Of a stretch of DNA of 64,000 bases, positions 1-64,000 are shown in pieces. The stretch covers positions 2,272,001 through 2,336,000 of the forward strand of contig OZ241744.1 in assembly GCA_965200965.1 (NCBI GenBank), given 5' to 3'. The notes beneath the pieces are model-generated. The model was not told the origin of the DNA. It searched no databases and worked only from the letters and a program-made list of their open reading frames with translations. Every line of letters begins with the position of its first letter. Position 1 is the stretch's first letter. Both the position numbers and the translations under genes were made by a program. Origin of the DNA: an uncultured Candidatus Binatia bacterium. GTDB taxonomy: Bacteria > Desulfobacterota > Binatia > Bin18.

Positions 1-998
1 CTGCTGAACTTGACGAGTTGTTGCAGTCCGTTTCGACGAACGGCTATCTCGACATTGAACCGCTGATCGTCATGGCCGCCTCAAACGGCACCGGCGGTGT
101 GATCGTGCTTGAAGGCAACCGAAGACTTGCTACCCTCCGACTGCTACGCGAAGAGGGCTTGGCCGGTCAAATCAGAGCGTCGGAAAAACTGCCTATTGCG
201 GTCCCGCAGGTCAATGATGCTCTGAGGGCATCCTTTGACGAAGTTTCTGTGTATCGCGTGGAAACCCGCGAAGCGGCGCGTTCGTTCATCGGCTTCAAGC
301 ATATCAACGGCGCGGCGAAATGGGATTCGTATGCCAAGGCAAGGTTTGCCGCTGACTGGTACAGGAACGCCAATATCTCTCTAGGAGAAATCGCAAAAGC
401 GATTGGCGACCGGCACGACACCATAAAACGCATGGTATCGGCGATCTATGTTCTCGAACAAGCCAAAGACAAGGATCAGTTTGATCTCGAAGACCGGAGT
501 ACAAAAAAACTCAACTTCTCCCATCTCTATACCGCCCTTTCCCGCTCGCAGTACATGGAGTACCTGGGCATTGACACAGCCTGGGCGCGTTACGATCCAA
601 AACCTGCCCCGGTGCCGCAGGAACGGCTTGGGCACCTGAGAAAGGTGCTCGTGTGGATGTATGGCTCCAAGGAGGAAAGCGCAAAACCGGTCGTGCGAGC
701 GCAAAACCCCGACATCAAGCATCTTGGCGAAGTCATCGTTCATGCGGAAGCGCTTCATGTCCTCGAAACGACAGGCGATCTTGCTCGGGCCCATGAAAGT
801 ACGGAGCCCGTCGACCGGCGCTTCAGCGCGTCATTGATCCGGGCGCGGGATGAAATCCGGGCTGCTTCCGCTTCCTTGAGGGCCTATGACGGTCGTGACA
901 AGTCGCTGCTCGATATCGCAGAAGACATCAAGGAGACCACGGAAACTGTTCATTCGAGAATGGCCAAAAAATTCCGTGAAGCCGCTGCCGAAGAATGA
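1..998 (+). CDS. ParB/Srx-like N-terminal domain protein (5' truncated by window edge)
   Basis: Frame is open from position 3. Has a VIVLEGNRRLATL ParB-type motif, then a KHINGAAKW segment and an HTH-like LGEIAKAIG. Stop overlaps the next start (ATGA). Confidence 0.7.
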   Translation, partial: AELDELLQSVSTNGYLDIEPLIVMAASNGTGGVIVLEGNRRLATLRLLREEGLAGQIRASEKLPIAVPQVNDALRASFDEVSVYRVETREAARSFIGFKHINGAAKWDSYAKARFAADWYRNANISLGEIAKAIGDRHDTIKRMVSAIYVLEQAKDKDQFDLEDRSTKKLNFSHLYTALSRSQYMEYLGIDTAWARYDPKPAPVPQERLGHLRKVLVWMYGSKEESAKPVVRAQNPDIKHLGEVIVHAEALHVLETTGDLARAHESTEPVDRRFSASLIRARDEIRAASASLRAYDGRDKSLLDIAEDIKETTETVHSRMAKKFREAAAEE

Positions 999-1996
999 CC
1001 CTTGCCCTCTATCTTCCTCCCGACTCGGTAACAGGCTCTCCGCCTGACTTCAATCTGGCGGCCGATTTCCTGGAATTGTCAGCGTTCTTTGCAGAAACAA
1101 GCTCTGCTCCGGTATTGGAAATCAAGAACACAATCGACATTGGCGCGCCAGAAGAGCCCGTTGATGTCGATGACGAAATGCGCGCAGGTAGCGAGGAAGC
1201 CGTATCAGGAACAGTCAATCTGATTGAGACACGCGGGAGTGCGCTGGGACCTGCCTATCCTTACAAGCTGGACTCTTCCGGCGATATGCTGGAGTGTATG
1301 TGGCAGGGAGATTCGTTAGGGCAAGCAGCATATGTCCTGTGTCTCATATTATCGAATCTCCGCTCAATATCCCCGCTCCTGGGCAGCTCTCCTGTCCATC
1401 CAGACGATACGGACATCCGCAAATTACGAGAGTATTTTCAGGCCTTCGCAACCGCGGCTCTGGCGGCTGAAATAGGGGGAAGTTCCTGGTCTTTCGGATT
1501 TCCGAGACCGGATCACTCATCTTTTCTTGTCAAGCTGAAAGAAATCTGGCGGGTAATTCGAGATGGGCAGGTCGAGGCACAGATCGGTGCGCCAACCCAG
1601 CCGAAGGACGACCAAGTTGATGTGTTTGCCGCTCGCCCTCACCCTGATCAACTGCCAGGTTTCCTGTTGGCCGCCGCGCAGGTTGCAACGGGACAAAATT
1701 GGAAGGCGAAGTCTCTGCGAGGCCACCTCAGCGCGTTCAAAAGTCGCTGGTTCAGCCAGCAACCGGTGACGGACTTCATCCCATATATGATTATTCCGTT
1801 CGCCCAAGGGGATGAAGAATTCCTTGACGATGTGCGGACGATGGGAAATGTGCTGCACAGGCTGCGTGTTCCCCGCAGGGTGGAGGAAACCAGACATCCC
1901 TCGATGGCAGGTACCACAATTGAATCCTATGAGCGCCTGAAGGGGGCCGTGCGGTGGGTGACGGCCTATAGAAGTCGCGTGGGAGCAGCGACATGA
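995..1996 (+). CDS. hypothetical protein, possible PD-(D/E)XK-like restriction endonuclease fold
   Basis: 333 aa; KDDQVDV...AQVATGQNWKAK resembles a D...QxxxG variant of the restriction-nuclease active site; coupled to the ParB-like gene. Confidence 0.5.
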   Translation: MTLALYLPPDSVTGSPPDFNLAADFLELSAFFAETSSAPVLEIKNTIDIGAPEEPVDVDDEMRAGSEEAVSGTVNLIETRGSALGPAYPYKLDSSGDMLECMWQGDSLGQAAYVLCLILSNLRSISPLLGSSPVHPDDTDIRKLREYFQAFATAALAAEIGGSSWSFGFPRPDHSSFLVKLKEIWRVIRDGQVEAQIGAPTQPKDDQVDVFAARPHPDQLPGFLLAAAQVATGQNWKAKSLRGHLSAFKSRWFSQQPVTDFIPYMIIPFAQGDEEFLDDVRTMGNVLHRLRVPRRVEETRHPSMAGTTIESYERLKGAVRWVTAYRSRVGAAT

Positions 1997-2081
1997 GACC
2001 TCGATTTCATGCTGTCCCGCCCGTAGCCATGCCAGCGGCCGGTGTGCTACATGGACTGCCATACCAGGGAGGGACTTCGCT

Positions 2082-2606
2082 ATGACACAACCGTTGCACA
2101 CCGTTCGGCAACTGGCCTATGTGGTGACAGACATGGACGCGGCGCTCAAGTATTGGGTAGATGTGCTGAAGGTCGGGCCGTTTTTTGTGTATGAGCACTG
2201 CCCGCTGGAGAATCAGCGCTATCTGGGGCAGCCGTCCAATGTGGACGTGACCCTGGCCCTTGGCAACAGCGGGGATGTGCAGATTGAGCTGATTGTTCAA
2301 CACGACCAGACCCCCTCGGTGTATACAGAGTTTCTGGATGCCGGACGGGTTGGGGTGCATCACTTCGGTCTGATGCCCGAAGACTACCGGGCGGCCTGTG
2401 AGCAGTACCGGGCGCGGGGCCATGAGGCGGCGTTTGAGTGTACGGTCAGCGGGGCTGAGCTGGTGTATTTTGATACGGTCAAAACCATCGGGCACTACAC
2501 CGAACTGTGGGACAACAGCGAGGTGTTCAAGAAACTCTTTCTGATCGTCGAGCATGCGGCCAAAGGCTGGGACGGCACCAGGCCGGTTCGGCCCGGCCCC
2601 CTGTAA
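2082..2606 (+). CDS. VOC/glyoxalase family protein
   Basis: QLAYVVTD, QIELI, GVHHFG and YTELW motifs; RBS GGAGG upstream. Confidence 0.85.
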   Translation: MTQPLHTVRQLAYVVTDMDAALKYWVDVLKVGPFFVYEHCPLENQRYLGQPSNVDVTLALGNSGDVQIELIVQHDQTPSVYTEFLDAGRVGVHHFGLMPEDYRAACEQYRARGHEAAFECTVSGAELVYFDTVKTIGHYTELWDNSEVFKKLFLIVEHAAKGWDGTRPVRPGPL

Positions 2607-2664
2607 AAAGCCGGCCGCAGCAGAGATACCCACCGGAACACCCCGGCACAGGAGGGAGAGGGCT

Positions 2665-3531
2665 ATGAAGTGGAAGATCGGTGATGTCACCATCACCAAA
2701 GTCACCGAGATCGAGTACCCGGAGTTTTCAGACGTGATTCCGGCCGCAACCCCGCAGGTGGTCAAGACCGTCCCCTGGCTGTTCCCCCATTTTGTGACGC
2801 CGGAAGGGATGCTGAGCCTGAGCATTCATTCCTTGATTGTGGAGACGCCTGGGGCCAGGCTGGTGGTTGATACCTGTATCGGCAACGACCGCAACCGCGC
2901 CCCTCTGGACGTGATGAGCAACCTGAATACCGCGTATCTGGAAGACATGACGGCCGCCGGCTATCCGCCGGAGAGCATTGATTATGTCTTGTGTACCCAC
3001 CTTCACCTCGATCATGTGGGCTGGAACACCCGGCTGGCCAACGGCAAATGGGTGCCGACCTTTCCCAAGGCGTCCTATCTGATGGACAAGAAAGAACTCG
3101 ATCTGTTCGGCACGATCGACGAGAGGGCCGAGGATGACTTCCTGCAGGTCCAACGCCGGGTGTGGGCCGACTCGGTGCAGCCGGTCATGGACGCCGGTCT
3201 GGTCAAAGCGGTGGAGGGACCAAGCCCGGTGTGCGAGGGCGTGCGGCTGATCGCCACGCCCGGCCATACCCCCGGTCATTGTTCGGCGATTGTTGAGTCC
3301 AAGGGGGAGTCGGCCATGATTACCGGTGACTTTATTCACCATCCGATTCAGTTCCACGACCCGGGCCTGGTCAGCCCCTTTGACGTGGACAACGACGCCG
3401 CGGTGGCCACCCGCCGGCGGGTGTTCGCCGAGTACGCCGGGACGCCGACCCTGGTCATCGGCACCCATTTTGCCGGTCCGACCGCGGGTAAGCTGGTGCG
3501 GGATGGGGACGGCTATCGCCTGGATGTGTAA
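2665..3531 (+). CDS. MBL-fold metallo-hydrolase
   Basis: THLHLDHVG motif, TPGHTPGH, GD..HH; start moved to the ATG after AGGAGGGAG. Confidence 0.9.
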   Translation: MKWKIGDVTITKVTEIEYPEFSDVIPAATPQVVKTVPWLFPHFVTPEGMLSLSIHSLIVETPGARLVVDTCIGNDRNRAPLDVMSNLNTAYLEDMTAAGYPPESIDYVLCTHLHLDHVGWNTRLANGKWVPTFPKASYLMDKKELDLFGTIDERAEDDFLQVQRRVWADSVQPVMDAGLVKAVEGPSPVCEGVRLIATPGHTPGHCSAIVESKGESAMITGDFIHHPIQFHDPGLVSPFDVDNDAAVATRRRVFAEYAGTPTLVIGTHFAGPTAGKLVRDGDGYRLDV

Positions 3532-3543
3532 ACGGAGAAACGC

Positions 3544-4407
3544 CTAGTCAAAAGATGCGGCGCACTGGGCGATGACCCGAGCGTCTGTGGCGAGCTGGTC
3601 GGCCCACTCGCGGGTCTCGAACCAGTACCGGCGACGCTCGTCAAGCCAGCCGTTCGCCTGGTGAACCGCAATCCAGCTATTGAAAAAATTCAAACCGTCC
3701 ATGTCACCTTTGCGCAGGGCAATTGCTTCCGGTCTGCGGTAAAACACCTGCTCAAACGGGCGGTGCAGGACAGTTGGATATTCCTCAAGCCACCGGGTCG
3801 GGGTCGGCGCGTAGACCGCGGCGATGTGCGCATCGCCGCTGAGTGTCGCCCGCAATATGGCGTCTTCGGCATCAAAGAGCAGCAGCTTGGCGCGGGGAAA
3901 CCTGTTCTCGACAAAAGTCCGGGCCGCTGAGCCCCCACGAACCGCAACGCTGACGCTCGGGGTGTTCACGTCTTCCAGCCTGCTCAGGCCTTGGGTCTTT
4001 GACCTGTTGGCTACAATCCACAGGCCAGACTCCGCGGTCGGTGCGGTGAAATTGACCCGCAGGGTGCGTGTGGCCGTGATCGTCATGCCGCTGATGATGA
4101 CATCGAACTCCTCGTCAATCAGGTCGGGGATAATACGCGGCCAGCAGGTCGGCACAAGCTCAAGCTTGACCTCCATATCCCTGGCGATTTTTTCGGCGAC
4201 TTCGACCTCAAAGCCGATCAGGTCCCCGGCGGTGTTACACATCACCCACGGCTCGAACAGGCCAATGCCGACTTGCATGCTCCCACGGGCCTGGATATCT
4301 TCAATGATGTTCCCGAACCAGAAGGCAGACCCTGCCCCCGCACTCCCGCTGCCCGCGCCAATCAGGGCAAGGACGATAAGACCGACCAGCACGTTTTTCT
4401 GCTTCAT
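3544..4407 (-). CDS. amino-acid ABC transporter substrate-binding protein (SBP family 3)
   Basis: Signal peptide MKQKNVLVGLIVLAL; GFEVEVA and FDVIISGMTIT..R motifs. Confidence 0.85.
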   Translation of the reverse strand: MKQKNVLVGLIVLALIGAGSGSAGAGSAFWFGNIIEDIQARGSMQVGIGLFEPWVMCNTAGDLIGFEVEVAEKIARDMEVKLELVPTCWPRIIPDLIDEEFDVIISGMTITATRTLRVNFTAPTAESGLWIVANRSKTQGLSRLEDVNTPSVSVAVRGGSAARTFVENRFPRAKLLLFDAEDAILRATLSGDAHIAAVYAPTPTRWLEEYPTVLHRPFEQVFYRRPEAIALRKGDMDGLNFFNSWIAVHQANGWLDERRRYWFETREWADQLATDARVIAQCAASFD

Positions 4408-4421
4408 GGGTACCCGTCCGC

Positions 4422-5258
4422 TCATCCACACGAGGTGGCGACCTGGTCAACCCACTCGCTGGTCCTGAACCAGTAGTCGGAGCGTTGCTGAAGCCAGCCG
4501 TTGGCCTTGTTGACCGCAATCCAGCTATTGAAGAAGTTGAGCGCATCCAGGTCGCCTTTGCGCACGGCAAACCCGCCCGGTATCGTGTGATACTGCCGGT
4601 CAAGGCCGGGCAGGCGTTGCAGGACATCTGGATGTTCTTCGATCCAGAGCGTCGGAGTTGGCTCGTACAGACCAGCCACATGCGCCGTGCCGCCCAGCAG
4701 GGCCGGGAGGATATCGGCCTCTGAGGCGAGGAGCAGTGGAGTGGCCTCAGGCAGGTCTGTGTTGAGAAAATCCTCGCCGGTTGTTCCTGCAACAACGGCG
4801 AAGGTGACGCTCGCCCTGTTCAGATCTTCCAGCCTGGTCACGCCTTGGGTCTTTGCCGTATTGGCCACAAGTACCAGCCCGAAGGTGTCGGCGGGGGAGG
4901 TGAAATTGACCCGCAGACTGCGCTGGGTCGTGATGCCCAGACTGCTGATGATGACATCGAATTCCTCGTCAATCAGGGCCGGGATCAGGTCTTTGAACCC
5001 GGTCATACTGAACTCAAGCTCAACCCCCATTTCCTCGGCGATTTTTGTGGCAATATCGATGTCAAAGCCGATCAGCCCGCCGTCAGTGCCGCACATCACC
5101 GAACCCCCGAAGGGCGTGACACCGACTTTCATGGTCTCACGGAGTTGAATCTTTTCAATGACGCTATCGAACCAGACAAACTGCGCCCTCGCCCCCCCGC
5201 TGATGCTGCCAATGAGGGCTGCCGCGGCCAGACCGGCCAGGAGATGTTTCAGCTTCAT
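4422..5258 (-). CDS. amino-acid ABC transporter substrate-binding protein (SBP family 3), paralog of 3544-4407
   Basis: Signal peptide ending ARA-Q; GFDIDIA and FDVIISSLGIT..R; shares LNFFNSWIAV with its neighbour. Confidence 0.85.
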   Translation of the reverse strand: MKLKHLLAGLAAAALIGSISGGARAQFVWFDSVIEKIQLRETMKVGVTPFGGSVMCGTDGGLIGFDIDIATKIAEEMGVELEFSMTGFKDLIPALIDEEFDVIISSLGITTQRSLRVNFTSPADTFGLVLVANTAKTQGVTRLEDLNRASVTFAVVAGTTGEDFLNTDLPEATPLLLASEADILPALLGGTAHVAGLYEPTPTLWIEEHPDVLQRLPGLDRQYHTIPGGFAVRKGDLDALNFFNSWIAVNKANGWLQQRSDYWFRTSEWVDQVATSCG

Positions 5259-5448
5259 GGCGACAATCCTCTCCACTACGGTTTTCAGGTGCTATACCCA
5301 TTATCCGGGAGGGAAGGCAAGCCCAAGTCCATGCCCCGCCCTGTGCCGCTCGTGGCCACAGTCCTCTCGGAGTCTGCCCCACGACTTCTCCGCCACAACA
5401 GCCCCCGGTCTTGCAAAATTGCGCAGAATCAGGAAATAGTGGGAACCC

Positions 5449-5763
5449 GTGAAACACAGGACATCCATACGGAAGCCGATTCGCTCCAGAGTGCTTGCTA
5501 TTGGCCGCCCCCTGCGTGTTGAGCTCCAGCTCGACGGCGAGTGGCGCGAGCGGCTCCGCAAGCTGCTTCAGGACATGGGCGAAGGAGACGCGACCTATCC
5601 GCTCCATCGCTATCTCGAAGAACTGCTTGAGGCCGATATCGTTCACAGGGAAAACCGTGGCCGCGGCAAGGCCCGATATGTGGAACGCGAGACGGTGATG
5701 CGCTGGTTTGAGCAGGGGCGGAAAGCCGAGAGCGCGGCCCAGACGGCCGCCGCAAAGCGCTAG
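5449..5763 (+). CDS. small hypothetical protein, possible ribbon-helix-helix DNA-binding protein
   Basis: 104 aa ORF divergent from the SBP genes; LRVELQL strand followed by two amphipathic helices. Confidence 0.5.
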   Translation: MKHRTSIRKPIRSRVLAIGRPLRVELQLDGEWRERLRKLLQDMGEGDATYPLHRYLEELLEADIVHRENRGRGKARYVERETVMRWFEQGRKAESAAQTAAAKR

Positions 5764-5850
5764 CCAGCCGCTCCAGCCCCAGGCGGGAGAGAGGCCCGCC
5801 TGTGCCACCCGTTCTGATTTTCCCCTGCCCGCTCGCATGGGACCTCGCCT

Positions 5851-6687
5851 ATGAACCTGGCCAAGCTGTGCATCATCCTCGTTCGTCCGAAGTATTCGGG
5901 CAATATCGGTGCGGTGGCCCGCGCCATGGACAACTTTGGGGTTCAGGATTTACGTCTGGTTGGGCCGGTCACATTTTGCCGGCAGGAGGCAGACATCATG
6001 GCGGTCCACGCCCGGGGGGTGCTGGACCGGCTGCGTAGCTATCCGTCCCTGCGCGAAGCCAGCGCCGATTGTCAGCGGGTTATCGGCACGACCTGCCGCT
6101 CGGGCCTGTACCGTGAGGGGAGCCGCTCGCCACGCAGTTTGGCGGCCGAGCTTGCGACCACGCTGGACCTGAACCGCAGCGCTCTGGTATTTGGCCCTGA
6201 AGATACGGGTCTGACCAACACCGACCTCCGCTCCTGTCACGGCCTGGTGAGCATCCCGACCGCGGCCCACTTTCGCTCACTCAATGTCGCCCAGGCCGTA
6301 CTCGTCTGTTGCTATGAACTCTTTCTGGCCGGGCAGGACAGCGCAGCGGACACCGCAGCAGGGCGTGAGCTTGCGCTTGCAGAACGCCAGGAGTTCATGT
6401 ACGACAAGTTGCAGCAGGCGCTCCTCACGGTGGGGTTTCTGCACCATGATAACCCAGACCACATCATGCTGGCGCTTCGACGCATTCTCGGCCGGGCGGG
6501 TCTGGAAGACCGCGATGTCCGCATTTTCCTGGGTCTGGCGCACCAGATCAACTGGTATGCCACACGGAGGCCACCGCCCTCGCAGCTGACACAACACGAC
6601 GAGCAGTCGGAGCACCAAGACCAGGGGGACCGCCGACGGTCAGCCCGTACACAGGACAAGGCAGCATGGCGGAAATCATCTCTATAG
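5851..6687 (+). CDS. trmJ: tRNA/rRNA methyltransferase, TrmJ/LasT (SPOUT) family
   Basis: LVRPKYSGNIGAVARAMDNFG, ALVFGPEDTGL and SLNVAQAV motifs. Confidence 0.9.
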   Translation: MNLAKLCIILVRPKYSGNIGAVARAMDNFGVQDLRLVGPVTFCRQEADIMAVHARGVLDRLRSYPSLREASADCQRVIGTTCRSGLYREGSRSPRSLAAELATTLDLNRSALVFGPEDTGLTNTDLRSCHGLVSIPTAAHFRSLNVAQAVLVCCYELFLAGQDSAADTAAGRELALAERQEFMYDKLQQALLTVGFLHHDNPDHIMLALRRILGRAGLEDRDVRIFLGLAHQINWYATRRPPPSQLTQHDEQSEHQDQGDRRRSARTQDKAAWRKSSL

Positions 6688-6878
6688 GCAGCCTTCGCCA
6701 AGCCCGGCACCGACACCAGGAACAGGCGGTGCTCAGCAGTTGTCTCGCACTTATTGAACAGAGTTTGCACAATCAACTTGACGAATTTGCGTCCGCCCCT
6801 GAAGAGGAATGGCCAGTGCGGGCGAGTAAAATTCGGAAGTTGGGGGAATTGTTGGAATACACGACCGGCCTGCTCTAG
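6666..6878 (+). CDS. small hypothetical protein
   Basis: 70 aa helical ORF (MAEIISIGSLRQAR...) overlapping the trmJ 3' end. Confidence 0.55.
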   Translation: MAEIISIGSLRQARHRHQEQAVLSSCLALIEQSLHNQLDEFASAPEEEWPVRASKIRKLGELLEYTTGLL

Positions 6879-6965
6879 GCGGCGAGTTGATGGGCCCCGG
6901 CCATGCAGACGGTCCGTTACCCTGAAGCGTCTCTCCCAGGCGTTTCAGGCCGAGAAAGGAGTGTC

Positions 6966-7658
6966 ATGGCAAAAGCTGCCGATTCGACACCACAGCGTGG
7001 AAAATCCACGAGCAAAACCACGACCAGCTCGACAGAAACAGTGGCCGCCACAAAGCCGCGCAGTCGGACGACAAAACGGTCTTCCGACATGAAGCCAAGC
7101 CCAGCGGTGGCGCTTGCTCTCGAACAGCCGCTCGCTCAACTCATGAGCCGGGTAGACGCGCTTGAAGAAAAAATCGCCGCCAGTGTGTCCGCCCTCAACA
7201 CCCAACTGCAAACGATGCAGGCCGAATGGCAGTCAATGAAGGACCTGCTGGAGGCCAGGCAGCACACCCAGCCCGAAGCTCAAGAGCGCCAAGCCAATCA
7301 GACGGCCCACAACGGCAGCAGCCCCGAGGCACCGCCAGAAACCTTCCTGCCGGTTGTCGCTGATCTCATTCAACGCAACCTGACAGAACACCTGTCGCCG
7401 ATGACCACCACCCTGCGCCGCCTTGAGGAGCGGATCGGTTTTGTCAGTAATCGCCTCAACCCCGCCCCTGGCGGGCAAGACCGGCAAAAACAGCGGAGAC
7501 GGGATCAGCGCGACCACTTCCGCTCCCGCGGGCAGGGCGCGGCTCGTCAGGGACAGGGGGGCCAAGCCTGGACTCCCCCCTCTGCGGCGTCTGTCCAGGG
7601 ACATTTTGCCCCACGCCGTTATTCCAGCGACCTCAAGATAGGGGATGAAGAGGAATAA
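6966..7658 (+). CDS. hypothetical coiled-coil protein with low-complexity ends
   Basis: AAGGAG before ATG 6966; S/T/K-rich N-terminus, heptad segments, R/Q/G-rich C-terminus. Confidence 0.65.
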   Translation: MAKAADSTPQRGKSTSKTTTSSTETVAATKPRSRTTKRSSDMKPSPAVALALEQPLAQLMSRVDALEEKIAASVSALNTQLQTMQAEWQSMKDLLEARQHTQPEAQERQANQTAHNGSSPEAPPETFLPVVADLIQRNLTEHLSPMTTTLRRLEERIGFVSNRLNPAPGGQDRQKQRRRDQRDHFRSRGQGAARQGQGGQAWTPPSAASVQGHFAPRRYSSDLKIGDEEE

Positions 7659-7709
7659 AGGACACGCGCAGGCGGCTCCCCTGTATTCGGCGGAGCAGGG
7701 TCCGCACGG

Positions 7710-8180
7710 CTAATCAAGGGCGTGGGGGTCGGCTCGCAGCGCAATATCACGCAGCGCAGCGCCAATCCGGCTCTTGTCCCGTTCCAAGGACCGAAAGACT
7801 TGGGCTGCATCGGGGACCTCAGGGTCCCAGTAGGCCAGTTGCTCGCCATAGCGTTTCATAAGCGCCTGATTATCGGCAAGATCGTGGACAACCCGAGCCC
7901 AGTGGTTCTGGCCGCCTTTGGCCGGCTGTGGTTCTGCGGTGGCCGCCCCACCCCGGGCACGCAGGGCATCCCGGAGGAGTTGAACGACCCGGTCCTGTTG
8001 TTCGGCAACCGCTCGGAGTTGTTCGGCTCCGGCATGGTGGGGGGCCTGCTCGGCATGATCGCGCAACTGCTGGGCGAGTCCCTGCTCTTCGGTACATCTG
8101 AGCGCCAACTCCGACACAAGCTCCTGCGTGTCGTTGCTCGACACCGGGTCTGATCCGATCAGACGTTCCCAAAAACCCAT
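7710..8180 (-). CDS. hypothetical protein, possible ferritin-like four-helix bundle
   Basis: GGAG before ATG (MGFWERLIG...); helical, ending [11 protein letters not shown]. Confidence 0.6.
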
Positions 8181-8364
8181 GACTTGCTCCAGATTTTCCG
8201 AGTTCGGTGTGGGGCTTCTTCTGGGGACCGAAGTAACGTGTCGTTGGCGGCTTGTCAAGGTCGGCCCGGGGGGCGCTTCGGTCCCGGACGGGCGACAGCG
8301 GTTTCCTTCCCAGCCTCTTTTCGCTATGTATACAATACCTGTCCGCCAAGTGAGGAGGAGAGTC

Positions 8365-8568
8365 ATGGCCCGGATCACCGTTGAAGACTGCCTGTACAAG
8401 ATCCCCAACCGTTTTGAATTGGTCGTCGTCGCCGCACAACGGGCCAAAGAACTCCTCAAGGGGACGCCTCCCCTGGCTGAGTCCGACGACAACAAAGAGG
8501 TCGTTACTGCGCTGCGCGAGATTGCGGCCGGACATGTCCGGAAAAAAACATCCCACGAACCCGAATAG
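8365..8568 (+). CDS. rpoZ: RNA polymerase omega subunit
   Basis: [28 protein letters not shown]...ALREIAAG; RBS GAGGAGG. Confidence 0.97.
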
Positions 8569-8605
8569 TCCTTCCCCCCAACAGGCCGGAACAGGCTGGA
8601 GAGCC

Positions 8606-9643
8606 ATGCCCCACGAGCTTGAAAATACCGCGGCTGAAGTTGACCCGGTTGTCCCTTCAGAGTCCAGAGACCAGGCGCTGTTCGGTGCCCCCCAGGGCTC
8701 CGAGACCACGCTTCTGGACCCCCCGGCCTCGCTCAAGGTCGAGACGCCGGGCGAGCCGGATGCTGATACAGCGCTGGTCCCAACCGATTCGCTGAGCCGC
8801 TATATGCTGGAGATCCGGCGCTATCCGCTGCTCAGTCAGCAAGAAGAACACGCGCTCGCCGTCCGCTACAAGGAGTACGGCGATGTCCAGGCGGCCTACC
8901 GACTCGTCACCGCCAACCTGCGGCTCGTCGTGATGATCGCCCGCACCTATCAGCGGGCATTTCGCAACCTGCTCGACTTGATCCAGGAGGGCAATGTCGG
9001 CCTGATGGAGGCGGTGCGCAATTTTGATCCCTACCGTGGCGTGCGCTTCCCCTCCTATGCCGTGTGGTGGATCCGGGCGTATATCATCCGCTATGTCATG
9101 AACAACTGGCGGATGGTCAAACTCGGCACTACCCAAGCCCAACGCAAACTCTTCTTCAACCTCGAACGGGAAAGAAAGCGGCTTGAGGCCGAGGGCTTCT
9201 CGCCCGGCCCCAAACTGCTGGCCCGGAACCTCGGTGTCAAGGAAGAAGAAGTAGTGGAGATGCAGCAACGGCTGTCTTCCCGGGACCTGTCTGTCGATAC
9301 CCCGCTTGATACCCGGGACGAGTCTTTGACCATGCTCGACTTTCTGGCCGACCCCCACGCCACCGTAGAGGAAGAGGTCTCGGCCATTGAGTACCGGGCC
9401 CTGATGAGAGAGAAAATGGACACCTTCGCCCAGACGCTCGAAGGTAAGGACGCCGTGATCTTTCACCGGCGCTTATTGGCCGAGGAGCCTCTCACCCTGC
9501 AAGAAATCGGCGACCAATACGGCATCAGCCGAGAACGCGTCCGACAGCTGGAGAGCCGTCTGAAAAAAAAGCTCAGAGCCTATCTCATCCGGGAGTTCAC
9601 AGACCTGAAAGAGCTGGATGTCGCCTTTGGCGATCACCGCTGA
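8606..9643 (+). CDS. rpoH: RNA polymerase sigma factor, RpoH/sigma-32 family
   Basis: Region 2 DLIQEGNVGLMEAV..FDP; RpoH box QRKLFFNL; region 4 TLQEIG..YGISRERVRQLE. Confidence 0.9.
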   Translation: MPHELENTAAEVDPVVPSESRDQALFGAPQGSETTLLDPPASLKVETPGEPDADTALVPTDSLSRYMLEIRRYPLLSQQEEHALAVRYKEYGDVQAAYRLVTANLRLVVMIARTYQRAFRNLLDLIQEGNVGLMEAVRNFDPYRGVRFPSYAVWWIRAYIIRYVMNNWRMVKLGTTQAQRKLFFNLERERKRLEAEGFSPGPKLLARNLGVKEEEVVEMQQRLSSRDLSVDTPLDTRDESLTMLDFLADPHATVEEEVSAIEYRALMREKMDTFAQTLEGKDAVIFHRRLLAEEPLTLQEIGDQYGISRERVRQLESRLKKKLRAYLIREFTDLKELDVAFGDHR

Positions 9644-9691
9644 GCCTGAGCCGGTCTCTTGACAAGCCCGCCCCGTGCGTCTGGCTCAACC

Positions 9692-9721
9692 TTGCCCTCG
9701 GCCCTGAAATAAGGCTATAGT
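9692..9721 (+). promoter_or_regulatory. putative sigma70 promoter (TTGCCC-N18-TATAGT)
   Basis: Near-consensus -35/-10 boxes ending 6 nt before GTG 9728. Confidence 0.5.
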
Positions 9722-9727
9722 GCCCGT

Positions 9728-10477
9728 GTGCAGGAAACGCGGCAAGAACTCACTGCGGGCATTGTCATCATCGGCAATGAGATTTTGTCCGGCAAGACGA
9801 CCGATTCCAACTCAACCTTTCTGGCACAGGAGTTGCGCAAAATTGGTGTGAACCTGCGTCAAGTGACTGTCATTCCGGATGAATTAGACCTGATTGCCGC
9901 CACCGTGCGTCACTTCCACCGACAGTTTGACCTCGTCTTTACCTCGGGCGGGATCGGCCCAACCCACGATGACATCACGATGGAGGGGATTGCCGTCGGC
10001 TTAGGCCGGCGGATCATCCGCCACCCGGTCCTGGAGAGCAAGCTGCTCGAACACGCGGTCAAGCGCACGCCCAACCCCGCCTATATGCGTATGGCCGATG
10101 TCCCGGAAGGCGCAGAACTGCGATCAGAGGACAGCCTCCGTTTTCCAACCGTCAAGGTCGAAAACGTGTATATCCTGCCCGGCATCCCGGAAATTTTGCA
10201 GCAGAAATTCCTGGCCCTCAAAGACCGCTTTACAACAAACCCGTATTATCTGAAAATCATCTACACCAACGCCTATGAGAGCAATATCGCGGCGTCCCTC
10301 AACGATACCCTTGCGCACTATCCTGAGCTGCTCCTGGGCTCCTATCCAAAAATCAACAATCCAGACTATCGGGTCAAACTGACGCTTGAGTCAAAAGACC
10401 AGACCTATGTTGAGCACGCCTTTGCCCACTTGATGAATGTCTTACCTCCGGGTTGTGTGGTGAGGACAGAAGGATGA
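9728..10477 (+). CDS. molybdopterin-binding / CinA-like N-terminal domain protein
   Basis: IIGNEILSGKTTDSN, TSGGIGPTHDDIT and LPGIPE motifs; no PncC C-terminal domain. Confidence 0.88.
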   Translation: MQETRQELTAGIVIIGNEILSGKTTDSNSTFLAQELRKIGVNLRQVTVIPDELDLIAATVRHFHRQFDLVFTSGGIGPTHDDITMEGIAVGLGRRIIRHPVLESKLLEHAVKRTPNPAYMRMADVPEGAELRSEDSLRFPTVKVENVYILPGIPEILQQKFLALKDRFTTNPYYLKIIYTNAYESNIAASLNDTLAHYPELLLGSYPKINNPDYRVKLTLESKDQTYVEHAFAHLMNVLPPGCVVRTEG

Positions 10478-10489
10478 GAGGAGGAACCC

Positions 10490-10891
10490 ATGAGAAACAC
10501 GCTACAGCGCTGCGTTTGCAGCGGAATCGTTGCGGGGCTGTTGGCCTGGCCGAATCCGGCGAGCGCCCAGTACTTTGAAGAGACGGACCTGGGAACGGTG
10601 CCAGCCGGCGCAGACCAGAATCAGTACCTCGAAGATGCCGGTATCGGAACGGCAACCGTCGCCGCCAATGTGGTGTATATCCCGGCGAAACTGGGGTATG
10701 CCCTGCTCGGCGGGCTGACCGGAGGCGTGGCCTACGCCTTGACCGGGGGGAATAAGGAAGTGGCGGAGCAGGTCTGGAATCCGTCAATGGGCGGCAACTA
10801 CATTCTTAACGCAGACCACCTGCGCGGTACCGAGCCGATCTATTTCAGCGCCCCGACCCAGCCCCCGGACGGGAGACAGCGCAGGCGGTGA
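10490..10891 (+). CDS. exported hypothetical protein
   Basis: Signal peptide ending ASA-Q; RBS GAGGAGG. Confidence 0.65.
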   Translation: MRNTLQRCVCSGIVAGLLAWPNPASAQYFEETDLGTVPAGADQNQYLEDAGIGTATVAANVVYIPAKLGYALLGGLTGGVAYALTGGNKEVAEQVWNPSMGGNYILNADHLRGTEPIYFSAPTQPPDGRQRRR

Positions 10892-11493
10892 AAACCGGGC
10901 GGTGGGCGGTTCTTGCCCTGTGTGTCATCGGCGGCGGCTTTGTCAGCGTCCGCTTTTACCAGCTCAGGACCGCGGCTACCGTGTGGGACGTACCAGCCGC
11001 CGAGATTCTCAGCGAGACGCTTGACAAACAGGACGATACCCTGCGGGTTGAGTTCACCTCTCGACTCGACGCCCCGGTGGCGCGGGTCATGCGAGCGCTG
11101 ACTGAGCCTGAACGCAGCCGGGAGTTCGACGACGCGGTGTCCCGCTCTGAGCTTGTCCACCACCACGGCAACCGCAAGGTGGTCGCGTTTGAAATACGGG
11201 TCTTGGGACGCCCCCAGGAGAGTGTGCTGGCCTTTACTTTTCTGCTCCGCGAGAATCGGGTGCTGATCGAAACGGTTGAAAATCAGTTGACCGAACTGCA
11301 CGGGGAGTACGTTTTAGTGCCGTCCCCGGACGGCACTAAAACCCTGCTGACCTACCGGGCCTCAGCCACCGATAAGACCCATATGCCGATTCCCGTGGGC
11401 ATGCAAAAAAGTGCCATGCGTGAAGCCTTTGTCCTGACCCTGCGGGGCCTCAAAAAAGGGCTGGGCGAGCAGCAGGCTCACACCCAGTCCTGA
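10888..11493 (+). CDS. SRPBCC/START-fold (polyketide cyclase-like) membrane-anchored protein
   Basis: N-terminal hydrophobic anchor; LDAPVARVMRALTE and GEYVLVPSPDGTKTLLTY patterns. Confidence 0.65.
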   Translation: MKTGRWAVLALCVIGGGFVSVRFYQLRTAATVWDVPAAEILSETLDKQDDTLRVEFTSRLDAPVARVMRALTEPERSREFDDAVSRSELVHHHGNRKVVAFEIRVLGRPQESVLAFTFLLRENRVLIETVENQLTELHGEYVLVPSPDGTKTLLTYRASATDKTHMPIPVGMQKSAMREAFVLTLRGLKKGLGEQQAHTQS

Positions 11494-11598
11494 GCGGTCC
11501 CACACCCCTGGCTAAGCCAGCCGCAATCAGCCCAGAGCCGTTCAGCTTGCGCCACCGGGCCACTTGGGCTACACACACCGGCATGGGAAGGGAGCGAG

Positions 11599-12792
11599 AT
11601 GAAAGCCCTTGTGTTCTCTGCTGAGCGGCAGCGCAAAGCGGCTCCCGCCTATCTGCCCGGTCTGGCCAATCTGAGCCTGAAAGAGGTCCCAAGCCCGGCC
11701 CTGCCCGACGACAACTGGGTCGTGGTCAAGAGCAAAATCGCCGGCATCTGCGGCAGTGATCTCGGCTTCCTCCAGTGGAAGTCCATGCCGGCGGCCGAAC
11801 CCTATTTTCAACTGCCCATCATCCCCGGCCATGAGTTGTTCGGCGAGGTTGAAGCCGTTGGCCGGCGGGTAGCCGGGCTCCGTCCCGGCCAGCGCGTGTC
11901 CATTGACCCCAGTCTGGGCTGCCGGGAGCGGGGCTTCCGCAAGCAGTGCCGGCAGTGCAGAGCCGGCAACCCCGGCATCTGCGAGCATCTGGCCGAGGGC
12001 TGCCTCAAACCCGGCATCCTCATCGGCACCTGCCCGGACACCGGCGGTGGCTGGGGCGAGTATTTTGCAGCCCACAGCCGGCGTCTCTTTCCGCTGCCGG
12101 ACACCATTGGCGATGACGAAGCCTCCCTGCTTGAGCCGTTCTCGGTCTGCCTGCGGGCCGTGTTGAACAACCCGCCCCACAAGAGAGAGCCGGCTGTGGT
12201 CATTGGGGCCGGGACGATCGGCCTGATGACCATCGCCGCGCTCAGGGCGGTTGAACCGGGCTGTCGGATTGCATGCGTGGCCAAATATCCCTTCCAGGCC
12301 GAGCTGGCCGGCGCTCTGGGGGCGGACGATATCATTGATGCGCAGCGCGAGGATGTGATGGAACAGGTCGGTGCCCTGGCCGGCACCAGGGTCTACAGGC
12401 TGGCCGGCGGCGGAGCACTCCTGGCCGGCGGCGTGCGCCTGGTCTACGATACCGTCACCAGTTCCCTCACCCTGAACCAGGCCCTGCGGATGGTGCAGGG
12501 CAAAGGCAGCCTGATCGTTCTCGGCCTGGCGGCTCTGCCCGAGGGTGTGGACTGGACGCCGGTGTGGATGAAAGAAGTGTCTATTGTCGGCAGCCTGACC
12601 TATGGAACCGAGGTCTTTCAGGGCAAGCGCGCCAACACCTTTGCCCGGGCGATTGAGTTTGTCGCCAGCCGCCGGGCCGATCTCCGCCCTCTTCAACCCC
12701 GCAAATACCCACTCAATCAGTACCGGCGGGCGCTAGGCCAAGCGGCCAGAAAAAAAAGCTCAGGGGCAGTCAAGGTCTCGTTTGTGCCCTAG
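11599..12792 (+). CDS. zinc-binding alcohol dehydrogenase (MDR family)
   Basis: GICGSD, GHE, Cys cluster and GAGTIG motifs. Confidence 0.92.
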   Translation: MKALVFSAERQRKAAPAYLPGLANLSLKEVPSPALPDDNWVVVKSKIAGICGSDLGFLQWKSMPAAEPYFQLPIIPGHELFGEVEAVGRRVAGLRPGQRVSIDPSLGCRERGFRKQCRQCRAGNPGICEHLAEGCLKPGILIGTCPDTGGGWGEYFAAHSRRLFPLPDTIGDDEASLLEPFSVCLRAVLNNPPHKREPAVVIGAGTIGLMTIAALRAVEPGCRIACVAKYPFQAELAGALGADDIIDAQREDVMEQVGALAGTRVYRLAGGGALLAGGVRLVYDTVTSSLTLNQALRMVQGKGSLIVLGLAALPEGVDWTPVWMKEVSIVGSLTYGTEVFQGKRANTFARAIEFVASRRADLRPLQPRKYPLNQYRRALGQAARKKSSGAVKVSFVP

Positions 12793-12810
12793 GACAGACC
12801 AGAGAGTCAC

Positions 12811-13809
12811 ATGAGCACAAGGACGCCGGCCGTTGCCGTCATCATCCCGGCCTGGAATGAAGCCTCCACCATCGCCAAGGTCGTGACGGACTTCCGGGAG
12901 GCGCTGCCGGGGGCGCGGCTCTCTGTCTATGACAATAACTCCAGCGACCCTACCGCCCGGGCCGCCCGGGCCGCTGGCGCAGAAGTCCGCCCGGAGCCGC
13001 GGCAGGGCAAAGGCCATGTGGTGCGCCGCGCTTTGGCCGACATTGAGGCCGATGTGTATGTGCTGGTCGATGGCGACGCAACCTATGACGCGCCGAGCGC
13101 GCCCGGGATGGTCGAGTTGCTGCTCGCTCAGCAGCTCGACATGGTCGTGGCTCGCCGCCGCTTGACCGGCAAGGGAGCCTACCGCCCCGGGCACCAGTTC
13201 GGCAACTGGCTCCTGACAGCGACCGTCCGGCGAATCTTCGGCTCTGGCCTGAACGACCTGTTGTCCGGCTATCGGGTTTTCTCCCGGCGGTTCGTGAAGT
13301 CATTCCCCACCCCGAGCACCGGATTTGAAATCGAGACCGAGCTGTCAATCCACGCCCTGGCCTTACAGCTTCCCGTTGCGGAAATCGACACCCCCTATTT
13401 TGCGCGCCCCGAGGGCAGCCACAGCAAGCTCGGCACATGGCGCGATGGGGTGAGCATTCTGGGAACCATCTTGCGGCTGTTTGTCTTCGAGTGCCCGTTG
13501 CGCTTCTTCTCGCTGCTGGCCCTGGCACTCGTGGTGGCGGCCACTGTCCTGTTCGCGCCAGTACTCGTTGAATACCTCCAGACCGGGCTGGTGCCCCGCC
13601 TCCCCACCATGCTCGCCGCCGCCAGCGTCTACACATCCGCCTTCCTCAGCATCGTCGTCGGTGCCGTCCTGCATACGACCGCGCTCGGTCGGCTTGAGGC
13701 CAAACGCCTGGCCTATCTGGCGGTCAGCCCTGCCGGATACGACTCAGCGGCCGTGGGCGACTTCGAGGCACAAAGCCCGGCTCTCAACAGAGACGTGATA
13801 CAAGTGTGA
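12811..13809 (+). CDS. glycosyltransferase family 2 (polyprenol-phosphate glycosyltransferase-like)
   Basis: IIPAWNE, YDNNSSD, DGDATY; two C-terminal TM helices. Confidence 0.9.
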   Translation: MSTRTPAVAVIIPAWNEASTIAKVVTDFREALPGARLSVYDNNSSDPTARAARAAGAEVRPEPRQGKGHVVRRALADIEADVYVLVDGDATYDAPSAPGMVELLLAQQLDMVVARRRLTGKGAYRPGHQFGNWLLTATVRRIFGSGLNDLLSGYRVFSRRFVKSFPTPSTGFEIETELSIHALALQLPVAEIDTPYFARPEGSHSKLGTWRDGVSILGTILRLFVFECPLRFFSLLALALVVAATVLFAPVLVEYLQTGLVPRLPTMLAAASVYTSAFLSIVVGAVLHTTALGRLEAKRLAYLAVSPAGYDSAAVGDFEAQSPALNRDVIQV

Positions 13810-13815
13810 CGAACC

Positions 13816-16167
13816 ATGCGAGACAAAGACCTCCAGGCCCTTGAGTTTCCCGCGGTGTTACGGCTGCTGGCCGACTGCGCGGTGTCCGCGGCCGGCCGGG
13901 AGGCGTGCGCGGCGATTCGCCCGGCCACCGACCCGGACCAGATTGAGCGGAACAGTGAGCAGACCTGGCAGTTCTTCCGCCTGCTGGAAGAGCAGCTCAA
14001 GCTGCCCCTGCGCGAGTTTCCAGACCTCAGACCGGCCCTGCAAGCGGCCAGCCACGCCGGGGCGGTCCTGGAGGGGCCACGGCTGCGCGACATCCAGACT
14101 ACGCTTGGGGTGTCACGCCAACTCGCACAGTTCTTTCGGCGTCATGCCCGGCACGCGCCGCTGCTGGCCGACTTCCCGGCCAGCCTGCCGGCCCTGCCGG
14201 ACTTGGAAGACGCATTGACGCGCTGCCTGGACGACAGCGGCACACTGAAAGATGAGGCCAGCCCGGCCCTGCGCACCCTGCGCCGCAAGGCGCGAACCCT
14301 GCGGGAAGAGATTGAGCAGCGCCTGTCCGCCCAGCTGCGGTCGTCGCAGCTCAAGGATGTGGTTGCCGACCGCTATATTACGCTTCGCAACAACCGCTTT
14401 GTCATTCCGGTCCGGGCCAATTTTCATTCCCGGCTACAGGGGATTGTCCAGGATCGTTCCGGGTCGGGCGAGACCGTCTTTATCGAGCCGCTGTTCGCCG
14501 TTGCACTCAATAACCGGCTGACCCTGGCCAGCAAAGAGGTTGAGGCCGAAGAGCGCCGCCTGCTGGCCTGGCTGACCGGGCTGGTCAGCCGGGAGCTCAC
14601 CCAGCTCGAGCGCCTCTTCAGCGCCCTGACCGAGCTTGATGTACTGCACGCCAAGGTTGTACTGGCGCGTCAGCAGGGCGGGACGAAACCGGGCTTTGGC
14701 GGTACAGCCTTTCGGCTGAACAAGGCCCGCCACCCGCTGCTGCTGGCCTCTGGCCGGCCGGTCGTGCCGATTGATCTGTCCATCCCCCAGGGCAAACTCG
14801 GCCTGATTATCACCGGTCCCAACACCGGCGGAAAGACCGCCGCCCTCAAAACCCTCGGCCTGCTGTGTCTCATGGCCCACAGCGGTCTGCTCATCCCCGC
14901 AGAAGAGGACAGCCGGCTGCCCTTCTTGCGCGGGGTGTTCAGCGATATCGGTGACGAACAGTCGCTGGAGCACAACCTGTCTACGTTTTCCGCCCATATC
15001 ACCAATGTGTCCGCCATCTTACGCACCGTCAGCCCGCCGGCCCTCATCGTGTGTGACGAGCCCGGCGGCGGGACCGACCCGATTGAGGGCGGGGCGCTGG
15101 CCTGTGGTCTGCTCGGCCACCTGAAAGAACAGGGCATCTTTGTTGCCGCTTCAACCCACCTGACACCGCTCAAACTGTTTGCTCTGGCCGATGGCGACTA
15201 CCAGGTCGCAGCCGTCAGGTTTGACCTGGAAACACTCAGCCCGCACTACGCCCTGGACTACGGCACGGTCGGCCAGAGTCTCGGCCTGCCAATGGCCCGA
15301 CGGCTGGGTCTGGCGGAGGAGGTGTGTCGCGCCGCGGAGGCATCCTTCTCCCTCGAAGCACGCCAACTGGCCGAGGCCATGAGCAGGCTGGAAACCGCCC
15401 AGGCCGCGCTGGACACAGAGCGCGGCCTGGTGGCCGAGGAGTGGAAACAAGCCGCGGCCCTGCGCAAAAAACGCCACACCCTGCTGACCGAGGCCGAAGA
15501 GAACACACGCCGCCTCTGGCACGACGAGCTGGCCGAGGCCAAGGCCCTGGTGCGCAACCTGCGTGAACAAGGGCGCGCCCTGGTTGCCAACCTGGGCCGC
15601 CGGGTGGCCGGCCCACAGGCCGAGCGGCACAACGCCCAGCGCGGCTTACACCACTTCTTACACGAGCAGGGGCGCGCCATTGCCAGCAAAGAACACGCCC
15701 TCCGACCGGCCGCCAACAACAGCCTGACACCGCCCCAGGTCGGCGATCAGGTTGAAGCCCGGAACGGTAAAATCCGGGGCGAACTCGTCGCCCTGAGCGG
15801 ACAGCGGGCGCGCGTTCGGAGCGGCGGGCTGACCTTTGACATCGCACTTGGTAAGCTGCACAGGGCTGACAAGGTCAAACGCCAACGGGCGATCCATGTC
15901 ACTGTCCACCGGACAGACACCGTTCAGCCGGAAGTCAACCTGCTGGGTTTGCGCGTGCAGGAAGCCCTGCCCCGCTTGGCCGAGTTCCTGGACCACGCCA
16001 TGTTGAGCCGTCGCTCATCGGTCCGCGTCGTCCACGGCTCTGGCAGCGGAGCCTTGCGCCGAGCGGTCCAGGATTTCCTGTCCCAGTCTCCCTACTGCGC
16101 CTCGTATACCGAAGCCCCGCAGAACGAGGGGGGCGGCGGGGCAACGATTGTCAATCTGACCGGCTGA
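13816..16167 (+). CDS. mutS2: endonuclease MutS2 (ATPase, coiled coil, KOW-like, Smr)
   Basis: ITGPNTGGKT, DIGDEQSLEHNLSTFSAH, DEPGGGTDP; C-terminal Smr VHGSGSGALR. Confidence 0.95.
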   Translation: MRDKDLQALEFPAVLRLLADCAVSAAGREACAAIRPATDPDQIERNSEQTWQFFRLLEEQLKLPLREFPDLRPALQAASHAGAVLEGPRLRDIQTTLGVSRQLAQFFRRHARHAPLLADFPASLPALPDLEDALTRCLDDSGTLKDEASPALRTLRRKARTLREEIEQRLSAQLRSSQLKDVVADRYITLRNNRFVIPVRANFHSRLQGIVQDRSGSGETVFIEPLFAVALNNRLTLASKEVEAEERRLLAWLTGLVSRELTQLERLFSALTELDVLHAKVVLARQQGGTKPGFGGTAFRLNKARHPLLLASGRPVVPIDLSIPQGKLGLIITGPNTGGKTAALKTLGLLCLMAHSGLLIPAEEDSRLPFLRGVFSDIGDEQSLEHNLSTFSAHITNVSAILRTVSPPALIVCDEPGGGTDPIEGGALACGLLGHLKEQGIFVAASTHLTPLKLFALADGDYQVAAVRFDLETLSPHYALDYGTVGQSLGLPMARRLGLAEEVCRAAEASFSLEARQLAEAMSRLETAQAALDTERGLVAEEWKQAAALRKKRHTLLTEAEENTRRLWHDELAEAKALVRNLREQGRALVANLGRRVAGPQAERHNAQRGLHHFLHEQGRAIASKEHALRPAANNSLTPPQVGDQVEARNGKIRGELVALSGQRARVRSGGLTFDIALGKLHRADKVKRQRAIHVTVHRTDTVQPEVNLLGLRVQEALPRLAEFLDHAMLSRRSSVRVVHGSGSGALRRAVQDFLSQSPYCASYTEAPQNEGGGGATIVNLTG

Positions 16168-16172
16168 GGGCT

Positions 16173-16892
16173 ATGCCGCTTCCCCTGGCCACTCGGAATC
16201 TGCTGGCCGAACTGATCCTCGATGCCCTGGACAGCCCAACCGCCGCCACCGCGGTCCGCTGTCTGGCCGCCTACGCCCGGACCATAGGGCGGACACCGAC
16301 GGTGATAAGCTCCGGCCAGCTCCTCCTTCCCGCTCCCACGGCCGAGCGAGAGCAGGTTCGGTACTACCTGCAAGGCCACGCCCTGTTGAGCTGGCGTCAA
16401 CGCGGCCCGGTCTGGCAGACAGGGCTCGCCGCGGCCCTCAGACCGGACTGTGGCCAGGTCGCGGCCAGGCTGCGGCAGTACGGACAAGCCCTGGAAGACT
16501 GGCAGCCCCGACCGGAGGTCTCCGGGCTCGAGCTGGCCGTCCGCAAGGGGGCAATGCTGTTTAACCATCGGCTCTTTTTTGAGGTCCACGAGGTGTTGGA
16601 AGCCCAGTGGATACACGAGGTCGATCCTGAGCGGCGCTTCCTGCAAGGGCTGATTCAGATTGCGGTGGCATTCTATCACCTCGGCAACCGCAATCTGCGC
16701 GGAGCGGTATCGCTCCTGGGTGACGGCCTGGACAAGATCAGGCCGCATGCCCCGGCCTGTCTGGGGCTGGAGTTGTCCGATTTTATTGCTGGGCTGGAGC
16801 GGTGCGGCGAGGAGATTCGGCGGCTCGGTACGCAGGAGCCGGGGCAGTTTCAAGACGACCACATCCCCAGGCTGCGGCAAAGTGCATCCTGA
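16173..16892 (+). CDS. DUF309 domain protein
   Basis: LFN..LFFEVHEVLE..W...LQGLIQIAVAFYH. Confidence 0.85.
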   Translation: MPLPLATRNLLAELILDALDSPTAATAVRCLAAYARTIGRTPTVISSGQLLLPAPTAEREQVRYYLQGHALLSWRQRGPVWQTGLAAALRPDCGQVAARLRQYGQALEDWQPRPEVSGLELAVRKGAMLFNHRLFFEVHEVLEAQWIHEVDPERRFLQGLIQIAVAFYHLGNRNLRGAVSLLGDGLDKIRPHAPACLGLELSDFIAGLERCGEEIRRLGTQEPGQFQDDHIPRLRQSAS

Positions 16893-16932
16893 TGACCAGT
16901 TCATCAGGAAGAAATCACACGCGCCGGCTGAC

Positions 16933-17430
16933 TCAGCCGTCTTTCACATACTCCTGCAACCAGCCTGCCTCTCTCCCGCGTCTGACAAACTCGGCGACCG
17001 AGCGCCCCGCAATCTGGGAGAAGGCAATCACGTCGCAGGTCTCGAGGTTATACATGCACGCCCGGTCCTGATTCTCCATAAATCCCAGACGGCTGAGCAA
17101 TTGCTGAATTGAGGGCATCCGCAGCATTTCGGCCTCGGTCAGGATGCCGGCGCGTTTTTTGTCCGGGGTCTGTGCCTCATCCTCACGGTCGGGTTTGCGA
17201 ATGACAGCCACTTTGCATAAGTCCTCAACCTCATACCAGCCCCGCAGCCGGGCCTTGTCCCAGGCCACGCAGACCAGGTCCATGCCCAGCGAGATTTCCA
17301 CAATCCTGCCGCTATCAGGACCTGTAACGCGATACGCGCCGCCCAGCGTGACCCGTTGCCGCTCGGGCAAAAACACCTCATCGCCAAGGTCGGGGAGCAG
17401 GTTCGGCATGGCAGGCTCTCCTTCCATCAT
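16933..17430 (-). CDS. hypothetical protein
   Basis: 165 aa ORF, start possibly at the internal ATG after GGAG; SH3-like beta N-terminus by eye. Confidence 0.5.
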   Translation of the reverse strand: MMEGEPAMPNLLPDLGDEVFLPERQRVTLGGAYRVTGPDSGRIVEISLGMDLVCVAWDKARLRGWYEVEDLCKVAVIRKPDREDEAQTPDKKRAGILTEAEMLRMPSIQQLLSRLGFMENQDRACMYNLETCDVIAFSQIAGRSVAEFVRRGREAGWLQEYVKDG

Positions 17431-17504
17431 GTCTCACAATCGCTCCTGGGTACACAGGATCCCGGGGCGTCCTTCGGATCATGCCCATCCCTCCTGATGA
17501 CCGA

Positions 17505-18317
17505 TCAGCTTCGATTGGCGACGCTGATAATTGACGTTTTCCAGACCTCGACCGCCGGCTGGCCGTGCAGATAATACGCCTGATAAAATGTCACCCACTC
17601 GTCCTCGCCCCGTTTCCACTTTTCAGCAGGCGTGCAGCGTAACTCGACCGCATCGTCAACCCGAATCAACTGCCGGGTCAGCATCGTGCTGCCGGTATGA
17701 ATCCAGAACGGCATGACAAACTGATGCTGGACCGCCATACTGCCCTGGACCATCAGCAGGCCCGGGTGGAGCGGCGGGGTGTCTCCCTCTACATACAGCG
17801 GCAGCACATCGTGGGTCAACGCGCAGTAGGTCTGCTGCTGAGCCGCGGTCAACCTGAAACGAAACGGGCGGAACGGCCTGTTCAGCGTCATGCGCTGCCA
17901 GGTTCCGAGCTGCCGCTCGCCCTGCCAGTCCGACGCCTCAAGGTCGGCCAGGGGGTCTGGCCCGGGCAGTGTCGCGGGGATATGGGTCTGCATCTCGATC
18001 AGTTCCCGGCCGTCTGCGTTGGTGGCCCGAAGCTGAAAAGCCGGCCTGTCTGCGGTCTGGGTGATGTGGGAGGTGACGTAATCGTCGTCATAGGCCGGGG
18101 CTTTAAAGCGCAGGCTGAACCAGTGGCGGCTCAACCAGCGCTCTCCATAGCGCTCAATGAGGGGCCGGACCATCTGGCCATAGACAATCGCCCCGCCAAC
18201 GATGGAGCCCTTGAAGCCCATCGCCTGAGCGCTCTCACGGCTATGGGCCTTGTTCTCGCCCTCTCGGGTGTTGCGGGTCTGAAAAACGTAGGGGGCAAAG
18301 GTGTCGTGTACGCTCAT
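17505..18317 (-). CDS. double hot-dog (MaoC-like) fold protein
   Basis: NKAH...AQAMGFKGSIVGG and LRFKAPAY motifs; second half WIHTGS. Confidence 0.7.
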   Translation of the reverse strand: MSVHDTFAPYVFQTRNTREGENKAHSRESAQAMGFKGSIVGGAIVYGQMVRPLIERYGERWLSRHWFSLRFKAPAYDDDYVTSHITQTADRPAFQLRATNADGRELIEMQTHIPATLPGPDPLADLEASDWQGERQLGTWQRMTLNRPFRPFRFRLTAAQQQTYCALTHDVLPLYVEGDTPPLHPGLLMVQGSMAVQHQFVMPFWIHTGSTMLTRQLIRVDDAVELRCTPAEKWKRGEDEWVTFYQAYYLHGQPAVEVWKTSIISVANRS

Positions 18318-18344
18318 GGGGCTTCCTCGTGTGATCGAATACCA

Positions 18345-18640
18345 TCAGGAAAAGAAGAGCTTGAGAATCCCCACAGCCAGACCTGCCACAACCGCCATTC
18401 CGCCAAGCACTCCTCCCAGGCACCAGACCTTGACTTTCTCAACGTCTTCTCTGGTAGCGAGGTACCGGAGGGTCCCTTTTACGCTCTGGAGATCCTCTCT
18501 GGCAGCGGGATACTGGACATGCGTCCCAGGCTCGCCAGACGGGCTTCAATGCTGCTCCCACCATTGCCCCCGCTTGAACGGGCCGGGACAGCCGGCTCTG
18601 CCTGACTCCCGTCTCCTACCCGCAGGGATGATTCGCTCAT
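18345..18640 (-). pseudogene. frameshifted small coiled-coil + C-terminal TM protein
   Basis: MSESS...GGNGGSSIEARLASL continues in another frame as THVQYPAAREDLQSVKGTLRYLATREDVEKVKVWCLGGVLGG...LKLFFS*; one base missing near 18525. Confidence 0.6.
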
Positions 18641-18947
18641 TCTCTTTCCTCTGCCTGTCCGAGCCAGTCCCAAAGAGAGCGGACGCTGTAGCCCCGGCAT
18701 AAGCCATGTTCAGCCTGAAAACAACACCACGAGCAGTCTCGATGCGGTCATCGCCCTTCAGCCCGACGGAGACCGCAATGGTTTCTGCAAGAGCGTCACC
18801 CTGCACCAGAAAGAATGTATCGTTCAGCCGATATCAGACCTGACCCGATTTCTGTCACAGAAACACAGCAGGTGCAACCGCGGGGACTGCACGACCGCCT
18901 CAGGACAGTATGCGGATGGGGCGGGGCGGCCATCACGCCAGTGATCT

Positions 18948-19499
18948 TTACAGCTCGGCCAGGAGCCCCTTGACGTTGGTCACGGCGACGACGCGCCAGA
19001 CACCCTGGTCAGACTTCTGCATCCGTATCTCGATCTGCTCCCCGTTTTGCAGGCGGATGGGGAAGCGACGGATGCCGTCCCGGGTCTCGCCGGCAAAGAG
19101 TGCGCCAAGAATCGCCACCGTCGGAATAGCCGGCAGTTGGCGGCTCTGGTCACGCACGGCCTGTTCAACGACAAACCCGGCACCGTCCGAGACGAGGCCG
19201 CGCAACTCAGCCCCGAGGCTCTGGAGGCCCTGCCGCAACAGGTCGGCCAGCGAGCCTCCACCGCCGTCCCTGTCGGGTGGGGAACTGAGGCCGAGTTCGT
19301 CAAGCGCGTGGCCGACGACGCTGTCCACATCAACATAGCGGGCAAAGCGCTCATAGTCATGGGTCTCCAGAGCGCGCCGGATGTGGTAGACTGCATAGGA
19401 GGGGGTGAAGGTCCAGGCCAGCCCCGCGGCCAGCGCCAGTGCCAGACAGCCGCCAAGGACGACAACGCCCCGCTGTGATCGCTGGTGCAGATGTTCCAT
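18948..19499 (-). CDS. DUF2939-like membrane-anchored protein
   Basis: TM helix followed by TPSYAVYHIRRALETHDYERFARYVDVDSV. Confidence 0.7.
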   Translation of the reverse strand: MEHLHQRSQRGVVVLGGCLALALAAGLAWTFTPSYAVYHIRRALETHDYERFARYVDVDSVVGHALDELGLSSPPDRDGGGGSLADLLRQGLQSLGAELRGLVSDGAGFVVEQAVRDQSRQLPAIPTVAILGALFAGETRDGIRRFPIRLQNGEQIEIRMQKSDQGVWRVVAVTNVKGLLAEL

Positions 19500-19559
19500 G
19501 ACTGCTCGTCATATACGAGGAAGGCCCCTGCCGTCCAGCCATGCCGCCCGGCAAACCTC

Positions 19560-19588
19560 TTGACACAATTCCGACAGGAGGTGACAAT
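19560..19588 (+). promoter_or_regulatory. putative sigma70 promoter (TTGACA-N17-GACAAT)
   Basis: Perfect -35, 17-nt spacer, 4/6 -10, upstream of the diiron gene. Confidence 0.55.
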
Positions 19589-19644
19589 GACGAACAGGTT
19601 CACTATTGCAACGCTTCGGTCAACCACCACAAAGGAACACCCCC

Positions 19645-20640
19645 ATGCAGACATTACCCGCCCACGCTCATGAAGTGCCGGCCAACAGTCCTGCCGTTGT
19701 CACCCAGTTTCTTGACGTTGAAACGCCAGAAATGCGCAGCCTGTATGAGAAGGCCAAGCGCGATCAGTGGAACGCCTCAACCGATATTGATTGGGACAGC
19801 GGGCTGGCCCCGGATTGCGCTATTCTGCCCGACGGTCTGATTGACATCTATGGTACGCCGTACTGGGACCGGATGAGCGCCTCTGAGCGGCTGGAACTCA
19901 ACCGCCATTTCTCGGCCTGGCGGATCAGCCAACTCATGTACGGCGAACAGTTCGCCCTGATGGTCTGCGGACAGATCGCTAACGCCGTGCCGGGCATTGA
20001 CGCCAAGTTCTTCATGGCCACCCAGGTGATGGACGAGGCCCGTCATTCGGAGGTGCTGGCCCGCTATCTGTACCAGAAAGTCGGCATCACCTACCCCCTC
20101 GCCTCAAGCCTGAGCGATATGTTTGACCGGGTGCTGGAAAGCCCCCTGTGGTATCTCAAAACGGTCGGCACCCAACTCGTCGCCGAAACCCTGGCCGTCT
20201 CCCTGTTCCGTATGCTGGCCGACCACAGCCCGGACCCGCTGATCAGCCGGATATGCCGTCGCATTCTGTCTGACGAATCGCGGCATATGGGCTTCGGCAT
20301 GTTGAGCCTGCCCGGGCAGGTCGGGGAGTTGCCGGCCCACGAGCGTGAAGAAGCCGAAGACTTCGCCTGTGTGGCGACCGCCGGTCTGCTCCAGGGCCAG
20401 TTCCCGCAGGAAGCCTATGCCGCGGTCGGTTTCGGCAGGGCTGAGATTGCCGACATCAAACAGATGCGCCGTCAGGCCGCGGAGAAGAACGAATATGCCG
20501 CTTTCCGCCAGTATTTCAAGAAAGACTTTCACGCCGCCCTGTGGAGCAATATGAGCAAGGTCGGCCTGCTGAGTCAGCGGGCGATTGACAAGCTGGGCAG
20601 GATGGGTATTTGCGCCCCCGAGCACCAGGCCGCGGCCTAG
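19645..20640 (+). CDS. ferritin-like diiron protein (AurF/aldehyde-deformylase-like)
   Basis: LYEKAKRDQWNA..DIDW; GEQ; paired DEARH and DESRH motifs. Confidence 0.85.
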   Translation: MQTLPAHAHEVPANSPAVVTQFLDVETPEMRSLYEKAKRDQWNASTDIDWDSGLAPDCAILPDGLIDIYGTPYWDRMSASERLELNRHFSAWRISQLMYGEQFALMVCGQIANAVPGIDAKFFMATQVMDEARHSEVLARYLYQKVGITYPLASSLSDMFDRVLESPLWYLKTVGTQLVAETLAVSLFRMLADHSPDPLISRICRRILSDESRHMGFGMLSLPGQVGELPAHEREEAEDFACVATAGLLQGQFPQEAYAAVGFGRAEIADIKQMRRQAAEKNEYAAFRQYFKKDFHAALWSNMSKVGLLSQRAIDKLGRMGICAPEHQAAA

Positions 20641-22049
20641 TCTGGCTCGGGAGAGAGCGGAGCGACCGTTCCGGACCTGGCCGGCCGCGGCCCGGTGTGG
20701 GGCAGGGCAAAAATATCGATCCGCCGCCAGTTGCCCTGTCGAAAGCGCCACCAGAAGCCCAGCCCCAGGACAATCACATTGACCGTTCCGGCCAGCCACG
20801 GGCCGAGCGATTCCAGCCCGGTATAGGCGACACAGCCCAGGCTGAGAGGCGCAAACACACAGACCAGGGCGACAACCGTAAAGCCGGCCGGCCAGTGGGT
20901 GTCGCCCGCGCCTCGCAGCGCACCGAAAAAGGTCATGCCCAAGCCGTCAAACAGTTGGAAGGCGACCGCGCACAACAGCATGTTCGCCCCCAGGTGAATG
21001 ACCAGCGGCTCGGAGCTGAAGACGGCAATCAGGGAAAAGCGCCAGAAGAAAAAGAAGACGCTGACCAGGCCGACGTACAGCAGGCACACGCCCAGCGTCT
21101 CATACACCCGCCGCACTGCGGTCTCCAGGTTGCCCTCCCCGATGTAGCGCCCGACCAGGGCCGACAAGGCCTGCGACAGGCCCATCGCCGGCATGAACGA
21201 GATCATCATGTACTGAATAGCGATATTGCTGGCCGCCAGATGCTCTTTGCCAAAACGGCCCACCAGCATGATGATCAGCAGCCCCCAGCCCAGCATGTCA
21301 AGCACGCCCTGCATTCCGGCCGGCCAGCCGATGTGGAGCAGTTGGCGCGTCTGTATCCAGTCGGGCCGCCAGTTCAGGCGGGTGGAGAACTCAGTCTGGC
21401 AGGACGGCGACAGAAAAACGCCGAGCAGTACCCCGAGCTGGGCCACAAAGCTCAGGACCATCGCCAGGGCTGCCCCGGTCAGGCCGAGCCGGGGGGCACC
21501 CCAATTGCCAAAAATGAAGATGTAGTTCAGGACGATATTGGTGAGGTTGGCGATCAGTACGCCGACCAGGGCAACCGTGGGGCGATGAATGCCGTAGAAG
21601 AAGCCGCTCAAGGCCCCAATCATCACCGCCAGGCCGATACCCCACACCCGCACCCGAAAATAGGCGACTTCAAGAACCAGCACCTCGGGTTCATGGCCGA
21701 ACAGGGCAAAAAAGCCCGGTGCGACCGGCCATAACAGGCCACAGGCGACGCCTACACCAGCGCCAAAATACAGCCCCTGCCAGGCATAGCCGGCCCCGGC
21801 CCGGGGATCATCCCGGCCAACTGCCTGGGCGGCAAAGATACTCACGCAGCGCGTAATGCCCAGCGGCAGGGCGGTAATGGTAAAGGCAATGACTCCGCCC
21901 GGCATGACCGCGGCGACCTCTGCGGTGCCGACCAGGGCCACCATCCAGGTATCGACAAAGCCCATGACGGTGAACGAGGCCATTGAGGCAATAATGGGCA
22001 GGGCCAGGCCGAGGATTTCGCGCAGGCCGGTCCGGGTGGGAAACATCAT
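20637..22049 (-). CDS. MATE family efflux transporter
   Basis: LALPII, FVDTWMV, GAALA and GALRGAGDT motifs; about 12 TM helices. Confidence 0.92.
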   Translation of the reverse strand: MMFPTRTGLREILGLALPIIASMASFTVMGFVDTWMVALVGTAEVAAVMPGGVIAFTITALPLGITRCVSIFAAQAVGRDDPRAGAGYAWQGLYFGAGVGVACGLLWPVAPGFFALFGHEPEVLVLEVAYFRVRVWGIGLAVMIGALSGFFYGIHRPTVALVGVLIANLTNIVLNYIFIFGNWGAPRLGLTGAALAMVLSFVAQLGVLLGVFLSPSCQTEFSTRLNWRPDWIQTRQLLHIGWPAGMQGVLDMLGWGLLIIMLVGRFGKEHLAASNIAIQYMMISFMPAMGLSQALSALVGRYIGEGNLETAVRRVYETLGVCLLYVGLVSVFFFFWRFSLIAVFSSEPLVIHLGANMLLCAVAFQLFDGLGMTFFGALRGAGDTHWPAGFTVVALVCVFAPLSLGCVAYTGLESLGPWLAGTVNVIVLGLGFWWRFRQGNWRRIDIFALPHTGPRPARSGTVAPLSPEPD

Positions 22050-22421
22050 GGAATGTCCGTCAGAAAGTGGCCGCGGAAGAGTATTCCTGAGCTGTTCTTT
22101 TTATAGTAGACTACGCAGCAGCCTGAGACAAAGGACCGGACTGGTGTGGGCGTTGACAATCACACCCCGGGCAGGGGCCTGGTAAGGAATGCGAGCGGTA
22201 TGGCAGACGATATCAGCGTTGCAGAAGACCGGCAATTGAGCCGCTGCCCCACGAGCGGTGTCCCATGCCGGAAGCCTTCCGGGCCGTGCTTGCGGCCGCG
22301 GTCAGGCCGCTGCTGTGTGGGGACCATGATTTCATCTATCACGACTCTCTGACCCTGCTAATCGAGCTGCAGGCCAAGTGCGGGTGCTCCACTTGTCAGG
22401 GGAGCAGCAGGGGAGCAAAGT

Positions 22422-23141
22422 TTGACAGACATCATTTCCATAATCCCGGCGCGTGGAGGTTCCAAGGGGCTTGCCGGCAAAAACATCCGCCCAATGATGG
22501 GAGAGCCGCTGATTGCCCACACCATACGGCATTCTCTGAATTCGAGGCGGGTGGGCCGGACCTTTGTGTCAACTGACAGCGAAGAGATAGGACAGGTGGC
22601 CGTGCAGTATGGCGCGGAAGTCATACGCCGGCCCGCGGCCATCAGCGGAGACCGGGCAAGCTCCGAAGAGGCGCTCCATCACGCGCTCCACAAGCTGAAG
22701 CAGGGGGAAGCGTATGTGCCCGATGTCGTCGTCTTCCTTCAATGTACGTCACCCATACGCGCCGATCACGATATTGATGCCGCTATCGAACTGCTGCTCA
22801 CTTCCAACTCTGACTCGCTGCTGTCTGTTTGCAAATTTCACCGATTCATCTGGAGGCTCAACAGGAATCAGCCCGTTTCCTTCAATTATGATTACCGGAG
22901 TCGTGAATTGAGACAGGCGCGTTCCCTCGAATTCCTGGAGGTCGGCTCCATTTATATCTTCAAACCCTGGGTCCTTGAGCAATACAACAACAGGCTTGGC
23001 GGCCGGATACAGCTCTACGAGCTGGACTGTTTCAGTGCATTGGAAATAGACAGCCTGGAAGATTTTCTGCTGTGTGAGGGTATTATGAAACACCTGCGTG
23101 GCGGAAGTCCACAACGGGTTCAGGAGGAGAGGGATGTCTGA
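22422..23141 (+). CDS. neuA: acylneuraminate (nonulosonate) cytidylyltransferase
   Basis: IIPARGGSKGLAGKN, VSTDS, LQCTSPIR and EIDSLEDF motifs; TTG start. Confidence 0.92.
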   Translation: MTDIISIIPARGGSKGLAGKNIRPMMGEPLIAHTIRHSLNSRRVGRTFVSTDSEEIGQVAVQYGAEVIRRPAAISGDRASSEEALHHALHKLKQGEAYVPDVVVFLQCTSPIRADHDIDAAIELLLTSNSDSLLSVCKFHRFIWRLNRNQPVSFNYDYRSRELRQARSLEFLEVGSIYIFKPWVLEQYNNRLGGRIQLYELDCFSALEIDSLEDFLLCEGIMKHLRGGSPQRVQEERDV

Positions 23142-24003
23142 ATCCATACTGATTGGCAATCGTCCGGTGGGTCACGCGCACCCCTGTTTTATCGTCGGAG
23201 AAATCGGGACAAACCACAATGGGAATCTGGATATTGCGAAGAGACTGATTGACGTTGCCAGGGACGCGGGCTGTGACGCCGTCAAGTTCCAGAAGCGCAC
23301 CCCGGAGATTTGTTCCCCTCGGGATCAATGGGACACGCTTCGTGAAACTCCGTGGGGAACGATGCGGTACATAGACTACCGCGCCCGTGTTGAGTTGTGT
23401 CAGGATGCCTTTTCAGAGATAGACGCGTACTGCCGGGCGAAGGATGTCATGTGGTTTGCTTCCCCCTGGGATATCCCATCTGTTGACTTTCTCTCCCGCT
23501 TCTCTCCCCCGTGCTATAAGATAGCTTCCGCCTGCCTGACTGACGATGCGCTGTTGCGGAAAATCCGGGAGACGGACAGGCCCGTCCTGCTCTCGACCGG
23601 CATGAGCACCCTGGAACAAATCCACCACGCCGTCACACTGCTGGGGACCGGCAAGCTCGTGCTCCTGCACTGCACAAGTGCCTATCCAGCGCAGAACCGG
23701 GAGCTGAATCTGAGGATGATCAGCACCTTGGAGTTGGAGTTCGGCGTTCCCGTCGGGTATTCCGGCCATGAGGGAGGGCTGCAGACAAGCCTGGCAGCCG
23801 CCACTCTCGGTGCCTGCGTCATAGAGCGGCACATTACCTTGGATCGCTCCATGTGGGGAGGCGACCAGGCAGCGTCCGTGGAGCCGCAGGGACTGACCCG
23901 GCTCGTGCGTGATATCAGGATCATCGAATCGGCTCTCGGTGACGGGATAAAGAGGGTCTATGACTCCGAGATGTCCGCAATGGAAAGGTTGCGCCGTGTC
24001 TAG
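23134..24003 (+). CDS. neuB: N-acetylneuraminate (nonulosonate) synthase, short form without SAF/AFP domain
   Basis: GEIGTNHNG, DAVKFQ, LHCTSAYP, GYSGHE and IERHITLD motifs; ends soon after the TIM barrel (289 aa). Confidence 0.92.
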   Translation: MSESILIGNRPVGHAHPCFIVGEIGTNHNGNLDIAKRLIDVARDAGCDAVKFQKRTPEICSPRDQWDTLRETPWGTMRYIDYRARVELCQDAFSEIDAYCRAKDVMWFASPWDIPSVDFLSRFSPPCYKIASACLTDDALLRKIRETDRPVLLSTGMSTLEQIHHAVTLLGTGKLVLLHCTSAYPAQNRELNLRMISTLELEFGVPVGYSGHEGGLQTSLAAATLGACVIERHITLDRSMWGGDQAASVEPQGLTRLVRDIRIIESALGDGIKRVYDSEMSAMERLRRV

Positions 24004-24057
24004 CTGGACAGCGCTTCTTATCTCCGGTGAAAACAGGTTCCTGGGAGGCTCGGCAGA

Positions 24058-25170
24058 GTGAGGGAAAAAACGCTGTACTGGACTGGTACCCCACGCCACT
24101 TCCTCATGTCGGCGGGAATGGCATTGGCAGACCCTCGCCCCTCTGACTCCGACCTGCTTCTGACCTCAAAATACCACTACGTCAAGGAAATACAGAAGGT
24201 TCTCGACGAATGGGTACAGTCTCCATTCTCGTTTGTGAAAATTGTCCAGGAGACCATCAGGACGAATGCTGTGTCACGTCTCTTCCAAATCATCAGGAGC
24301 AACGCGTCCTACCGGAAATTTGCGCATGGGCACAGGTTCAGGGAGATTCGATCGTTCCAGGTCCATACCCACACGGCCCGAGCATTCCTGTATGACCTCA
24401 AACGGCACTCTCCTGAAACCAGACGTGTCATGATTGAGGATGGGGGCCTCTTCTACAACACCCAGCCTCTTTATGGCGACATTGCCGAAGAAACGTATAG
24501 TAGATTGAAGCTGCTGGCAGCCAGGGTACTCTATGGACGAGCCTGGGGGGCCATCAAGGCAAACGGCTTACGCGAAGTTATTGACGAGATACACTTGATC
24601 GCCCCCGAGCTGGTGCGGGGAGAGTGGGTTTCACACAAACTCGTCAAACTTTCACCCGATCCTGTACGCCGACTTGCAGACACAGACCTGCCAGGCATCT
24701 ACCTCAGAACGGCTGGCTCCAGCGTAGAGAAGCTGGCGGATATTGAGTTCCTGATCATCCTCTCAAAGTCGGATGGTGTCGAGAATGATTTAGGAGGGTA
24801 TGTTGGCAGGGTGAATGAGTTATTGCGTACTGCAAGGAAGCGCGGACTCAGGATTGCGGTAAAATATCATCCAAAGGAAGAAGAGTCCGACTATATGGCG
24901 CTGGCGGAGAAGTCGTGGGCCACTGAAATACCCAGGCAACTCCCCATCGAATTGCTGTTTATCATCAATACCAGGAACCTGAAATTCGTTCTGGGAGACG
25001 CATCAACGGGGATTCTGAGCGCGTCGTGGCTCCTTCCGAAGTGCAAATCCATCTCCTTTGCAGACATGGTGAGCAAACGCCCTGAGTTGATGTACCCGGA
25101 TTACAGCGGTTTTGGCATTGACCTGATTCGGAGTGCCCATGATCTCGAAGAGATGCTCCTCAATGCCTGA
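24058..25170 (+). CDS. sialyltransferase/polysialyltransferase-like glycosyltransferase
   Basis: Bacterial sialyltransferase motifs (D/E)DG (MIEDGG) and HP (KYHPKE), plus LPIE and ST; adjacent to neuAB. Confidence 0.7.
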   Translation: MREKTLYWTGTPRHFLMSAGMALADPRPSDSDLLLTSKYHYVKEIQKVLDEWVQSPFSFVKIVQETIRTNAVSRLFQIIRSNASYRKFAHGHRFREIRSFQVHTHTARAFLYDLKRHSPETRRVMIEDGGLFYNTQPLYGDIAEETYSRLKLLAARVLYGRAWGAIKANGLREVIDEIHLIAPELVRGEWVSHKLVKLSPDPVRRLADTDLPGIYLRTAGSSVEKLADIEFLIILSKSDGVENDLGGYVGRVNELLRTARKRGLRIAVKYHPKEEESDYMALAEKSWATEIPRQLPIELLFIINTRNLKFVLGDASTGILSASWLLPKCKSISFADMVSKRPELMYPDYSGFGIDLIRSAHDLEEMLLNA

Positions 25171-25184
25171 GAGCCGCTTTTCTC

Positions 25185-26594
25185 ATGGCACGTTCGTCCA
25201 GGACCGAAGAGAAAGGGGCTTCACTCTTCATTATGAATACCCCCGTCCTGCAAAAAGCTGGCTGCGCTGCCTTTCTCCGCGGTCTGTCAATACGCCTGGG
25301 GATCTCTGCTTCAGACCGGCACGTTGCGCGGCATGCTCTTTGGACGGGTGCCATAATGGCGGTACAGATCCTGGGCGGACTGGTGCAAGTGTCCCTCTCG
25401 GCCAGAACTCTCGGGCCGGAAGGTTTTGGCATCCTGGCCGTCATCATTGCCGTGACCTCTCTCATCCACGGAGTGCTATCCGCACCGGGAGGCAACGCTG
25501 TCACAGCCTTTGTCACGCGAGAGGTGACTAAGGGACGGCCCGATAAGGCGTCCCGCATCCTGCGTTTTACGCTCGCAGTCTCCTTCGGGCTGTCGCTCAT
25601 TGCCTACGCCGTCATCGCCGCCCTCGCTCTCACTGCCAGCGGCCTGCTGGGGATTGACAAAAGCTATGTCGGCGCAACGCTCCTGTACGGTGTTGTGGGC
25701 ATCCTCATGGCTACACACACGGAGACCCTGGCGATGCTGCGGCTGGCCGACCGGGTGTCCCTGGGTCTGGGCGTTACCGCGGCAAGCACAGTGGCCCGGG
25801 TCACCCTGATTACGACAGCATGGTTGACAGACGGCGGTCTGCGGGACATAATCCTGGCACACATTGCCGCCGCGGCGGTGGATGGAGTCGGTCTGTTCAT
25901 TGCCGCGGCGGCAACCACGCGACAGCTAGGCATGACAGACTTCATGCGCTCATTATCGATCAAAGTCCCGCCGGATGTGATAAGATTCCAGACTGGAATA
26001 TTGGGGAGGATGACTACCAGAGCTCTGGTCAATAATATGGACTCCCTGATAGTGGCACAATTGGCTGGCGCATCTGATGTCGGGCTGTACCGTGCTGCAG
26101 GGCGTCTTGCAGACACTGCAAGACGCCCGTTCCAACTGCTGATAGCGGGGATACATCCTGAGTACAGCAGACAATGGTATTCGCGCGAGAGGTCGGCATT
26201 GCGTCGCATGTCGTTGCGATTCTCTTTTTTGTCACTCACATTTGCCACCGCCGAATTCGGTCTGCTTGCTATCTTTTGCGAACCTGTAATCCTCCTCCTT
26301 TTCGGAGACGAATTCCCGGGTGCTGTCCGACCCTTGTTGATTATGCTTCCAGGCGTATTCGCTGTTGCCAGCATTTCAGTGCTCGCCACGCTCCCTGCGG
26401 CGATGGGTCATATCCGGCCGTCGCTGATAGCGGGAATGACAGGATGCCTAGCCTTCCTCGTTGCTATACTCTGGCTGGTGCCGATGTATGGTGTAGAAGG
26501 AGCAGCTTGGGCAAAAACAATACACAACCTGGTCGTCGTCGTGGTTTTAATTGCGTTCCTGATACCAATTCTGCGACAGAGTTTCCGGATATGA
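25185..26594 (+). CDS. wzx: Wzx-type polysaccharide flippase
   Basis: ARTLGPEGFG, VGLYRAA and GVEGAAWA motifs; many TM helices; start uncertain. Confidence 0.8.
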   Translation: MARSSRTEEKGASLFIMNTPVLQKAGCAAFLRGLSIRLGISASDRHVARHALWTGAIMAVQILGGLVQVSLSARTLGPEGFGILAVIIAVTSLIHGVLSAPGGNAVTAFVTREVTKGRPDKASRILRFTLAVSFGLSLIAYAVIAALALTASGLLGIDKSYVGATLLYGVVGILMATHTETLAMLRLADRVSLGLGVTAASTVARVTLITTAWLTDGGLRDIILAHIAAAAVDGVGLFIAAAATTRQLGMTDFMRSLSIKVPPDVIRFQTGILGRMTTRALVNNMDSLIVAQLAGASDVGLYRAAGRLADTARRPFQLLIAGIHPEYSRQWYSRERSALRRMSLRFSFLSLTFATAEFGLLAIFCEPVILLLFGDEFPGAVRPLLIMLPGVFAVASISVLATLPAAMGHIRPSLIAGMTGCLAFLVAILWLVPMYGVEGAAWAKTIHNLVVVVVLIAFLIPILRQSFRI

Positions 26595-27643
26595 CGAATG
26601 CAGGCACAACAGATCTTCACCAACCTGCGGATGGAGCGGTCGACATCTGCATTTTCTTCGACACGGTCAATCTACCCGGGGGCGGAGGAAACCAGTTTCT
26701 AAGGAGTCTCGCGTCCGAGTTTACTTGCTTGGGTCATAGAGTCACAAACCGGCCTGCGCCGGAAACCCAGGTGATTTTGGTCAATGGCTTCAACTATGGC
26801 ATAAACAGGCATTTGCGCCCCGGCCAAGTCGCCCAAATGAGGCAGACGGGAAAAATGACACCGCTGGGAAGAGTGCTCCCTTCATGGCTGTACAGGCCGC
26901 GCAAGCGAAAGGGGCCTGTCCTGATTCACCGGGTTGACGGAGTGCCTGAACTGGTGCGTGGACACAGGAGCAGGGCGGACCGGGTCCAGCCGGCGGTGAA
27001 TCGCTTGACCGACTGCACGATTTTCCAGACCGGGTATTGCGTGACGAGTTTTGCCGAGCACGCTGCGGTCGCCCCCTCAAAGTGGTGTATCATCAAGAAC
27101 GGTGTTGACCCGAGGGTGTTTTACCCGGACCCGAATAACACATGGAGCGCAGGCCGGCTTCGTCTTGTAGCGGTCTCCTGGTCATCAAATTCCCGCAAGG
27201 GCTTCGCTACCCTGGCCGATGTATCACGTCTGCCGGGTGTGGAGTTGAGGTTCGTGGGCAACTGGTGTCCTGACATTCCCCATGCGAATGTGAAGCTAGC
27301 CGGTACGCTACGGTCTCAAGACCTTGCTGAGGTCCTGCGTTCTTCCCATGCTATGATCCACGCCGCATGGAACGAACCCTGTTCCAACGCCATCGTGGAG
27401 GCAATGGCGTGCGGTCTTCCTGTCATTTACCGCGATTCCGGGGGCAACCGGGAACTGGCGGGTGAGTATGGGACACCGATAACCGAAAACCTGCCAAGTG
27501 TGCTGGACAATCTGAGGAACCGCTACATTGGCTTACGCTCCAAAGTGTTGCAAGATAGAGATGCCTTCCTCATTACCCGAGCCGCGAAAGAATATGTGGG
27601 GGTGTTCCAGCACGCAATATGCCACAGGAGACAATTCAAATGA
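26591..27643 (+). CDS. glycosyltransferase family 4
   Basis: GGGNQF, IKNGVD and EPCSNAIVEAMACGLPVI motifs; ATGA overlap. Confidence 0.88.
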   Translation: MTNAGTTDLHQPADGAVDICIFFDTVNLPGGGGNQFLRSLASEFTCLGHRVTNRPAPETQVILVNGFNYGINRHLRPGQVAQMRQTGKMTPLGRVLPSWLYRPRKRKGPVLIHRVDGVPELVRGHRSRADRVQPAVNRLTDCTIFQTGYCVTSFAEHAAVAPSKWCIIKNGVDPRVFYPDPNNTWSAGRLRLVAVSWSSNSRKGFATLADVSRLPGVELRFVGNWCPDIPHANVKLAGTLRSQDLAEVLRSSHAMIHAAWNEPCSNAIVEAMACGLPVIYRDSGGNRELAGEYGTPITENLPSVLDNLRNRYIGLRSKVLQDRDAFLITRAAKEYVGVFQHAICHRRQFK

Positions 27644-28362
27644 TAACACGGCTTACCGATCTGGTGATACGAAAACTGCTCGAGGCGAAGCGAGGACTGC
27701 GGTTCCTGATCTATAAGACATCCGAAGCCGATGTTATGAAAAGGTTTCATATGACGTACTATCACCAGGGGAGAGAACGCGGTCTTACTTGGAAAAAAAC
27801 CTGCTGGCTGGGTACACAGGTCCTGAAGTGTCCCTTTGATCTCTGGATATATCAAGAGATTATTCATAGAATCAAACCCGACCTTATCATCGAGACCGGC
27901 ACCTTCAAAGGAGGCTCGGCCTTGTTTATGGCTTCTATCTGTGATATCTGCGGTACAGGGCAGATAGTATCAATTGACATAAAGCCCGCTTATGAAAGAC
28001 CCAATCACGAACGGATAACATACCTAACAGGCTCCTCAACTTCTGAGTCCATCGTCACTACTGTGAAGGAGTTGGCACGAGATGCAAAAACCGTTATGGT
28101 TCTGTTGGACTCTGCCCACGAAAAGAACCATGTACTCAACGAGCTTCAGGTCTACGCTCCACTGGTAACATTGAACAGTTATCTTATAGTTGAGGATACC
28201 CATTTAAACGGCAATCCAATCCGCTCGGATTTCGGCGACGGTCCAATGGAAGCGGTTACAGAGTTTCTCCAAACCAATTCGTCTTTCAGAAAGGATCCCA
28301 TTGACCGAAAATTCCTCCTGACCTTCCATCCAGGTGGATATCTGGTTCGTGTGAAAGGATAG
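27640..28362 (+). CDS. CmcI / rhamnosyl O-methyltransferase family protein
   Basis: WLG..LKCPFDLWIYQE, IIETGT..GGSA, LDSAH and YLIVEDT motifs. Confidence 0.9.
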   Translation: MITRLTDLVIRKLLEAKRGLRFLIYKTSEADVMKRFHMTYYHQGRERGLTWKKTCWLGTQVLKCPFDLWIYQEIIHRIKPDLIIETGTFKGGSALFMASICDICGTGQIVSIDIKPAYERPNHERITYLTGSSTSESIVTTVKELARDAKTVMVLLDSAHEKNHVLNELQVYAPLVTLNSYLIVEDTHLNGNPIRSDFGDGPMEAVTEFLQTNSSFRKDPIDRKFLLTFHPGGYLVRVKG

Positions 28363-28364
28363 AT

Positions 28365-29468
28365 ATGCTCCGTTTTCTGAACCGGATTCTGTCGAAAAAA
28401 CCAGAGGAGGCCCGAGTCGAGATACCAGTACAAATAGCCGTCATCGGCTTAGGTGCCATGGGACAACGGAATTTGAGACATATCAAGAAGTCTCACAATT
28501 TCCGTTTAGTCGGTGTTCAGGACCTGAGAAGAGAGGTTGCGGAAACAATCGCACGAAGCTCCAGAGTCAAAGCCTATGATGATATTGACTCCTGTTTAGA
28601 CGACTCAGAGAGTGAAGCGATATTCGTATGTACCCCACATCACCTTTTGGCTGACATGGGGCTGAAAGTTTTAGAATCTGGTAAGCATTTGCTTATAGAA
28701 AAACCAATGGCCATGAATACACGATCAGCGGATACATTGATTGAATCAAGCAGGGAACGGGATCTCTTGATATCGGTAAATTACTCGAGGGTCTTTACCG
28801 ATGCCCTTCGTTCAGCCAGGCATTTAATCGAGTCAGGGGCTGTGGGGAATTTGATAGGTGTGGAAACGAGGTGGAATGGGTATAAATCCATCGGTTATTA
28901 CTATGGATCACGCAGCCCGGTGCCTGACGACTGGCGTCTCAATAAAAGCAAATCAGGTGGAGGTATGCTGATGATGACCACTTGCCACGCCTTACACTAT
29001 GTACCACATATTACTGGTGCCAGAGCTGAAACAGCATCTGCTCTGATTCCCTCCTATTCTCCGTTCCTGACGGACATCGAGGATACAGTACAGGGGATAC
29101 TGAAGTTCGAAGATGGTGCGGTCTGGACAATTTTGACTTCAAGCAGTCAGAGAGGAACACAGATAAATGACACCACGATTTGGGGGGGCAACGGAACAAT
29201 CGTAGTGAATAATGATCGAGTTCGATATTATTCAACGCGAATTATAAATGGTAAAAGGCCAGGTATCTGGCATGTCAACAAGACCCCTGATTCTGAGATT
29301 TATTTTGACCGTTGGTTGGACAACACCGCGCTTGCCATCAGACAAGGCAGACCTTTGGAAATAAGTCCAGAAAGCGCTCGAGAGACTCTGGCTGTCATTG
29401 AAGCACTCTATCGTAGTGCTGGATCGAGGTCTCTGGTCACGGTTGGCAGAACGAGTACAGACATATGA
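28365..29468 (+). CDS. Gfo/Idh/MocA oxidoreductase
   Basis: GLGAMG, TPHHL, HLLIEKPMA and SGGG motifs. Confidence 0.9.
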   Translation: MLRFLNRILSKKPEEARVEIPVQIAVIGLGAMGQRNLRHIKKSHNFRLVGVQDLRREVAETIARSSRVKAYDDIDSCLDDSESEAIFVCTPHHLLADMGLKVLESGKHLLIEKPMAMNTRSADTLIESSRERDLLISVNYSRVFTDALRSARHLIESGAVGNLIGVETRWNGYKSIGYYYGSRSPVPDDWRLNKSKSGGGMLMMTTCHALHYVPHITGARAETASALIPSYSPFLTDIEDTVQGILKFEDGAVWTILTSSSQRGTQINDTTIWGGNGTIVVNNDRVRYYSTRIINGKRPGIWHVNKTPDSEIYFDRWLDNTALAIRQGRPLEISPESARETLAVIEALYRSAGSRSLVTVGRTSTDI

Positions 29469-30118
29469 AGGAACATAATTCCTTAGTCGAATCAATTAAT
29501 TTGAGTGGAATCTCATCTTCTTTCAGCAAAGAAATTATTCGGATATCGTTGTGGAATAACGGATTCTCCGGTGAGTTTTTTGTGAACTTTGATTGTGGAG
29601 AGAGCGAATTGTCCAGGATACAGCCTCCTCCAGGCTATGAGAGTACACTGTGGGGGGTCTACTTGATTGCAATGCATTTGGCTGACCAGGCTCAACTGAA
29701 TCTGGGCTACTCTGTTGCGGTCGAGGGATCCCATCTGATCGATGATGCGATCAGGACTCTCTTGAGTTGTCAAAAGAGTATCAGGATAGTGTCTTCAGGA
29801 AGAGAAAACGGACTATCTGTAGATACATTTATTGGGTGTTCGCTCCCTGCTTTGGCGAGGGTACTACCGACAATGTCCAGGTATGGAATGATATTCTTAC
29901 CATGCAGTAATTTTTCTGACGCTCAAAATCTCAATATCTATTCTACCATTCATCGAAATGGCCTTAGAGTATACGCCGCGAAGCTTGGATATAACATGAT
30001 ACACCAGCTCCCCAAATTGAATCAAAGACTCCAGAGACTGATGACGAGATGTGGGCATCTGTCTATCGTATTTCAGAAACAGAGATCAAACCCTGAAACG
30101 AGGTGGCATCTTGAGTAG
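29465..30118 (+). CDS. hypothetical protein
   Basis: 217 aa ORF overlapping both neighbours in the operon; no family recognised. Confidence 0.5.
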   Translation: MKEHNSLVESINLSGISSSFSKEIIRISLWNNGFSGEFFVNFDCGESELSRIQPPPGYESTLWGVYLIAMHLADQAQLNLGYSVAVEGSHLIDDAIRTLLSCQKSIRIVSSGRENGLSVDTFIGCSLPALARVLPTMSRYGMIFLPCSNFSDAQNLNIYSTIHRNGLRVYAAKLGYNMIHQLPKLNQRLQRLMTRCGHLSIVFQKQRSNPETRWHLE

Positions 30119-31043
30119 CGAAAAGATCGAAATCAACCTCATTTTGGGAAACCATATTACCAACATCGGTAATGCCTTTCTTGATATGGGCTCAGAGATG
30201 TCACTATCTCTAGCATATCCGAATGCAGCAATTCGTAAGTCCTCTTCTTTTCCTGTATGGTTTGGAGATCAACGCAAAAACAGAAGGTACCTCAAACACG
30301 ATCTCTTTACTCTTGCAGATAAAATACCATGCAGCTTTGCAGTCTTTTCTGGAATGGTAGTAACAGAGAGATTTATCAGGCGTTATGGTACCCTGATACG
30401 GTTGCTGAGAAAACGCGGGGCAAGAATCATACTAAACGGAGCGGGTCCAGTATTTTATTCCAGCGGTGAGGCAGCGGAAGTAATTGCTTTTTGGCGCAGA
30501 TACGGTCTCTATGGTCTCGTATCCAGGGACAGATATACATTCGAAACGTACAAGAACATGGCTGAACATGCCTACGATGGTATTGATTGCGGATTTTTCT
30601 TGAGTGACGCTTTTATTCCGGTAGTTTTGGATGTAGAATCATTCAATATATTAACTTTTGACAGCATGCGTGAACCAGATGCTCTTGGGTCGCGGATGGC
30701 CGTGCGTCCTCATCATAAACTGTACCCTCCTCCTGATAAGAGGACCCTTCGGAGTATGAACAAGAAAAATTGGCTCTTCTCCGAGCAGGTATCAGATATT
30801 CTCAACGTGTACGCTAACGCCAAGGAAGTCTACTCAGACCGAGTCCATGCATGTGTAGCCGCTGCTTCATTCGGTAAGCCCTTCCAACTTTATTCGGATT
30901 CGAAAAGGGCACTTCTTTTTGAGAGACTCGGCGTTTCCCTGAAAGAATTGCGCCACCATTTGGTAAAAGTAGATGAGGAGAGACTTCAAAAAGAAAAAGA
31001 TGATCAGGTAGGATACCTTAAAAGCATACTGATTACACAATGA
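30111..31043 (+). CDS. polysaccharide pyruvyltransferase family protein
   Basis: NIGN, SRD..T, D.GF and SDRVHA...GKP motifs; TTG start after GAGGTG. Confidence 0.75.
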   Translation: MSSEKIEINLILGNHITNIGNAFLDMGSEMSLSLAYPNAAIRKSSSFPVWFGDQRKNRRYLKHDLFTLADKIPCSFAVFSGMVVTERFIRRYGTLIRLLRKRGARIILNGAGPVFYSSGEAAEVIAFWRRYGLYGLVSRDRYTFETYKNMAEHAYDGIDCGFFLSDAFIPVVLDVESFNILTFDSMREPDALGSRMAVRPHHKLYPPPDKRTLRSMNKKNWLFSEQVSDILNVYANAKEVYSDRVHACVAAASFGKPFQLYSDSKRALLFERLGVSLKELRHHLVKVDEERLQKEKDDQVGYLKSILITQ

Positions 31044-31060
31044 TATCTCGAATGAGGTGA

Positions 31061-32173
31061 GTGATGCGATTTGAACAATTTCTCAAAGTGCTGGGACGCC
31101 AGTTCCCTGAGCGGTATCATGCCAACCTGCGAAGAACATATGAAATACAGAGAGAAGTCATACAATCACTGATGATTCACCGTATGCCACGCATGGGGTG
31201 CCGGGTAGTTTTTAGAGATTATGAAATAGCGGACCTGGAAAGATATCTTTGTCGAGGTCCGGGCCCTGATGAGATCATGGTCAAGGTCCTCTTCTCAGCT
31301 ATAAGCGTAGGGACCGAAAGAGCCGTTCTCCTCGGTTTACCTAATGCTACTCGAGCAATGCCTTTCTATCCTGGCTATTCGGGATGCGGAATAGTGATTG
31401 CAACAGGGAAAAAGGTACATGAAATTCAACCAGGAGATTTGATTGCCGGACGGCTGAGCCACAACTCATATACTGTGGTGAGTCCTTCTCAACTCGTCTC
31501 CTTCAAAGGCGACCAGTTCTCTCCTGCAATGTCCCTCATTGAACTGGGATGCATTGTGCAACAGGCAATGCGCAAATCACAGACTCAGTTGGGCGAACAT
31601 GTGGCAATTGTGGGCACTGGCTTACTGGGGCAGATGGCTGCGATTTATGCCCATCATCTGGGAGCCGGTCGCATAACCTTGATAGGCAGAAGTGAGCGTA
31701 GGAGAACCAGAACAGACGATCTGCCAGTGGAACATGATTATGTCACAGCAGCTGACGTTGATGCCACCGACGAGATTAAGAAATTAGGAGCGGACGTTGT
31801 GATTGAGGCTGCCGGAACTGCCCCTGCGTTGATTGTCGCCATTGAGGCTGCTGGACGGGAGGGCAGAATCGTAAATCTTGGGAGCACCAGGGATTATATC
31901 AATGCTGCTGACTTTGTAAGTCACCTGACTCGGAAGAGTGCATTCCTGATCGGAGCACACATTTCGACAATCGACAATATGAAAAGCTCACCTGATGCAT
32001 GGACACACGGAAAAGAGCGTGAACTGTTTCGTCGTCTGGTTACGGAGGGGAAATTTGAAGGTCTCCCACACGACACCATGCAGGTAGAAAGACGGGAAAA
32101 TATCAATATCCTGTATGAGGATATTATCCGAAGACAGAGAAAATCCGGGGTCATGCTTCTTGCCTGGAAATGA
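31061..32173 (+). CDS. MDR-family dehydrogenase lacking the catalytic zinc Cys
   Basis: SAISVGTE, PGYSGCG, GTGLLG and DVVIEAAG motifs. Confidence 0.8.
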   Translation: MMRFEQFLKVLGRQFPERYHANLRRTYEIQREVIQSLMIHRMPRMGCRVVFRDYEIADLERYLCRGPGPDEIMVKVLFSAISVGTERAVLLGLPNATRAMPFYPGYSGCGIVIATGKKVHEIQPGDLIAGRLSHNSYTVVSPSQLVSFKGDQFSPAMSLIELGCIVQQAMRKSQTQLGEHVAIVGTGLLGQMAAIYAHHLGAGRITLIGRSERRRTRTDDLPVEHDYVTAADVDATDEIKKLGADVVIEAAGTAPALIVAIEAAGREGRIVNLGSTRDYINAADFVSHLTRKSAFLIGAHISTIDNMKSSPDAWTHGKERELFRRLVTEGKFEGLPHDTMQVERRENINILYEDIIRRQRKSGVMLLAWK

Positions 32174-32174
32174 T

Positions 32175-33401
32175 ATGACAGACTCTTCCAATCCCAGAAT
32201 ACTCTTCCTTTCCAGCAGCTTCCTGCCGACAATCGGGGGACTTCAGTACGAGTTGAAATGGTTTCTTGATAACCTGGACAGGCGTTTGAGTGAACGCGGT
32301 GACATGCAGGTTCATTTTGCCTATCCGAACGAAGACTCCGAGCCCTACACGCATTTCAACCACATCTCGACACACGACTTGCAGCTGAGCGACCTGCGCA
32401 AGCCCACAGTGGCGTGGATGCTCAGCAGGTTGGGAAGACTCCTGAGAAGGATCAGACCCGACATAGTTCACTGTCATGGAATACTGCCCGACGGTCTGTG
32501 GGTTCTTCTGGCAAGCCGGCTGTTTCAAGTCCGAACGAAAATCGTAGTGAGCTCTCACGGACAGGATATCGTATGGCTGCCCCAATGGCACTATGGCTTG
32601 CGGCAATCCATACGGGCGAGGTTTCTCGCCAGACAGGTAGCCAGGCGGATATCCGCCCATGTGCTGCCCAGCCGCGCTCTCCTTGGCTTTGCCCTTGAGG
32701 CCGGTACCCCGAAGAAGAACATCACCATCATCCCCAATGGTATTCCCGTTGGTCCGGACTACGACTTTGAGCAGGATTCTCCAGGGTATCCATTCAAGCC
32801 CGAGTGTGATACCGCTGACCTGCGTCAGGGCGACGGCCTCAACATTCTCTCCCTCTCCAGTGCGCGGGAGATCAAGAATCTCGACGCCTTGATTGAGGCA
32901 TTCGCCCTGGTCAAGCCCAAACTTGGCAGTTCAAAATTACTGCTGGCATGTGATAATCCAGCGGCTCAGCGAATTGTCCGGCTGGTCAAAGACAGAGGGC
33001 TGAGCCAACAAGTCGTGTTCATCGGAACGGTTACAGGGCCAAGCAAGCATTCCTGCATTCGCGCCAGTGATATCTACTGTCTGCCATCGTATTTTGAGAA
33101 TTGTCCTCTTTCTCTACTTGAAGCCATGAAGTTTGAGACCGCTGTTCTGGCCACCAGGGCCGGTGGTATCCCGGAGTTCGTTGAAGACGGAAAAAACGGC
33201 CTGCTGGTATTCCCCACAGATAGAGAGGGAATGGCGGCAGCCCTGGTAAGACTGCACAGAGATGCCGGCCTGCGAAGGCGGCTCATAAGAAATGGCTTAC
33301 AGACCGTCAAGCGCTATTCAATTTCTCGCACAATCGAAGCACATCTCGCGCTCTATCTGCGTCTCTGTCATTCCGAAGTCAGCGAGGGTTTGACAGCGTG
33401 A
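32175..33401 (+). CDS. glycosyltransferase family 4
   Basis: PTIGG, PDIVHCH, IPNG and ENCPLSLLEAM motifs. Confidence 0.88.
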   Translation: MTDSSNPRILFLSSSFLPTIGGLQYELKWFLDNLDRRLSERGDMQVHFAYPNEDSEPYTHFNHISTHDLQLSDLRKPTVAWMLSRLGRLLRRIRPDIVHCHGILPDGLWVLLASRLFQVRTKIVVSSHGQDIVWLPQWHYGLRQSIRARFLARQVARRISAHVLPSRALLGFALEAGTPKKNITIIPNGIPVGPDYDFEQDSPGYPFKPECDTADLRQGDGLNILSLSSAREIKNLDALIEAFALVKPKLGSSKLLLACDNPAAQRIVRLVKDRGLSQQVVFIGTVTGPSKHSCIRASDIYCLPSYFENCPLSLLEAMKFETAVLATRAGGIPEFVEDGKNGLLVFPTDREGMAAALVRLHRDAGLRRRLIRNGLQTVKRYSISRTIEAHLALYLRLCHSEVSEGLTA

Positions 33402-34282
33402 CACTTCCAGCCGGCACGAGCGTCACGCCATTCGAGCGGAAAAGAGCCGAACTGCACACCGGCGACCTGTCCGAAGCCTGGTATCGGCACGCTGCAAAAA
33501 CTCTCAGAGGCGGAGACGGCGGCGAACACGGCATCCTGCTCTACAAGCTGCTGCACCAACGCTCTGACTCCGGTCATCCCCTGGTCATTCTGGATATCGG
33601 CACAGCCAGAGGTTTCTCCGCCCTCACACTGGCCCGCGCTCTGCTTGACACAAATATCAGCGGGCATGTGTATAGCGTGGATATCATCGCCCATCACCAA
33701 GCGCGCAACTGGCACGGGGACAAACACCGGGCTGATGAACCGCTGGCCGGACTCGAAATAAGCCGCTCGGAAATCTGGAACAGGTGGTTCCCGGCTGAAG
33801 CTGCCAGGGTAACGGCTCTCACCGCTCAATCTGCGGATGTTCTGGACAAGTGGGAGCGTGGGCCTGTTGATATTGCCTTCCTGGACGGCCGTCATACCCG
33901 CGCCAATGTGAAGAAGGAGTTAGCCCTGTTGGACCCGCTGAGCCGGGAAGGGGGCATCATCGTGCTCGATGATTACCACCTTGGGGTGAGCGCCGTCCAT
34001 ATCCGCTCCCGACTGCTCAACCTCATCGCCCATGCCCTGGCAAAGGCGCTGCCTCCGGCTGGCAAACTCCGCCCCGGTCTTGGGAAAGACAACGAGTTTG
34101 TCGTTGTCAAGCAAAGATTTTCCGGCATCCGCCACGCGGTCAGGGAGTTTCTCGAAGAGCGACAAGGCCGGTGGGCGCTCGAGATCATACCCATGCCGAC
34201 CCGCGGAGAGTATCAGGGCGACGACTATGCGCTGGCCCTCCTTACCCGGACACAGCAGACGGAAGGCCGTGCAATCCCATGA
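33398..34282 (+). CDS. class I SAM-dependent methyltransferase (Methyltransf_24-like)
   Basis: LDIGTARGFS, DIAFLDGRH and GGIIVLDD motifs. Confidence 0.82.
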   Translation: MTLPAGTSVTPFERKRAELHTGDLSEAWYRHAAKTLRGGDGGEHGILLYKLLHQRSDSGHPLVILDIGTARGFSALTLARALLDTNISGHVYSVDIIAHHQARNWHGDKHRADEPLAGLEISRSEIWNRWFPAEAARVTALTAQSADVLDKWERGPVDIAFLDGRHTRANVKKELALLDPLSREGGIIVLDDYHLGVSAVHIRSRLLNLIAHALAKALPPAGKLRPGLGKDNEFVVVKQRFSGIRHAVREFLEERQGRWALEIIPMPTRGEYQGDDYALALLTRTQQTEGRAIP

Positions 34283-35610
34283 GCCTTCGAGACACAATCG
34301 CTGACAGGCAAGCCGTCGTGGCGATAGCCGGGTTGGGCTATGTCGGGCTGCCTTTGGCCGTGGCGTTTGCCGAAGCTGGCTTTGTGGTCCGTGGCATAGA
34401 CACAGCGCCAGAAAAGGTGCGTCTGCTCAACGCTGGCCGCTCACCTGTCCACGATGTCCCTTCGGAGACGATTGAGAAACTCGCAGGCGGCAGGAACGCC
34501 AGGCTGGCCGTGGGAGATGATTACGACATGGTGAATCAGGCGGATGTGGCCATTGTGTGCGTGCCAACTCCGCTGAACAAAACCAGGGAGCCGGACATTT
34601 CGCATATCATTGCCACCGTGGAGGCCCTGTCGCCACGACTGCACGCAGATATGCTGGTCGTAGTGGAGAGCACCTCCTATCCCGGGTCAACCGAAGAACT
34701 CGTCCTGCCCCGCCTGCTGGCCGGCACTCCGAAGCCTCTCGATATCGGCCGGAATTTCTTTGTCGCTTTTTCACCCGAACGGCTTGACCCTGGACAGCAT
34801 AGATGGAATCTTGCCAACACTCCGAAAGTGCTTGGTGGAATCACCGCAGAATGCACCCAAGTCGCAACCGTCCTGTACAGCGCTATCGTCGAGAAGGTTA
34901 TTCCGGTCTCCTCTTCCAGGACGGCTGAAATGGTCAAGCTGCTGGAGAATACTTTTCGGGCTGTGAACATTGCACTGGCCAACGAAACAGCCCTCATATG
35001 CAACAGGCTGGGAATAGATGTCTGGGAAGTTATCGAATCGGCCAGCACCAAGCCCTTTGGCTATATGCCCTTCCATCCCGGCCCCGGCCTTGGCGGGCAC
35101 TGCATTCCCGTTGACCCCCGGTATCTGGCCTGGAGACTGAAAAGCCTGGATTACACCGCACGATTCATCCAGTGTGCCGAAGAGGTCAACTCCTCAATGC
35201 CACGCTATGTTCTCGAACGCATAAGCGACACGCTGAACGATGAAGCCAAAGCGCTGAGAGGATCGCAGGTGTTGATCCTGGGCGTCGCCTATAAACCAGA
35301 TGTCAGCGACACCCGAGAGTCTCCCGCCCTGGCCCTGATCCATCTCCTGATGCAAAAAGGAGCCGCGGTGATGTACCATGACCCCTTCGTCCCCGATCTG
35401 CGGGAAGACGGTCTCGACATGCACAGCCTGGAAACGCCGGGACAGCCTGCGTTGGATGATGCCCTGGCGGCTGCCGACTGTGTGGTGATCGTCACCAACC
35501 ACAGCGCCTATGACTGGGAAAAAATTGTCCGAAACAGCCGCAGAATTGTCGATACCCGCAATGCAACCAAGGGCGTGACCTCGAATGCAGGAAAAGTGAC
35601 TAAGATCTAG
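34279..35610 (+). CDS. nucleotide-sugar 6-dehydrogenase (UDP-GlcNAc/ManNAc dehydrogenase, WbpA/WecC-like)
   Basis: GLGYVGLP, CVPTP, ESTSYPG, SPER and GGHCIPVDP motifs. Confidence 0.93.
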   Translation: MSLRDTIADRQAVVAIAGLGYVGLPLAVAFAEAGFVVRGIDTAPEKVRLLNAGRSPVHDVPSETIEKLAGGRNARLAVGDDYDMVNQADVAIVCVPTPLNKTREPDISHIIATVEALSPRLHADMLVVVESTSYPGSTEELVLPRLLAGTPKPLDIGRNFFVAFSPERLDPGQHRWNLANTPKVLGGITAECTQVATVLYSAIVEKVIPVSSSRTAEMVKLLENTFRAVNIALANETALICNRLGIDVWEVIESASTKPFGYMPFHPGPGLGGHCIPVDPRYLAWRLKSLDYTARFIQCAEEVNSSMPRYVLERISDTLNDEAKALRGSQVLILGVAYKPDVSDTRESPALALIHLLMQKGAAVMYHDPFVPDLREDGLDMHSLETPGQPALDDALAAADCVVIVTNHSAYDWEKIVRNSRRIVDTRNATKGVTSNAGKVTKI

Positions 35611-35613
35611 GCC

Positions 35614-36735
35614 ATGCGCCTCGTGTACACTGCCCCCAGATACCACACCAACCAGCACTTCATCGCCAAAGCGCTTCTGGACGCCGGGCATAGCGTGTCA
35701 TTTCTGGTACTGCGGCAAGGGCCAAGCGAGACCTATGAAGCTCTGACCCCGACCGTCCTGGGCTGCTGGCCGGCTTTTGACACAATCCGGCGTCTGGCGG
35801 CCACATGCCCCGGCGTCAGCCTCAGCGACACCGGCGGGCTGCCGTCGCCCCTCAAGTTCTGGTGCGCCATGCGAAGCCTGCGCCCCTCGGCAGTGGTCGC
35901 CCGCGACCCCTTCTCCGCCTATGGCCTGCTCTCCGTACTGGTGACAAAGCTCATCGGTGCGCGGCTGGTCCTCTCCATCCAGACGCCACAACACCGCCGA
36001 CTGAGGTGGTGGAAACGCGCCCTCCTCACCCTCGTCCGGCGCATCACCGGAGCCGAATGGATGACGCCGGTACTCGGCTCGCCCGAGCAAGACAAACCGG
36101 CGCAGACCCCCTTGCACTATGTGCCCTTCGTCATGCCGCCGCAGACCGCCCCAGACGACAAGCAGTGGTTTGCCGGCGGAGTGGTGAAGGTGCTGGCAAT
36201 CGGCAAATTCGAGCCACGCAAGAACCATCGCCTGTTCCTGGAAGCCATCCGCCGGCTCTCACACCGCCACGCGGTCCGGGCCACAATCATCGGCGAATGC
36301 TCCACCCAGGCGCATCAGTGTGAACTGGAGGCCGTCAAGCGGCACTGCACACGCCTGGGTCTGGACGATGTGCTTGAGTTCGCCCTGAACCTGCCGTTTT
36401 CCGAGGTCCAGCGACGCTATGCCGAGCATGACATATTCGTCCTCGCCAGCCGCGACGAGTGGGCGGCCATCTCGCCTCTTGAAGCGATGGCGCACTCCCT
36501 GCCCGTGGTGTGCAGCGACTCGAACGGCACCCAATACTGCATCCAGCCTGGGGAGAACGGTTTTGTGTTCCGCACCAACGACCTTGACGATCTGGAAGCG
36601 TGTCTGCTCAGGCTGCTCAGCGACCGCAAGAGGCTGGTGGCAATGGGACGCCGCAGCTACCAACTCGTCGTCTCTGAGCACACGCCCGGACGCTATGTGG
36701 AAACGCTCATGGCACTGGTCGGGGTGCCTCGGTGA
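35614..36735 (+). CDS. glycosyltransferase family 4
   Basis: GKFEPRKN and EWAAISPLEAMAHSLPVV motifs. Confidence 0.85.
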   Translation: MRLVYTAPRYHTNQHFIAKALLDAGHSVSFLVLRQGPSETYEALTPTVLGCWPAFDTIRRLAATCPGVSLSDTGGLPSPLKFWCAMRSLRPSAVVARDPFSAYGLLSVLVTKLIGARLVLSIQTPQHRRLRWWKRALLTLVRRITGAEWMTPVLGSPEQDKPAQTPLHYVPFVMPPQTAPDDKQWFAGGVVKVLAIGKFEPRKNHRLFLEAIRRLSHRHAVRATIIGECSTQAHQCELEAVKRHCTRLGLDDVLEFALNLPFSEVQRRYAEHDIFVLASRDEWAAISPLEAMAHSLPVVCSDSNGTQYCIQPGENGFVFRTNDLDDLEACLLRLLSDRKRLVAMGRRSYQLVVSEHTPGRYVETLMALVGVPR

Positions 36736-37826
36736 GCAGACGGATAGCACTGTTTCTGCCGTCCCTCGAAGGCGGCGGCGCAGAGCGGGCCATGCTGGAT
36801 ATTGCCACAGGGCTTGCCCAGGCCGGCCAGCCGGTAGACCTGCTGCTTGTCAAGGCTCACGGCCCCTATCTCGATCTGCTCCCCGAGGGCGTGTGTCTCA
36901 TAGACTTGAACGCCAGGCGCGCGCTGACAGCCCTCCTCCCGCTGCTCCGCTACCTGCGGCGCGAGCACCCCCGCGTCCTTATTGCCACCTTGCCCCACGC
37001 CAACGTCATTGCGCTTCTTGCCAAGAGGTTCTGCGCCGGACGGCTTCCAGTGATAGCCCGGCGGGCAAGTACCTTTACGCCGGAGTATACCCACGCCGGT
37101 TTCAAGGACCGGATGACGCTCAGGCTGGAGAAATATCTCCTGCCCTCCGCCAACGCAGTGGTGGCACTCTCGCACGAGATGGCTGACGACCTCAAGTGCA
37201 GCGTGCCCCGCGTTGCCCCTCTCATACAGATCATCTACAATCCTGTGGTGTGGCCTGACCATACCGACAAGGCAGGAATGCCGGTGAACCATCCCTGGTT
37301 TGGCGAAGACCTGCCGGTGATCCTGTCTGTCGGACGCCTGGCAGCGGTGAAGGGTCACGCGACATTGCTCAGGGCCTTTGCCGAGCTGCTGCAATCCCGC
37401 CCCGCCCGCCTGGTCGTACTCGGCGAAGGCCCTGAGCGGCGCAGCCTGATGGACCTCGCCCAAAACCTGGCAATCGCCCACGCCGTTGACTTCCCCGGAT
37501 TCCAGCCCAACCCCTTTGCCTATATGGCTGAGGCCAGCGTGGTCGTGCTCTCTTCCAGTTATGAGGGATTCCCCAATACGCTTGTTCAAGCAATGGCCTG
37601 CGGAACGCCGGTGGTCAGCACCAACTGCCCCAGCGGTCCCGGTGAGATACTGGAAGACGGACAATGGGGACGCCTCGTGCCGGTTGACGACCCACCTGCG
37701 CTGGCAAAGGCAATGCTCGACACCCTGGACAGTCCCGTTGAACCACGCTGGCTGGTCGCCAGAGCCAGGACCTACTCCGCCCAAGCCTCAATTGACCGCT
37801 ACCTGAAGCTCATCGCCACCTGCTGA
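36732..37826 (+). CDS. glycosyltransferase family 4
   Basis: GGGAER, IYNP, VGRL..KG and EGFPNTLVQAMACGTPVV motifs. Confidence 0.9.
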   Translation: MSRRIALFLPSLEGGGAERAMLDIATGLAQAGQPVDLLLVKAHGPYLDLLPEGVCLIDLNARRALTALLPLLRYLRREHPRVLIATLPHANVIALLAKRFCAGRLPVIARRASTFTPEYTHAGFKDRMTLRLEKYLLPSANAVVALSHEMADDLKCSVPRVAPLIQIIYNPVVWPDHTDKAGMPVNHPWFGEDLPVILSVGRLAAVKGHATLLRAFAELLQSRPARLVVLGEGPERRSLMDLAQNLAIAHAVDFPGFQPNPFAYMAEASVVVLSSSYEGFPNTLVQAMACGTPVVSTNCPSGPGEILEDGQWGRLVPVDDPPALAKAMLDTLDSPVEPRWLVARARTYSAQASIDRYLKLIATC

Positions 37827-37848
37827 AAACCGCCTTCCAGATCAATAC

Positions 37849-38586
37849 ATGTTACGTTATGTCAATAAGCCCGCCACCCTGGCAGGGTTCATCAAATATG
37901 CCGGGAGAGCATTTGCCCGCAGAGTATTCGGGCTTGATGTGCGCACTGCTGCCTCCCGCCGGTATGACCTGCACGGCTTCGAGTATCATTACAAATACCT
38001 CAGCCGGTTCATGCACTTCGAGAAATTGCTCGCCGATATCAAGCCTCTCACCGGAAGTATCGTCGAATGCGGTGTAGGTCCTGGGCGGTCTCTCTTCGAT
38101 TTTGCTGTCATATCAATCCTCCACAACACACCCAGACACATTATCGGGTTCGATACCTTCTGCGGTATTCCCGACGCAACGCCACAGGATGGGAAATGGA
38201 ACGCTCATATAAGAGGAACCTGGAGCTATCCCGTGGATCATGTGCGTGAAAATCTCCTGCTTGCCGGATTGGAGGAAGAGTTCATTCGGACCAACATCAC
38301 GCTTATTCCGGGGGAGTTCAGCCAATCGCTGCCTGCTTACAAGATGGAAGGCGGGATCGCCTTCCTGCATATTGATGTAGACCTGTACGAATCCTACAGG
38401 ACGGTCCTGGAACATCTCTATGACCATGTTGTGCCAGGTGGTATCACCGCGTTTGACGAGTATGGCTTGGCTGCCTAGCCCGGAGCAACGAGGGCGATCG
38501 ATGAATTCTTTGAAGAGAGGCCAGAGAAGGTGCTCAATTCCCCGGTGACGGAGAGGTACTGGTATACACGAAAGGGCGGCGGATGA
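37849..38586 (+). pseudogene. TylF/MycF/NovP-type O-methyltransferase with in-frame TAG at 38476-38478
   Basis: GSIVECGV, GFDTF.G, LHIDVDLYES, GG...FDEY; reading continues *PGATRAIDEFF to TGA 38586, which overlaps the next ATG. Confidence 0.8.
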
Positions 38587-40967
38587 TGTTTGTACGCCAT
38601 GCGGCGCACCCGCATATGACAGGGGTGATATTCGCCCTGCTCGTGGCGACCATCTTCGCCCATGTCTGGTTCGGGAGCGCTCCCCTGCCGTTTGGCGGGC
38701 CGAACGTCATCCTCGCCGCCCTCGCTGTCATCCTGTCGCTGGCCCATGTCATGTCGCGCACACTCCGGCTCGACACACCCTCAGCCCTCATCCACGCCCT
38801 CATCAGGGACTTCCGCCCGGTCCTTCCGATCATGGCGGTATCGCTGCTCCTCCTCCTCTGGGCCTTGGCCGTCTATCTCTTCACCGACACACTCAGGCCA
38901 ACGCGGCTCGCCACGATGGGAATGGGTATCGGCCTCCTGTTTGCCGTCTATCTGTCCGTGGACAGCGTTTACAGAGCCACACTCATGGTGCTGGCGATCA
39001 GTATGGCAACCGCTGTATCCACCCTGTTCGGTATGGCCGTCACCTTTCTGGGAGACCCCTTCCTGACTCTCTGGGTGCAGATTGCCACCGTCAATGAGCA
39101 GCGCCTGTATACCATTCTGACCGAGGGCAGAACAGCCGGACTGAGCCCGGATACGGTTGCCCTGAGCTATCAACTTGCCATCGCCCTCCCCCTGGCCTTC
39201 GCCGCTTTCCTGTCCAATCTGTTCGGGCACGGCACAGCGTCCAGAATGACCCGTCGTGTTATCAGATCGACCGGAAGGCGACACGCTGGGTCCTCGATGA
39301 TCAGCCTCATGCTCTATGCCGCAGTGGCGATCATGGTCATTGGCATAACCGTGAATGCCACGCGCTCGGCGATCTGCGGCGTCCTGGTCGGCGCTGTCAT
39401 CATTGTCCTGCTGTCCCCGAGAAACCCGCAGATTTGGAGACGCCTGCTGTTTCTTGTCCCCTTGATTCCACTCTGGCTGCTCGTATTTTCCGATACCGCT
39501 CTCACCACCGCCGGCCCGACCATCGCCGGCCTTGCCCGTGCCGGTCCCGCCAACGGCACCCGCCACACCTTTGCCGGCCTGACCCCAGAGGAGGTCTACA
39601 CCGTCCAACTCCGCGTCCGTGACACCCAGGGCTACGGCCCGCCCAGCCCCGAACTGGCCGCTATCCCCAAACCCGACGGCAGCCTCGGCCTGACTTGGCA
39701 GGACCCCACCGAGCCCCCGACCCGCTACCAGTTCCGGCTTCGGACGGCGGACGCTTGGTGGCCCTGGCTGAGCTTCGAGCCAACCCCGAGTTCTGACGCG
39801 CCTTCCAGGCTCAACGGTCAAGGCCCGTCTGTCAATGGCCTCGCCGTTATTGGGCTCGCCGCTGCCAGCGACCACCCCCGCCAGGGCCATACCTTTGCCG
39901 GCCTGACCCCCGGCGAGGGCTATACCATCCAACTCCGCGTCCGTGACACCCAGGGCTACGGCCCGCCCAGCCCCGAACTGACCACTACCGCGGGGCGATA
40001 CGGCAGCTTCGTATTCACCTGGCAGGACCCTGCCGAGCCCCCGACCGGCTATCAGTTCAGGATCCGCCGGGCGAACACCACGGCCTGGTTCCCTTGGCAG
40101 ACTTTTGAACCTGACCTGAGCAGTCAAGGCCCGACCATCGCCGGTCTCGCTTCCCGCACCACCAGAGCCGACCCCAGCCACACGCTTACCAGCCTGGCTC
40201 CAGGGGAGAGGTATTTCGTCCAGCTTCGCGCCCGGAACGACACGGTCTACGGCCCGCCCAGTGCCACCCTGACCGCCATATCGGACCGTGTCGGCCACCT
40301 TAGACTCACCTGGCAGGACCCTGCCGACCTCCCGACCGGCTATCAGTTCCGGATCCGCCGGGCGAACACCACGGCCTGGTGGCCCTGGCAGACCTTCGAG
40401 ACCGCCCGTCAACCCAGCAGGGACAAACTCATCGCCGAGGCGCGAGCTGCTCTTCACAATGTTGAGGGATCATCACATCTGGGGGCGAATCTCCACAGCT
40501 TTTCTCACACAGCAACACGAGCCCGCATCCCCATAACAATCATGGCATTCCGACACGCCCTGGCCTACCCACTTGGAACCGGTCATTACTGGCCAAGCCT
40601 GTCATACCTCCCCGCGGGGCTGACCGCCCCAATGGTAAACTGGATTTTCACTCGTCATAGTCCGCATAACCAGTTTCTCGTCATTCTGGTCTACTACGGG
40701 TTTCCCGGCCTGATCTTGCTGATCCTGTTCTATGCGCTTGTGTCACGCTCGCTCCTGCACTCCGGAACATTGCTCATACGTTCGCCCGATACAGCCCTCT
40801 CTTTCCTCCTCGCCGCCCTTACTGGTGCGCTGGCCGGCTACGGCATCAACAGTCTCCTGCATAATACAGGGCCGTTCGTCGGTGACTGGTATCACTTCTT
40901 CCTGATCGGGCTGGCGTTCAGCCTCGGACGCATCGCCGCCTCTCGTCAAGCGAACGATCAGGAGTGA
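38583..40967 (+). CDS. O-antigen ligase/polymerase-like membrane protein with three FN3-like repeats inserted
   Basis: Many TM helices; RTAGL and NATRSA motifs; after the insert R..I, PLGTG and SPHNQFL..LVYYGFPG (Wzy_C/WaaL-like); repeats at 39513-40400. Confidence 0.8.
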   Translation: MMFVRHAAHPHMTGVIFALLVATIFAHVWFGSAPLPFGGPNVILAALAVILSLAHVMSRTLRLDTPSALIHALIRDFRPVLPIMAVSLLLLLWALAVYLFTDTLRPTRLATMGMGIGLLFAVYLSVDSVYRATLMVLAISMATAVSTLFGMAVTFLGDPFLTLWVQIATVNEQRLYTILTEGRTAGLSPDTVALSYQLAIALPLAFAAFLSNLFGHGTASRMTRRVIRSTGRRHAGSSMISLMLYAAVAIMVIGITVNATRSAICGVLVGAVIIVLLSPRNPQIWRRLLFLVPLIPLWLLVFSDTALTTAGPTIAGLARAGPANGTRHTFAGLTPEEVYTVQLRVRDTQGYGPPSPELAAIPKPDGSLGLTWQDPTEPPTRYQFRLRTADAWWPWLSFEPTPSSDAPSRLNGQGPSVNGLAVIGLAAASDHPRQGHTFAGLTPGEGYTIQLRVRDTQGYGPPSPELTTTAGRYGSFVFTWQDPAEPPTGYQFRIRRANTTAWFPWQTFEPDLSSQGPTIAGLASRTTRADPSHTLTSLAPGERYFVQLRARNDTVYGPPSATLTAISDRVGHLRLTWQDPADLPTGYQFRIRRANTTAWWPWQTFETARQPSRDKLIAEARAALHNVEGSSHLGANLHSFSHTATRARIPITIMAFRHALAYPLGTGHYWPSLSYLPAGLTAPMVNWIFTRHSPHNQFLVILVYYGFPGLILLILFYALVSRSLLHSGTLLIRSPDTALSFLLAALTGALAGYGINSLLHNTGPFVGDWYHFFLIGLAFSLGRIAASRQANDQE
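39246..39294 (+). repeat. 49-bp palindromic (REP-like) element, copy 1, inside a CDS
   Basis: atgacccgt-cgtgttatcagatcgaccggaaggcgacacg-ctgggtcct. Confidence 0.75.
39513..40400 (+). repeat. three tandem ~100-codon FN3-like repeats
   Basis: Units start at 39513, 39822 and 40128; shared GP.(I/V).GL...HT..GL.P.E.Y.(V/I)QLR.R...YGPPS...TWQDP...PT.YQFR.R...W.PW..FE. Confidence 0.85.
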
Positions 40968-41007
40968 ACGTGTCATCAGATCGGAGGAAGGCGACACCTT
41001 CACTCCT
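40960..41007 (+). repeat. palindromic (REP-like) element, copy 2, overlapping the ligase stop codon
   Basis: aggagtgaa-cgtgtcatcagatcggaggaaggcgacacc-ttcactcct. Confidence 0.75.
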
Positions 41008-41019
41008 CCTGTTACAGCC

Positions 41020-42180
41020 GTGAGCACACTCAAGCCCGTCTCACCGCCGCCTCAGGCCGAAGCGAAGCATCCGACAATGGTGCTGCTGGTCTCACCGCTT
41101 CCGCCGCCACCCGGAGGGATGGAAACCTGGACGCAGACCTTGTGCCAACGTGGCTTACCCGCTCCCTTCAATTTTGAACTTGTTGACACCAGAGCGTTCC
41201 GCGGGCCTCGAGCCGCACCGCCACAACTGAATCTGACCGAGATCAGGCGCAACCTGCGAATCCTGAGCCGCATCTATCGCGCGCTGGCTTCCGGGCGCTT
41301 TTCCCTCATGCATCTCAACTGTTTTCTGACGCTCAGCGGTGCGCCCCGCAACCTGGCCTCGGCTCTGATTGCCAGGCGGGCCGGCGTACCATACATCGTC
41401 CATCTGCACGGGACCTTCACCCTTCCTCCCGGCAGGCATCCCACCGCACGCTTCTATCGCTGGGCCTACCGCAGCATATTCGCCGGTGCAGCCCGGATTC
41501 TGGCCTTAGGCCGGCCAAGCTGCCGTGCCATCCTGGAGTTGGGCGACTTCGCCCACAAAACCTGCCCGCTCATGCCGAACTTCGTAGATTTCCGCACCAT
41601 CCCCGAACGCCTCCCCAAGACCGGGCCTCAGCAGCCCGTGCGGGTCATCTTTACCGGTGCGCTGATTGAAGCCAAAGGTGTACACACGATTGTCGAAATC
41701 GCCCGCCGCCTGCCGGCCGCGCGTTTTCAACTCGTGGGCGACGCTCCAGATGAATCCCGCGCCCGCCTCCTGCGGCATATCCGCCAACACGGCCTCGAAG
41801 GCCGGGTGCAGGTCCTCGGCCCGGTGACACACCGCGAAGTCCTCGGGATGCTGGCGGCAAGCGATGTCTTCCTGTTTCCGTCCAAATATGAAGGCTTCCC
41901 GCTCAGCGTGGCCGAGGCAATGGCCGTCGGTCTGCCGGTCGTCGCCTCTTCTGTGGGTGCGCTGCCGGAGATGATTGACGTTCCCCAAGGCGGCTGGCTG
42001 GCCCCTTCCGAAGACATAGCCGATTATGCTAAGATGCTGGTCCGTTTATGCAATGAGCCGGCGTTGAGAAATCGCATGGGACGCTACAACAGACACAAAG
42101 CCGGGCAGGAATATGAGTACGATGTCGTAGTTCGGCGACTGTGCGATATGTACGCGCGCATTCCGTTGGTGCACCCCTGA
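41020..42180 (+). CDS. glycosyltransferase family 4
   Basis: PPPGGMETW, HLHG, KG and EGFPLSVAEAMAVGLPVV motifs. Confidence 0.9.
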   Translation: MSTLKPVSPPPQAEAKHPTMVLLVSPLPPPPGGMETWTQTLCQRGLPAPFNFELVDTRAFRGPRAAPPQLNLTEIRRNLRILSRIYRALASGRFSLMHLNCFLTLSGAPRNLASALIARRAGVPYIVHLHGTFTLPPGRHPTARFYRWAYRSIFAGAARILALGRPSCRAILELGDFAHKTCPLMPNFVDFRTIPERLPKTGPQQPVRVIFTGALIEAKGVHTIVEIARRLPAARFQLVGDAPDESRARLLRHIRQHGLEGRVQVLGPVTHREVLGMLAASDVFLFPSKYEGFPLSVAEAMAVGLPVVASSVGALPEMIDVPQGGWLAPSEDIADYAKMLVRLCNEPALRNRMGRYNRHKAGQEYEYDVVVRRLCDMYARIPLVHP

Positions 42181-42193
42181 TTCCGCCACCCCC

Positions 42194-43159
42194 GTGAACA
42201 TGCACAAGGTATCGGTCATCATCCCGGCAAAGAACGCCGAGGCCACCCTTCCCGCTACCCTCGCTTCGGTGTTCAGCCAGGACTACCGCGGCCCCATTGA
42301 AGTGATCGTCGCCGACGGCTCAGACACCTCGGCCACCGCGGACCTGCTCTGCCGGCGTTATCCGCAAGTGCTGAGAGTGCCGAACCCGGAACATATCACC
42401 CCGACTGGCCTCAACTCTGCGTTACAGACGGCCACAGGAAAAATTGTTGTGCGTTGCGACAGCGCCTCCGTGCTGCCGCCACACTATGTACGCCAAGCCG
42501 TCGCTACACTCGAACGAACAGGTGCCGCCAATGTCGGCGGCCAGCAGTGTCCCGTCGGGACGAGCATGTTTGAACGGGCGGTGGGGCTGGCGACCACCAC
42601 ATTTCTGGGGACGGGAGGGGCCCGCTACCGCCTGGGGGGCCCTGAGGGCCCAATCGATACCGTCTACCTTGGCGTCTGGTATCGAAAGACGCTCGAAAAC
42701 CTGCAAGGATTTGATCCGGTGATGTTCATCAACGAGGACTATGAACTCAACTGGCGGCTGCGCCAGCAAAGAGAAACCGTGTGGTTCGACCCTATGCTGA
42801 AGGTTTCTTACCGGCCGCGCGGCACCTTGTGGGCCTTGGCGCAGCAGTACTTCACTTACGGCCGCCAGAAGTCCAGGATGTTGAGAGAGCACCCCAGCTC
42901 CCTGCGGGCCAGGCAGCTCCCCGCGCCGCTGCTGGTGCTGGGGCTGGCGGTTTGCGCGGTGCTGGCATTGGCCGGCGCTGGCTGGGCAGCCGCGGCGCTG
43001 CCCCTGGTCTACCTGTCGGTCCTCATCGGCGGGGGGCTGGCAATCGGTGTGCGTCGCCGCGACCCTGCCGCTGTCCTCGTCCCTCTGGTGCTGGCGGCGA
43101 TTCATCTGAGTTGGGGAGTCGGCTTCTTTCTGGCGGCTCGCAAGAAGCCGACCCACTGA
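42194..43159 (+). CDS. glycosyltransferase family 2 (ExoA-like)
   Basis: VIIPAKN, ADGSD, DTVYLG and NEDYELNWRL motifs; C-terminal TM helices. Confidence 0.88.
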   Translation: MNMHKVSVIIPAKNAEATLPATLASVFSQDYRGPIEVIVADGSDTSATADLLCRRYPQVLRVPNPEHITPTGLNSALQTATGKIVVRCDSASVLPPHYVRQAVATLERTGAANVGGQQCPVGTSMFERAVGLATTTFLGTGGARYRLGGPEGPIDTVYLGVWYRKTLENLQGFDPVMFINEDYELNWRLRQQRETVWFDPMLKVSYRPRGTLWALAQQYFTYGRQKSRMLREHPSSLRARQLPAPLLVLGLAVCAVLALAGAGWAAAALPLVYLSVLIGGGLAIGVRRRDPAAVLVPLVLAAIHLSWGVGFFLAARKKPTH

Positions 43160-43183
43160 TTGAAGCCGAGCGGCTTCAGTCCC

Positions 43184-43750
43184 TCAGGACTGCGGTTCTT
43201 CCTCTTTCCGAGGACCTGTCGTGTCATCAGATCGACCGGACGGCGACACGAGGGGTCCTTTGCTCGGGCCGCCCTCGCGGACCATATCCACTACCTCAAC
43301 CTTCTGCACAATCAGCCGCCGCCGCCGCTGCTGGAACATGCCCTCTATCTGCAAGGGCGTGCCGGGCGGGGCCTGGGAGATTTTCGACAGCAAGGCGGTT
43401 GGGCCGATGATGTTATAGTCAATGATGTACCTGCCGACCTGCTGAAGGATGTGGCGGCGGCTGACGATGTGCTCAGGCAGGTTGACGGCTTCGACATCCA
43501 CCACCTCAAACTGGTAGGTTTCGCTGTATTTGGCGATGCCCAGGCTGACCACTGCCAGGCTGTCCGCGGCCGGCCGGGGATTGATAACACCCTTGAAGCG
43601 GACCAGAAAAGGTGTCCGGGAGGTATCAGAGGCCGGGTTATCTCCGCCCGCCCCAAAGGGGATCAGCGGGACCGGAGCTTGGGCCACGGCCGGCGACAGG
43701 GCGCAGACACTCACCATACCGCTCACCACCATGTGTACGAGGCGCTTCAT
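43184..43750 (-). CDS. exported hypothetical protein
   Basis: GAGGAG RBS; signal peptide ending AVA-Q. Confidence 0.6.
   Translation of the reverse strand: MKRLVHMVVSGMVSVCALSPAVAQAPVPLIPFGAGGDNPASDTSRTPFLVRFKGVINPRPAADSLAVVSLGIAKYSETYQFEVVDVEAVNLPEHIVSRRHILQQVGRYIIDYNIIGPTALLSKISQAPPGTPLQIEGMFQQRRRRLIVQKVEVVDMVREGGPSKGPLVSPSGRSDDTTGPRKEEEPQS
43211..43259 (+). repeat. 49-bp palindromic (REP-like) element, copy 3, in the 3' end of 43184-43750
   Basis: aggacctgt-cgtgtcatcagatcgaccggacggcgacacg-aggggtcct. Confidence 0.8.
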
Positions 43751-43953
43751 CAGGATACTCCTCAGCGTGTGAGATCGGCCGGCTTACAGCGTTTGCCGCA
43801 ACTGCGTTTCCATATGCCGGCGCTGCCCCCATCCAACTGAGCCCATCGTAGCGAGAAGCCCTGCGCTTGCCAAGATGAGCCGTCGGCTCGCCCTGTGCCT
43901 CGGATTATGCTAGACAGCACACGAGGCGGACAGCCTCCAGAGGAGAGCGAAGT

Positions 43954-44736
43954 ATGGACACACGCTACGGAGATGTTGCGGTGAGCCTCGACGGCCATGT
44001 GGCAACGGTTGAGATACAGCGACCGCCCAATAATTTTTTTGATACCGCCCTGATCCGTTCGCTGGCCGATGCGTTTGAGGCCCTGGACGCCGAGCCGGAC
44101 TGCCGCGCCAGCGTGCTGGCCGCCCAGGGCAAGCACTTCTGCGCCGGCGCGAACTTTCACACCGGCCAGGCCGAGCGGGACCTCCGCAACGCCGAGAGCG
44201 GCAACCCGCTGTACGCCCAGGCAGTGCGCCTGTTTGCCTGCAAAAAACCGGTGGTGGGGGCGATTCAGGGCGCGGCGATTGGCGGCGGCTTTGGGCTGGC
44301 CCTGGTGCCGGATTTCCGCGTGGTCTGCCCGGAGAGCCGCTTTTCGGCCAATTTTACCAAACTCGGCTTTCACCCGGGCTTTGGCCTGACCTGGACGCTG
44401 CCGCGCCTGATTGGCGAGCAACGCGCCACCCTCATGTTTTACACCGGGCGGCGGATCGGCGGCGAGGAAGCCTATGCCTGGGGGATGGGCGATGTGCTGA
44501 CCGGGCACAGCCGGGTGCGGACCGCGGCCCTGACGCTGGCAGGAGAAATTGCGGAGAGCGCGCCCCTGGCCGTCCAGTCGGTACGCGCAACCATGCGCGG
44601 CTCGCTCGCCGCGGCGATCAAACGGGCCACCGACCATGAGTTCAAGGAGCAACACTGGCTCCAGCACACCGAGGATCACAAAGAGGGCGTCAGAGCGGTG
44701 GCCGAGCGGCGGGCGGGGAATTTTGTGGGCCGCTGA
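43954..44736 (+). CDS. enoyl-CoA hydratase/isomerase family protein
   Basis: FCAGANF, AIGGGFGLAL..DFR and LGFHPGFG motifs. Confidence 0.92.
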   Translation: MDTRYGDVAVSLDGHVATVEIQRPPNNFFDTALIRSLADAFEALDAEPDCRASVLAAQGKHFCAGANFHTGQAERDLRNAESGNPLYAQAVRLFACKKPVVGAIQGAAIGGGFGLALVPDFRVVCPESRFSANFTKLGFHPGFGLTWTLPRLIGEQRATLMFYTGRRIGGEEAYAWGMGDVLTGHSRVRTAALTLAGEIAESAPLAVQSVRATMRGSLAAAIKRATDHEFKEQHWLQHTEDHKEGVRAVAERRAGNFVGR

Positions 44737-44748
44737 GCGCGCGGCCGC

Positions 44749-47700
44749 TTACCAGGTATCTATGCACGGGCGCTTTTTGCCCGCACGCGCCGGCGGGGGC
44801 GGCACGGAGCGCAGCGCCGCCGTAATCCAGCGCCGTGACTCGGCCGGGTCAATCACATCGTCAATCTCAAAATAGGTTGCCGTACTGAGGGCTTTGCCGT
44901 TCTCGTACATTCTGGCGACCAGAGTGTCATACAACTCGGCGCGTTCACGCGGGTCGGTAAGCGCGGCCAACTCTTTGCGGAAGCCGAGCTTGACCGCCCC
45001 CTCCAGGCCCATGCCGCCAAACTCTCCGGTCGGCCATGAGACGGCGAAGAAGGGCGCTTTGAAGCTGCCGCCGGCCATGCCCTGTGCGCCCAGCCCGTAG
45101 GATTTCCGCAGCACGATGGTGAAAAAGGGCACGCTGATGCTGGCCCCGGTGACAAACATCCGGCAACAGTGCCGCACCAGGGCTTCTTTCTCGGCCTCGG
45201 GGCCGACCATGTTGCCGGGGGTATCGCACAGCATCAGGATCGGCAGCTCAAAGGCGTCGCACAGCTGCATGAAGCGCGTCGCCTTGTCCGCGGCCGGGCT
45301 GTCTATCGCCCCGCCGAGGTGTGTGGGGTTGTTGGCAATAATCCCGATGGGCCGGCCTTCAATCCGGGCCAGGGCTGTAACCATGCCGAGGCCGAAGTGG
45401 CGGCGGAGTTCCAGCACCGAGTCGGTATCGGCCAGGGTCTCGATGAGCTGGCGGATGTCGTACACCCGCAAACGGTTCTCGGGCACAATCCGGCGCAGCA
45501 GCCGTTGGTCGGCGCACTGCCAGTCGGCAACCGCGCCCTGGAAGTAGGACAGATATTTCCTGGCCACCCGGACGGCCTCGGCCTCATCCCTGACTGCGAT
45601 ATCGACCACTCCGTCAGCCACCTGGACATCCAGCGGCCCGACCTCTTCCGGGCGGAAGACGCCAAGGCCGCCGCCCTCAATCATGGCCGGACCGCCCATG
45701 CCGATGTTGGAGCCCTGGGTGGCAATAATCACGTCACAGCAGCCCAGAATGACCGCATTGCCGGCAAAGCAGCGGCCCGAGGTCACTCCGACCAGCGGCA
45801 CCAGCCCGCTCAGTCTGCCCCACAGGTGAAAGGCCATCACGTCCAGCCCCGCGGGGCTGGACCAGTCGGTATCGCCGGGCCGTCCGCCGCCGCCCTCGGC
45901 AAAGAACACGACCGGCCGTTTCCACTTTTCGGCCAGCTCAAACATCCGGTCTTTTTTGTAGTGGTTCTTAAAGCCCTGGGTGCCGGCCAGCACGGTATAG
46001 TCATAGGCCAGCACAACGCACCGGGCGCGCTCGTCGTCAAACAGCGCGCCGTTGATGCTGCCGACGCCGGCGATCAGGCCGTCGGCCGGCGTGTTTGTGA
46101 TCAGGTCGTCGAGCGAACGGCGCTGCCGCTGGGCGGCAATGACCAGCGGGCCGTACTCGACAAATGTGTCCGGGTCGCACAGGTCGGCGATATTCTCGCG
46201 GCTGGTGCGCTGGCCGGTCTTGCGCCGGCGGGCGACCGCCTGGGGACGGGCGGCGTCAAGCCCGACCGCGTGTCGTTCAACGACCTCGGCCAGGTCGGGG
46301 CGGATGTGGGCAAGATCGATCGCTGCCTGTTCCTGGACGGTGGCCGCATTGACCTCACCCTCTTCGATAAAAACCAGGGGGTGGCCCTCATAGACCGTAT
46401 CGCCCTCAGCCACCGTGATACGCCGCACAATGCCGCTCAGCTCGGACTCGATGACGTGCTCCATCTTCATGGCTTCGAGGATGAGCAGTTGCCGGCCGGC
46501 GTAGACCGCCTCGCCCTCGTGGACATCGAGGCTGATGACTGTGCCCTGCATGGGTGCTGTCACCGCACCGCTGCCGGCCAGCCCGATAGTCTCAAGCGCC
46601 GGTTCCGCCACCGTTGCCGCGGCGCTCGTTGGTGGCTGTCCGGCCTGTTTGCCAAAATCCAGCACTGCCAAGGGGTCGCCGGCGTCAAGCTGTGCCCCTG
46701 CCAGTGCGGGTTCCAGGCTCTGGGGGGTCGCTCCGGGCGGCGTAAAAAACAGGTGTTGATGGGTCTGCTCAGGCGAAACAAGGTCGGCGATATGATCTTC
46801 CACAAAGCGCGTGTAGACCTGGTTGGCCACAACATCGGGGTGTTGCAGCACATTCTGTAAAAACCTCAGGTTGGTTGCCACGCCCTCAATTCTGAACTCA
46901 CACAGGCCGCGGTAGGCGCGCCTCACCACGTCACCAAAGGTGCGGGACGGTGAGGAAGCGATGAGCTTGGCCAGCAGCGAGTCAAAGCGCGGATTCGTCC
47001 GATAGCCGGCATAGCCGAACGCATCGGTGCGCAGGCCAGGGCCAGAGGGCGCTTCAAATGCGCTGAGCAGCCCGCCGGCCGGTCGGGTGCTGCCGTCGGC
47101 CTGCATGGTCTCCATATTGACCCGGACCTGGAGGGCAAAGCCGCGCGGTTCGGGAATCCGGGCCTGCTGCAAGGTCAACTCGGCCAGGGACTGTCCGGTC
47201 GCAAGCTGGAGTTGGAGTTTGACCAGATCAAGGCTGGTCACTTCTTCGGTCACGGTATGTTCGACCTGGAGGCGGGCGTTGGTTTCAATGAAGGCATAGG
47301 CCGCGGTGTCTCCCGGAATGGTGGCATCAACCAGGAACTCAAACGTGCCCAGGTTGTTATAGCGAACGGTCCGGGCCAGCCTGACCGCGGCGGCGAAGAG
47401 CCGGTCACGCAGCCCGGGCGGCAGTCCCGGGCTGGGCGCAATTTCAACCAGCTTCTGATGCCGACGCTGGATGCTGCACTCCCGCTCCCAGACATGGCTC
47501 ACCGCCCCGGACCCATCGCCCACGATCTGGACTTCAATATGGCGGGCGCGGGGAAGCAATTGCTCAACATAGACATCGCCATTGCCAAACGCGGCCTTGG
47601 CCTCGGACTGGCAGCGGGCATAGGCTTCCGCAAGCGCATCGGCGCGAGAGACCGCCCGCATCCCACGTCCACCGCCACCGGCCACCGCCTTGACCAGCAT

Positions 47701-48174
47701 CGCTCCGCGGTCGCCCAGCGAGGCCAGAAACTCCCTGGCCCCCTCCAGGCTGGTCGGCCCTGCCGTGCCCGGCAGAACGGGCACTTCACACCGCTCGGCC
47801 AGGGCACGCGCCTGGGCCTTGTCGCCGAACAGTTCGAGAATGTCCGGCCGCGGGCCAACAAAGGACAGGCCAGCCTCGGCACAGCGACGGGCAAAGTCAG
47901 CGTTTTCACTCAGAAAACCGTATCCCGGATGAATGGCCTCACAGCCGGCCTGCTTCGCCACCTCCAGGACACGCTCGGCGTCAAGGTAGGCGGCCGGACC
48001 TGTTCCACCCAGCGGCCGGGCTTCGTCAGCCCGGCGGGTGTGCAGCGACCCGGCATCGTCCTCAGAAAACACAGCCACTGTCCGCATCCCCAGCTCGGCC
48101 GCGGCCCGCGCAATACGGATAGCGATCTCGCCCCTGTTGGCGATCAAAAGACTGCTCAGACTCATACCGCTCAC
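44749..48174 (-). CDS. single-chain acyl-CoA carboxylase (biotin carboxylase-BCCP-carboxyltransferase fusion)
   Basis: LIANRGEIA, HPGYGFLSEN, RLQVEH; biotin motif EAMKM; CT motifs YDYTVLAGTQG and DTPG; start may be 48165. Confidence 0.93.
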   Translation of the reverse strand: MSGMSLSSLLIANRGEIAIRIARAAAELGMRTVAVFSEDDAGSLHTRRADEARPLGGTGPAAYLDAERVLEVAKQAGCEAIHPGYGFLSENADFARRCAEAGLSFVGPRPDILELFGDKAQARALAERCEVPVLPGTAGPTSLEGAREFLASLGDRGAMLVKAVAGGGGRGMRAVSRADALAEAYARCQSEAKAAFGNGDVYVEQLLPRARHIEVQIVGDGSGAVSHVWERECSIQRRHQKLVEIAPSPGLPPGLRDRLFAAAVRLARTVRYNNLGTFEFLVDATIPGDTAAYAFIETNARLQVEHTVTEEVTSLDLVKLQLQLATGQSLAELTLQQARIPEPRGFALQVRVNMETMQADGSTRPAGGLLSAFEAPSGPGLRTDAFGYAGYRTNPRFDSLLAKLIASSPSRTFGDVVRRAYRGLCEFRIEGVATNLRFLQNVLQHPDVVANQVYTRFVEDHIADLVSPEQTHQHLFFTPPGATPQSLEPALAGAQLDAGDPLAVLDFGKQAGQPPTSAAATVAEPALETIGLAGSGAVTAPMQGTVISLDVHEGEAVYAGRQLLILEAMKMEHVIESELSGIVRRITVAEGDTVYEGHPLVFIEEGEVNAATVQEQAAIDLAHIRPDLAEVVERHAVGLDAARPQAVARRRKTGQRTSRENIADLCDPDTFVEYGPLVIAAQRQRRSLDDLITNTPADGLIAGVGSINGALFDDERARCVVLAYDYTVLAGTQGFKNHYKKDRMFELAEKWKRPVVFFAEGGGGRPGDTDWSSPAGLDVMAFHLWGRLSGLVPLVGVTSGRCFAGNAVILGCCDVIIATQGSNIGMGGPAMIEGGGLGVFRPEEVGPLDVQVADGVVDIAVRDEAEAVRVARKYLSYFQGAVADWQCADQRLLRRIVPENRLRVYDIRQLIETLADTDSVLELRRHFGLGMVTALARIEGRPIGIIANNPTHLGGAIDSPAADKATRFMQLCDAFELPILMLCDTPGNMVGPEAEKEALVRHCCRMFVTGASISVPFFTIVLRKSYGLGAQGMAGGSFKAPFFAVSWPTGEFGGMGLEGAVKLGFRKELAALTDPRERAELYDTLVARMYENGKALSTATYFEIDDVIDPAESRRWITAALRSVPPPPARAGKKRPCIDTW

Positions 48175-48216
48175 TTTTCAGGATTCAAGTGGATACCGGC
48201 TTCCCCGTATCAGGGG

Positions 48217-48513
48217 TTACTCCTCCCGCCGCCTGTAGCGGCTCCCCGTCCCGAAGAGTTTGCCTTTGACCGGGTGGTGATCACTCTCCCAGTCGTAGTC
48301 ATTATTTTCGAGCACTTCCTTTACCATCTTACCAATCTGTGCCCCACTCCTCTCTAGTTCTTGGTGGTACTCTTGGAAGGCCGGGTCTGTAAGGAGGATA
48401 TCTCCCAGACCCTCCACAGCTGCCTTCCCCTCATCACTGTTCTCCTGCATCAGCTTGATGATGTCAGGTCGGTTCAGGAAGCGTTCCAGCTCCTGTTCAA
48501 GACTCGCGTTCAT
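48217..48513 (-). CDS. small hypothetical protein
   Basis: AAGGAG 7 nt before ATG 48513 (MNASLEQELERF...); in frame with the upstream remnant. Confidence 0.5.
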   Translation of the reverse strand: MNASLEQELERFLNRPDIIKLMQENSDEGKAAVEGLGDILLTDPAFQEYHQELERSGAQIGKMVKEVLENNDYDWESDHHPVKGKLFGTGSRYRRREE

Positions 48514-48549
48514 AGATGTACTCCTTCCCGCGCACTCAGCGCTCTTGCC

Positions 48550-48651
48550 TTTGTCTTCCCTGAAGACCAATTGCTCAGGCGGGGGCAGAAAGTCTGCCAC
48601 GACCTGGATATCGCCCAGCGGTTCATCAGTGTAGGTGATTGTCTTTTTCAT
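48550..48651 (-). pseudogene. N-terminal remnant of a CopG/BrnA-like antitoxin
   Basis: MKKTITYTDEPLGDIQVVADFLPPPEQLVFRED resembles, from memory, the N-terminus of that family; the following DNA-binding part is absent. Confidence 0.55.
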
Positions 48652-48669
48652 GGGAAGGCTGTACCGGGG

Positions 48670-49104
48670 TCATGCCGCGCCCTTCGGCTGTTTCAACTCA
48701 AAGACCCGCACGATGACATAGGCGATCAGCGCAAACACAAAAAAGACCATCAGCATCCAGGCCACACTCTGCATGGTCTCAATAATCGTCCGATAGACCT
48801 CAAGCACCCAGCGCTCAGCCGTCAGCGTCAGGACGCTCGGCTCAGCCTCGGGCGGCTGGAGGTGAGGGGGCTGGCCGACGTGCTCGGGCGGGGTGATGTA
48901 GCGTTCCAACTGCCAGATGCGCACCCCGCCAGAGATGCCAACAACATAGATGGCAAACTGTATGTACTTGACCCAGGCCAGATGAATCTCATCAGCAATG
49001 ACCCGGGCCAGGATATTCCTGACCGGACGATCGAAAAGACGCGCCACCAGGAATGAGACCCCGAGCGCAATGCCGAAGGTGACGGCCAATAAGGACAGAA
49101 ACAT
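48670..49104 (-). CDS. hypothetical membrane protein (3 TM)
   Basis: MFLSLLAVTF...AWVKYIQFAIYVVGISGGVRIWQLERYI...LEVYRTII. Confidence 0.75.
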   Translation of the reverse strand: MFLSLLAVTFGIALGVSFLVARLFDRPVRNILARVIADEIHLAWVKYIQFAIYVVGISGGVRIWQLERYITPPEHVGQPPHLQPPEAEPSVLTLTAERWVLEVYRTIIETMQSVAWMLMVFFVFALIAYVIVRVFELKQPKGAA

Positions 49105-49174
49105 GCCTTTTCCCATTGACAGACAGAAAACACCCGCGGGATAATTACCCCCTCTATATCCAGGAGGGAGGAGT

Positions 49175-49423
49175 ATGGCAAGGGCACCAATTTTCTCCGC
49201 GGACTCGCATACGATGGAGCCGGCCGATCTGTGGCTGGAGCGTATCGACCGGGCCTTTCGTGACCGCGCTCCGCGCGTGATCACAAACCATGCGGGCAGA
49301 CCGGGCAGCTTTTTTGTAGCCGAGGGCCTGACCCCCTGTATCGAGCGGAACTTTGCCGATGTGTCAGAGACAGTCAGGCGCAAAATCACCTGCGAGAACA
49401 TTCATCACCTGTACGCCTTCTGA
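49175..49423 (+). pseudogene. amidohydrolase (Amidohydro_2-like) with a large in-frame internal deletion
   Basis: Strong RBS; N-terminus SADSHTMEPADLW..RI..FRDRAPRV joined to C-terminus IERNFADV...RRKITCENIHHLYAF in only 82 aa. Confidence 0.7.
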
Positions 49424-49440
49424 ACACCGGAGAGAGCGTC

Positions 49441-50133
49441 ATGACCCCATTGAACAAAGCGTCGCTCCGCCCGTCGCTCTCGCCAGAGACGGAACACCTG
49501 CCTGAGTCAGATGGACAGCCTATGGCCGAGACCGATACGCACCGGGCGCAGATGATCGAGCTGCTGGAATGTCTGGAGGAGTATTACCGGGCTGACCCGA
49601 ATGTGTATGTCACCGGCAACATCCTGCTGTACTTTCGGAATGCAGCCGGCGAGCGGCAATCCGTCAGCCCCGATGTCTGCGTTGTCCACGGCATAGAGAA
49701 GAAGAAGCGGCGCGTCTACAACCTGGAGGTGGAGAAAAAAGTGCCCGGCGTGGTCATTGAGCTGACCTCACGCCATACCAAGGTTGAGGACCTGGGCAAC
49801 AAACGGGTGATCTATGCCGAGCTGGGGGTCGGCGAGTATTTTATTTTTGATCCGCTCGACGGCTCGCTCAGCCCACAACTCCGGGGCTTTCGCCTGGAGG
49901 GCGGGGAGTACATTCCACTGCTTGGCACACCGTTGCACAGCGAGGTGCTGGACCTGGACCTGGTTATTGAAGCCGAGCGCTTGCGGCTCTGTCATCCGCA
50001 GACTGGAGAGCGTCTGCGCGTTCATGCCGAGGCCGAAGCCGACCGGCGGGCAGCCGAAGCCGCCCTGCGCGCAGCCGAGCGGGACAATGCCCGGCTGCGG
50101 CACGAATTGGAACGCTTGCGCACGACCCCCTGA
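49441..50133 (+). CDS. Uma2 family endonuclease
   Basis: PESDGQPMAE..H, SPDV, VIELTS and GVGEYFIFDP motifs; C-terminal coiled coil. Confidence 0.92.
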   Translation: MTPLNKASLRPSLSPETEHLPESDGQPMAETDTHRAQMIELLECLEEYYRADPNVYVTGNILLYFRNAAGERQSVSPDVCVVHGIEKKKRRVYNLEVEKKVPGVVIELTSRHTKVEDLGNKRVIYAELGVGEYFIFDPLDGSLSPQLRGFRLEGGEYIPLLGTPLHSEVLDLDLVIEAERLRLCHPQTGERLRVHAEAEADRRAAEAALRAAERDNARLRHELERLRTTP

Positions 50134-50146
50134 CCCGACCCCCTGA

Positions 50147-51361
50147 TCAACACAACACCCCTTTTTCCCGCAGCCCGGCGAGCTCGGCCTGACCGAGGCC
50201 CAGCACCTCGGTCAGCACATAGTCGTTATCCTGGCCAAAGGTCGGGGCGTGCCGCCATACCTCGCACGGCGTCTGGGACATTTTCCACGGAATCCCCAAG
50301 TGGCGGCGCACGCCAATCTCCGGGTGAGGGTGCTCAACATAGGTCCCCCGCGCTTCTACCTGGGGGTCAGCCAGCATTTCCCGACCGTTCAGGGCCGGGT
50401 AGGCGGCCACCCCGGCCGCTTGCAGCGTCACGGTCGCTTCGTGGGCGGTCCGCTCCTGCGTCCAGGCGGTCAGCATCTGTTCCAGGGCATCTTCGTTGTC
50501 CTTGCGGGCGGCCGCGGTGGCAAAGCGCGGATCGTCCGCCAGCCCGGGCTGGCCGATAGCCGTGCAGCACTGCCGCCATTCGTCTTCGGTCCCGACCACA
50601 ATGCTGACCCAGGCGTCATCACCCTGACTGCGAAAGACGCCATGCGGGGCCATATACGGGTCACGGTTGCCCATGCGCGGGGGCTGGTGGCCGTTCATGG
50701 TGTAGTCCATGATGGCTTCGGGCAGCAGCATGGCGCAGGCTTCGCGCTGGGAGAGGTCAATATACTGGCCGCGGCCGGTCTTCTGCCGATAGAGCAGCGC
50801 ACACATAATGGCGTAGGCACCGTGGACGCCGCCGTTTGGGTCGCCGTAGGAAAAGCCGGCCTGGCGTGGCCCGTCGCCACGATAGCCGGTCAGGGCCGAC
50901 ATGCCGCTCAGGGCGACCTGCGGCGGGCCGTATGACACATAGCCCTTCTCCGGGCCGGTCTGGCCATAGCCCGACAGCGAGGCCATGATGACAGCGGGCT
51001 TGATGGCCCGCAGCACCGCATAGCCCAGACCCATTTTTTCCATGACTCCGCCGGCAAAGTTCTCAATGACAATATCGCTTGTGGCGACGAGCCGCTTGGC
51101 CAGCGCTATCCCTTCGGGCTGCTTCAGATCGAGCGACAGGGAGCGTTTGCCCTGATTGTACTGATTGAAATAGCCACAGCGGTTCATGCCCGGCTCGTTG
51201 TCGGCCCAGGGGGGAATCTGGCGCGTCGGACACAACCGCGCCCGGCTCTCAATCCGAATGACTTCAGCGCCCAGATGGGCCAGTTGGAGCGCTCCGTATG
51301 GCCCGGCCCAGGCCCAGCAGAAGTCGGCAACACGAACGCCGTCCAGTGGTGGTTTCCTCAT
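50147..51361 (-). CDS. class III CoA-transferase (CaiB/BaiF), catalytic Asp present
   Basis: PLDGVRVADF, AGP, GAEVIRIE, NQGKRS and SYGDPNGG motifs. Confidence 0.92.
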   Translation of the reverse strand: MRKPPLDGVRVADFCWAWAGPYGALQLAHLGAEVIRIESRARLCPTRQIPPWADNEPGMNRCGYFNQYNQGKRSLSLDLKQPEGIALAKRLVATSDIVIENFAGGVMEKMGLGYAVLRAIKPAVIMASLSGYGQTGPEKGYVSYGPPQVALSGMSALTGYRGDGPRQAGFSYGDPNGGVHGAYAIMCALLYRQKTGRGQYIDLSQREACAMLLPEAIMDYTMNGHQPPRMGNRDPYMAPHGVFRSQGDDAWVSIVVGTEDEWRQCCTAIGQPGLADDPRFATAAARKDNEDALEQMLTAWTQERTAHEATVTLQAAGVAAYPALNGREMLADPQVEARGTYVEHPHPEIGVRRHLGIPWKMSQTPCEVWRHAPTFGQDNDYVLTEVLGLGQAELAGLREKGVLC

Positions 51362-51379
51362 AGCGTATCTCCCATCTGT

Positions 51380-52588
51380 TCAGATAATTCCGGCCTGCTG
51401 AAGCCGCCCAAGCTCGTCCTCAGTCATGCCGAGTCCGGTATACACCTCGGTGTTATGCTGGCCGAGGCACGGGGCCGGGCGGCGCAGCGTCCACGGCGTT
51501 TCAGACATGGTGTGGGGGGCCGTCGGGTAGGTGTGGACACCGGCCTGGGGATGGGCAATCTCGGCAAAAAAGCCACGGACTTTCAGGTGCTCGGAGTGCA
51601 GCAGATCGCCCATCGTTGAGACCGGCGCAAACGGAATGCGCCGGGCCTGGGCCTGGTGGTACAACTCATCGACCGACTGCTCCCTGATCCACGGCTCCAG
51701 GAAGAGCTGCAGCGCGTCCCAGTTCCCGGCACGGTCCAGACGGGTCTTGAAGAGTTCTTCGTCGGCCCAGTCCGGATTACCCATCAGATCAACAAAGCGC
51801 TGCCACTGGTGTTCTTCAACGCAGGCGACATAGATCCAGCCGTCTTTACACTCCATGATGTCGAGCGGCCGGATGGCCTTGTTGCCGGTAAAGCGCACCA
51901 CAATCTGGTCGGCATAGGTCGGCATGATCCCGGCAAACTCGGAGATGCCCATCAGGCACTCCTGGACCGAAAAGTCGATGTGCTGGCCGTGACCATCCTG
52001 GAAACGGGCAAACAGCGCGGCCAGCGACGCGGTGGCCGCGTGGACGCCGGCCTGAAAACCCGACTGCTGGCCAAAGACCCGCAGGGGCGGCAGGTCCTCG
52101 CTGCCGGGGCCGCCGCCGTTCAGGTAGCACAGCCCGCCGGCGTTCCAGCTCGTCAGGTCATAGGCCGCATAGTCTGCACGCGGTCCGCTCAGGCCAAAGG
52201 GCGTAATTGAGGTCATCACCAGACCGGCGTTCAGACCGGCCAGACGCGCATAGTCCAGGCCGTGGGCGGCCATGCGGGTCGGGTGGACATTATGGATCAG
52301 CAGGTCGGCCTTCCCGACCAGGCGGTGAAACACCGCCTGGCCGTGGGGGGCGGTCAGGTCCAGGGTCACGCCCCGCTTGTTGGTGTTCAGATACAGGTAC
52401 AGCCCGCTCTTTTCCGGGTGGGGCGTCCCGCCCGGAAACGGCCCCCGGTGGCGAGCGGAATCGCCGCCGGGCGGTTCAATTTTGATCACCTCGGCTCCCA
52501 TGTCGGCCATCAGTTTGGCCGCATAGGACGCCCCGACCATCTCTCCACACTCAAGAATCGTGAAGCCTTCCAGCGCAAGCCCCGGCAT
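51380..52588 (-). CDS. class III CoA-transferase (CaiB/BaiF), apparently lacking the catalytic Asp
   Basis: ADMGAEVIKIEPPGGD, NTNKRG, SITPFG; QQSGFQAG at the Asp position. Confidence 0.9.
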   Translation of the reverse strand: MPGLALEGFTILECGEMVGASYAAKLMADMGAEVIKIEPPGGDSARHRGPFPGGTPHPEKSGLYLYLNTNKRGVTLDLTAPHGQAVFHRLVGKADLLIHNVHPTRMAAHGLDYARLAGLNAGLVMTSITPFGLSGPRADYAAYDLTSWNAGGLCYLNGGGPGSEDLPPLRVFGQQSGFQAGVHAATASLAALFARFQDGHGQHIDFSVQECLMGISEFAGIMPTYADQIVVRFTGNKAIRPLDIMECKDGWIYVACVEEHQWQRFVDLMGNPDWADEELFKTRLDRAGNWDALQLFLEPWIREQSVDELYHQAQARRIPFAPVSTMGDLLHSEHLKVRGFFAEIAHPQAGVHTYPTAPHTMSETPWTLRRPAPCLGQHNTEVYTGLGMTEDELGRLQQAGII

Positions 52589-52632
52589 GATACCCTCCTT
52601 GTTGACACATGATAACCGCGCCAGCGGTCATG

Positions 52633-52681
52633 AGGAGTGAACGTGTCGCCGTCCGGTCGATCTGCCGACACGCTCACCCTC
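52633..52681 (-). repeat. 49-bp palindromic (REP-like) element, copy 4, intergenic, reverse orientation
   Basis: Reverse complement reads gagggtgag-cgtgtcggcagatcgaccggacggcgacacg-ttcactcct. Confidence 0.8.
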
Positions 52682-52741
52682 CAGTGTAGTCAGCCAGCCT
52701 CAGCCCGTCAAGATTGCTGAAGCCGAACACGGCAGTACCCG

Positions 52742-53014
52742 ATGGACGTGACTCCAATCTACCTGCGGGTCCGGCGGACAGACATCGCCTATGTCAAATT
52801 CATCCTCGAATCGTATGAGGACCTCGCCATTGTGCGGACGCTCGATCGAAAAAAAGCCACCATTGTGGTCCTGGCCATGCCGGATTTTCTCGAGCATGTC
52901 CGGGCGGTCTTACGCGCCCTGGCCCGGGAGTTGGAGGTATACGAGATTCCCCCGCCCCCGGAGCACGAGGCAGACGGCGATTGGCTGATGGAGCAGATCA
53001 AACGCGGAGCATAG
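52742..53014 (+). CDS. DUF4911 domain protein
   Basis: IAYVKFILESYEDLAIVRTLD. Confidence 0.8.
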   Translation: MDVTPIYLRVRRTDIAYVKFILESYEDLAIVRTLDRKKATIVVLAMPDFLEHVRAVLRALARELEVYEIPPPPEHEADGDWLMEQIKRGA

Positions 53015-53018
53015 CGGC

Positions 53019-53762
53019 CTAGGTCGCGTCGTGGTCGTCCGGCCCGGTGGCACAGACATAGGCCACCCCGATACTCACCCCGTAGAGCAGGATCAGCGGC
53101 CCGGCGAGCAGAATCTGGGAGACGGCGTCGGGCGGGGTCAGAATGGCGGCCAGAACAAAGATGAGCAGCACGGCATAGCGGAAAGCGCCGATCAGGGTGC
53201 GATGGGTCAGCAGGCCGAGCCGCGAGAAGAAAAAGCTCAGCACCGGGAGCTGAAAGGTGATGCCAAAGGCCAGCAGGCTCCGCGAGGTGAAGCTCAGGTA
53301 TTCGCTGATGCGCAGCGTGGCCTCAACAGCAATGAGCTCAAACTGCCCGATAAAGAAGGCGTAGGCAATGGGCAGGACAACCGCATAGCAAAACCCGCCG
53401 CCCAGGACGAAAAAGAAGGAACAGAAGCCGACAAACGGCCACACATAGCGCTTTTCGTGGGCGTACAGGCCCGGTGCCACAAACCGCCACAGCTGGTAGA
53501 ACACCCCGGGGCTGGCCAGGAACAGGGCGGCAATAAAAGCGACCTTGATCTTGGTAAAAAAGGCTTCGGTCGGGCCGGTTCCGATCAGCGTACAATCGGG
53601 ACAGGCCCGGAGCAGCGGTTCTCGCAGCACGGTGAACAGCCGGTCGGCAAACACATAGCTCGGGACAAACCCCACCGCGATGGCCAGCAGGGCCTTGACG
53701 AGGCGTGAGCGGAGTTCTTCCAGATGACCGATGAGCGACATCGTGGTGTCGTCAGGGGTCAT
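53019..53762 (-). CDS. tatC: twin-arginine translocase subunit TatC
   Basis: [23 protein letters not shown] and AAILTPPD motifs. Confidence 0.96.
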
Positions 53763-54073
53763 TGAGGCGTCTTCTCCCGGGGCGGGGGGTCGGGTTGAGG
53801 CTGAGCGTCGCCGGACTGGACGGGGAGGCGCAGTTCGTCATCGGGGCCGCTATCGGGCTCACTGGGCCGCGTGCTGTGTTCGGCCTGGCGCACTTCTTCT
53901 TCGAGCATGATGCGGGCGTGATCAAGCTCTTCTCTCACGCCACTGGTGGCGCGTCGAAACTCCCCCAGGGTCCTGCCCAGCCCTCTGGCCAACTCGGGCA
54001 GCCGTTTCGGGCCGAGCACGACAAGAGCAATCACGAGGATCACAAGCAACTCAGGCACACCAATACCAAACAT
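53759..54073 (-). CDS. tatB: twin-arginine translocase TatB/TatA subunit
   Basis: [30 protein letters not shown]; directly upstream of tatC. Confidence 0.85.
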
Positions 54074-54082
54074 CGCCCACCC

Positions 54083-54132
54083 TTCGCTTTGTCAGGCCAC
54101 GCTAGTATAATCGGACAAGTGACGCAAGCGAA
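54083..54132. promoter_or_regulatory. overlapping divergent sigma70 promoters (tatBC / deacetylase)
   Basis: + strand: TTCGCT(54083)-N17-TATAAT(54106); - strand: TTCGCT(54132)-N17-TATACT(54109). Confidence 0.55.
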
Positions 54133-54145
54133 AGGGGACGGAGCC

Positions 54146-55180
54146 ATGCTGCGCACGGGGCTTGTTATTGACACCCGCTACCAGGACCACCAACCCGGCC
54201 AGCAGCATCCAGAACGACCGGCCCGGATTGGCCAGCTGCTGCGCGCGCTCGAGTCGTATCGGCGGCCCGGACTGAGGCCGCTGGCCCCGCGGCTGGCAAC
54301 CGCAGCCGAAATCGGCCTGATCCACGATACGGCCCACATCGGCCGGGTTGCCGCAACCGCCGGCCGGCCCCGCTTTGCCTTTGACGCCGATACCCAGGGG
54401 TCAGCCCTCTCCTACGACACCGCCCGCCTGGCCACCGGCGGCCTGCTGAGCATCCTGGACGCGATCATGGACGGCGAGGTGGATAACGGCTTTGGCCTCG
54501 TCCGCCCGCCGGGGCATCATGCCGAGCGCAACCGGGCGATGGGCTTTTGTCTGTTTAACAGCGCGGCCATTGGCGCGCAGTATCTCAGAGACAGGCACGG
54601 CCTCAGCCGCGTGCTGCTGATGGACTGGGACCTGCACCACGGCAACGGCAGCCAGCACAGCTTTTATGACGACCCCGGCGTCCTGTACGCCTCGAGCCAC
54701 CAATACCCCTGTTACCCGGGCAGCGGAGCGGCCGAAGAGGTCGGCCAGGGAGCTGGCGCGGGCTATACGGTCAACCTGCCCATTGCGGCCGGCTGGGGAG
54801 ACGCCGAATACCACCACCTGTTTGCAACGATTATTGACCCGATCTGCCGCCAGTTTGACCCGCAGTTTGTCCTGATCTCGGCCGGCTTTGACGCCCATGC
54901 CCGCGACCCTTTGGGCGGCTTGCAGATGACCGAAGCGGGATTTGCCAGCCTGGCCCGGGTGCTGTTGCGCATCGCCCGTGACCACGCCCGGGGACGGTGC
55001 GCCGCCCTCCTGGAAGGCGGCTATGATCTCAGGGGACTCGAGAAATCCACCCTGCGGGTCCTGGACGAAATGGGCGGCGAGCATCTGGACACACCCCTGC
55101 CCGAGGTGGACAGCCGCCCGCTGTTGCCCCAGGTGGTGACGATTCAGCGCAAGTACTGGGAGCTGCCAGACCGCGCGTGA
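54146..55180 (+). CDS. histone deacetylase family protein
   Basis: HPERP.R, RPPGHHA, GFCLFN, DWDLHHGNG, SAGFDAH and LEGGY motifs. Confidence 0.95.
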   Translation: MLRTGLVIDTRYQDHQPGQQHPERPARIGQLLRALESYRRPGLRPLAPRLATAAEIGLIHDTAHIGRVAATAGRPRFAFDADTQGSALSYDTARLATGGLLSILDAIMDGEVDNGFGLVRPPGHHAERNRAMGFCLFNSAAIGAQYLRDRHGLSRVLLMDWDLHHGNGSQHSFYDDPGVLYASSHQYPCYPGSGAAEEVGQGAGAGYTVNLPIAAGWGDAEYHHLFATIIDPICRQFDPQFVLISAGFDAHARDPLGGLQMTEAGFASLARVLLRIARDHARGRCAALLEGGYDLRGLEKSTLRVLDEMGGEHLDTPLPEVDSRPLLPQVVTIQRKYWELPDRA

Positions 55181-55207
55181 CAGAGTGCGGTGGGGCAGCC
55201 CCGGGAC

Positions 55208-56473
55208 CTATTTCCCCATCCGCAGGAGTTCCATCAGCTCGTAGCGGCGCGGCGAATCCGGCCCGTTGAGCCGGGGCGCACCCGCCGTAAACACCGCGGC
55301 ATCGTCGCGCTGCACATTGACCCAGCTCATGCCCAGCGGGACCAGCGTGCGAACCCCTTGCGCGCCGGGCACATAGTCCGGGTGGCCATGCACATTGAGG
55401 GTCAGGCGGGCAAACTGCCCCTGGGCGTCATAGCTGAGCACGGCCAGCAGGGCATAGGTTTGCGCGTCCAGATAAAAGACCCGTTCGCCATACGGGTGGC
55501 CCCCCTTTGGCCTTGACGCAACCGTGATGACCCGGCGGAGCTCCCACGGAGCCTCGGGGTACCAGTTGTTTTTGCCGCCAAAGCTCACCGCGTCAGCCTG
55601 GAGAAAGCCGGGCACGAGCAGCACCTGTTCGGCAAGCCAGGTCCACTCGTACTCGTGCAGATAGCCCATGAAGTAGAGGGGCGGTTGCTCTTCCATCAGG
55701 ATGTCATAGCGGCCGCCGCCCATGCGGGCCAACAGGTTGGAGTGACTTTTCCGGATACGCCGGTTCTGGGGATTATAGCTGAGAATTTCCTGCGGCTGGC
55801 TGTCATCATCAAAGACGGTCACGATCCGCATCATCCCCTCTTGGTCGGCCGGCGCGACGAGCCGGAAACTGGCCTTCATGTAGACGCCTTTTTTCTGCCA
55901 CTGGGGATCGTTGTGTTCGTCCCCGACCCGGTGCGTGCCAAAGCGCATCCGCATCCGGCCGACATTCGACCGGTCGACCGTTCCGGCACTGTTGATCCCG
56001 CGCACATGGGCCCGGAGGTCGAGCGTCTGGGGCTGGTCTCGATACCGGAAATTCCACAGCGCCTTGAGGCCGGCCCGCGGATCGGCCGCATCCAGCACGG
56101 GGAACGGCCGGCCGGCCTGGTAGTGTTCCACTTGACCGGTCCCGGTCAGCTTCACCTGCCGGGCGTGGGTGAGGCTGGCCTCGAGGTAGGGCGTCCGAAC
56201 GGGCAGATCGGTCGTCGCCTGTATCTGGATACGGAAATCACCGGCCTGGACGAGGGACAGGATATCGGGCGGCAGCACCGGCTCGGCAGCCTGCCAGTTG
56301 TCGCGGTCAATCGTCATGCCCGGCGCAATGCCCGGGTGTTGAGGCAACCCGCCCTGGTACGGGAAAAAGACGGCGCGGACTGACTCGGGGGGTGCAGCCG
56401 GGACGGCAAAAGCCGGGACAAGCGTACTGATAGTCAGGGCAAGCAGGACTCCGAGGGCGTGGTATCTGCGCAT
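55208..56473 (-). CDS. DUF1329-like exported protein
   Basis: Signal peptide; GRPFP...AGLKALWN and WELR...HPY..RVFYLD motifs. Confidence 0.75.
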   Translation of the reverse strand: MRRYHALGVLLALTISTLVPAFAVPAAPPESVRAVFFPYQGGLPQHPGIAPGMTIDRDNWQAAEPVLPPDILSLVQAGDFRIQIQATTDLPVRTPYLEASLTHARQVKLTGTGQVEHYQAGRPFPVLDAADPRAGLKALWNFRYRDQPQTLDLRAHVRGINSAGTVDRSNVGRMRMRFGTHRVGDEHNDPQWQKKGVYMKASFRLVAPADQEGMMRIVTVFDDDSQPQEILSYNPQNRRIRKSHSNLLARMGGGRYDILMEEQPPLYFMGYLHEYEWTWLAEQVLLVPGFLQADAVSFGGKNNWYPEAPWELRRVITVASRPKGGHPYGERVFYLDAQTYALLAVLSYDAQGQFARLTLNVHGHPDYVPGAQGVRTLVPLGMSWVNVQRDDAAVFTAGAPRLNGPDSPRRYELMELLRMGK

Positions 56474-56499
56474 GTCTCTCCTCTCGCTGTCTCCCGACA

Positions 56500-57627
56500 T
56501 CAGTGCAGCGAAGCATAGGTCGCCTTGATGATCCGTGCCGAGCGTTGATCACCAAGCGTACTCTCGCCCATGCGGTTCATCACATAGGCTATCGAGGTAC
56601 GCGTATCGGGATCAACCACCGCAATGGACCCGCCCCAGCCGCCCCAGTAGAAGGCACCGGGACTTGGCGTGAACGGCATCCGCGGGTTCATCAGGCCGAA
56701 TCCCAGTCCGAAAAGCATCCACACGCCGAGCACCAGATCCTTGCCGTTGGTCTGCTGCTGTCGCGCCAGGGCCACCGTTTCGGGTGCCATCAGCCGGACG
56801 CCGTCAAGCGCGCCTCCCGCGGCCAGGGCCCCATGCACACGGGCGACGGCCCGCGCGTTGCCGATTCCTCCGGCAGCCGGAATTTCCGCCGCGCGCCACG
56901 CCCGCGTCTGCGGCTCCCGGCCTGTCAACGCGGCAGACCGGAAGGTCCGGGTGGCAATCGAATCCGGATCGCCGGGAATCTGATCCATCGTCGTCGCGGG
57001 AGGGACCATCTCGCCGACGCGATCGTCGTGCCGGGCATCCAGCCCGATATGAAAATCGACCGTGAGCGGGGCCGCGACCTCCTCACGAAAGAAGCTGCCA
57101 AGGCTGCGGCCATCGACCCGGCGCAGGATTTCTCCCTGCAAGTAGCCCTGCGTCAGGGCGTGGTATCCCGAGGCGGTCCCGGGCTCCCACCACGGGGCCT
57201 GACCGGCCAGCCTGGCGCAGATGGCATCCCAGTTGTAGAGGTCCTCAACCGTGACGCGTGAGTCAAAACCAGCCACGCCCGCCGAGTGGCTCATCACATG
57301 GCGAACGAGGACACCCTCCTTGCCGTTCTGAGCAAACTCGGGCCAGTAGCGGGCAACCGGAGCGTCGAACTCAACCAGCCCCCGGTCCGCGAGCAGCAAC
57401 ATGCAGACCGCGGCCATGGTTTTGGTGGTGGAGTACACGTTGACGATGGTGTTCTTCTGCCAGGGCGCGCCACCCGGCACTGCGGCACCGCCCCACAGAT
57501 CAACAACCACTTCTCCGTCATGGACGACACACGCACTGGCCCCAAGCTCCTCGCCGGTCGCAAAGTTCTCCTGAAACGCCCCGCGAACGGCCGCGAAGTC
57601 GTCCGCGCAGTAGCCCTGAGGTTCCAT
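56500..57627 (-). CDS. serine hydrolase / family VIII esterase (beta-lactamase fold)
   Basis: SxxK (STTK), WPEF, WEPGT.SGYH and WGGWGGS motifs. Confidence 0.92.
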   Translation of the reverse strand: MEPQGYCADDFAAVRGAFQENFATGEELGASACVVHDGEVVVDLWGGAAVPGGAPWQKNTIVNVYSTTKTMAAVCMLLLADRGLVEFDAPVARYWPEFAQNGKEGVLVRHVMSHSAGVAGFDSRVTVEDLYNWDAICARLAGQAPWWEPGTASGYHALTQGYLQGEILRRVDGRSLGSFFREEVAAPLTVDFHIGLDARHDDRVGEMVPPATTMDQIPGDPDSIATRTFRSAALTGREPQTRAWRAAEIPAAGGIGNARAVARVHGALAAGGALDGVRLMAPETVALARQQQTNGKDLVLGVWMLFGLGFGLMNPRMPFTPSPGAFYWGGWGGSIAVVDPDTRTSIAYVMNRMGESTLGDQRSARIIKATYASLH

Positions 57628-57686
57628 TCTGGTTTTCCTTCCCTGATACCCCCGTCGGTGAGGGCGGTGTCCCGGACAGATGGGCG

Positions 57687-59504
57687 CTATTTGACAATCA
57701 GACCGGCAAAATCCCCCTGTTCACGCCAGCGGGCGAGCATGTCATAAAAGGCCAGCGCGCCCGTGGGGTAGACGGACTGGAGGAAGCCCTGGCCCTCGTT
57801 CGTTCCCTCACCGTTGTAGTAGCCCGGCGTACAGACGTTCTGGTACTTGGTCATCATGTTCGGTCCGGTCACCAGCTGCACCCACTCGGCCTCGGCTTCG
57901 GGGGTCGGCTCGATGGATTGGGCGTTGCGACGATTGACCAGGGTGATGAGCTGGGCAACGTGCTGGGCCTGATTATCGAGCATATAGGTGAAGTTGGCCG
58001 TGAGGCCGGTCTGCGTCAGCCCCATGTGGAAACAGTTCGGAAACCCGCAGCTCAGGAAACCGTGGAAGGTGCGCATCCCGTCTGTCCAGGCGTCGGAGAG
58101 CGACACGCCGCCGCGTCCGTACATCCCGAACCCGGCCCGCCGCGTGTAGGCGGTTCCGACCTCAAACCCGGTGGCGAAGATCAGGCAGTCCACCGCGTAC
58201 TCAACCCCGTCCATCACGACTCCGCGTCCGGTGACGCGATCAACGCCTTTGCCGTGGGTGTCCACCAGGGTCACGTTGGGCCGGTTGAAGGTCGGCAGGT
58301 AGTCGTCGTTGAAGGTCGGCCGTTTGCACCACTGGCCGTACCACGGCTTGAGCGCCTCCGCGGTCGCCGGGTCGTTCACGGTTGTGGACACCCGGTCGCG
58401 GATCTCATTCATCTTCTGGAAGTCGGCGATCTCCGCCAGGAGCGCTTTTTCCCGGCCGGAGAGAGCGGAGTCATTCTGGCTGGCCAGCAGATCGCTGAGC
58501 TTCTTGAGCGGGCTGGTCCACTTGTCACGCACCTGGTCGTCCTCAAGCTGGACCCCGTCCAGGAGGGCGGTGAAGTTGCGGTTCCGATAGGCCTGCCAGC
58601 CGGGCTTGAGCGTCTTGGCCCATTCGGGGTTGGTGGGTGTGTTGTTGCGTTCGTCCACAGAGGACGGCGTGCGCTGGAACACATACAGCCGCCGCGCGTG
58701 CTCGCCCAGATGGGGGATGCACTGGATCGCGGTTGCCCCAGTGCCAATAATCCCAACCCGCTTGTCGTGGAGTTTGTGCAAGCCCCCGGTGGTGTCGCCG
58801 CCGGTGTAGTCGTAGTCCCAGCGGCTGGTATGGAAGGTATGCCCGGTGAAGTGCTCAATGCCCGGGATTCCGGGCAACTTGGGCTTGTTCAGCGGCCCGC
58901 TCGACATGATCACAAAGCGCGTCCTGAACACATCGTCGCGATCGGTGGTGACGGTCCAGCGCCCGGCCTCCTCATCCCAGCGCGCCTCTTTGACCCTGGT
59001 CTGGAAGCAGGCTTTCTCGTAGAGCTTGAAGTGCCGGCCGATCCGCTGGGCATGGCTGAAAATTTCCGGCGCAAAGGAGTAGCGCTCCCTGGGGATGTAG
59101 CCGGTCTCTTCCAGCAGCGGCAGGTAGAGGTAGCCTTCGATGTCGCACTGTGCGCCGGGATAGCGGTTCCAGTACCAGGTGCCACCAAAATCCCCGGCTT
59201 TCTCGACAAGGCGAAAGGAGGTGATGCCCATCTCTTGCAGCCGCACGGCCGCCAACTGGCCGCCAAAACCGCCGCCAATAATCAGCGCATCAAGCGCTTC
59301 GTGCAGCGCCGGGCGGGTAAAGCCCGGTTCGACATAGGGGTCACTGTCATAGCGCGCGAACTGGCCGCTGATTTCCTGGTATTGAGTGTTGGCGTCTGCC
59401 CGGAGACGTTTTCCGCGCTCGGCAGCATACTTCTCGCGCAGGGCCCCAGGGTCAAAGCCCAACTCGTCGGCAGTCGGGATACGGCTCGATCCGGTCTGGC
59501 TCAT
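57687..59504 (-). CDS. Baeyer-Villiger monooxygenase (FAD/NADPH)
   Basis: [17 protein letters not shown], fingerprint [17 protein letters not shown] and ATGF. Confidence 0.94.
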
Positions 59505-59681
59505 CGGGTCAGTCCTCCTTAGACTTCAGTTCTTCGTCCACACACACGGCTCGCCGGCTTCTCCCCAGCGGTCACACGCCGGGCTTCCTGGCCGCGCTGT
59601 CCCTTGGGCGGGGTGTGAGGTTCCGGTTGAATGCGCCGGCCAGCATACCCGACTCGGAGGCGTCGGTCCAGTCATCACGCC

Positions 59682-63080
<3,399 letters not shown>

Positions 63081-63081
63081 T

Positions 63082-63573
63082 TCAGCGATCCTCCATGAGC
63101 TCGGGGCACAGGAATTCAACGCGAACTCCGCAGCGCTCCAGGGAAAGGCGGTCATCCCACCAGTCCCTATCAGAAGCGTTAAGAATCGGCGGTCCCTCTT
63201 TGCTGGCGACGGCAACGGCCACAAACTTCCGGTCATTGCGGTCGAAATTGCTCAACGCATCGCTCTCGGGAAATTCCTCAAACACACGCGCCGGGTCAGG
63301 TGTAATACGCACGAACTGACACACCTCAGGATTTCCCCGGTTGTTACAAAGCCATTTGAAGAACACATCACCCGGCCCCGGCTGGCCGGAAGGATGCAGA
63401 TAGCCACGGTATTCATCGAGAATGCACCCCGTCTCATCCAACAGGAGCCTTTCCGCGTCTTGAATTTTTCTCAGCCGTTTGAGACACGTCAGGACGCAAT
63501 CCGGGCTTGCCTGATCCGCTTTCCCGTTAGCCACTATGGCCACATTCGTATCCATCACCACCGCGGGTTTCAC
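63082..63573 (-). CDS. PIN-domain-like protein
   Basis: VVMDTNV, ILDEY, DRNDRKFVAVA and ASDRDW supply the four acidic PIN residues. Confidence 0.72.
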   Translation of the reverse strand: MKPAVVMDTNVAIVANGKADQASPDCVLTCLKRLRKIQDAERLLLDETGCILDEYRGYLHPSGQPGPGDVFFKWLCNNRGNPEVCQFVRITPDPARVFEEFPESDALSNFDRNDRKFVAVAVASKEGPPILNASDRDWWDDRLSLERCGVRVEFLCPELMEDR

Positions 63574-64000
63574 CCTGCTTCCTCCTTGCGTCGTTTCTGG
63601 GCCGCTTGTGTCATGGCTGCGATTTCCCCGAACTCATCGCCGAAAAAATCCTTCGGCCAGTTGGTAATGTTGCCGAACATATCAAGCTCAAGCTTGGTGA
63701 TGCTGGAACCACCCGCGTCTGCGCTGCAAAAAAAGAGCCCGACATCATCCTTGCTCACGGTCTCGTCAGCAATACGCAGTTGCAGCCGGCGGAGAAGATG
63801 CTCGCTGTGGCTCTCGAGTACAATCTGAACCTTGCGGTTCTTCCAGGCATCAATGAGGACATCGGCAAGCCCCGATTGCACGGCCGGGTGCAGGTGAATC
63901 TCCGGTTGTTCAAGGAGTATTGTGGAACCTTCCGGCACATAGAAGCAGAGGACCAGCACCGGGAGAATCTGCGATACACCAAAGCCGACATCGGTGATAA
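63570..64000 (-). CDS. ABC/AAA_21-type ATPase with DUF3696-like C-terminus (5' part outside window)
   Basis: DVGFGVSQILP, LLEQPEIHLHP, ESHSEH and GNITNWPKDFF motifs. Confidence 0.85.
   Translation of the reverse strand, partial: ITDVGFGVSQILPVLVLCFYVPEGSTILLEQPEIHLHPAVQSGLADVLIDAWKNRKVQIVLESHSEHLLRRLQLRIADETVSKDDVGLFFCSADAGGSSITKLELDMFGNITNWPKDFFGDEFGEIAAMTQAAQKRRKEEAG

Follow-up and report, generated by a model that had tools for sequence, protein, structure and literature searches.

Three half-swapped FN3 units inserted in the large outer loop of a WaaL-type membrane glycosyltransferase

What three FN3-derived repeats are doing in the large outer loop of a membrane glycosyltransferase, and whether the halves of these repeats truly stand in reversed order, are the questions raised by an open reading frame, P0001, in the window analyzed here (64,000 nucleotides from an uncultured Candidatus Binatia bacterium). 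An earlier note had described a WaaL-like protein split, between a TRS motif and a PLG.G...PHN region, by about 300 residues of three repeats. That description was confirmed: the array follows R261 of the TRS motif and precedes the PLGTG...PHNQ region (aa 663-697); it lies within the outer loop, directly ahead of the catalytic helices (Table 1).

Table 1. Features of P0001 and of the surrounding gene cluster, with positions in the window.
Feature	Position	Strand	Remarks
Nonulosonate cytidylyltransferase-like gene, NeuB-like synthase, weak sialyltransferase-like gene	22422..25170	+	
Wzx-type flippase	25185..26594	+	
Four GT4s, three O-methyltransferases (CmcI-like, Methyltransf_24, TylF)	within 26594..38478	+	
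Pyruvyltransferase-like gene, UDP-sugar dehydrogenase, oxidoreductases	within 26594..38478	+	
P0001, membrane glycosyltransferase of WaaL fold (Wzy_C); large outer loop carries three half-swapped FN3 units	38583..40967	+	794 aa
TM helices 1-9 (predicted), aa 11-303	38613..39491	+	
47-bp palindromic genome repeat, one in-frame copy	39248..39294	+	about 16 residues in predicted cytoplasmic loop
R261 of TRS motif	39363-39365	+	aligned with E. coli WaaL R215
Unit 1: extra strand aa 311-318, loop, E-F-G-B-C-C' core aa 326-399	39513..39779	+	
Unit 2: extra strand aa 415-423, core aa 434-509	39825..40109	+	
Unit 3: extra strand aa 516-523, core aa 531-606	40128..40400	+	
Helical catalytic part of outer loop, aa 610-696	40410..40670	+	R648 (40524), H695 (40665)
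TM helices 10-12 (predicted), aa 697-793	40671..40961	+	
GT4 and GT2, last genes of cluster	41020..43159	+	

The WaaL-type core of P0001

The predicted model of P0001 is a 12-helix WaaL fold with a long outer loop near the C-terminus, and the topology prediction that the earlier note had called for places helices 1-9 before the insert and helices 10-12 after the catalytic part. VIA, the one comparison that links P0001 structurally to solved ligases, gave WaaL 7TPG as the best match of the full-length model (Z 23.8, rmsd 5.0, 376 of 403 residues), with the second-best at only Z 7.7. Among the matches that Foldseek listed for the full model were FN3 tandems (rmsd 15-25) but no ligase; PDB sequence searches (phmmer and profile) matched no ligase, and a direct hhalign profile comparison with E. 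coli WaaL alone gave no significant match.

The Pfam profile Wzy_C matches aa 639-714 (E 1.6e-6) with 28.4 bits, slightly below its cut-off of 31.7, and scores P0001 at 32.3 bits, above the cut-off, in the genome-wide search. The profile was matched by 22 of 22 family members; insert-free relatives score 49-53.5 bits, and E. coli WaaL scores 50. In a motif-level multiple alignment R648 and H695 occupy the same columns as R288 and H338 of E. coli WaaL, and conservation within the family is nearly complete (R261 in 108 of 109 sequences, R648 in 108 of 108, H695 in 107 of 108). The Wzy_C match, the Arg/Arg/His trio and the match to 7TPG thus bear out the earlier assignment of the flanks as WaaL/Wzy_C-like. 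Fold, loop and trio are all shared with WaaL (CAZy GT121, clan GT-C1, PF04932); P0001 differs in having about 300 extra beta-sandwich residues in the loop, in its sequence (about 15% identity), and in belonging to a family that also occurs in hosts without LpxC. The PglL-specific Pfam family PglL_A (PF15864) did not match P0001 (E up to 1), such families matched none of 22 family members (E up to 0.1), and NCBIfam had no name for any member scanned.

The FN3 half order in the units is swapped

Pfam fn3 matches three stretches of P0001 (E 3e-22), and the three unit cores share 57-69% amino acid identity and 72-78% DNA identity with one another. Both halves of FN3 (PF00041), whose nearest form is found in the giant tandem FN3 surface proteins P0054, P0063, P0069 and P0074, are homologous to the units, and the Tyr corner, the strand-B Trp and an Arg/Gln/Trp face are common to both. 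However, the strand order of each unit is X-E-F-G-B-C-C', as opposed to A-B-C-C'-E-F-G in FN3, and the reversal of the halves that the earlier note had perceived is real. The N-terminal part of the unit profile matches the C-terminal halves of solved FN3 domains (FN3con 65-99 of 100, EphB1 59-97 of 108), and its C-terminal part matches their N-terminal halves (contactin-4 8-53). According to half-domain HMMs, 217 of 219 junctions in the family (rows that include duplicates between the protein set and the locus set) have no more than four residues between G and B, with a median of 0, and the median gap between C' and E is 25; in other FN3 proteins the same HMMs give medians of 13 and 2, respectively. 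Compared with FN3, the units have therefore lost a 13-residue linker plus strand A between G and B, where a junction of zero length leaves no space for either, and have gained about 23 residues between C' and E. The array also begins and finishes on half-domain boundaries, as had been claimed. The loss of this linker and strand from a tandem FN3 surface-protein array may have been the origin of the units. No donor array was found in the organism's own genome, whose sole other fn3 open reading frame has 160 aa.

Predicted in isolation, unit 2 forms a seven-stranded beta-sandwich, like FN3 (pLDDT 90.1, pTM 0.79), and in the full-length model unit 3 is one domain (aa 525-609). The earlier note had seen no separate A strand, which proved incorrect: the single-unit model has a seventh, N-terminal strand, and each unit carries such a strand before E (motif GPTIAGLA / PSVNGLAVI). 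It is probably strand A, although its similarity in sequence to the donor strand A is not significant (12 of 200 shuffles). With such a strand in every unit, the rearrangement is probably a swap of half-domains and not a circular permutation in the strict sense. When one unit was compared by Foldseek, as the earlier note had advised, canonical FN3 fitted poorly (TM 0.31-0.46, rmsd 7-11), and there was no solved structure at E 0.001. In VIA the best score for the isolated unit was Z 6.7, and FN3 domains fitted at Z 5-5.9 (rmsd 2.5-4.1 over 71-87 residues, covering unit-model residues ~17-106); a search of the ESM Atlas returned ordinary FN3 clusters at 0.89-0.90. The lack of a good solved-structure match is by itself no proof of a new fold.

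It might be argued that the repeats are ordinary in-register FN3 domains, closed into a ring inside a single chain or with halves swapped between two chains. The Pfam fn3 alignment does cross the unit borders in register (aa 469-564), tandem FN3 proteins with domain-swapped central domains are known (PMC4862688), and some co-variation remains between units. The two strongest couplings, R452-Q491 and Q450-R493, have MI values of 0.55/0.52 and 0.20/0.08 within a unit, as against 0.28 and 0.03 in register across units (129 unit pairs, uncorrected for relatedness). In-register folding is contradicted by the existence of single-unit proteins in two families, by the zero-length G-B junction, and by both predicted models, which fold on swapped boundaries; given also the poor fit of the isolated unit to canonical FN3, we consider it extremely improbable. 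An assembly artefact was likewise rejected, since the array is covered by contigs of four runs, each of a different study, in which substitutions but no joints occur, and since a 97%-identical 794-aa protein cluster has 29 members.

That a swapped order can fold probably follows from the internal two-fold of FN3 (B-E, C-F, C'-G), which would also bring the chain ends near enough together for a unit to sit inside a loop. The inverse Ig domain of CD19, as described in PMC8470474, likewise has half-domains in inverted order, permitted by the Ig/FN3 two-fold. That domain forms through folding inside a double Ig, whereas the FN3 units are inverted in the gene itself, stand-alone and mobile; a 2021 sequence search for stand-alone inverse Ig domains, in the same paper, found none. 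The type I/II circular permutation of C2 domains (PMC12051499) is also a natural strand-order variant of a beta-sandwich, but strand A alone moves there, whereas in the FN3 units three strands exchange with three others. We found no description of a WaaL-type enzyme with half-swapped FN3 units in the main texts of the open-access papers searched, which agrees with the earlier statement that no example of the architecture was known.

Variation and conservation of the units

Counting repeats across homologues, as had been suggested, gave zero to four whole units per protein. Among 89 relatives, 73 have at least one unit (exactly one in 14) and 16 have none, of which 11 are without any insert and 5 have different modules instead. 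Also found at the insertion site are module m2 (4 of 89), which may be PPC-like, module m3 (2 of 89) and Pro/Ala stretches of low complexity; neither module matched a Pfam family. Close relatives of a single genus have three, two and one copies, and some relatives can do without any unit. The units are also found outside this family: in an unrelated one, PQQ-type sugar dehydrogenases, 27 of 28 proteins have a single C-terminal unit.

The units may be passengers, i.e., a mobile, well-folding module that piles up in a tolerant loop and is selected only to stay folded: the site is empty in some relatives, holds other sequences in others, and varies in copy number within one genus. P0001 tolerates, in addition, the in-frame palindromic repeat, which is missing in P0003, a relative at 70% identity, and sponge microbiomes are enriched in FN3 domains (PMC9531527). 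However, the retention of at least one unit by 73 of the 89 relatives, in five phyla, speaks against passengers, as does a dN/dS in the units (0.24-0.63) similar to that of the enzyme core (0.23-0.49) and lower than that of the linkers (0.43-0.93; a simple counting estimate from eight pairs). Moreover, one face, formed in unit 2 by Q450, R452, Q491, R493, W502 and W505, is more conserved than in donor-type arrays. In ordinary FN3 arrays, too, R452, Q491, R493 and W505 are the most frequent residues, and much of the Trp-rich face appears to be an inheritance from the likely donor arrays; but W505 reaches 95% in the family versus 71% in donor-type arrays and R493 95% versus 60%, and the family has W502 at 89% and Q450 at 80% where those arrays have Tyr at 40% and Arg at 32%. 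We regard the passenger explanation as possible but doubtful.

The probable reaction and its acceptor

The gene cluster around P0001 contains nonulosonate and methyltransferase genes, consistent with the methylated nonulosonate setting proposed in the earlier note, and has no Wzy-like gene besides P0001, though Wzx is present. With a probability of about 0.5, we suggest that P0001 is a WaaL-type ligase that transfers a short oligosaccharide in one step to an acceptor other than lipid A-core, and that its FN3 units are a self-contained accessory, probably without a catalytic role. The acceptor is probably a surface protein or a glycolipid.

Where Wzx is accompanied in its cluster by a single Wzy_C gene, that gene usually codes for a polymerase, and P0001 could be the Wzy polymerase of its cluster, acting without a Wzz-type partner, with FN3 units that may guide or measure the growing chain. 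Scanned neighbors at 20 related loci (selected neighbors only) included Wzx at 7 and GT4/GT2 at 15. Some exopolysaccharide polymerases, too, match Wzy_C and retain a His. However, the acceptor-activating site of the family is His (107 of 108) and not Asp/Glu, and it is O-antigen ligases that have His, with Asp/Glu in the related polymerase families of clan GT-C1 (PMC10920833). Wzz (PF02706) is absent from 9 of 10 genomes, including the organism's own (the completeness figure, 99.3%, applies to the latter only), and GNVR (PF13807) from 5 of 5; among the controls 8 of 14 were positive, and an initiating transferase in 5 of 5 genomes. Several genomes have two to four paralogues, some in tandem and some far from any glycan cluster, which also argues against a polymerase. 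Because of the catalytic His, the missing Wzz and the hosts without LpxC, one-step transfer to a non-lipid-A acceptor is favored over polymerization, which we consider unlikely. The earlier note had left a ligase, a polymerase or an O-oligosaccharyltransferase as candidates; the first and last are retained and the second is disfavored.

P0001 shares the Wzy_C motif and the same three residues with PglL and other O-oligosaccharyltransferases that belong to the Wzy_C group (PMC3643930), and one-step transfer to a non-LPS acceptor is likely common to both. Differing from PglL, P0001 has no PglL-specific Pfam match and lies inside a glycan cluster, with no pilin seen beside it; neither a pilin nor a conserved secreted gene occurred among the neighbors scanned (selected open reading frames, many without a family).

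If P0001 were an ordinary LPS O-antigen ligase of Gram-negative hosts, other acceptors would have come into use only after its transfer to monoderms. Its fold and Arg/Arg/His trio agree with such a role, and the presence of LpxC in its own genome makes an LPS acceptor possible there. But another WaaL-like gene, of ordinary type, lies elsewhere in that genome, next to an initiating transferase (C1:73615), and LpxC was not found in 4 of 4 host genomes from the Dehalococcoidia, whose members are scattered at 40-50% identity through the family tree (a quick version with long branches meeting, which served for counts and patchiness only). An ordinary LPS ligase is accordingly quite improbable. The family as a whole is patchily distributed over five phyla.

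Under the one-step ligase reading, and judging from gene families, the GTs, methyltransferases and NeuA/NeuB-like enzymes of the cluster would build a methylated nonulosonate unit on polyprenyl diphosphate, which Wzx would then flip. By analogy with the roles reported for WaaL, R261 and R648 would hold the diphosphate and H695 would activate the acceptor. Each FN3 unit is predicted to fold on itself as X-E-F-G-B-C-C', as single-unit proteins support, and, in the weakest step of this scheme, the units may form an extension that docks to, or binds, an envelope partner or a glycan by way of their conserved Arg/Trp face. The earlier idea that the Trp-rich units recognize the acceptor or the methylated glycan is speculative in view of the 16 relatives that have no insert or different modules, the presence of the unit in the sugar dehydrogenases, and the four face residues that also prevail in ordinary FN3 arrays.

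The sponge-symbiont setting of the earlier note is upheld by four sponge-metagenome runs of one study, which contain 63-65% of the words of this sequence; no RNA data set was among those listed as containing it, which says nothing about expression. Conceivably, although this is unlikely, the mobile, gene-encoded inverse FN3 is a recognition module of sponge symbionts, and a ligase with an exchangeable cassette picks the surface proteins or glycans that receive host-like nonulosonate sugars. Carried on a conserved WaaL-type core, the cassette would consist of inverse FN3 units, from none to four, or of different modules.

If the Ig/FN3 fold is viewed as built from half-domains (protodomains), inverse domains are predicted to be foldable. 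The present units are a natural, gene-encoded inverse FN3, and since more than 200 variants of their sequence are available, together with a plausible donor family and two host enzymes unrelated to each other, the folding, stability and origin of inverse FN3 are directly testable. Because its chain ends are adjacent, the unit is also a natural loop-insertable FN3 scaffold. In this family the catalytic loop of a WaaL-type enzyme accommodates inserts of very different size, from none at all to folded domains of several hundred residues, and the family points to an undescribed route of surface glycosylation in five bacterial phyla, at least some of whose members are sponge-associated.

Half-swapped FN3 units in two enzyme families

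In the family of WaaL-fold membrane proteins to which the window's ligase (P0001) belongs, the half-swap of the FN3 domain is genuine. Against solved FN3 domains, a profile built from 60 units aligns as two separate halves that lie in reversed order. When each half (E-F-G and B-C-C') was given its own HMM and the gaps were measured, strand B followed strand G within 4 residues at 217 of the 219 junctions in the family (median 0), and the median gap from C' to E was 25 (duplicates between the protein and locus sets kept). Other retrieved FN3 proteins, again with duplicates kept, have median gaps of 13 residues from G to B (n = 381) and 2 from C' to E (n = 486); the 13 short G-B junctions counted there come from truncated members of the ligase family and from a single dehydrogenase, P0171. 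The earlier note had proposed a repeat count across homologues: after 112 rows were collapsed at 93% core identity, the 89 relatives carry none (16), one (14), two (20), three (10) or four units (29), and gain and loss involve entire units.

Modeled in isolation, unit 2 of P0001 (pLDDT 90.1, pTM 0.79) has seven strands. Foldseek found zero matches to this model at E 0.001 and gave TM 0.31-0.46 against canonical FN3; by VIA, six strands align sequentially with FN3 domains (Z 5-5.9, identity 6-15%), beginning near the target's strand B. Because the internal two-fold of FN3 pairs strands B-E, C-F and C'-G (available text of PMC8470474), this fit would represent the rotated register that the two-fold permits, judging from the alignment ranges. 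In the full-length model (pLDDT 78.6, pTM 0.64), single-domain matches span residues 525-609, i.e., one swapped unit. The top couplings across 216 units (R452-Q491, Q450-R493 and Y447-I494) correspond to F-C pairing and are stronger inside a unit than in register between units, some in-register signal persisting (129 adjacent pairs, uncorrected for relatedness).

The seventh strand precedes strand E. Of the permuted FN3 claimed in the earlier note the reversed halves stand, but a strict circular permutation and the lack of a separate A strand probably do not. Since this strand stays outside the rotated VIA fits and, in a dehydrogenase without the E-F-G half (P0242), leads directly into strand B as in ordinary FN3, it may be strand A, which would make the order A-E-F-G-B-C-C' and the change a half-domain swap; compared by profile with strand A of the donor, it gave no significant match (12 of 200 shuffles).

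A search from P0171, which has an additional weak cytochrome c match, led to a second family with the unit, the PQQ-type sugar dehydrogenases (PF07995), of which 27 of 28 (P0171 and P0216-P0241) have one swapped unit each, located at the C-terminus or close to it. A lone unit can have no in-register partner within such a chain.

Architecture and swap are both well supported, and both are variants of kinds already known. Among open-access papers screened by listing and opening of the abstract, neither a ligase-FN3 architecture nor a natural half-swapped FN3 was found described, in agreement, as to the architecture, with the earlier note. In the available texts, a sequence search for a stand-alone inverse Ig found none (PMC8470474), whereas stand-alone swapped FN3 units are predicted here; strand-A permutations are catalogued (PMC12051499), and permuted central domains are regarded as misfolds of tandem FN3 (PMC4862688).

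Distribution, source of the unit and genomic setting

The family occupies 28 genome loci in Binatia (the nearest, 70%), Dehalococcoidia, Latescibacterota, Bryobacterales and Gammaproteobacteria, groups that are intermixed on a quick family tree. Within the genus, 3 of 8 genomes carry it, with 3, 2 and 1 units, and the remaining 33 of the 41 relatives lack the family. The ligase gene is present in four sponge-metagenome runs of one study, and according to the available text of PMC9531527, sponges harbor Binatia and Dehalococcoidia, fn3 is enriched and genes are transferred across classes. Horizontal spread among sponge symbionts is likely, the habitat data being those for the P0001 gene alone. 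Paralogues with differing unit numbers occur, in tandem (loci L004, L006 and L024) or dispersed, and one genome (G046) has them at L014, L015, L016 and L018; an Azotimanducaceae genome has four paralogues of four units apiece.

Outside the family, the unit has its nearest relatives in giant tandem FN3 proteins (2,000-5,000 aa), from which we infer that it was derived: loss of their 13-residue linker plus strand A would join G to B as in the unit. Large FN3 proteins are present in some genomes of the same genus; no giant tandem array was found in the window's own genome, and in five other genomes every full-length unit match falls in ligase-family ORFs.

Three stretches of the ligase ORF match Pfam fn3, and a match to Wzy_C covers that family's C-terminal half; the units share 57-69% identity. 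Four runs from as many studies supply contigs that tile the array, showing substitutions and zero joints, no one piece covering all of it, and one same-length protein, 97% identical to P0001, represents 29 sequences. Family matches in the surrounding glycan cluster include a nonulosonate cytidylyltransferase-like gene, a NeuB-like synthase and a weak sialyltransferase-like gene, along with a Wzx flippase, five GT4s, one GT2, three O-methyltransferases and a UDP-sugar dehydrogenase. One block of the cluster, in which GC content falls to 46% against about 61% genome-wide, would be a recent acquisition.

A 47-bp palindromic repeat, which we take to resemble REP-type or coding-inserted palindromes, has ~91 copies in this genome, with stem arms that vary between copies in matched pairs. 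One copy lies in frame within the ligase ORF and lengthens a loop predicted to be cytoplasmic by ~16 residues. Immediately after the cluster comes an ORF that has a signal-peptide-like start and for which Pfam and NCBIfam gave no family; its 3' end is overlapped by another copy.

Features in the window, elsewhere in its genome (G000:C1) and at loci of relatives (L)
Feature	Location	Strand	Length
Glycan cluster, co-directional, includes ligase ORF	22422-43159		
Low-GC block	28000-32000		
Ligase ORF (P0001)	38583-40967	+	794 aa
Units 1, 2, 3	aa 326-399, 434-509, 531-606 of P0001		
Palindrome copies	39248-39294, 40960-41009, 43220-43259, 52633-52676		
ORF after cluster	43184-43750	-	188 aa
Long Wzy_C protein	G000:C1:1179389-1181500		704 aa
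Long Wzy_C protein	G000:C1:1128799-1130826		676 aa
Member with module m2	P0051		
Member with module m2	P0052		
Member with module m2	L022:6916-9585	-	
Member with module m2	L024:1192-3063		
Member with module m2	L025:1145-3418		
Member with module m3	P0024 / L005:9785-11893		
Member with module m3	P0057 / L003:9632-12883		
One-unit ligase, long C-terminal extension	L008:9719-12835		
One-unit ligase, long C-terminal extension	P0019		
Split member (Latescibacterota)	L002:9398-11697		

The enzyme core and its reaction

The WaaL/Wzy_C flanks described in the earlier note are borne out by the Pfam match and by the full model, for which VIA, run on 989 chains that Foldseek had pre-ranked, gave WaaL 7TPG as the best structural match (Z 23.8, rmsd 5.0, 376 of 403 residues; runner-up, Z 7.7). 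In an eight-sequence alignment, R215, R288 and H338 of E. coli WaaL fall on Arg, Arg and His of the family, conserved in 108 of 109, 108 of 108 and 107 of 108 sequences; direct profile comparison with E. coli WaaL and PDB sequence searches gave no link to a ligase. From the helix order of the model, the insert would lie on the outer face, ahead of the helix with the second Arg. The family has the Arg/Arg/His trio in common with PglL, in which it is identical (available text of PMC3643930), and PglL-specific families had no match in P0001 or the scanned members. Two further long Wzy_C proteins of this genome, with C-terminal extensions, are possible protein O-glycosyltransferases.

The mechanism of the enzyme is moderately supported. 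According to the available text of PMC10920833, O-antigen ligases have His where related polymerases have Asp/Glu. Because of this His, the scarcity of chain-length proteins (Wzz in just 1 of 10 genomes, GNVR in 0 of 5, controls detected in 8 of 14) and the initiating transferases in 5 of 5 genomes, we favor, with a probability of about one half, a ligase family that would transfer its glycan in one step to an acceptor other than lipid A. A polymerase is unlikely, even though the window's cluster has Wzx and no second Wzy-like gene and, among selected neighbors, Wzx occurs at 7 and GT4 or GT2 at 15 of 20 related loci. That the enzyme is an LPS ligase is quite improbable: four Dehalococcoidia hosts lack LpxC, and the window's own genome, which has LpxC and three further Wzy_C genes, holds among these an ordinary WaaL-like gene adjoining an initiating transferase.

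Role of the units and other modules at the loop site

Across eight pairs, dN/dS is 0.24-0.63 in units, 0.23-0.49 in the core and 0.43-0.93 in linkers, and purifying selection acts on the units much as it does on the core. One face of the unit is strongly conserved (Q450 80%, R452 91%, Q491 75%, R493 95%, W502 89%, W505 95%). Because donor-type arrays already have this Arg/Trp face, kept less strictly, it may be a structural stack clamping the now-terminal strand C' or a putative binding site.

That the units are needed is improbable: a short loop takes their place in 11 of the 89 relatives, and in 6 the site is occupied by different modules, with no FN3 unit at all in 5 of these. Module m2 (~140 aa) contains Cys and a YARHY-like motif, m3 (~135 aa) is solitary or stands between FN3 units, and neither has a Pfam family. 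GT4 Pfam families in P0019 make it a ligase-GT4 fusion, and one Latescibacterota member is broken into two ORFs downstream of its sole unit by a frameshift or sequencing error. Weakly supported as their role is, glycan binding by the units would fit the extracytoplasmic action of both host enzymes on sugars.
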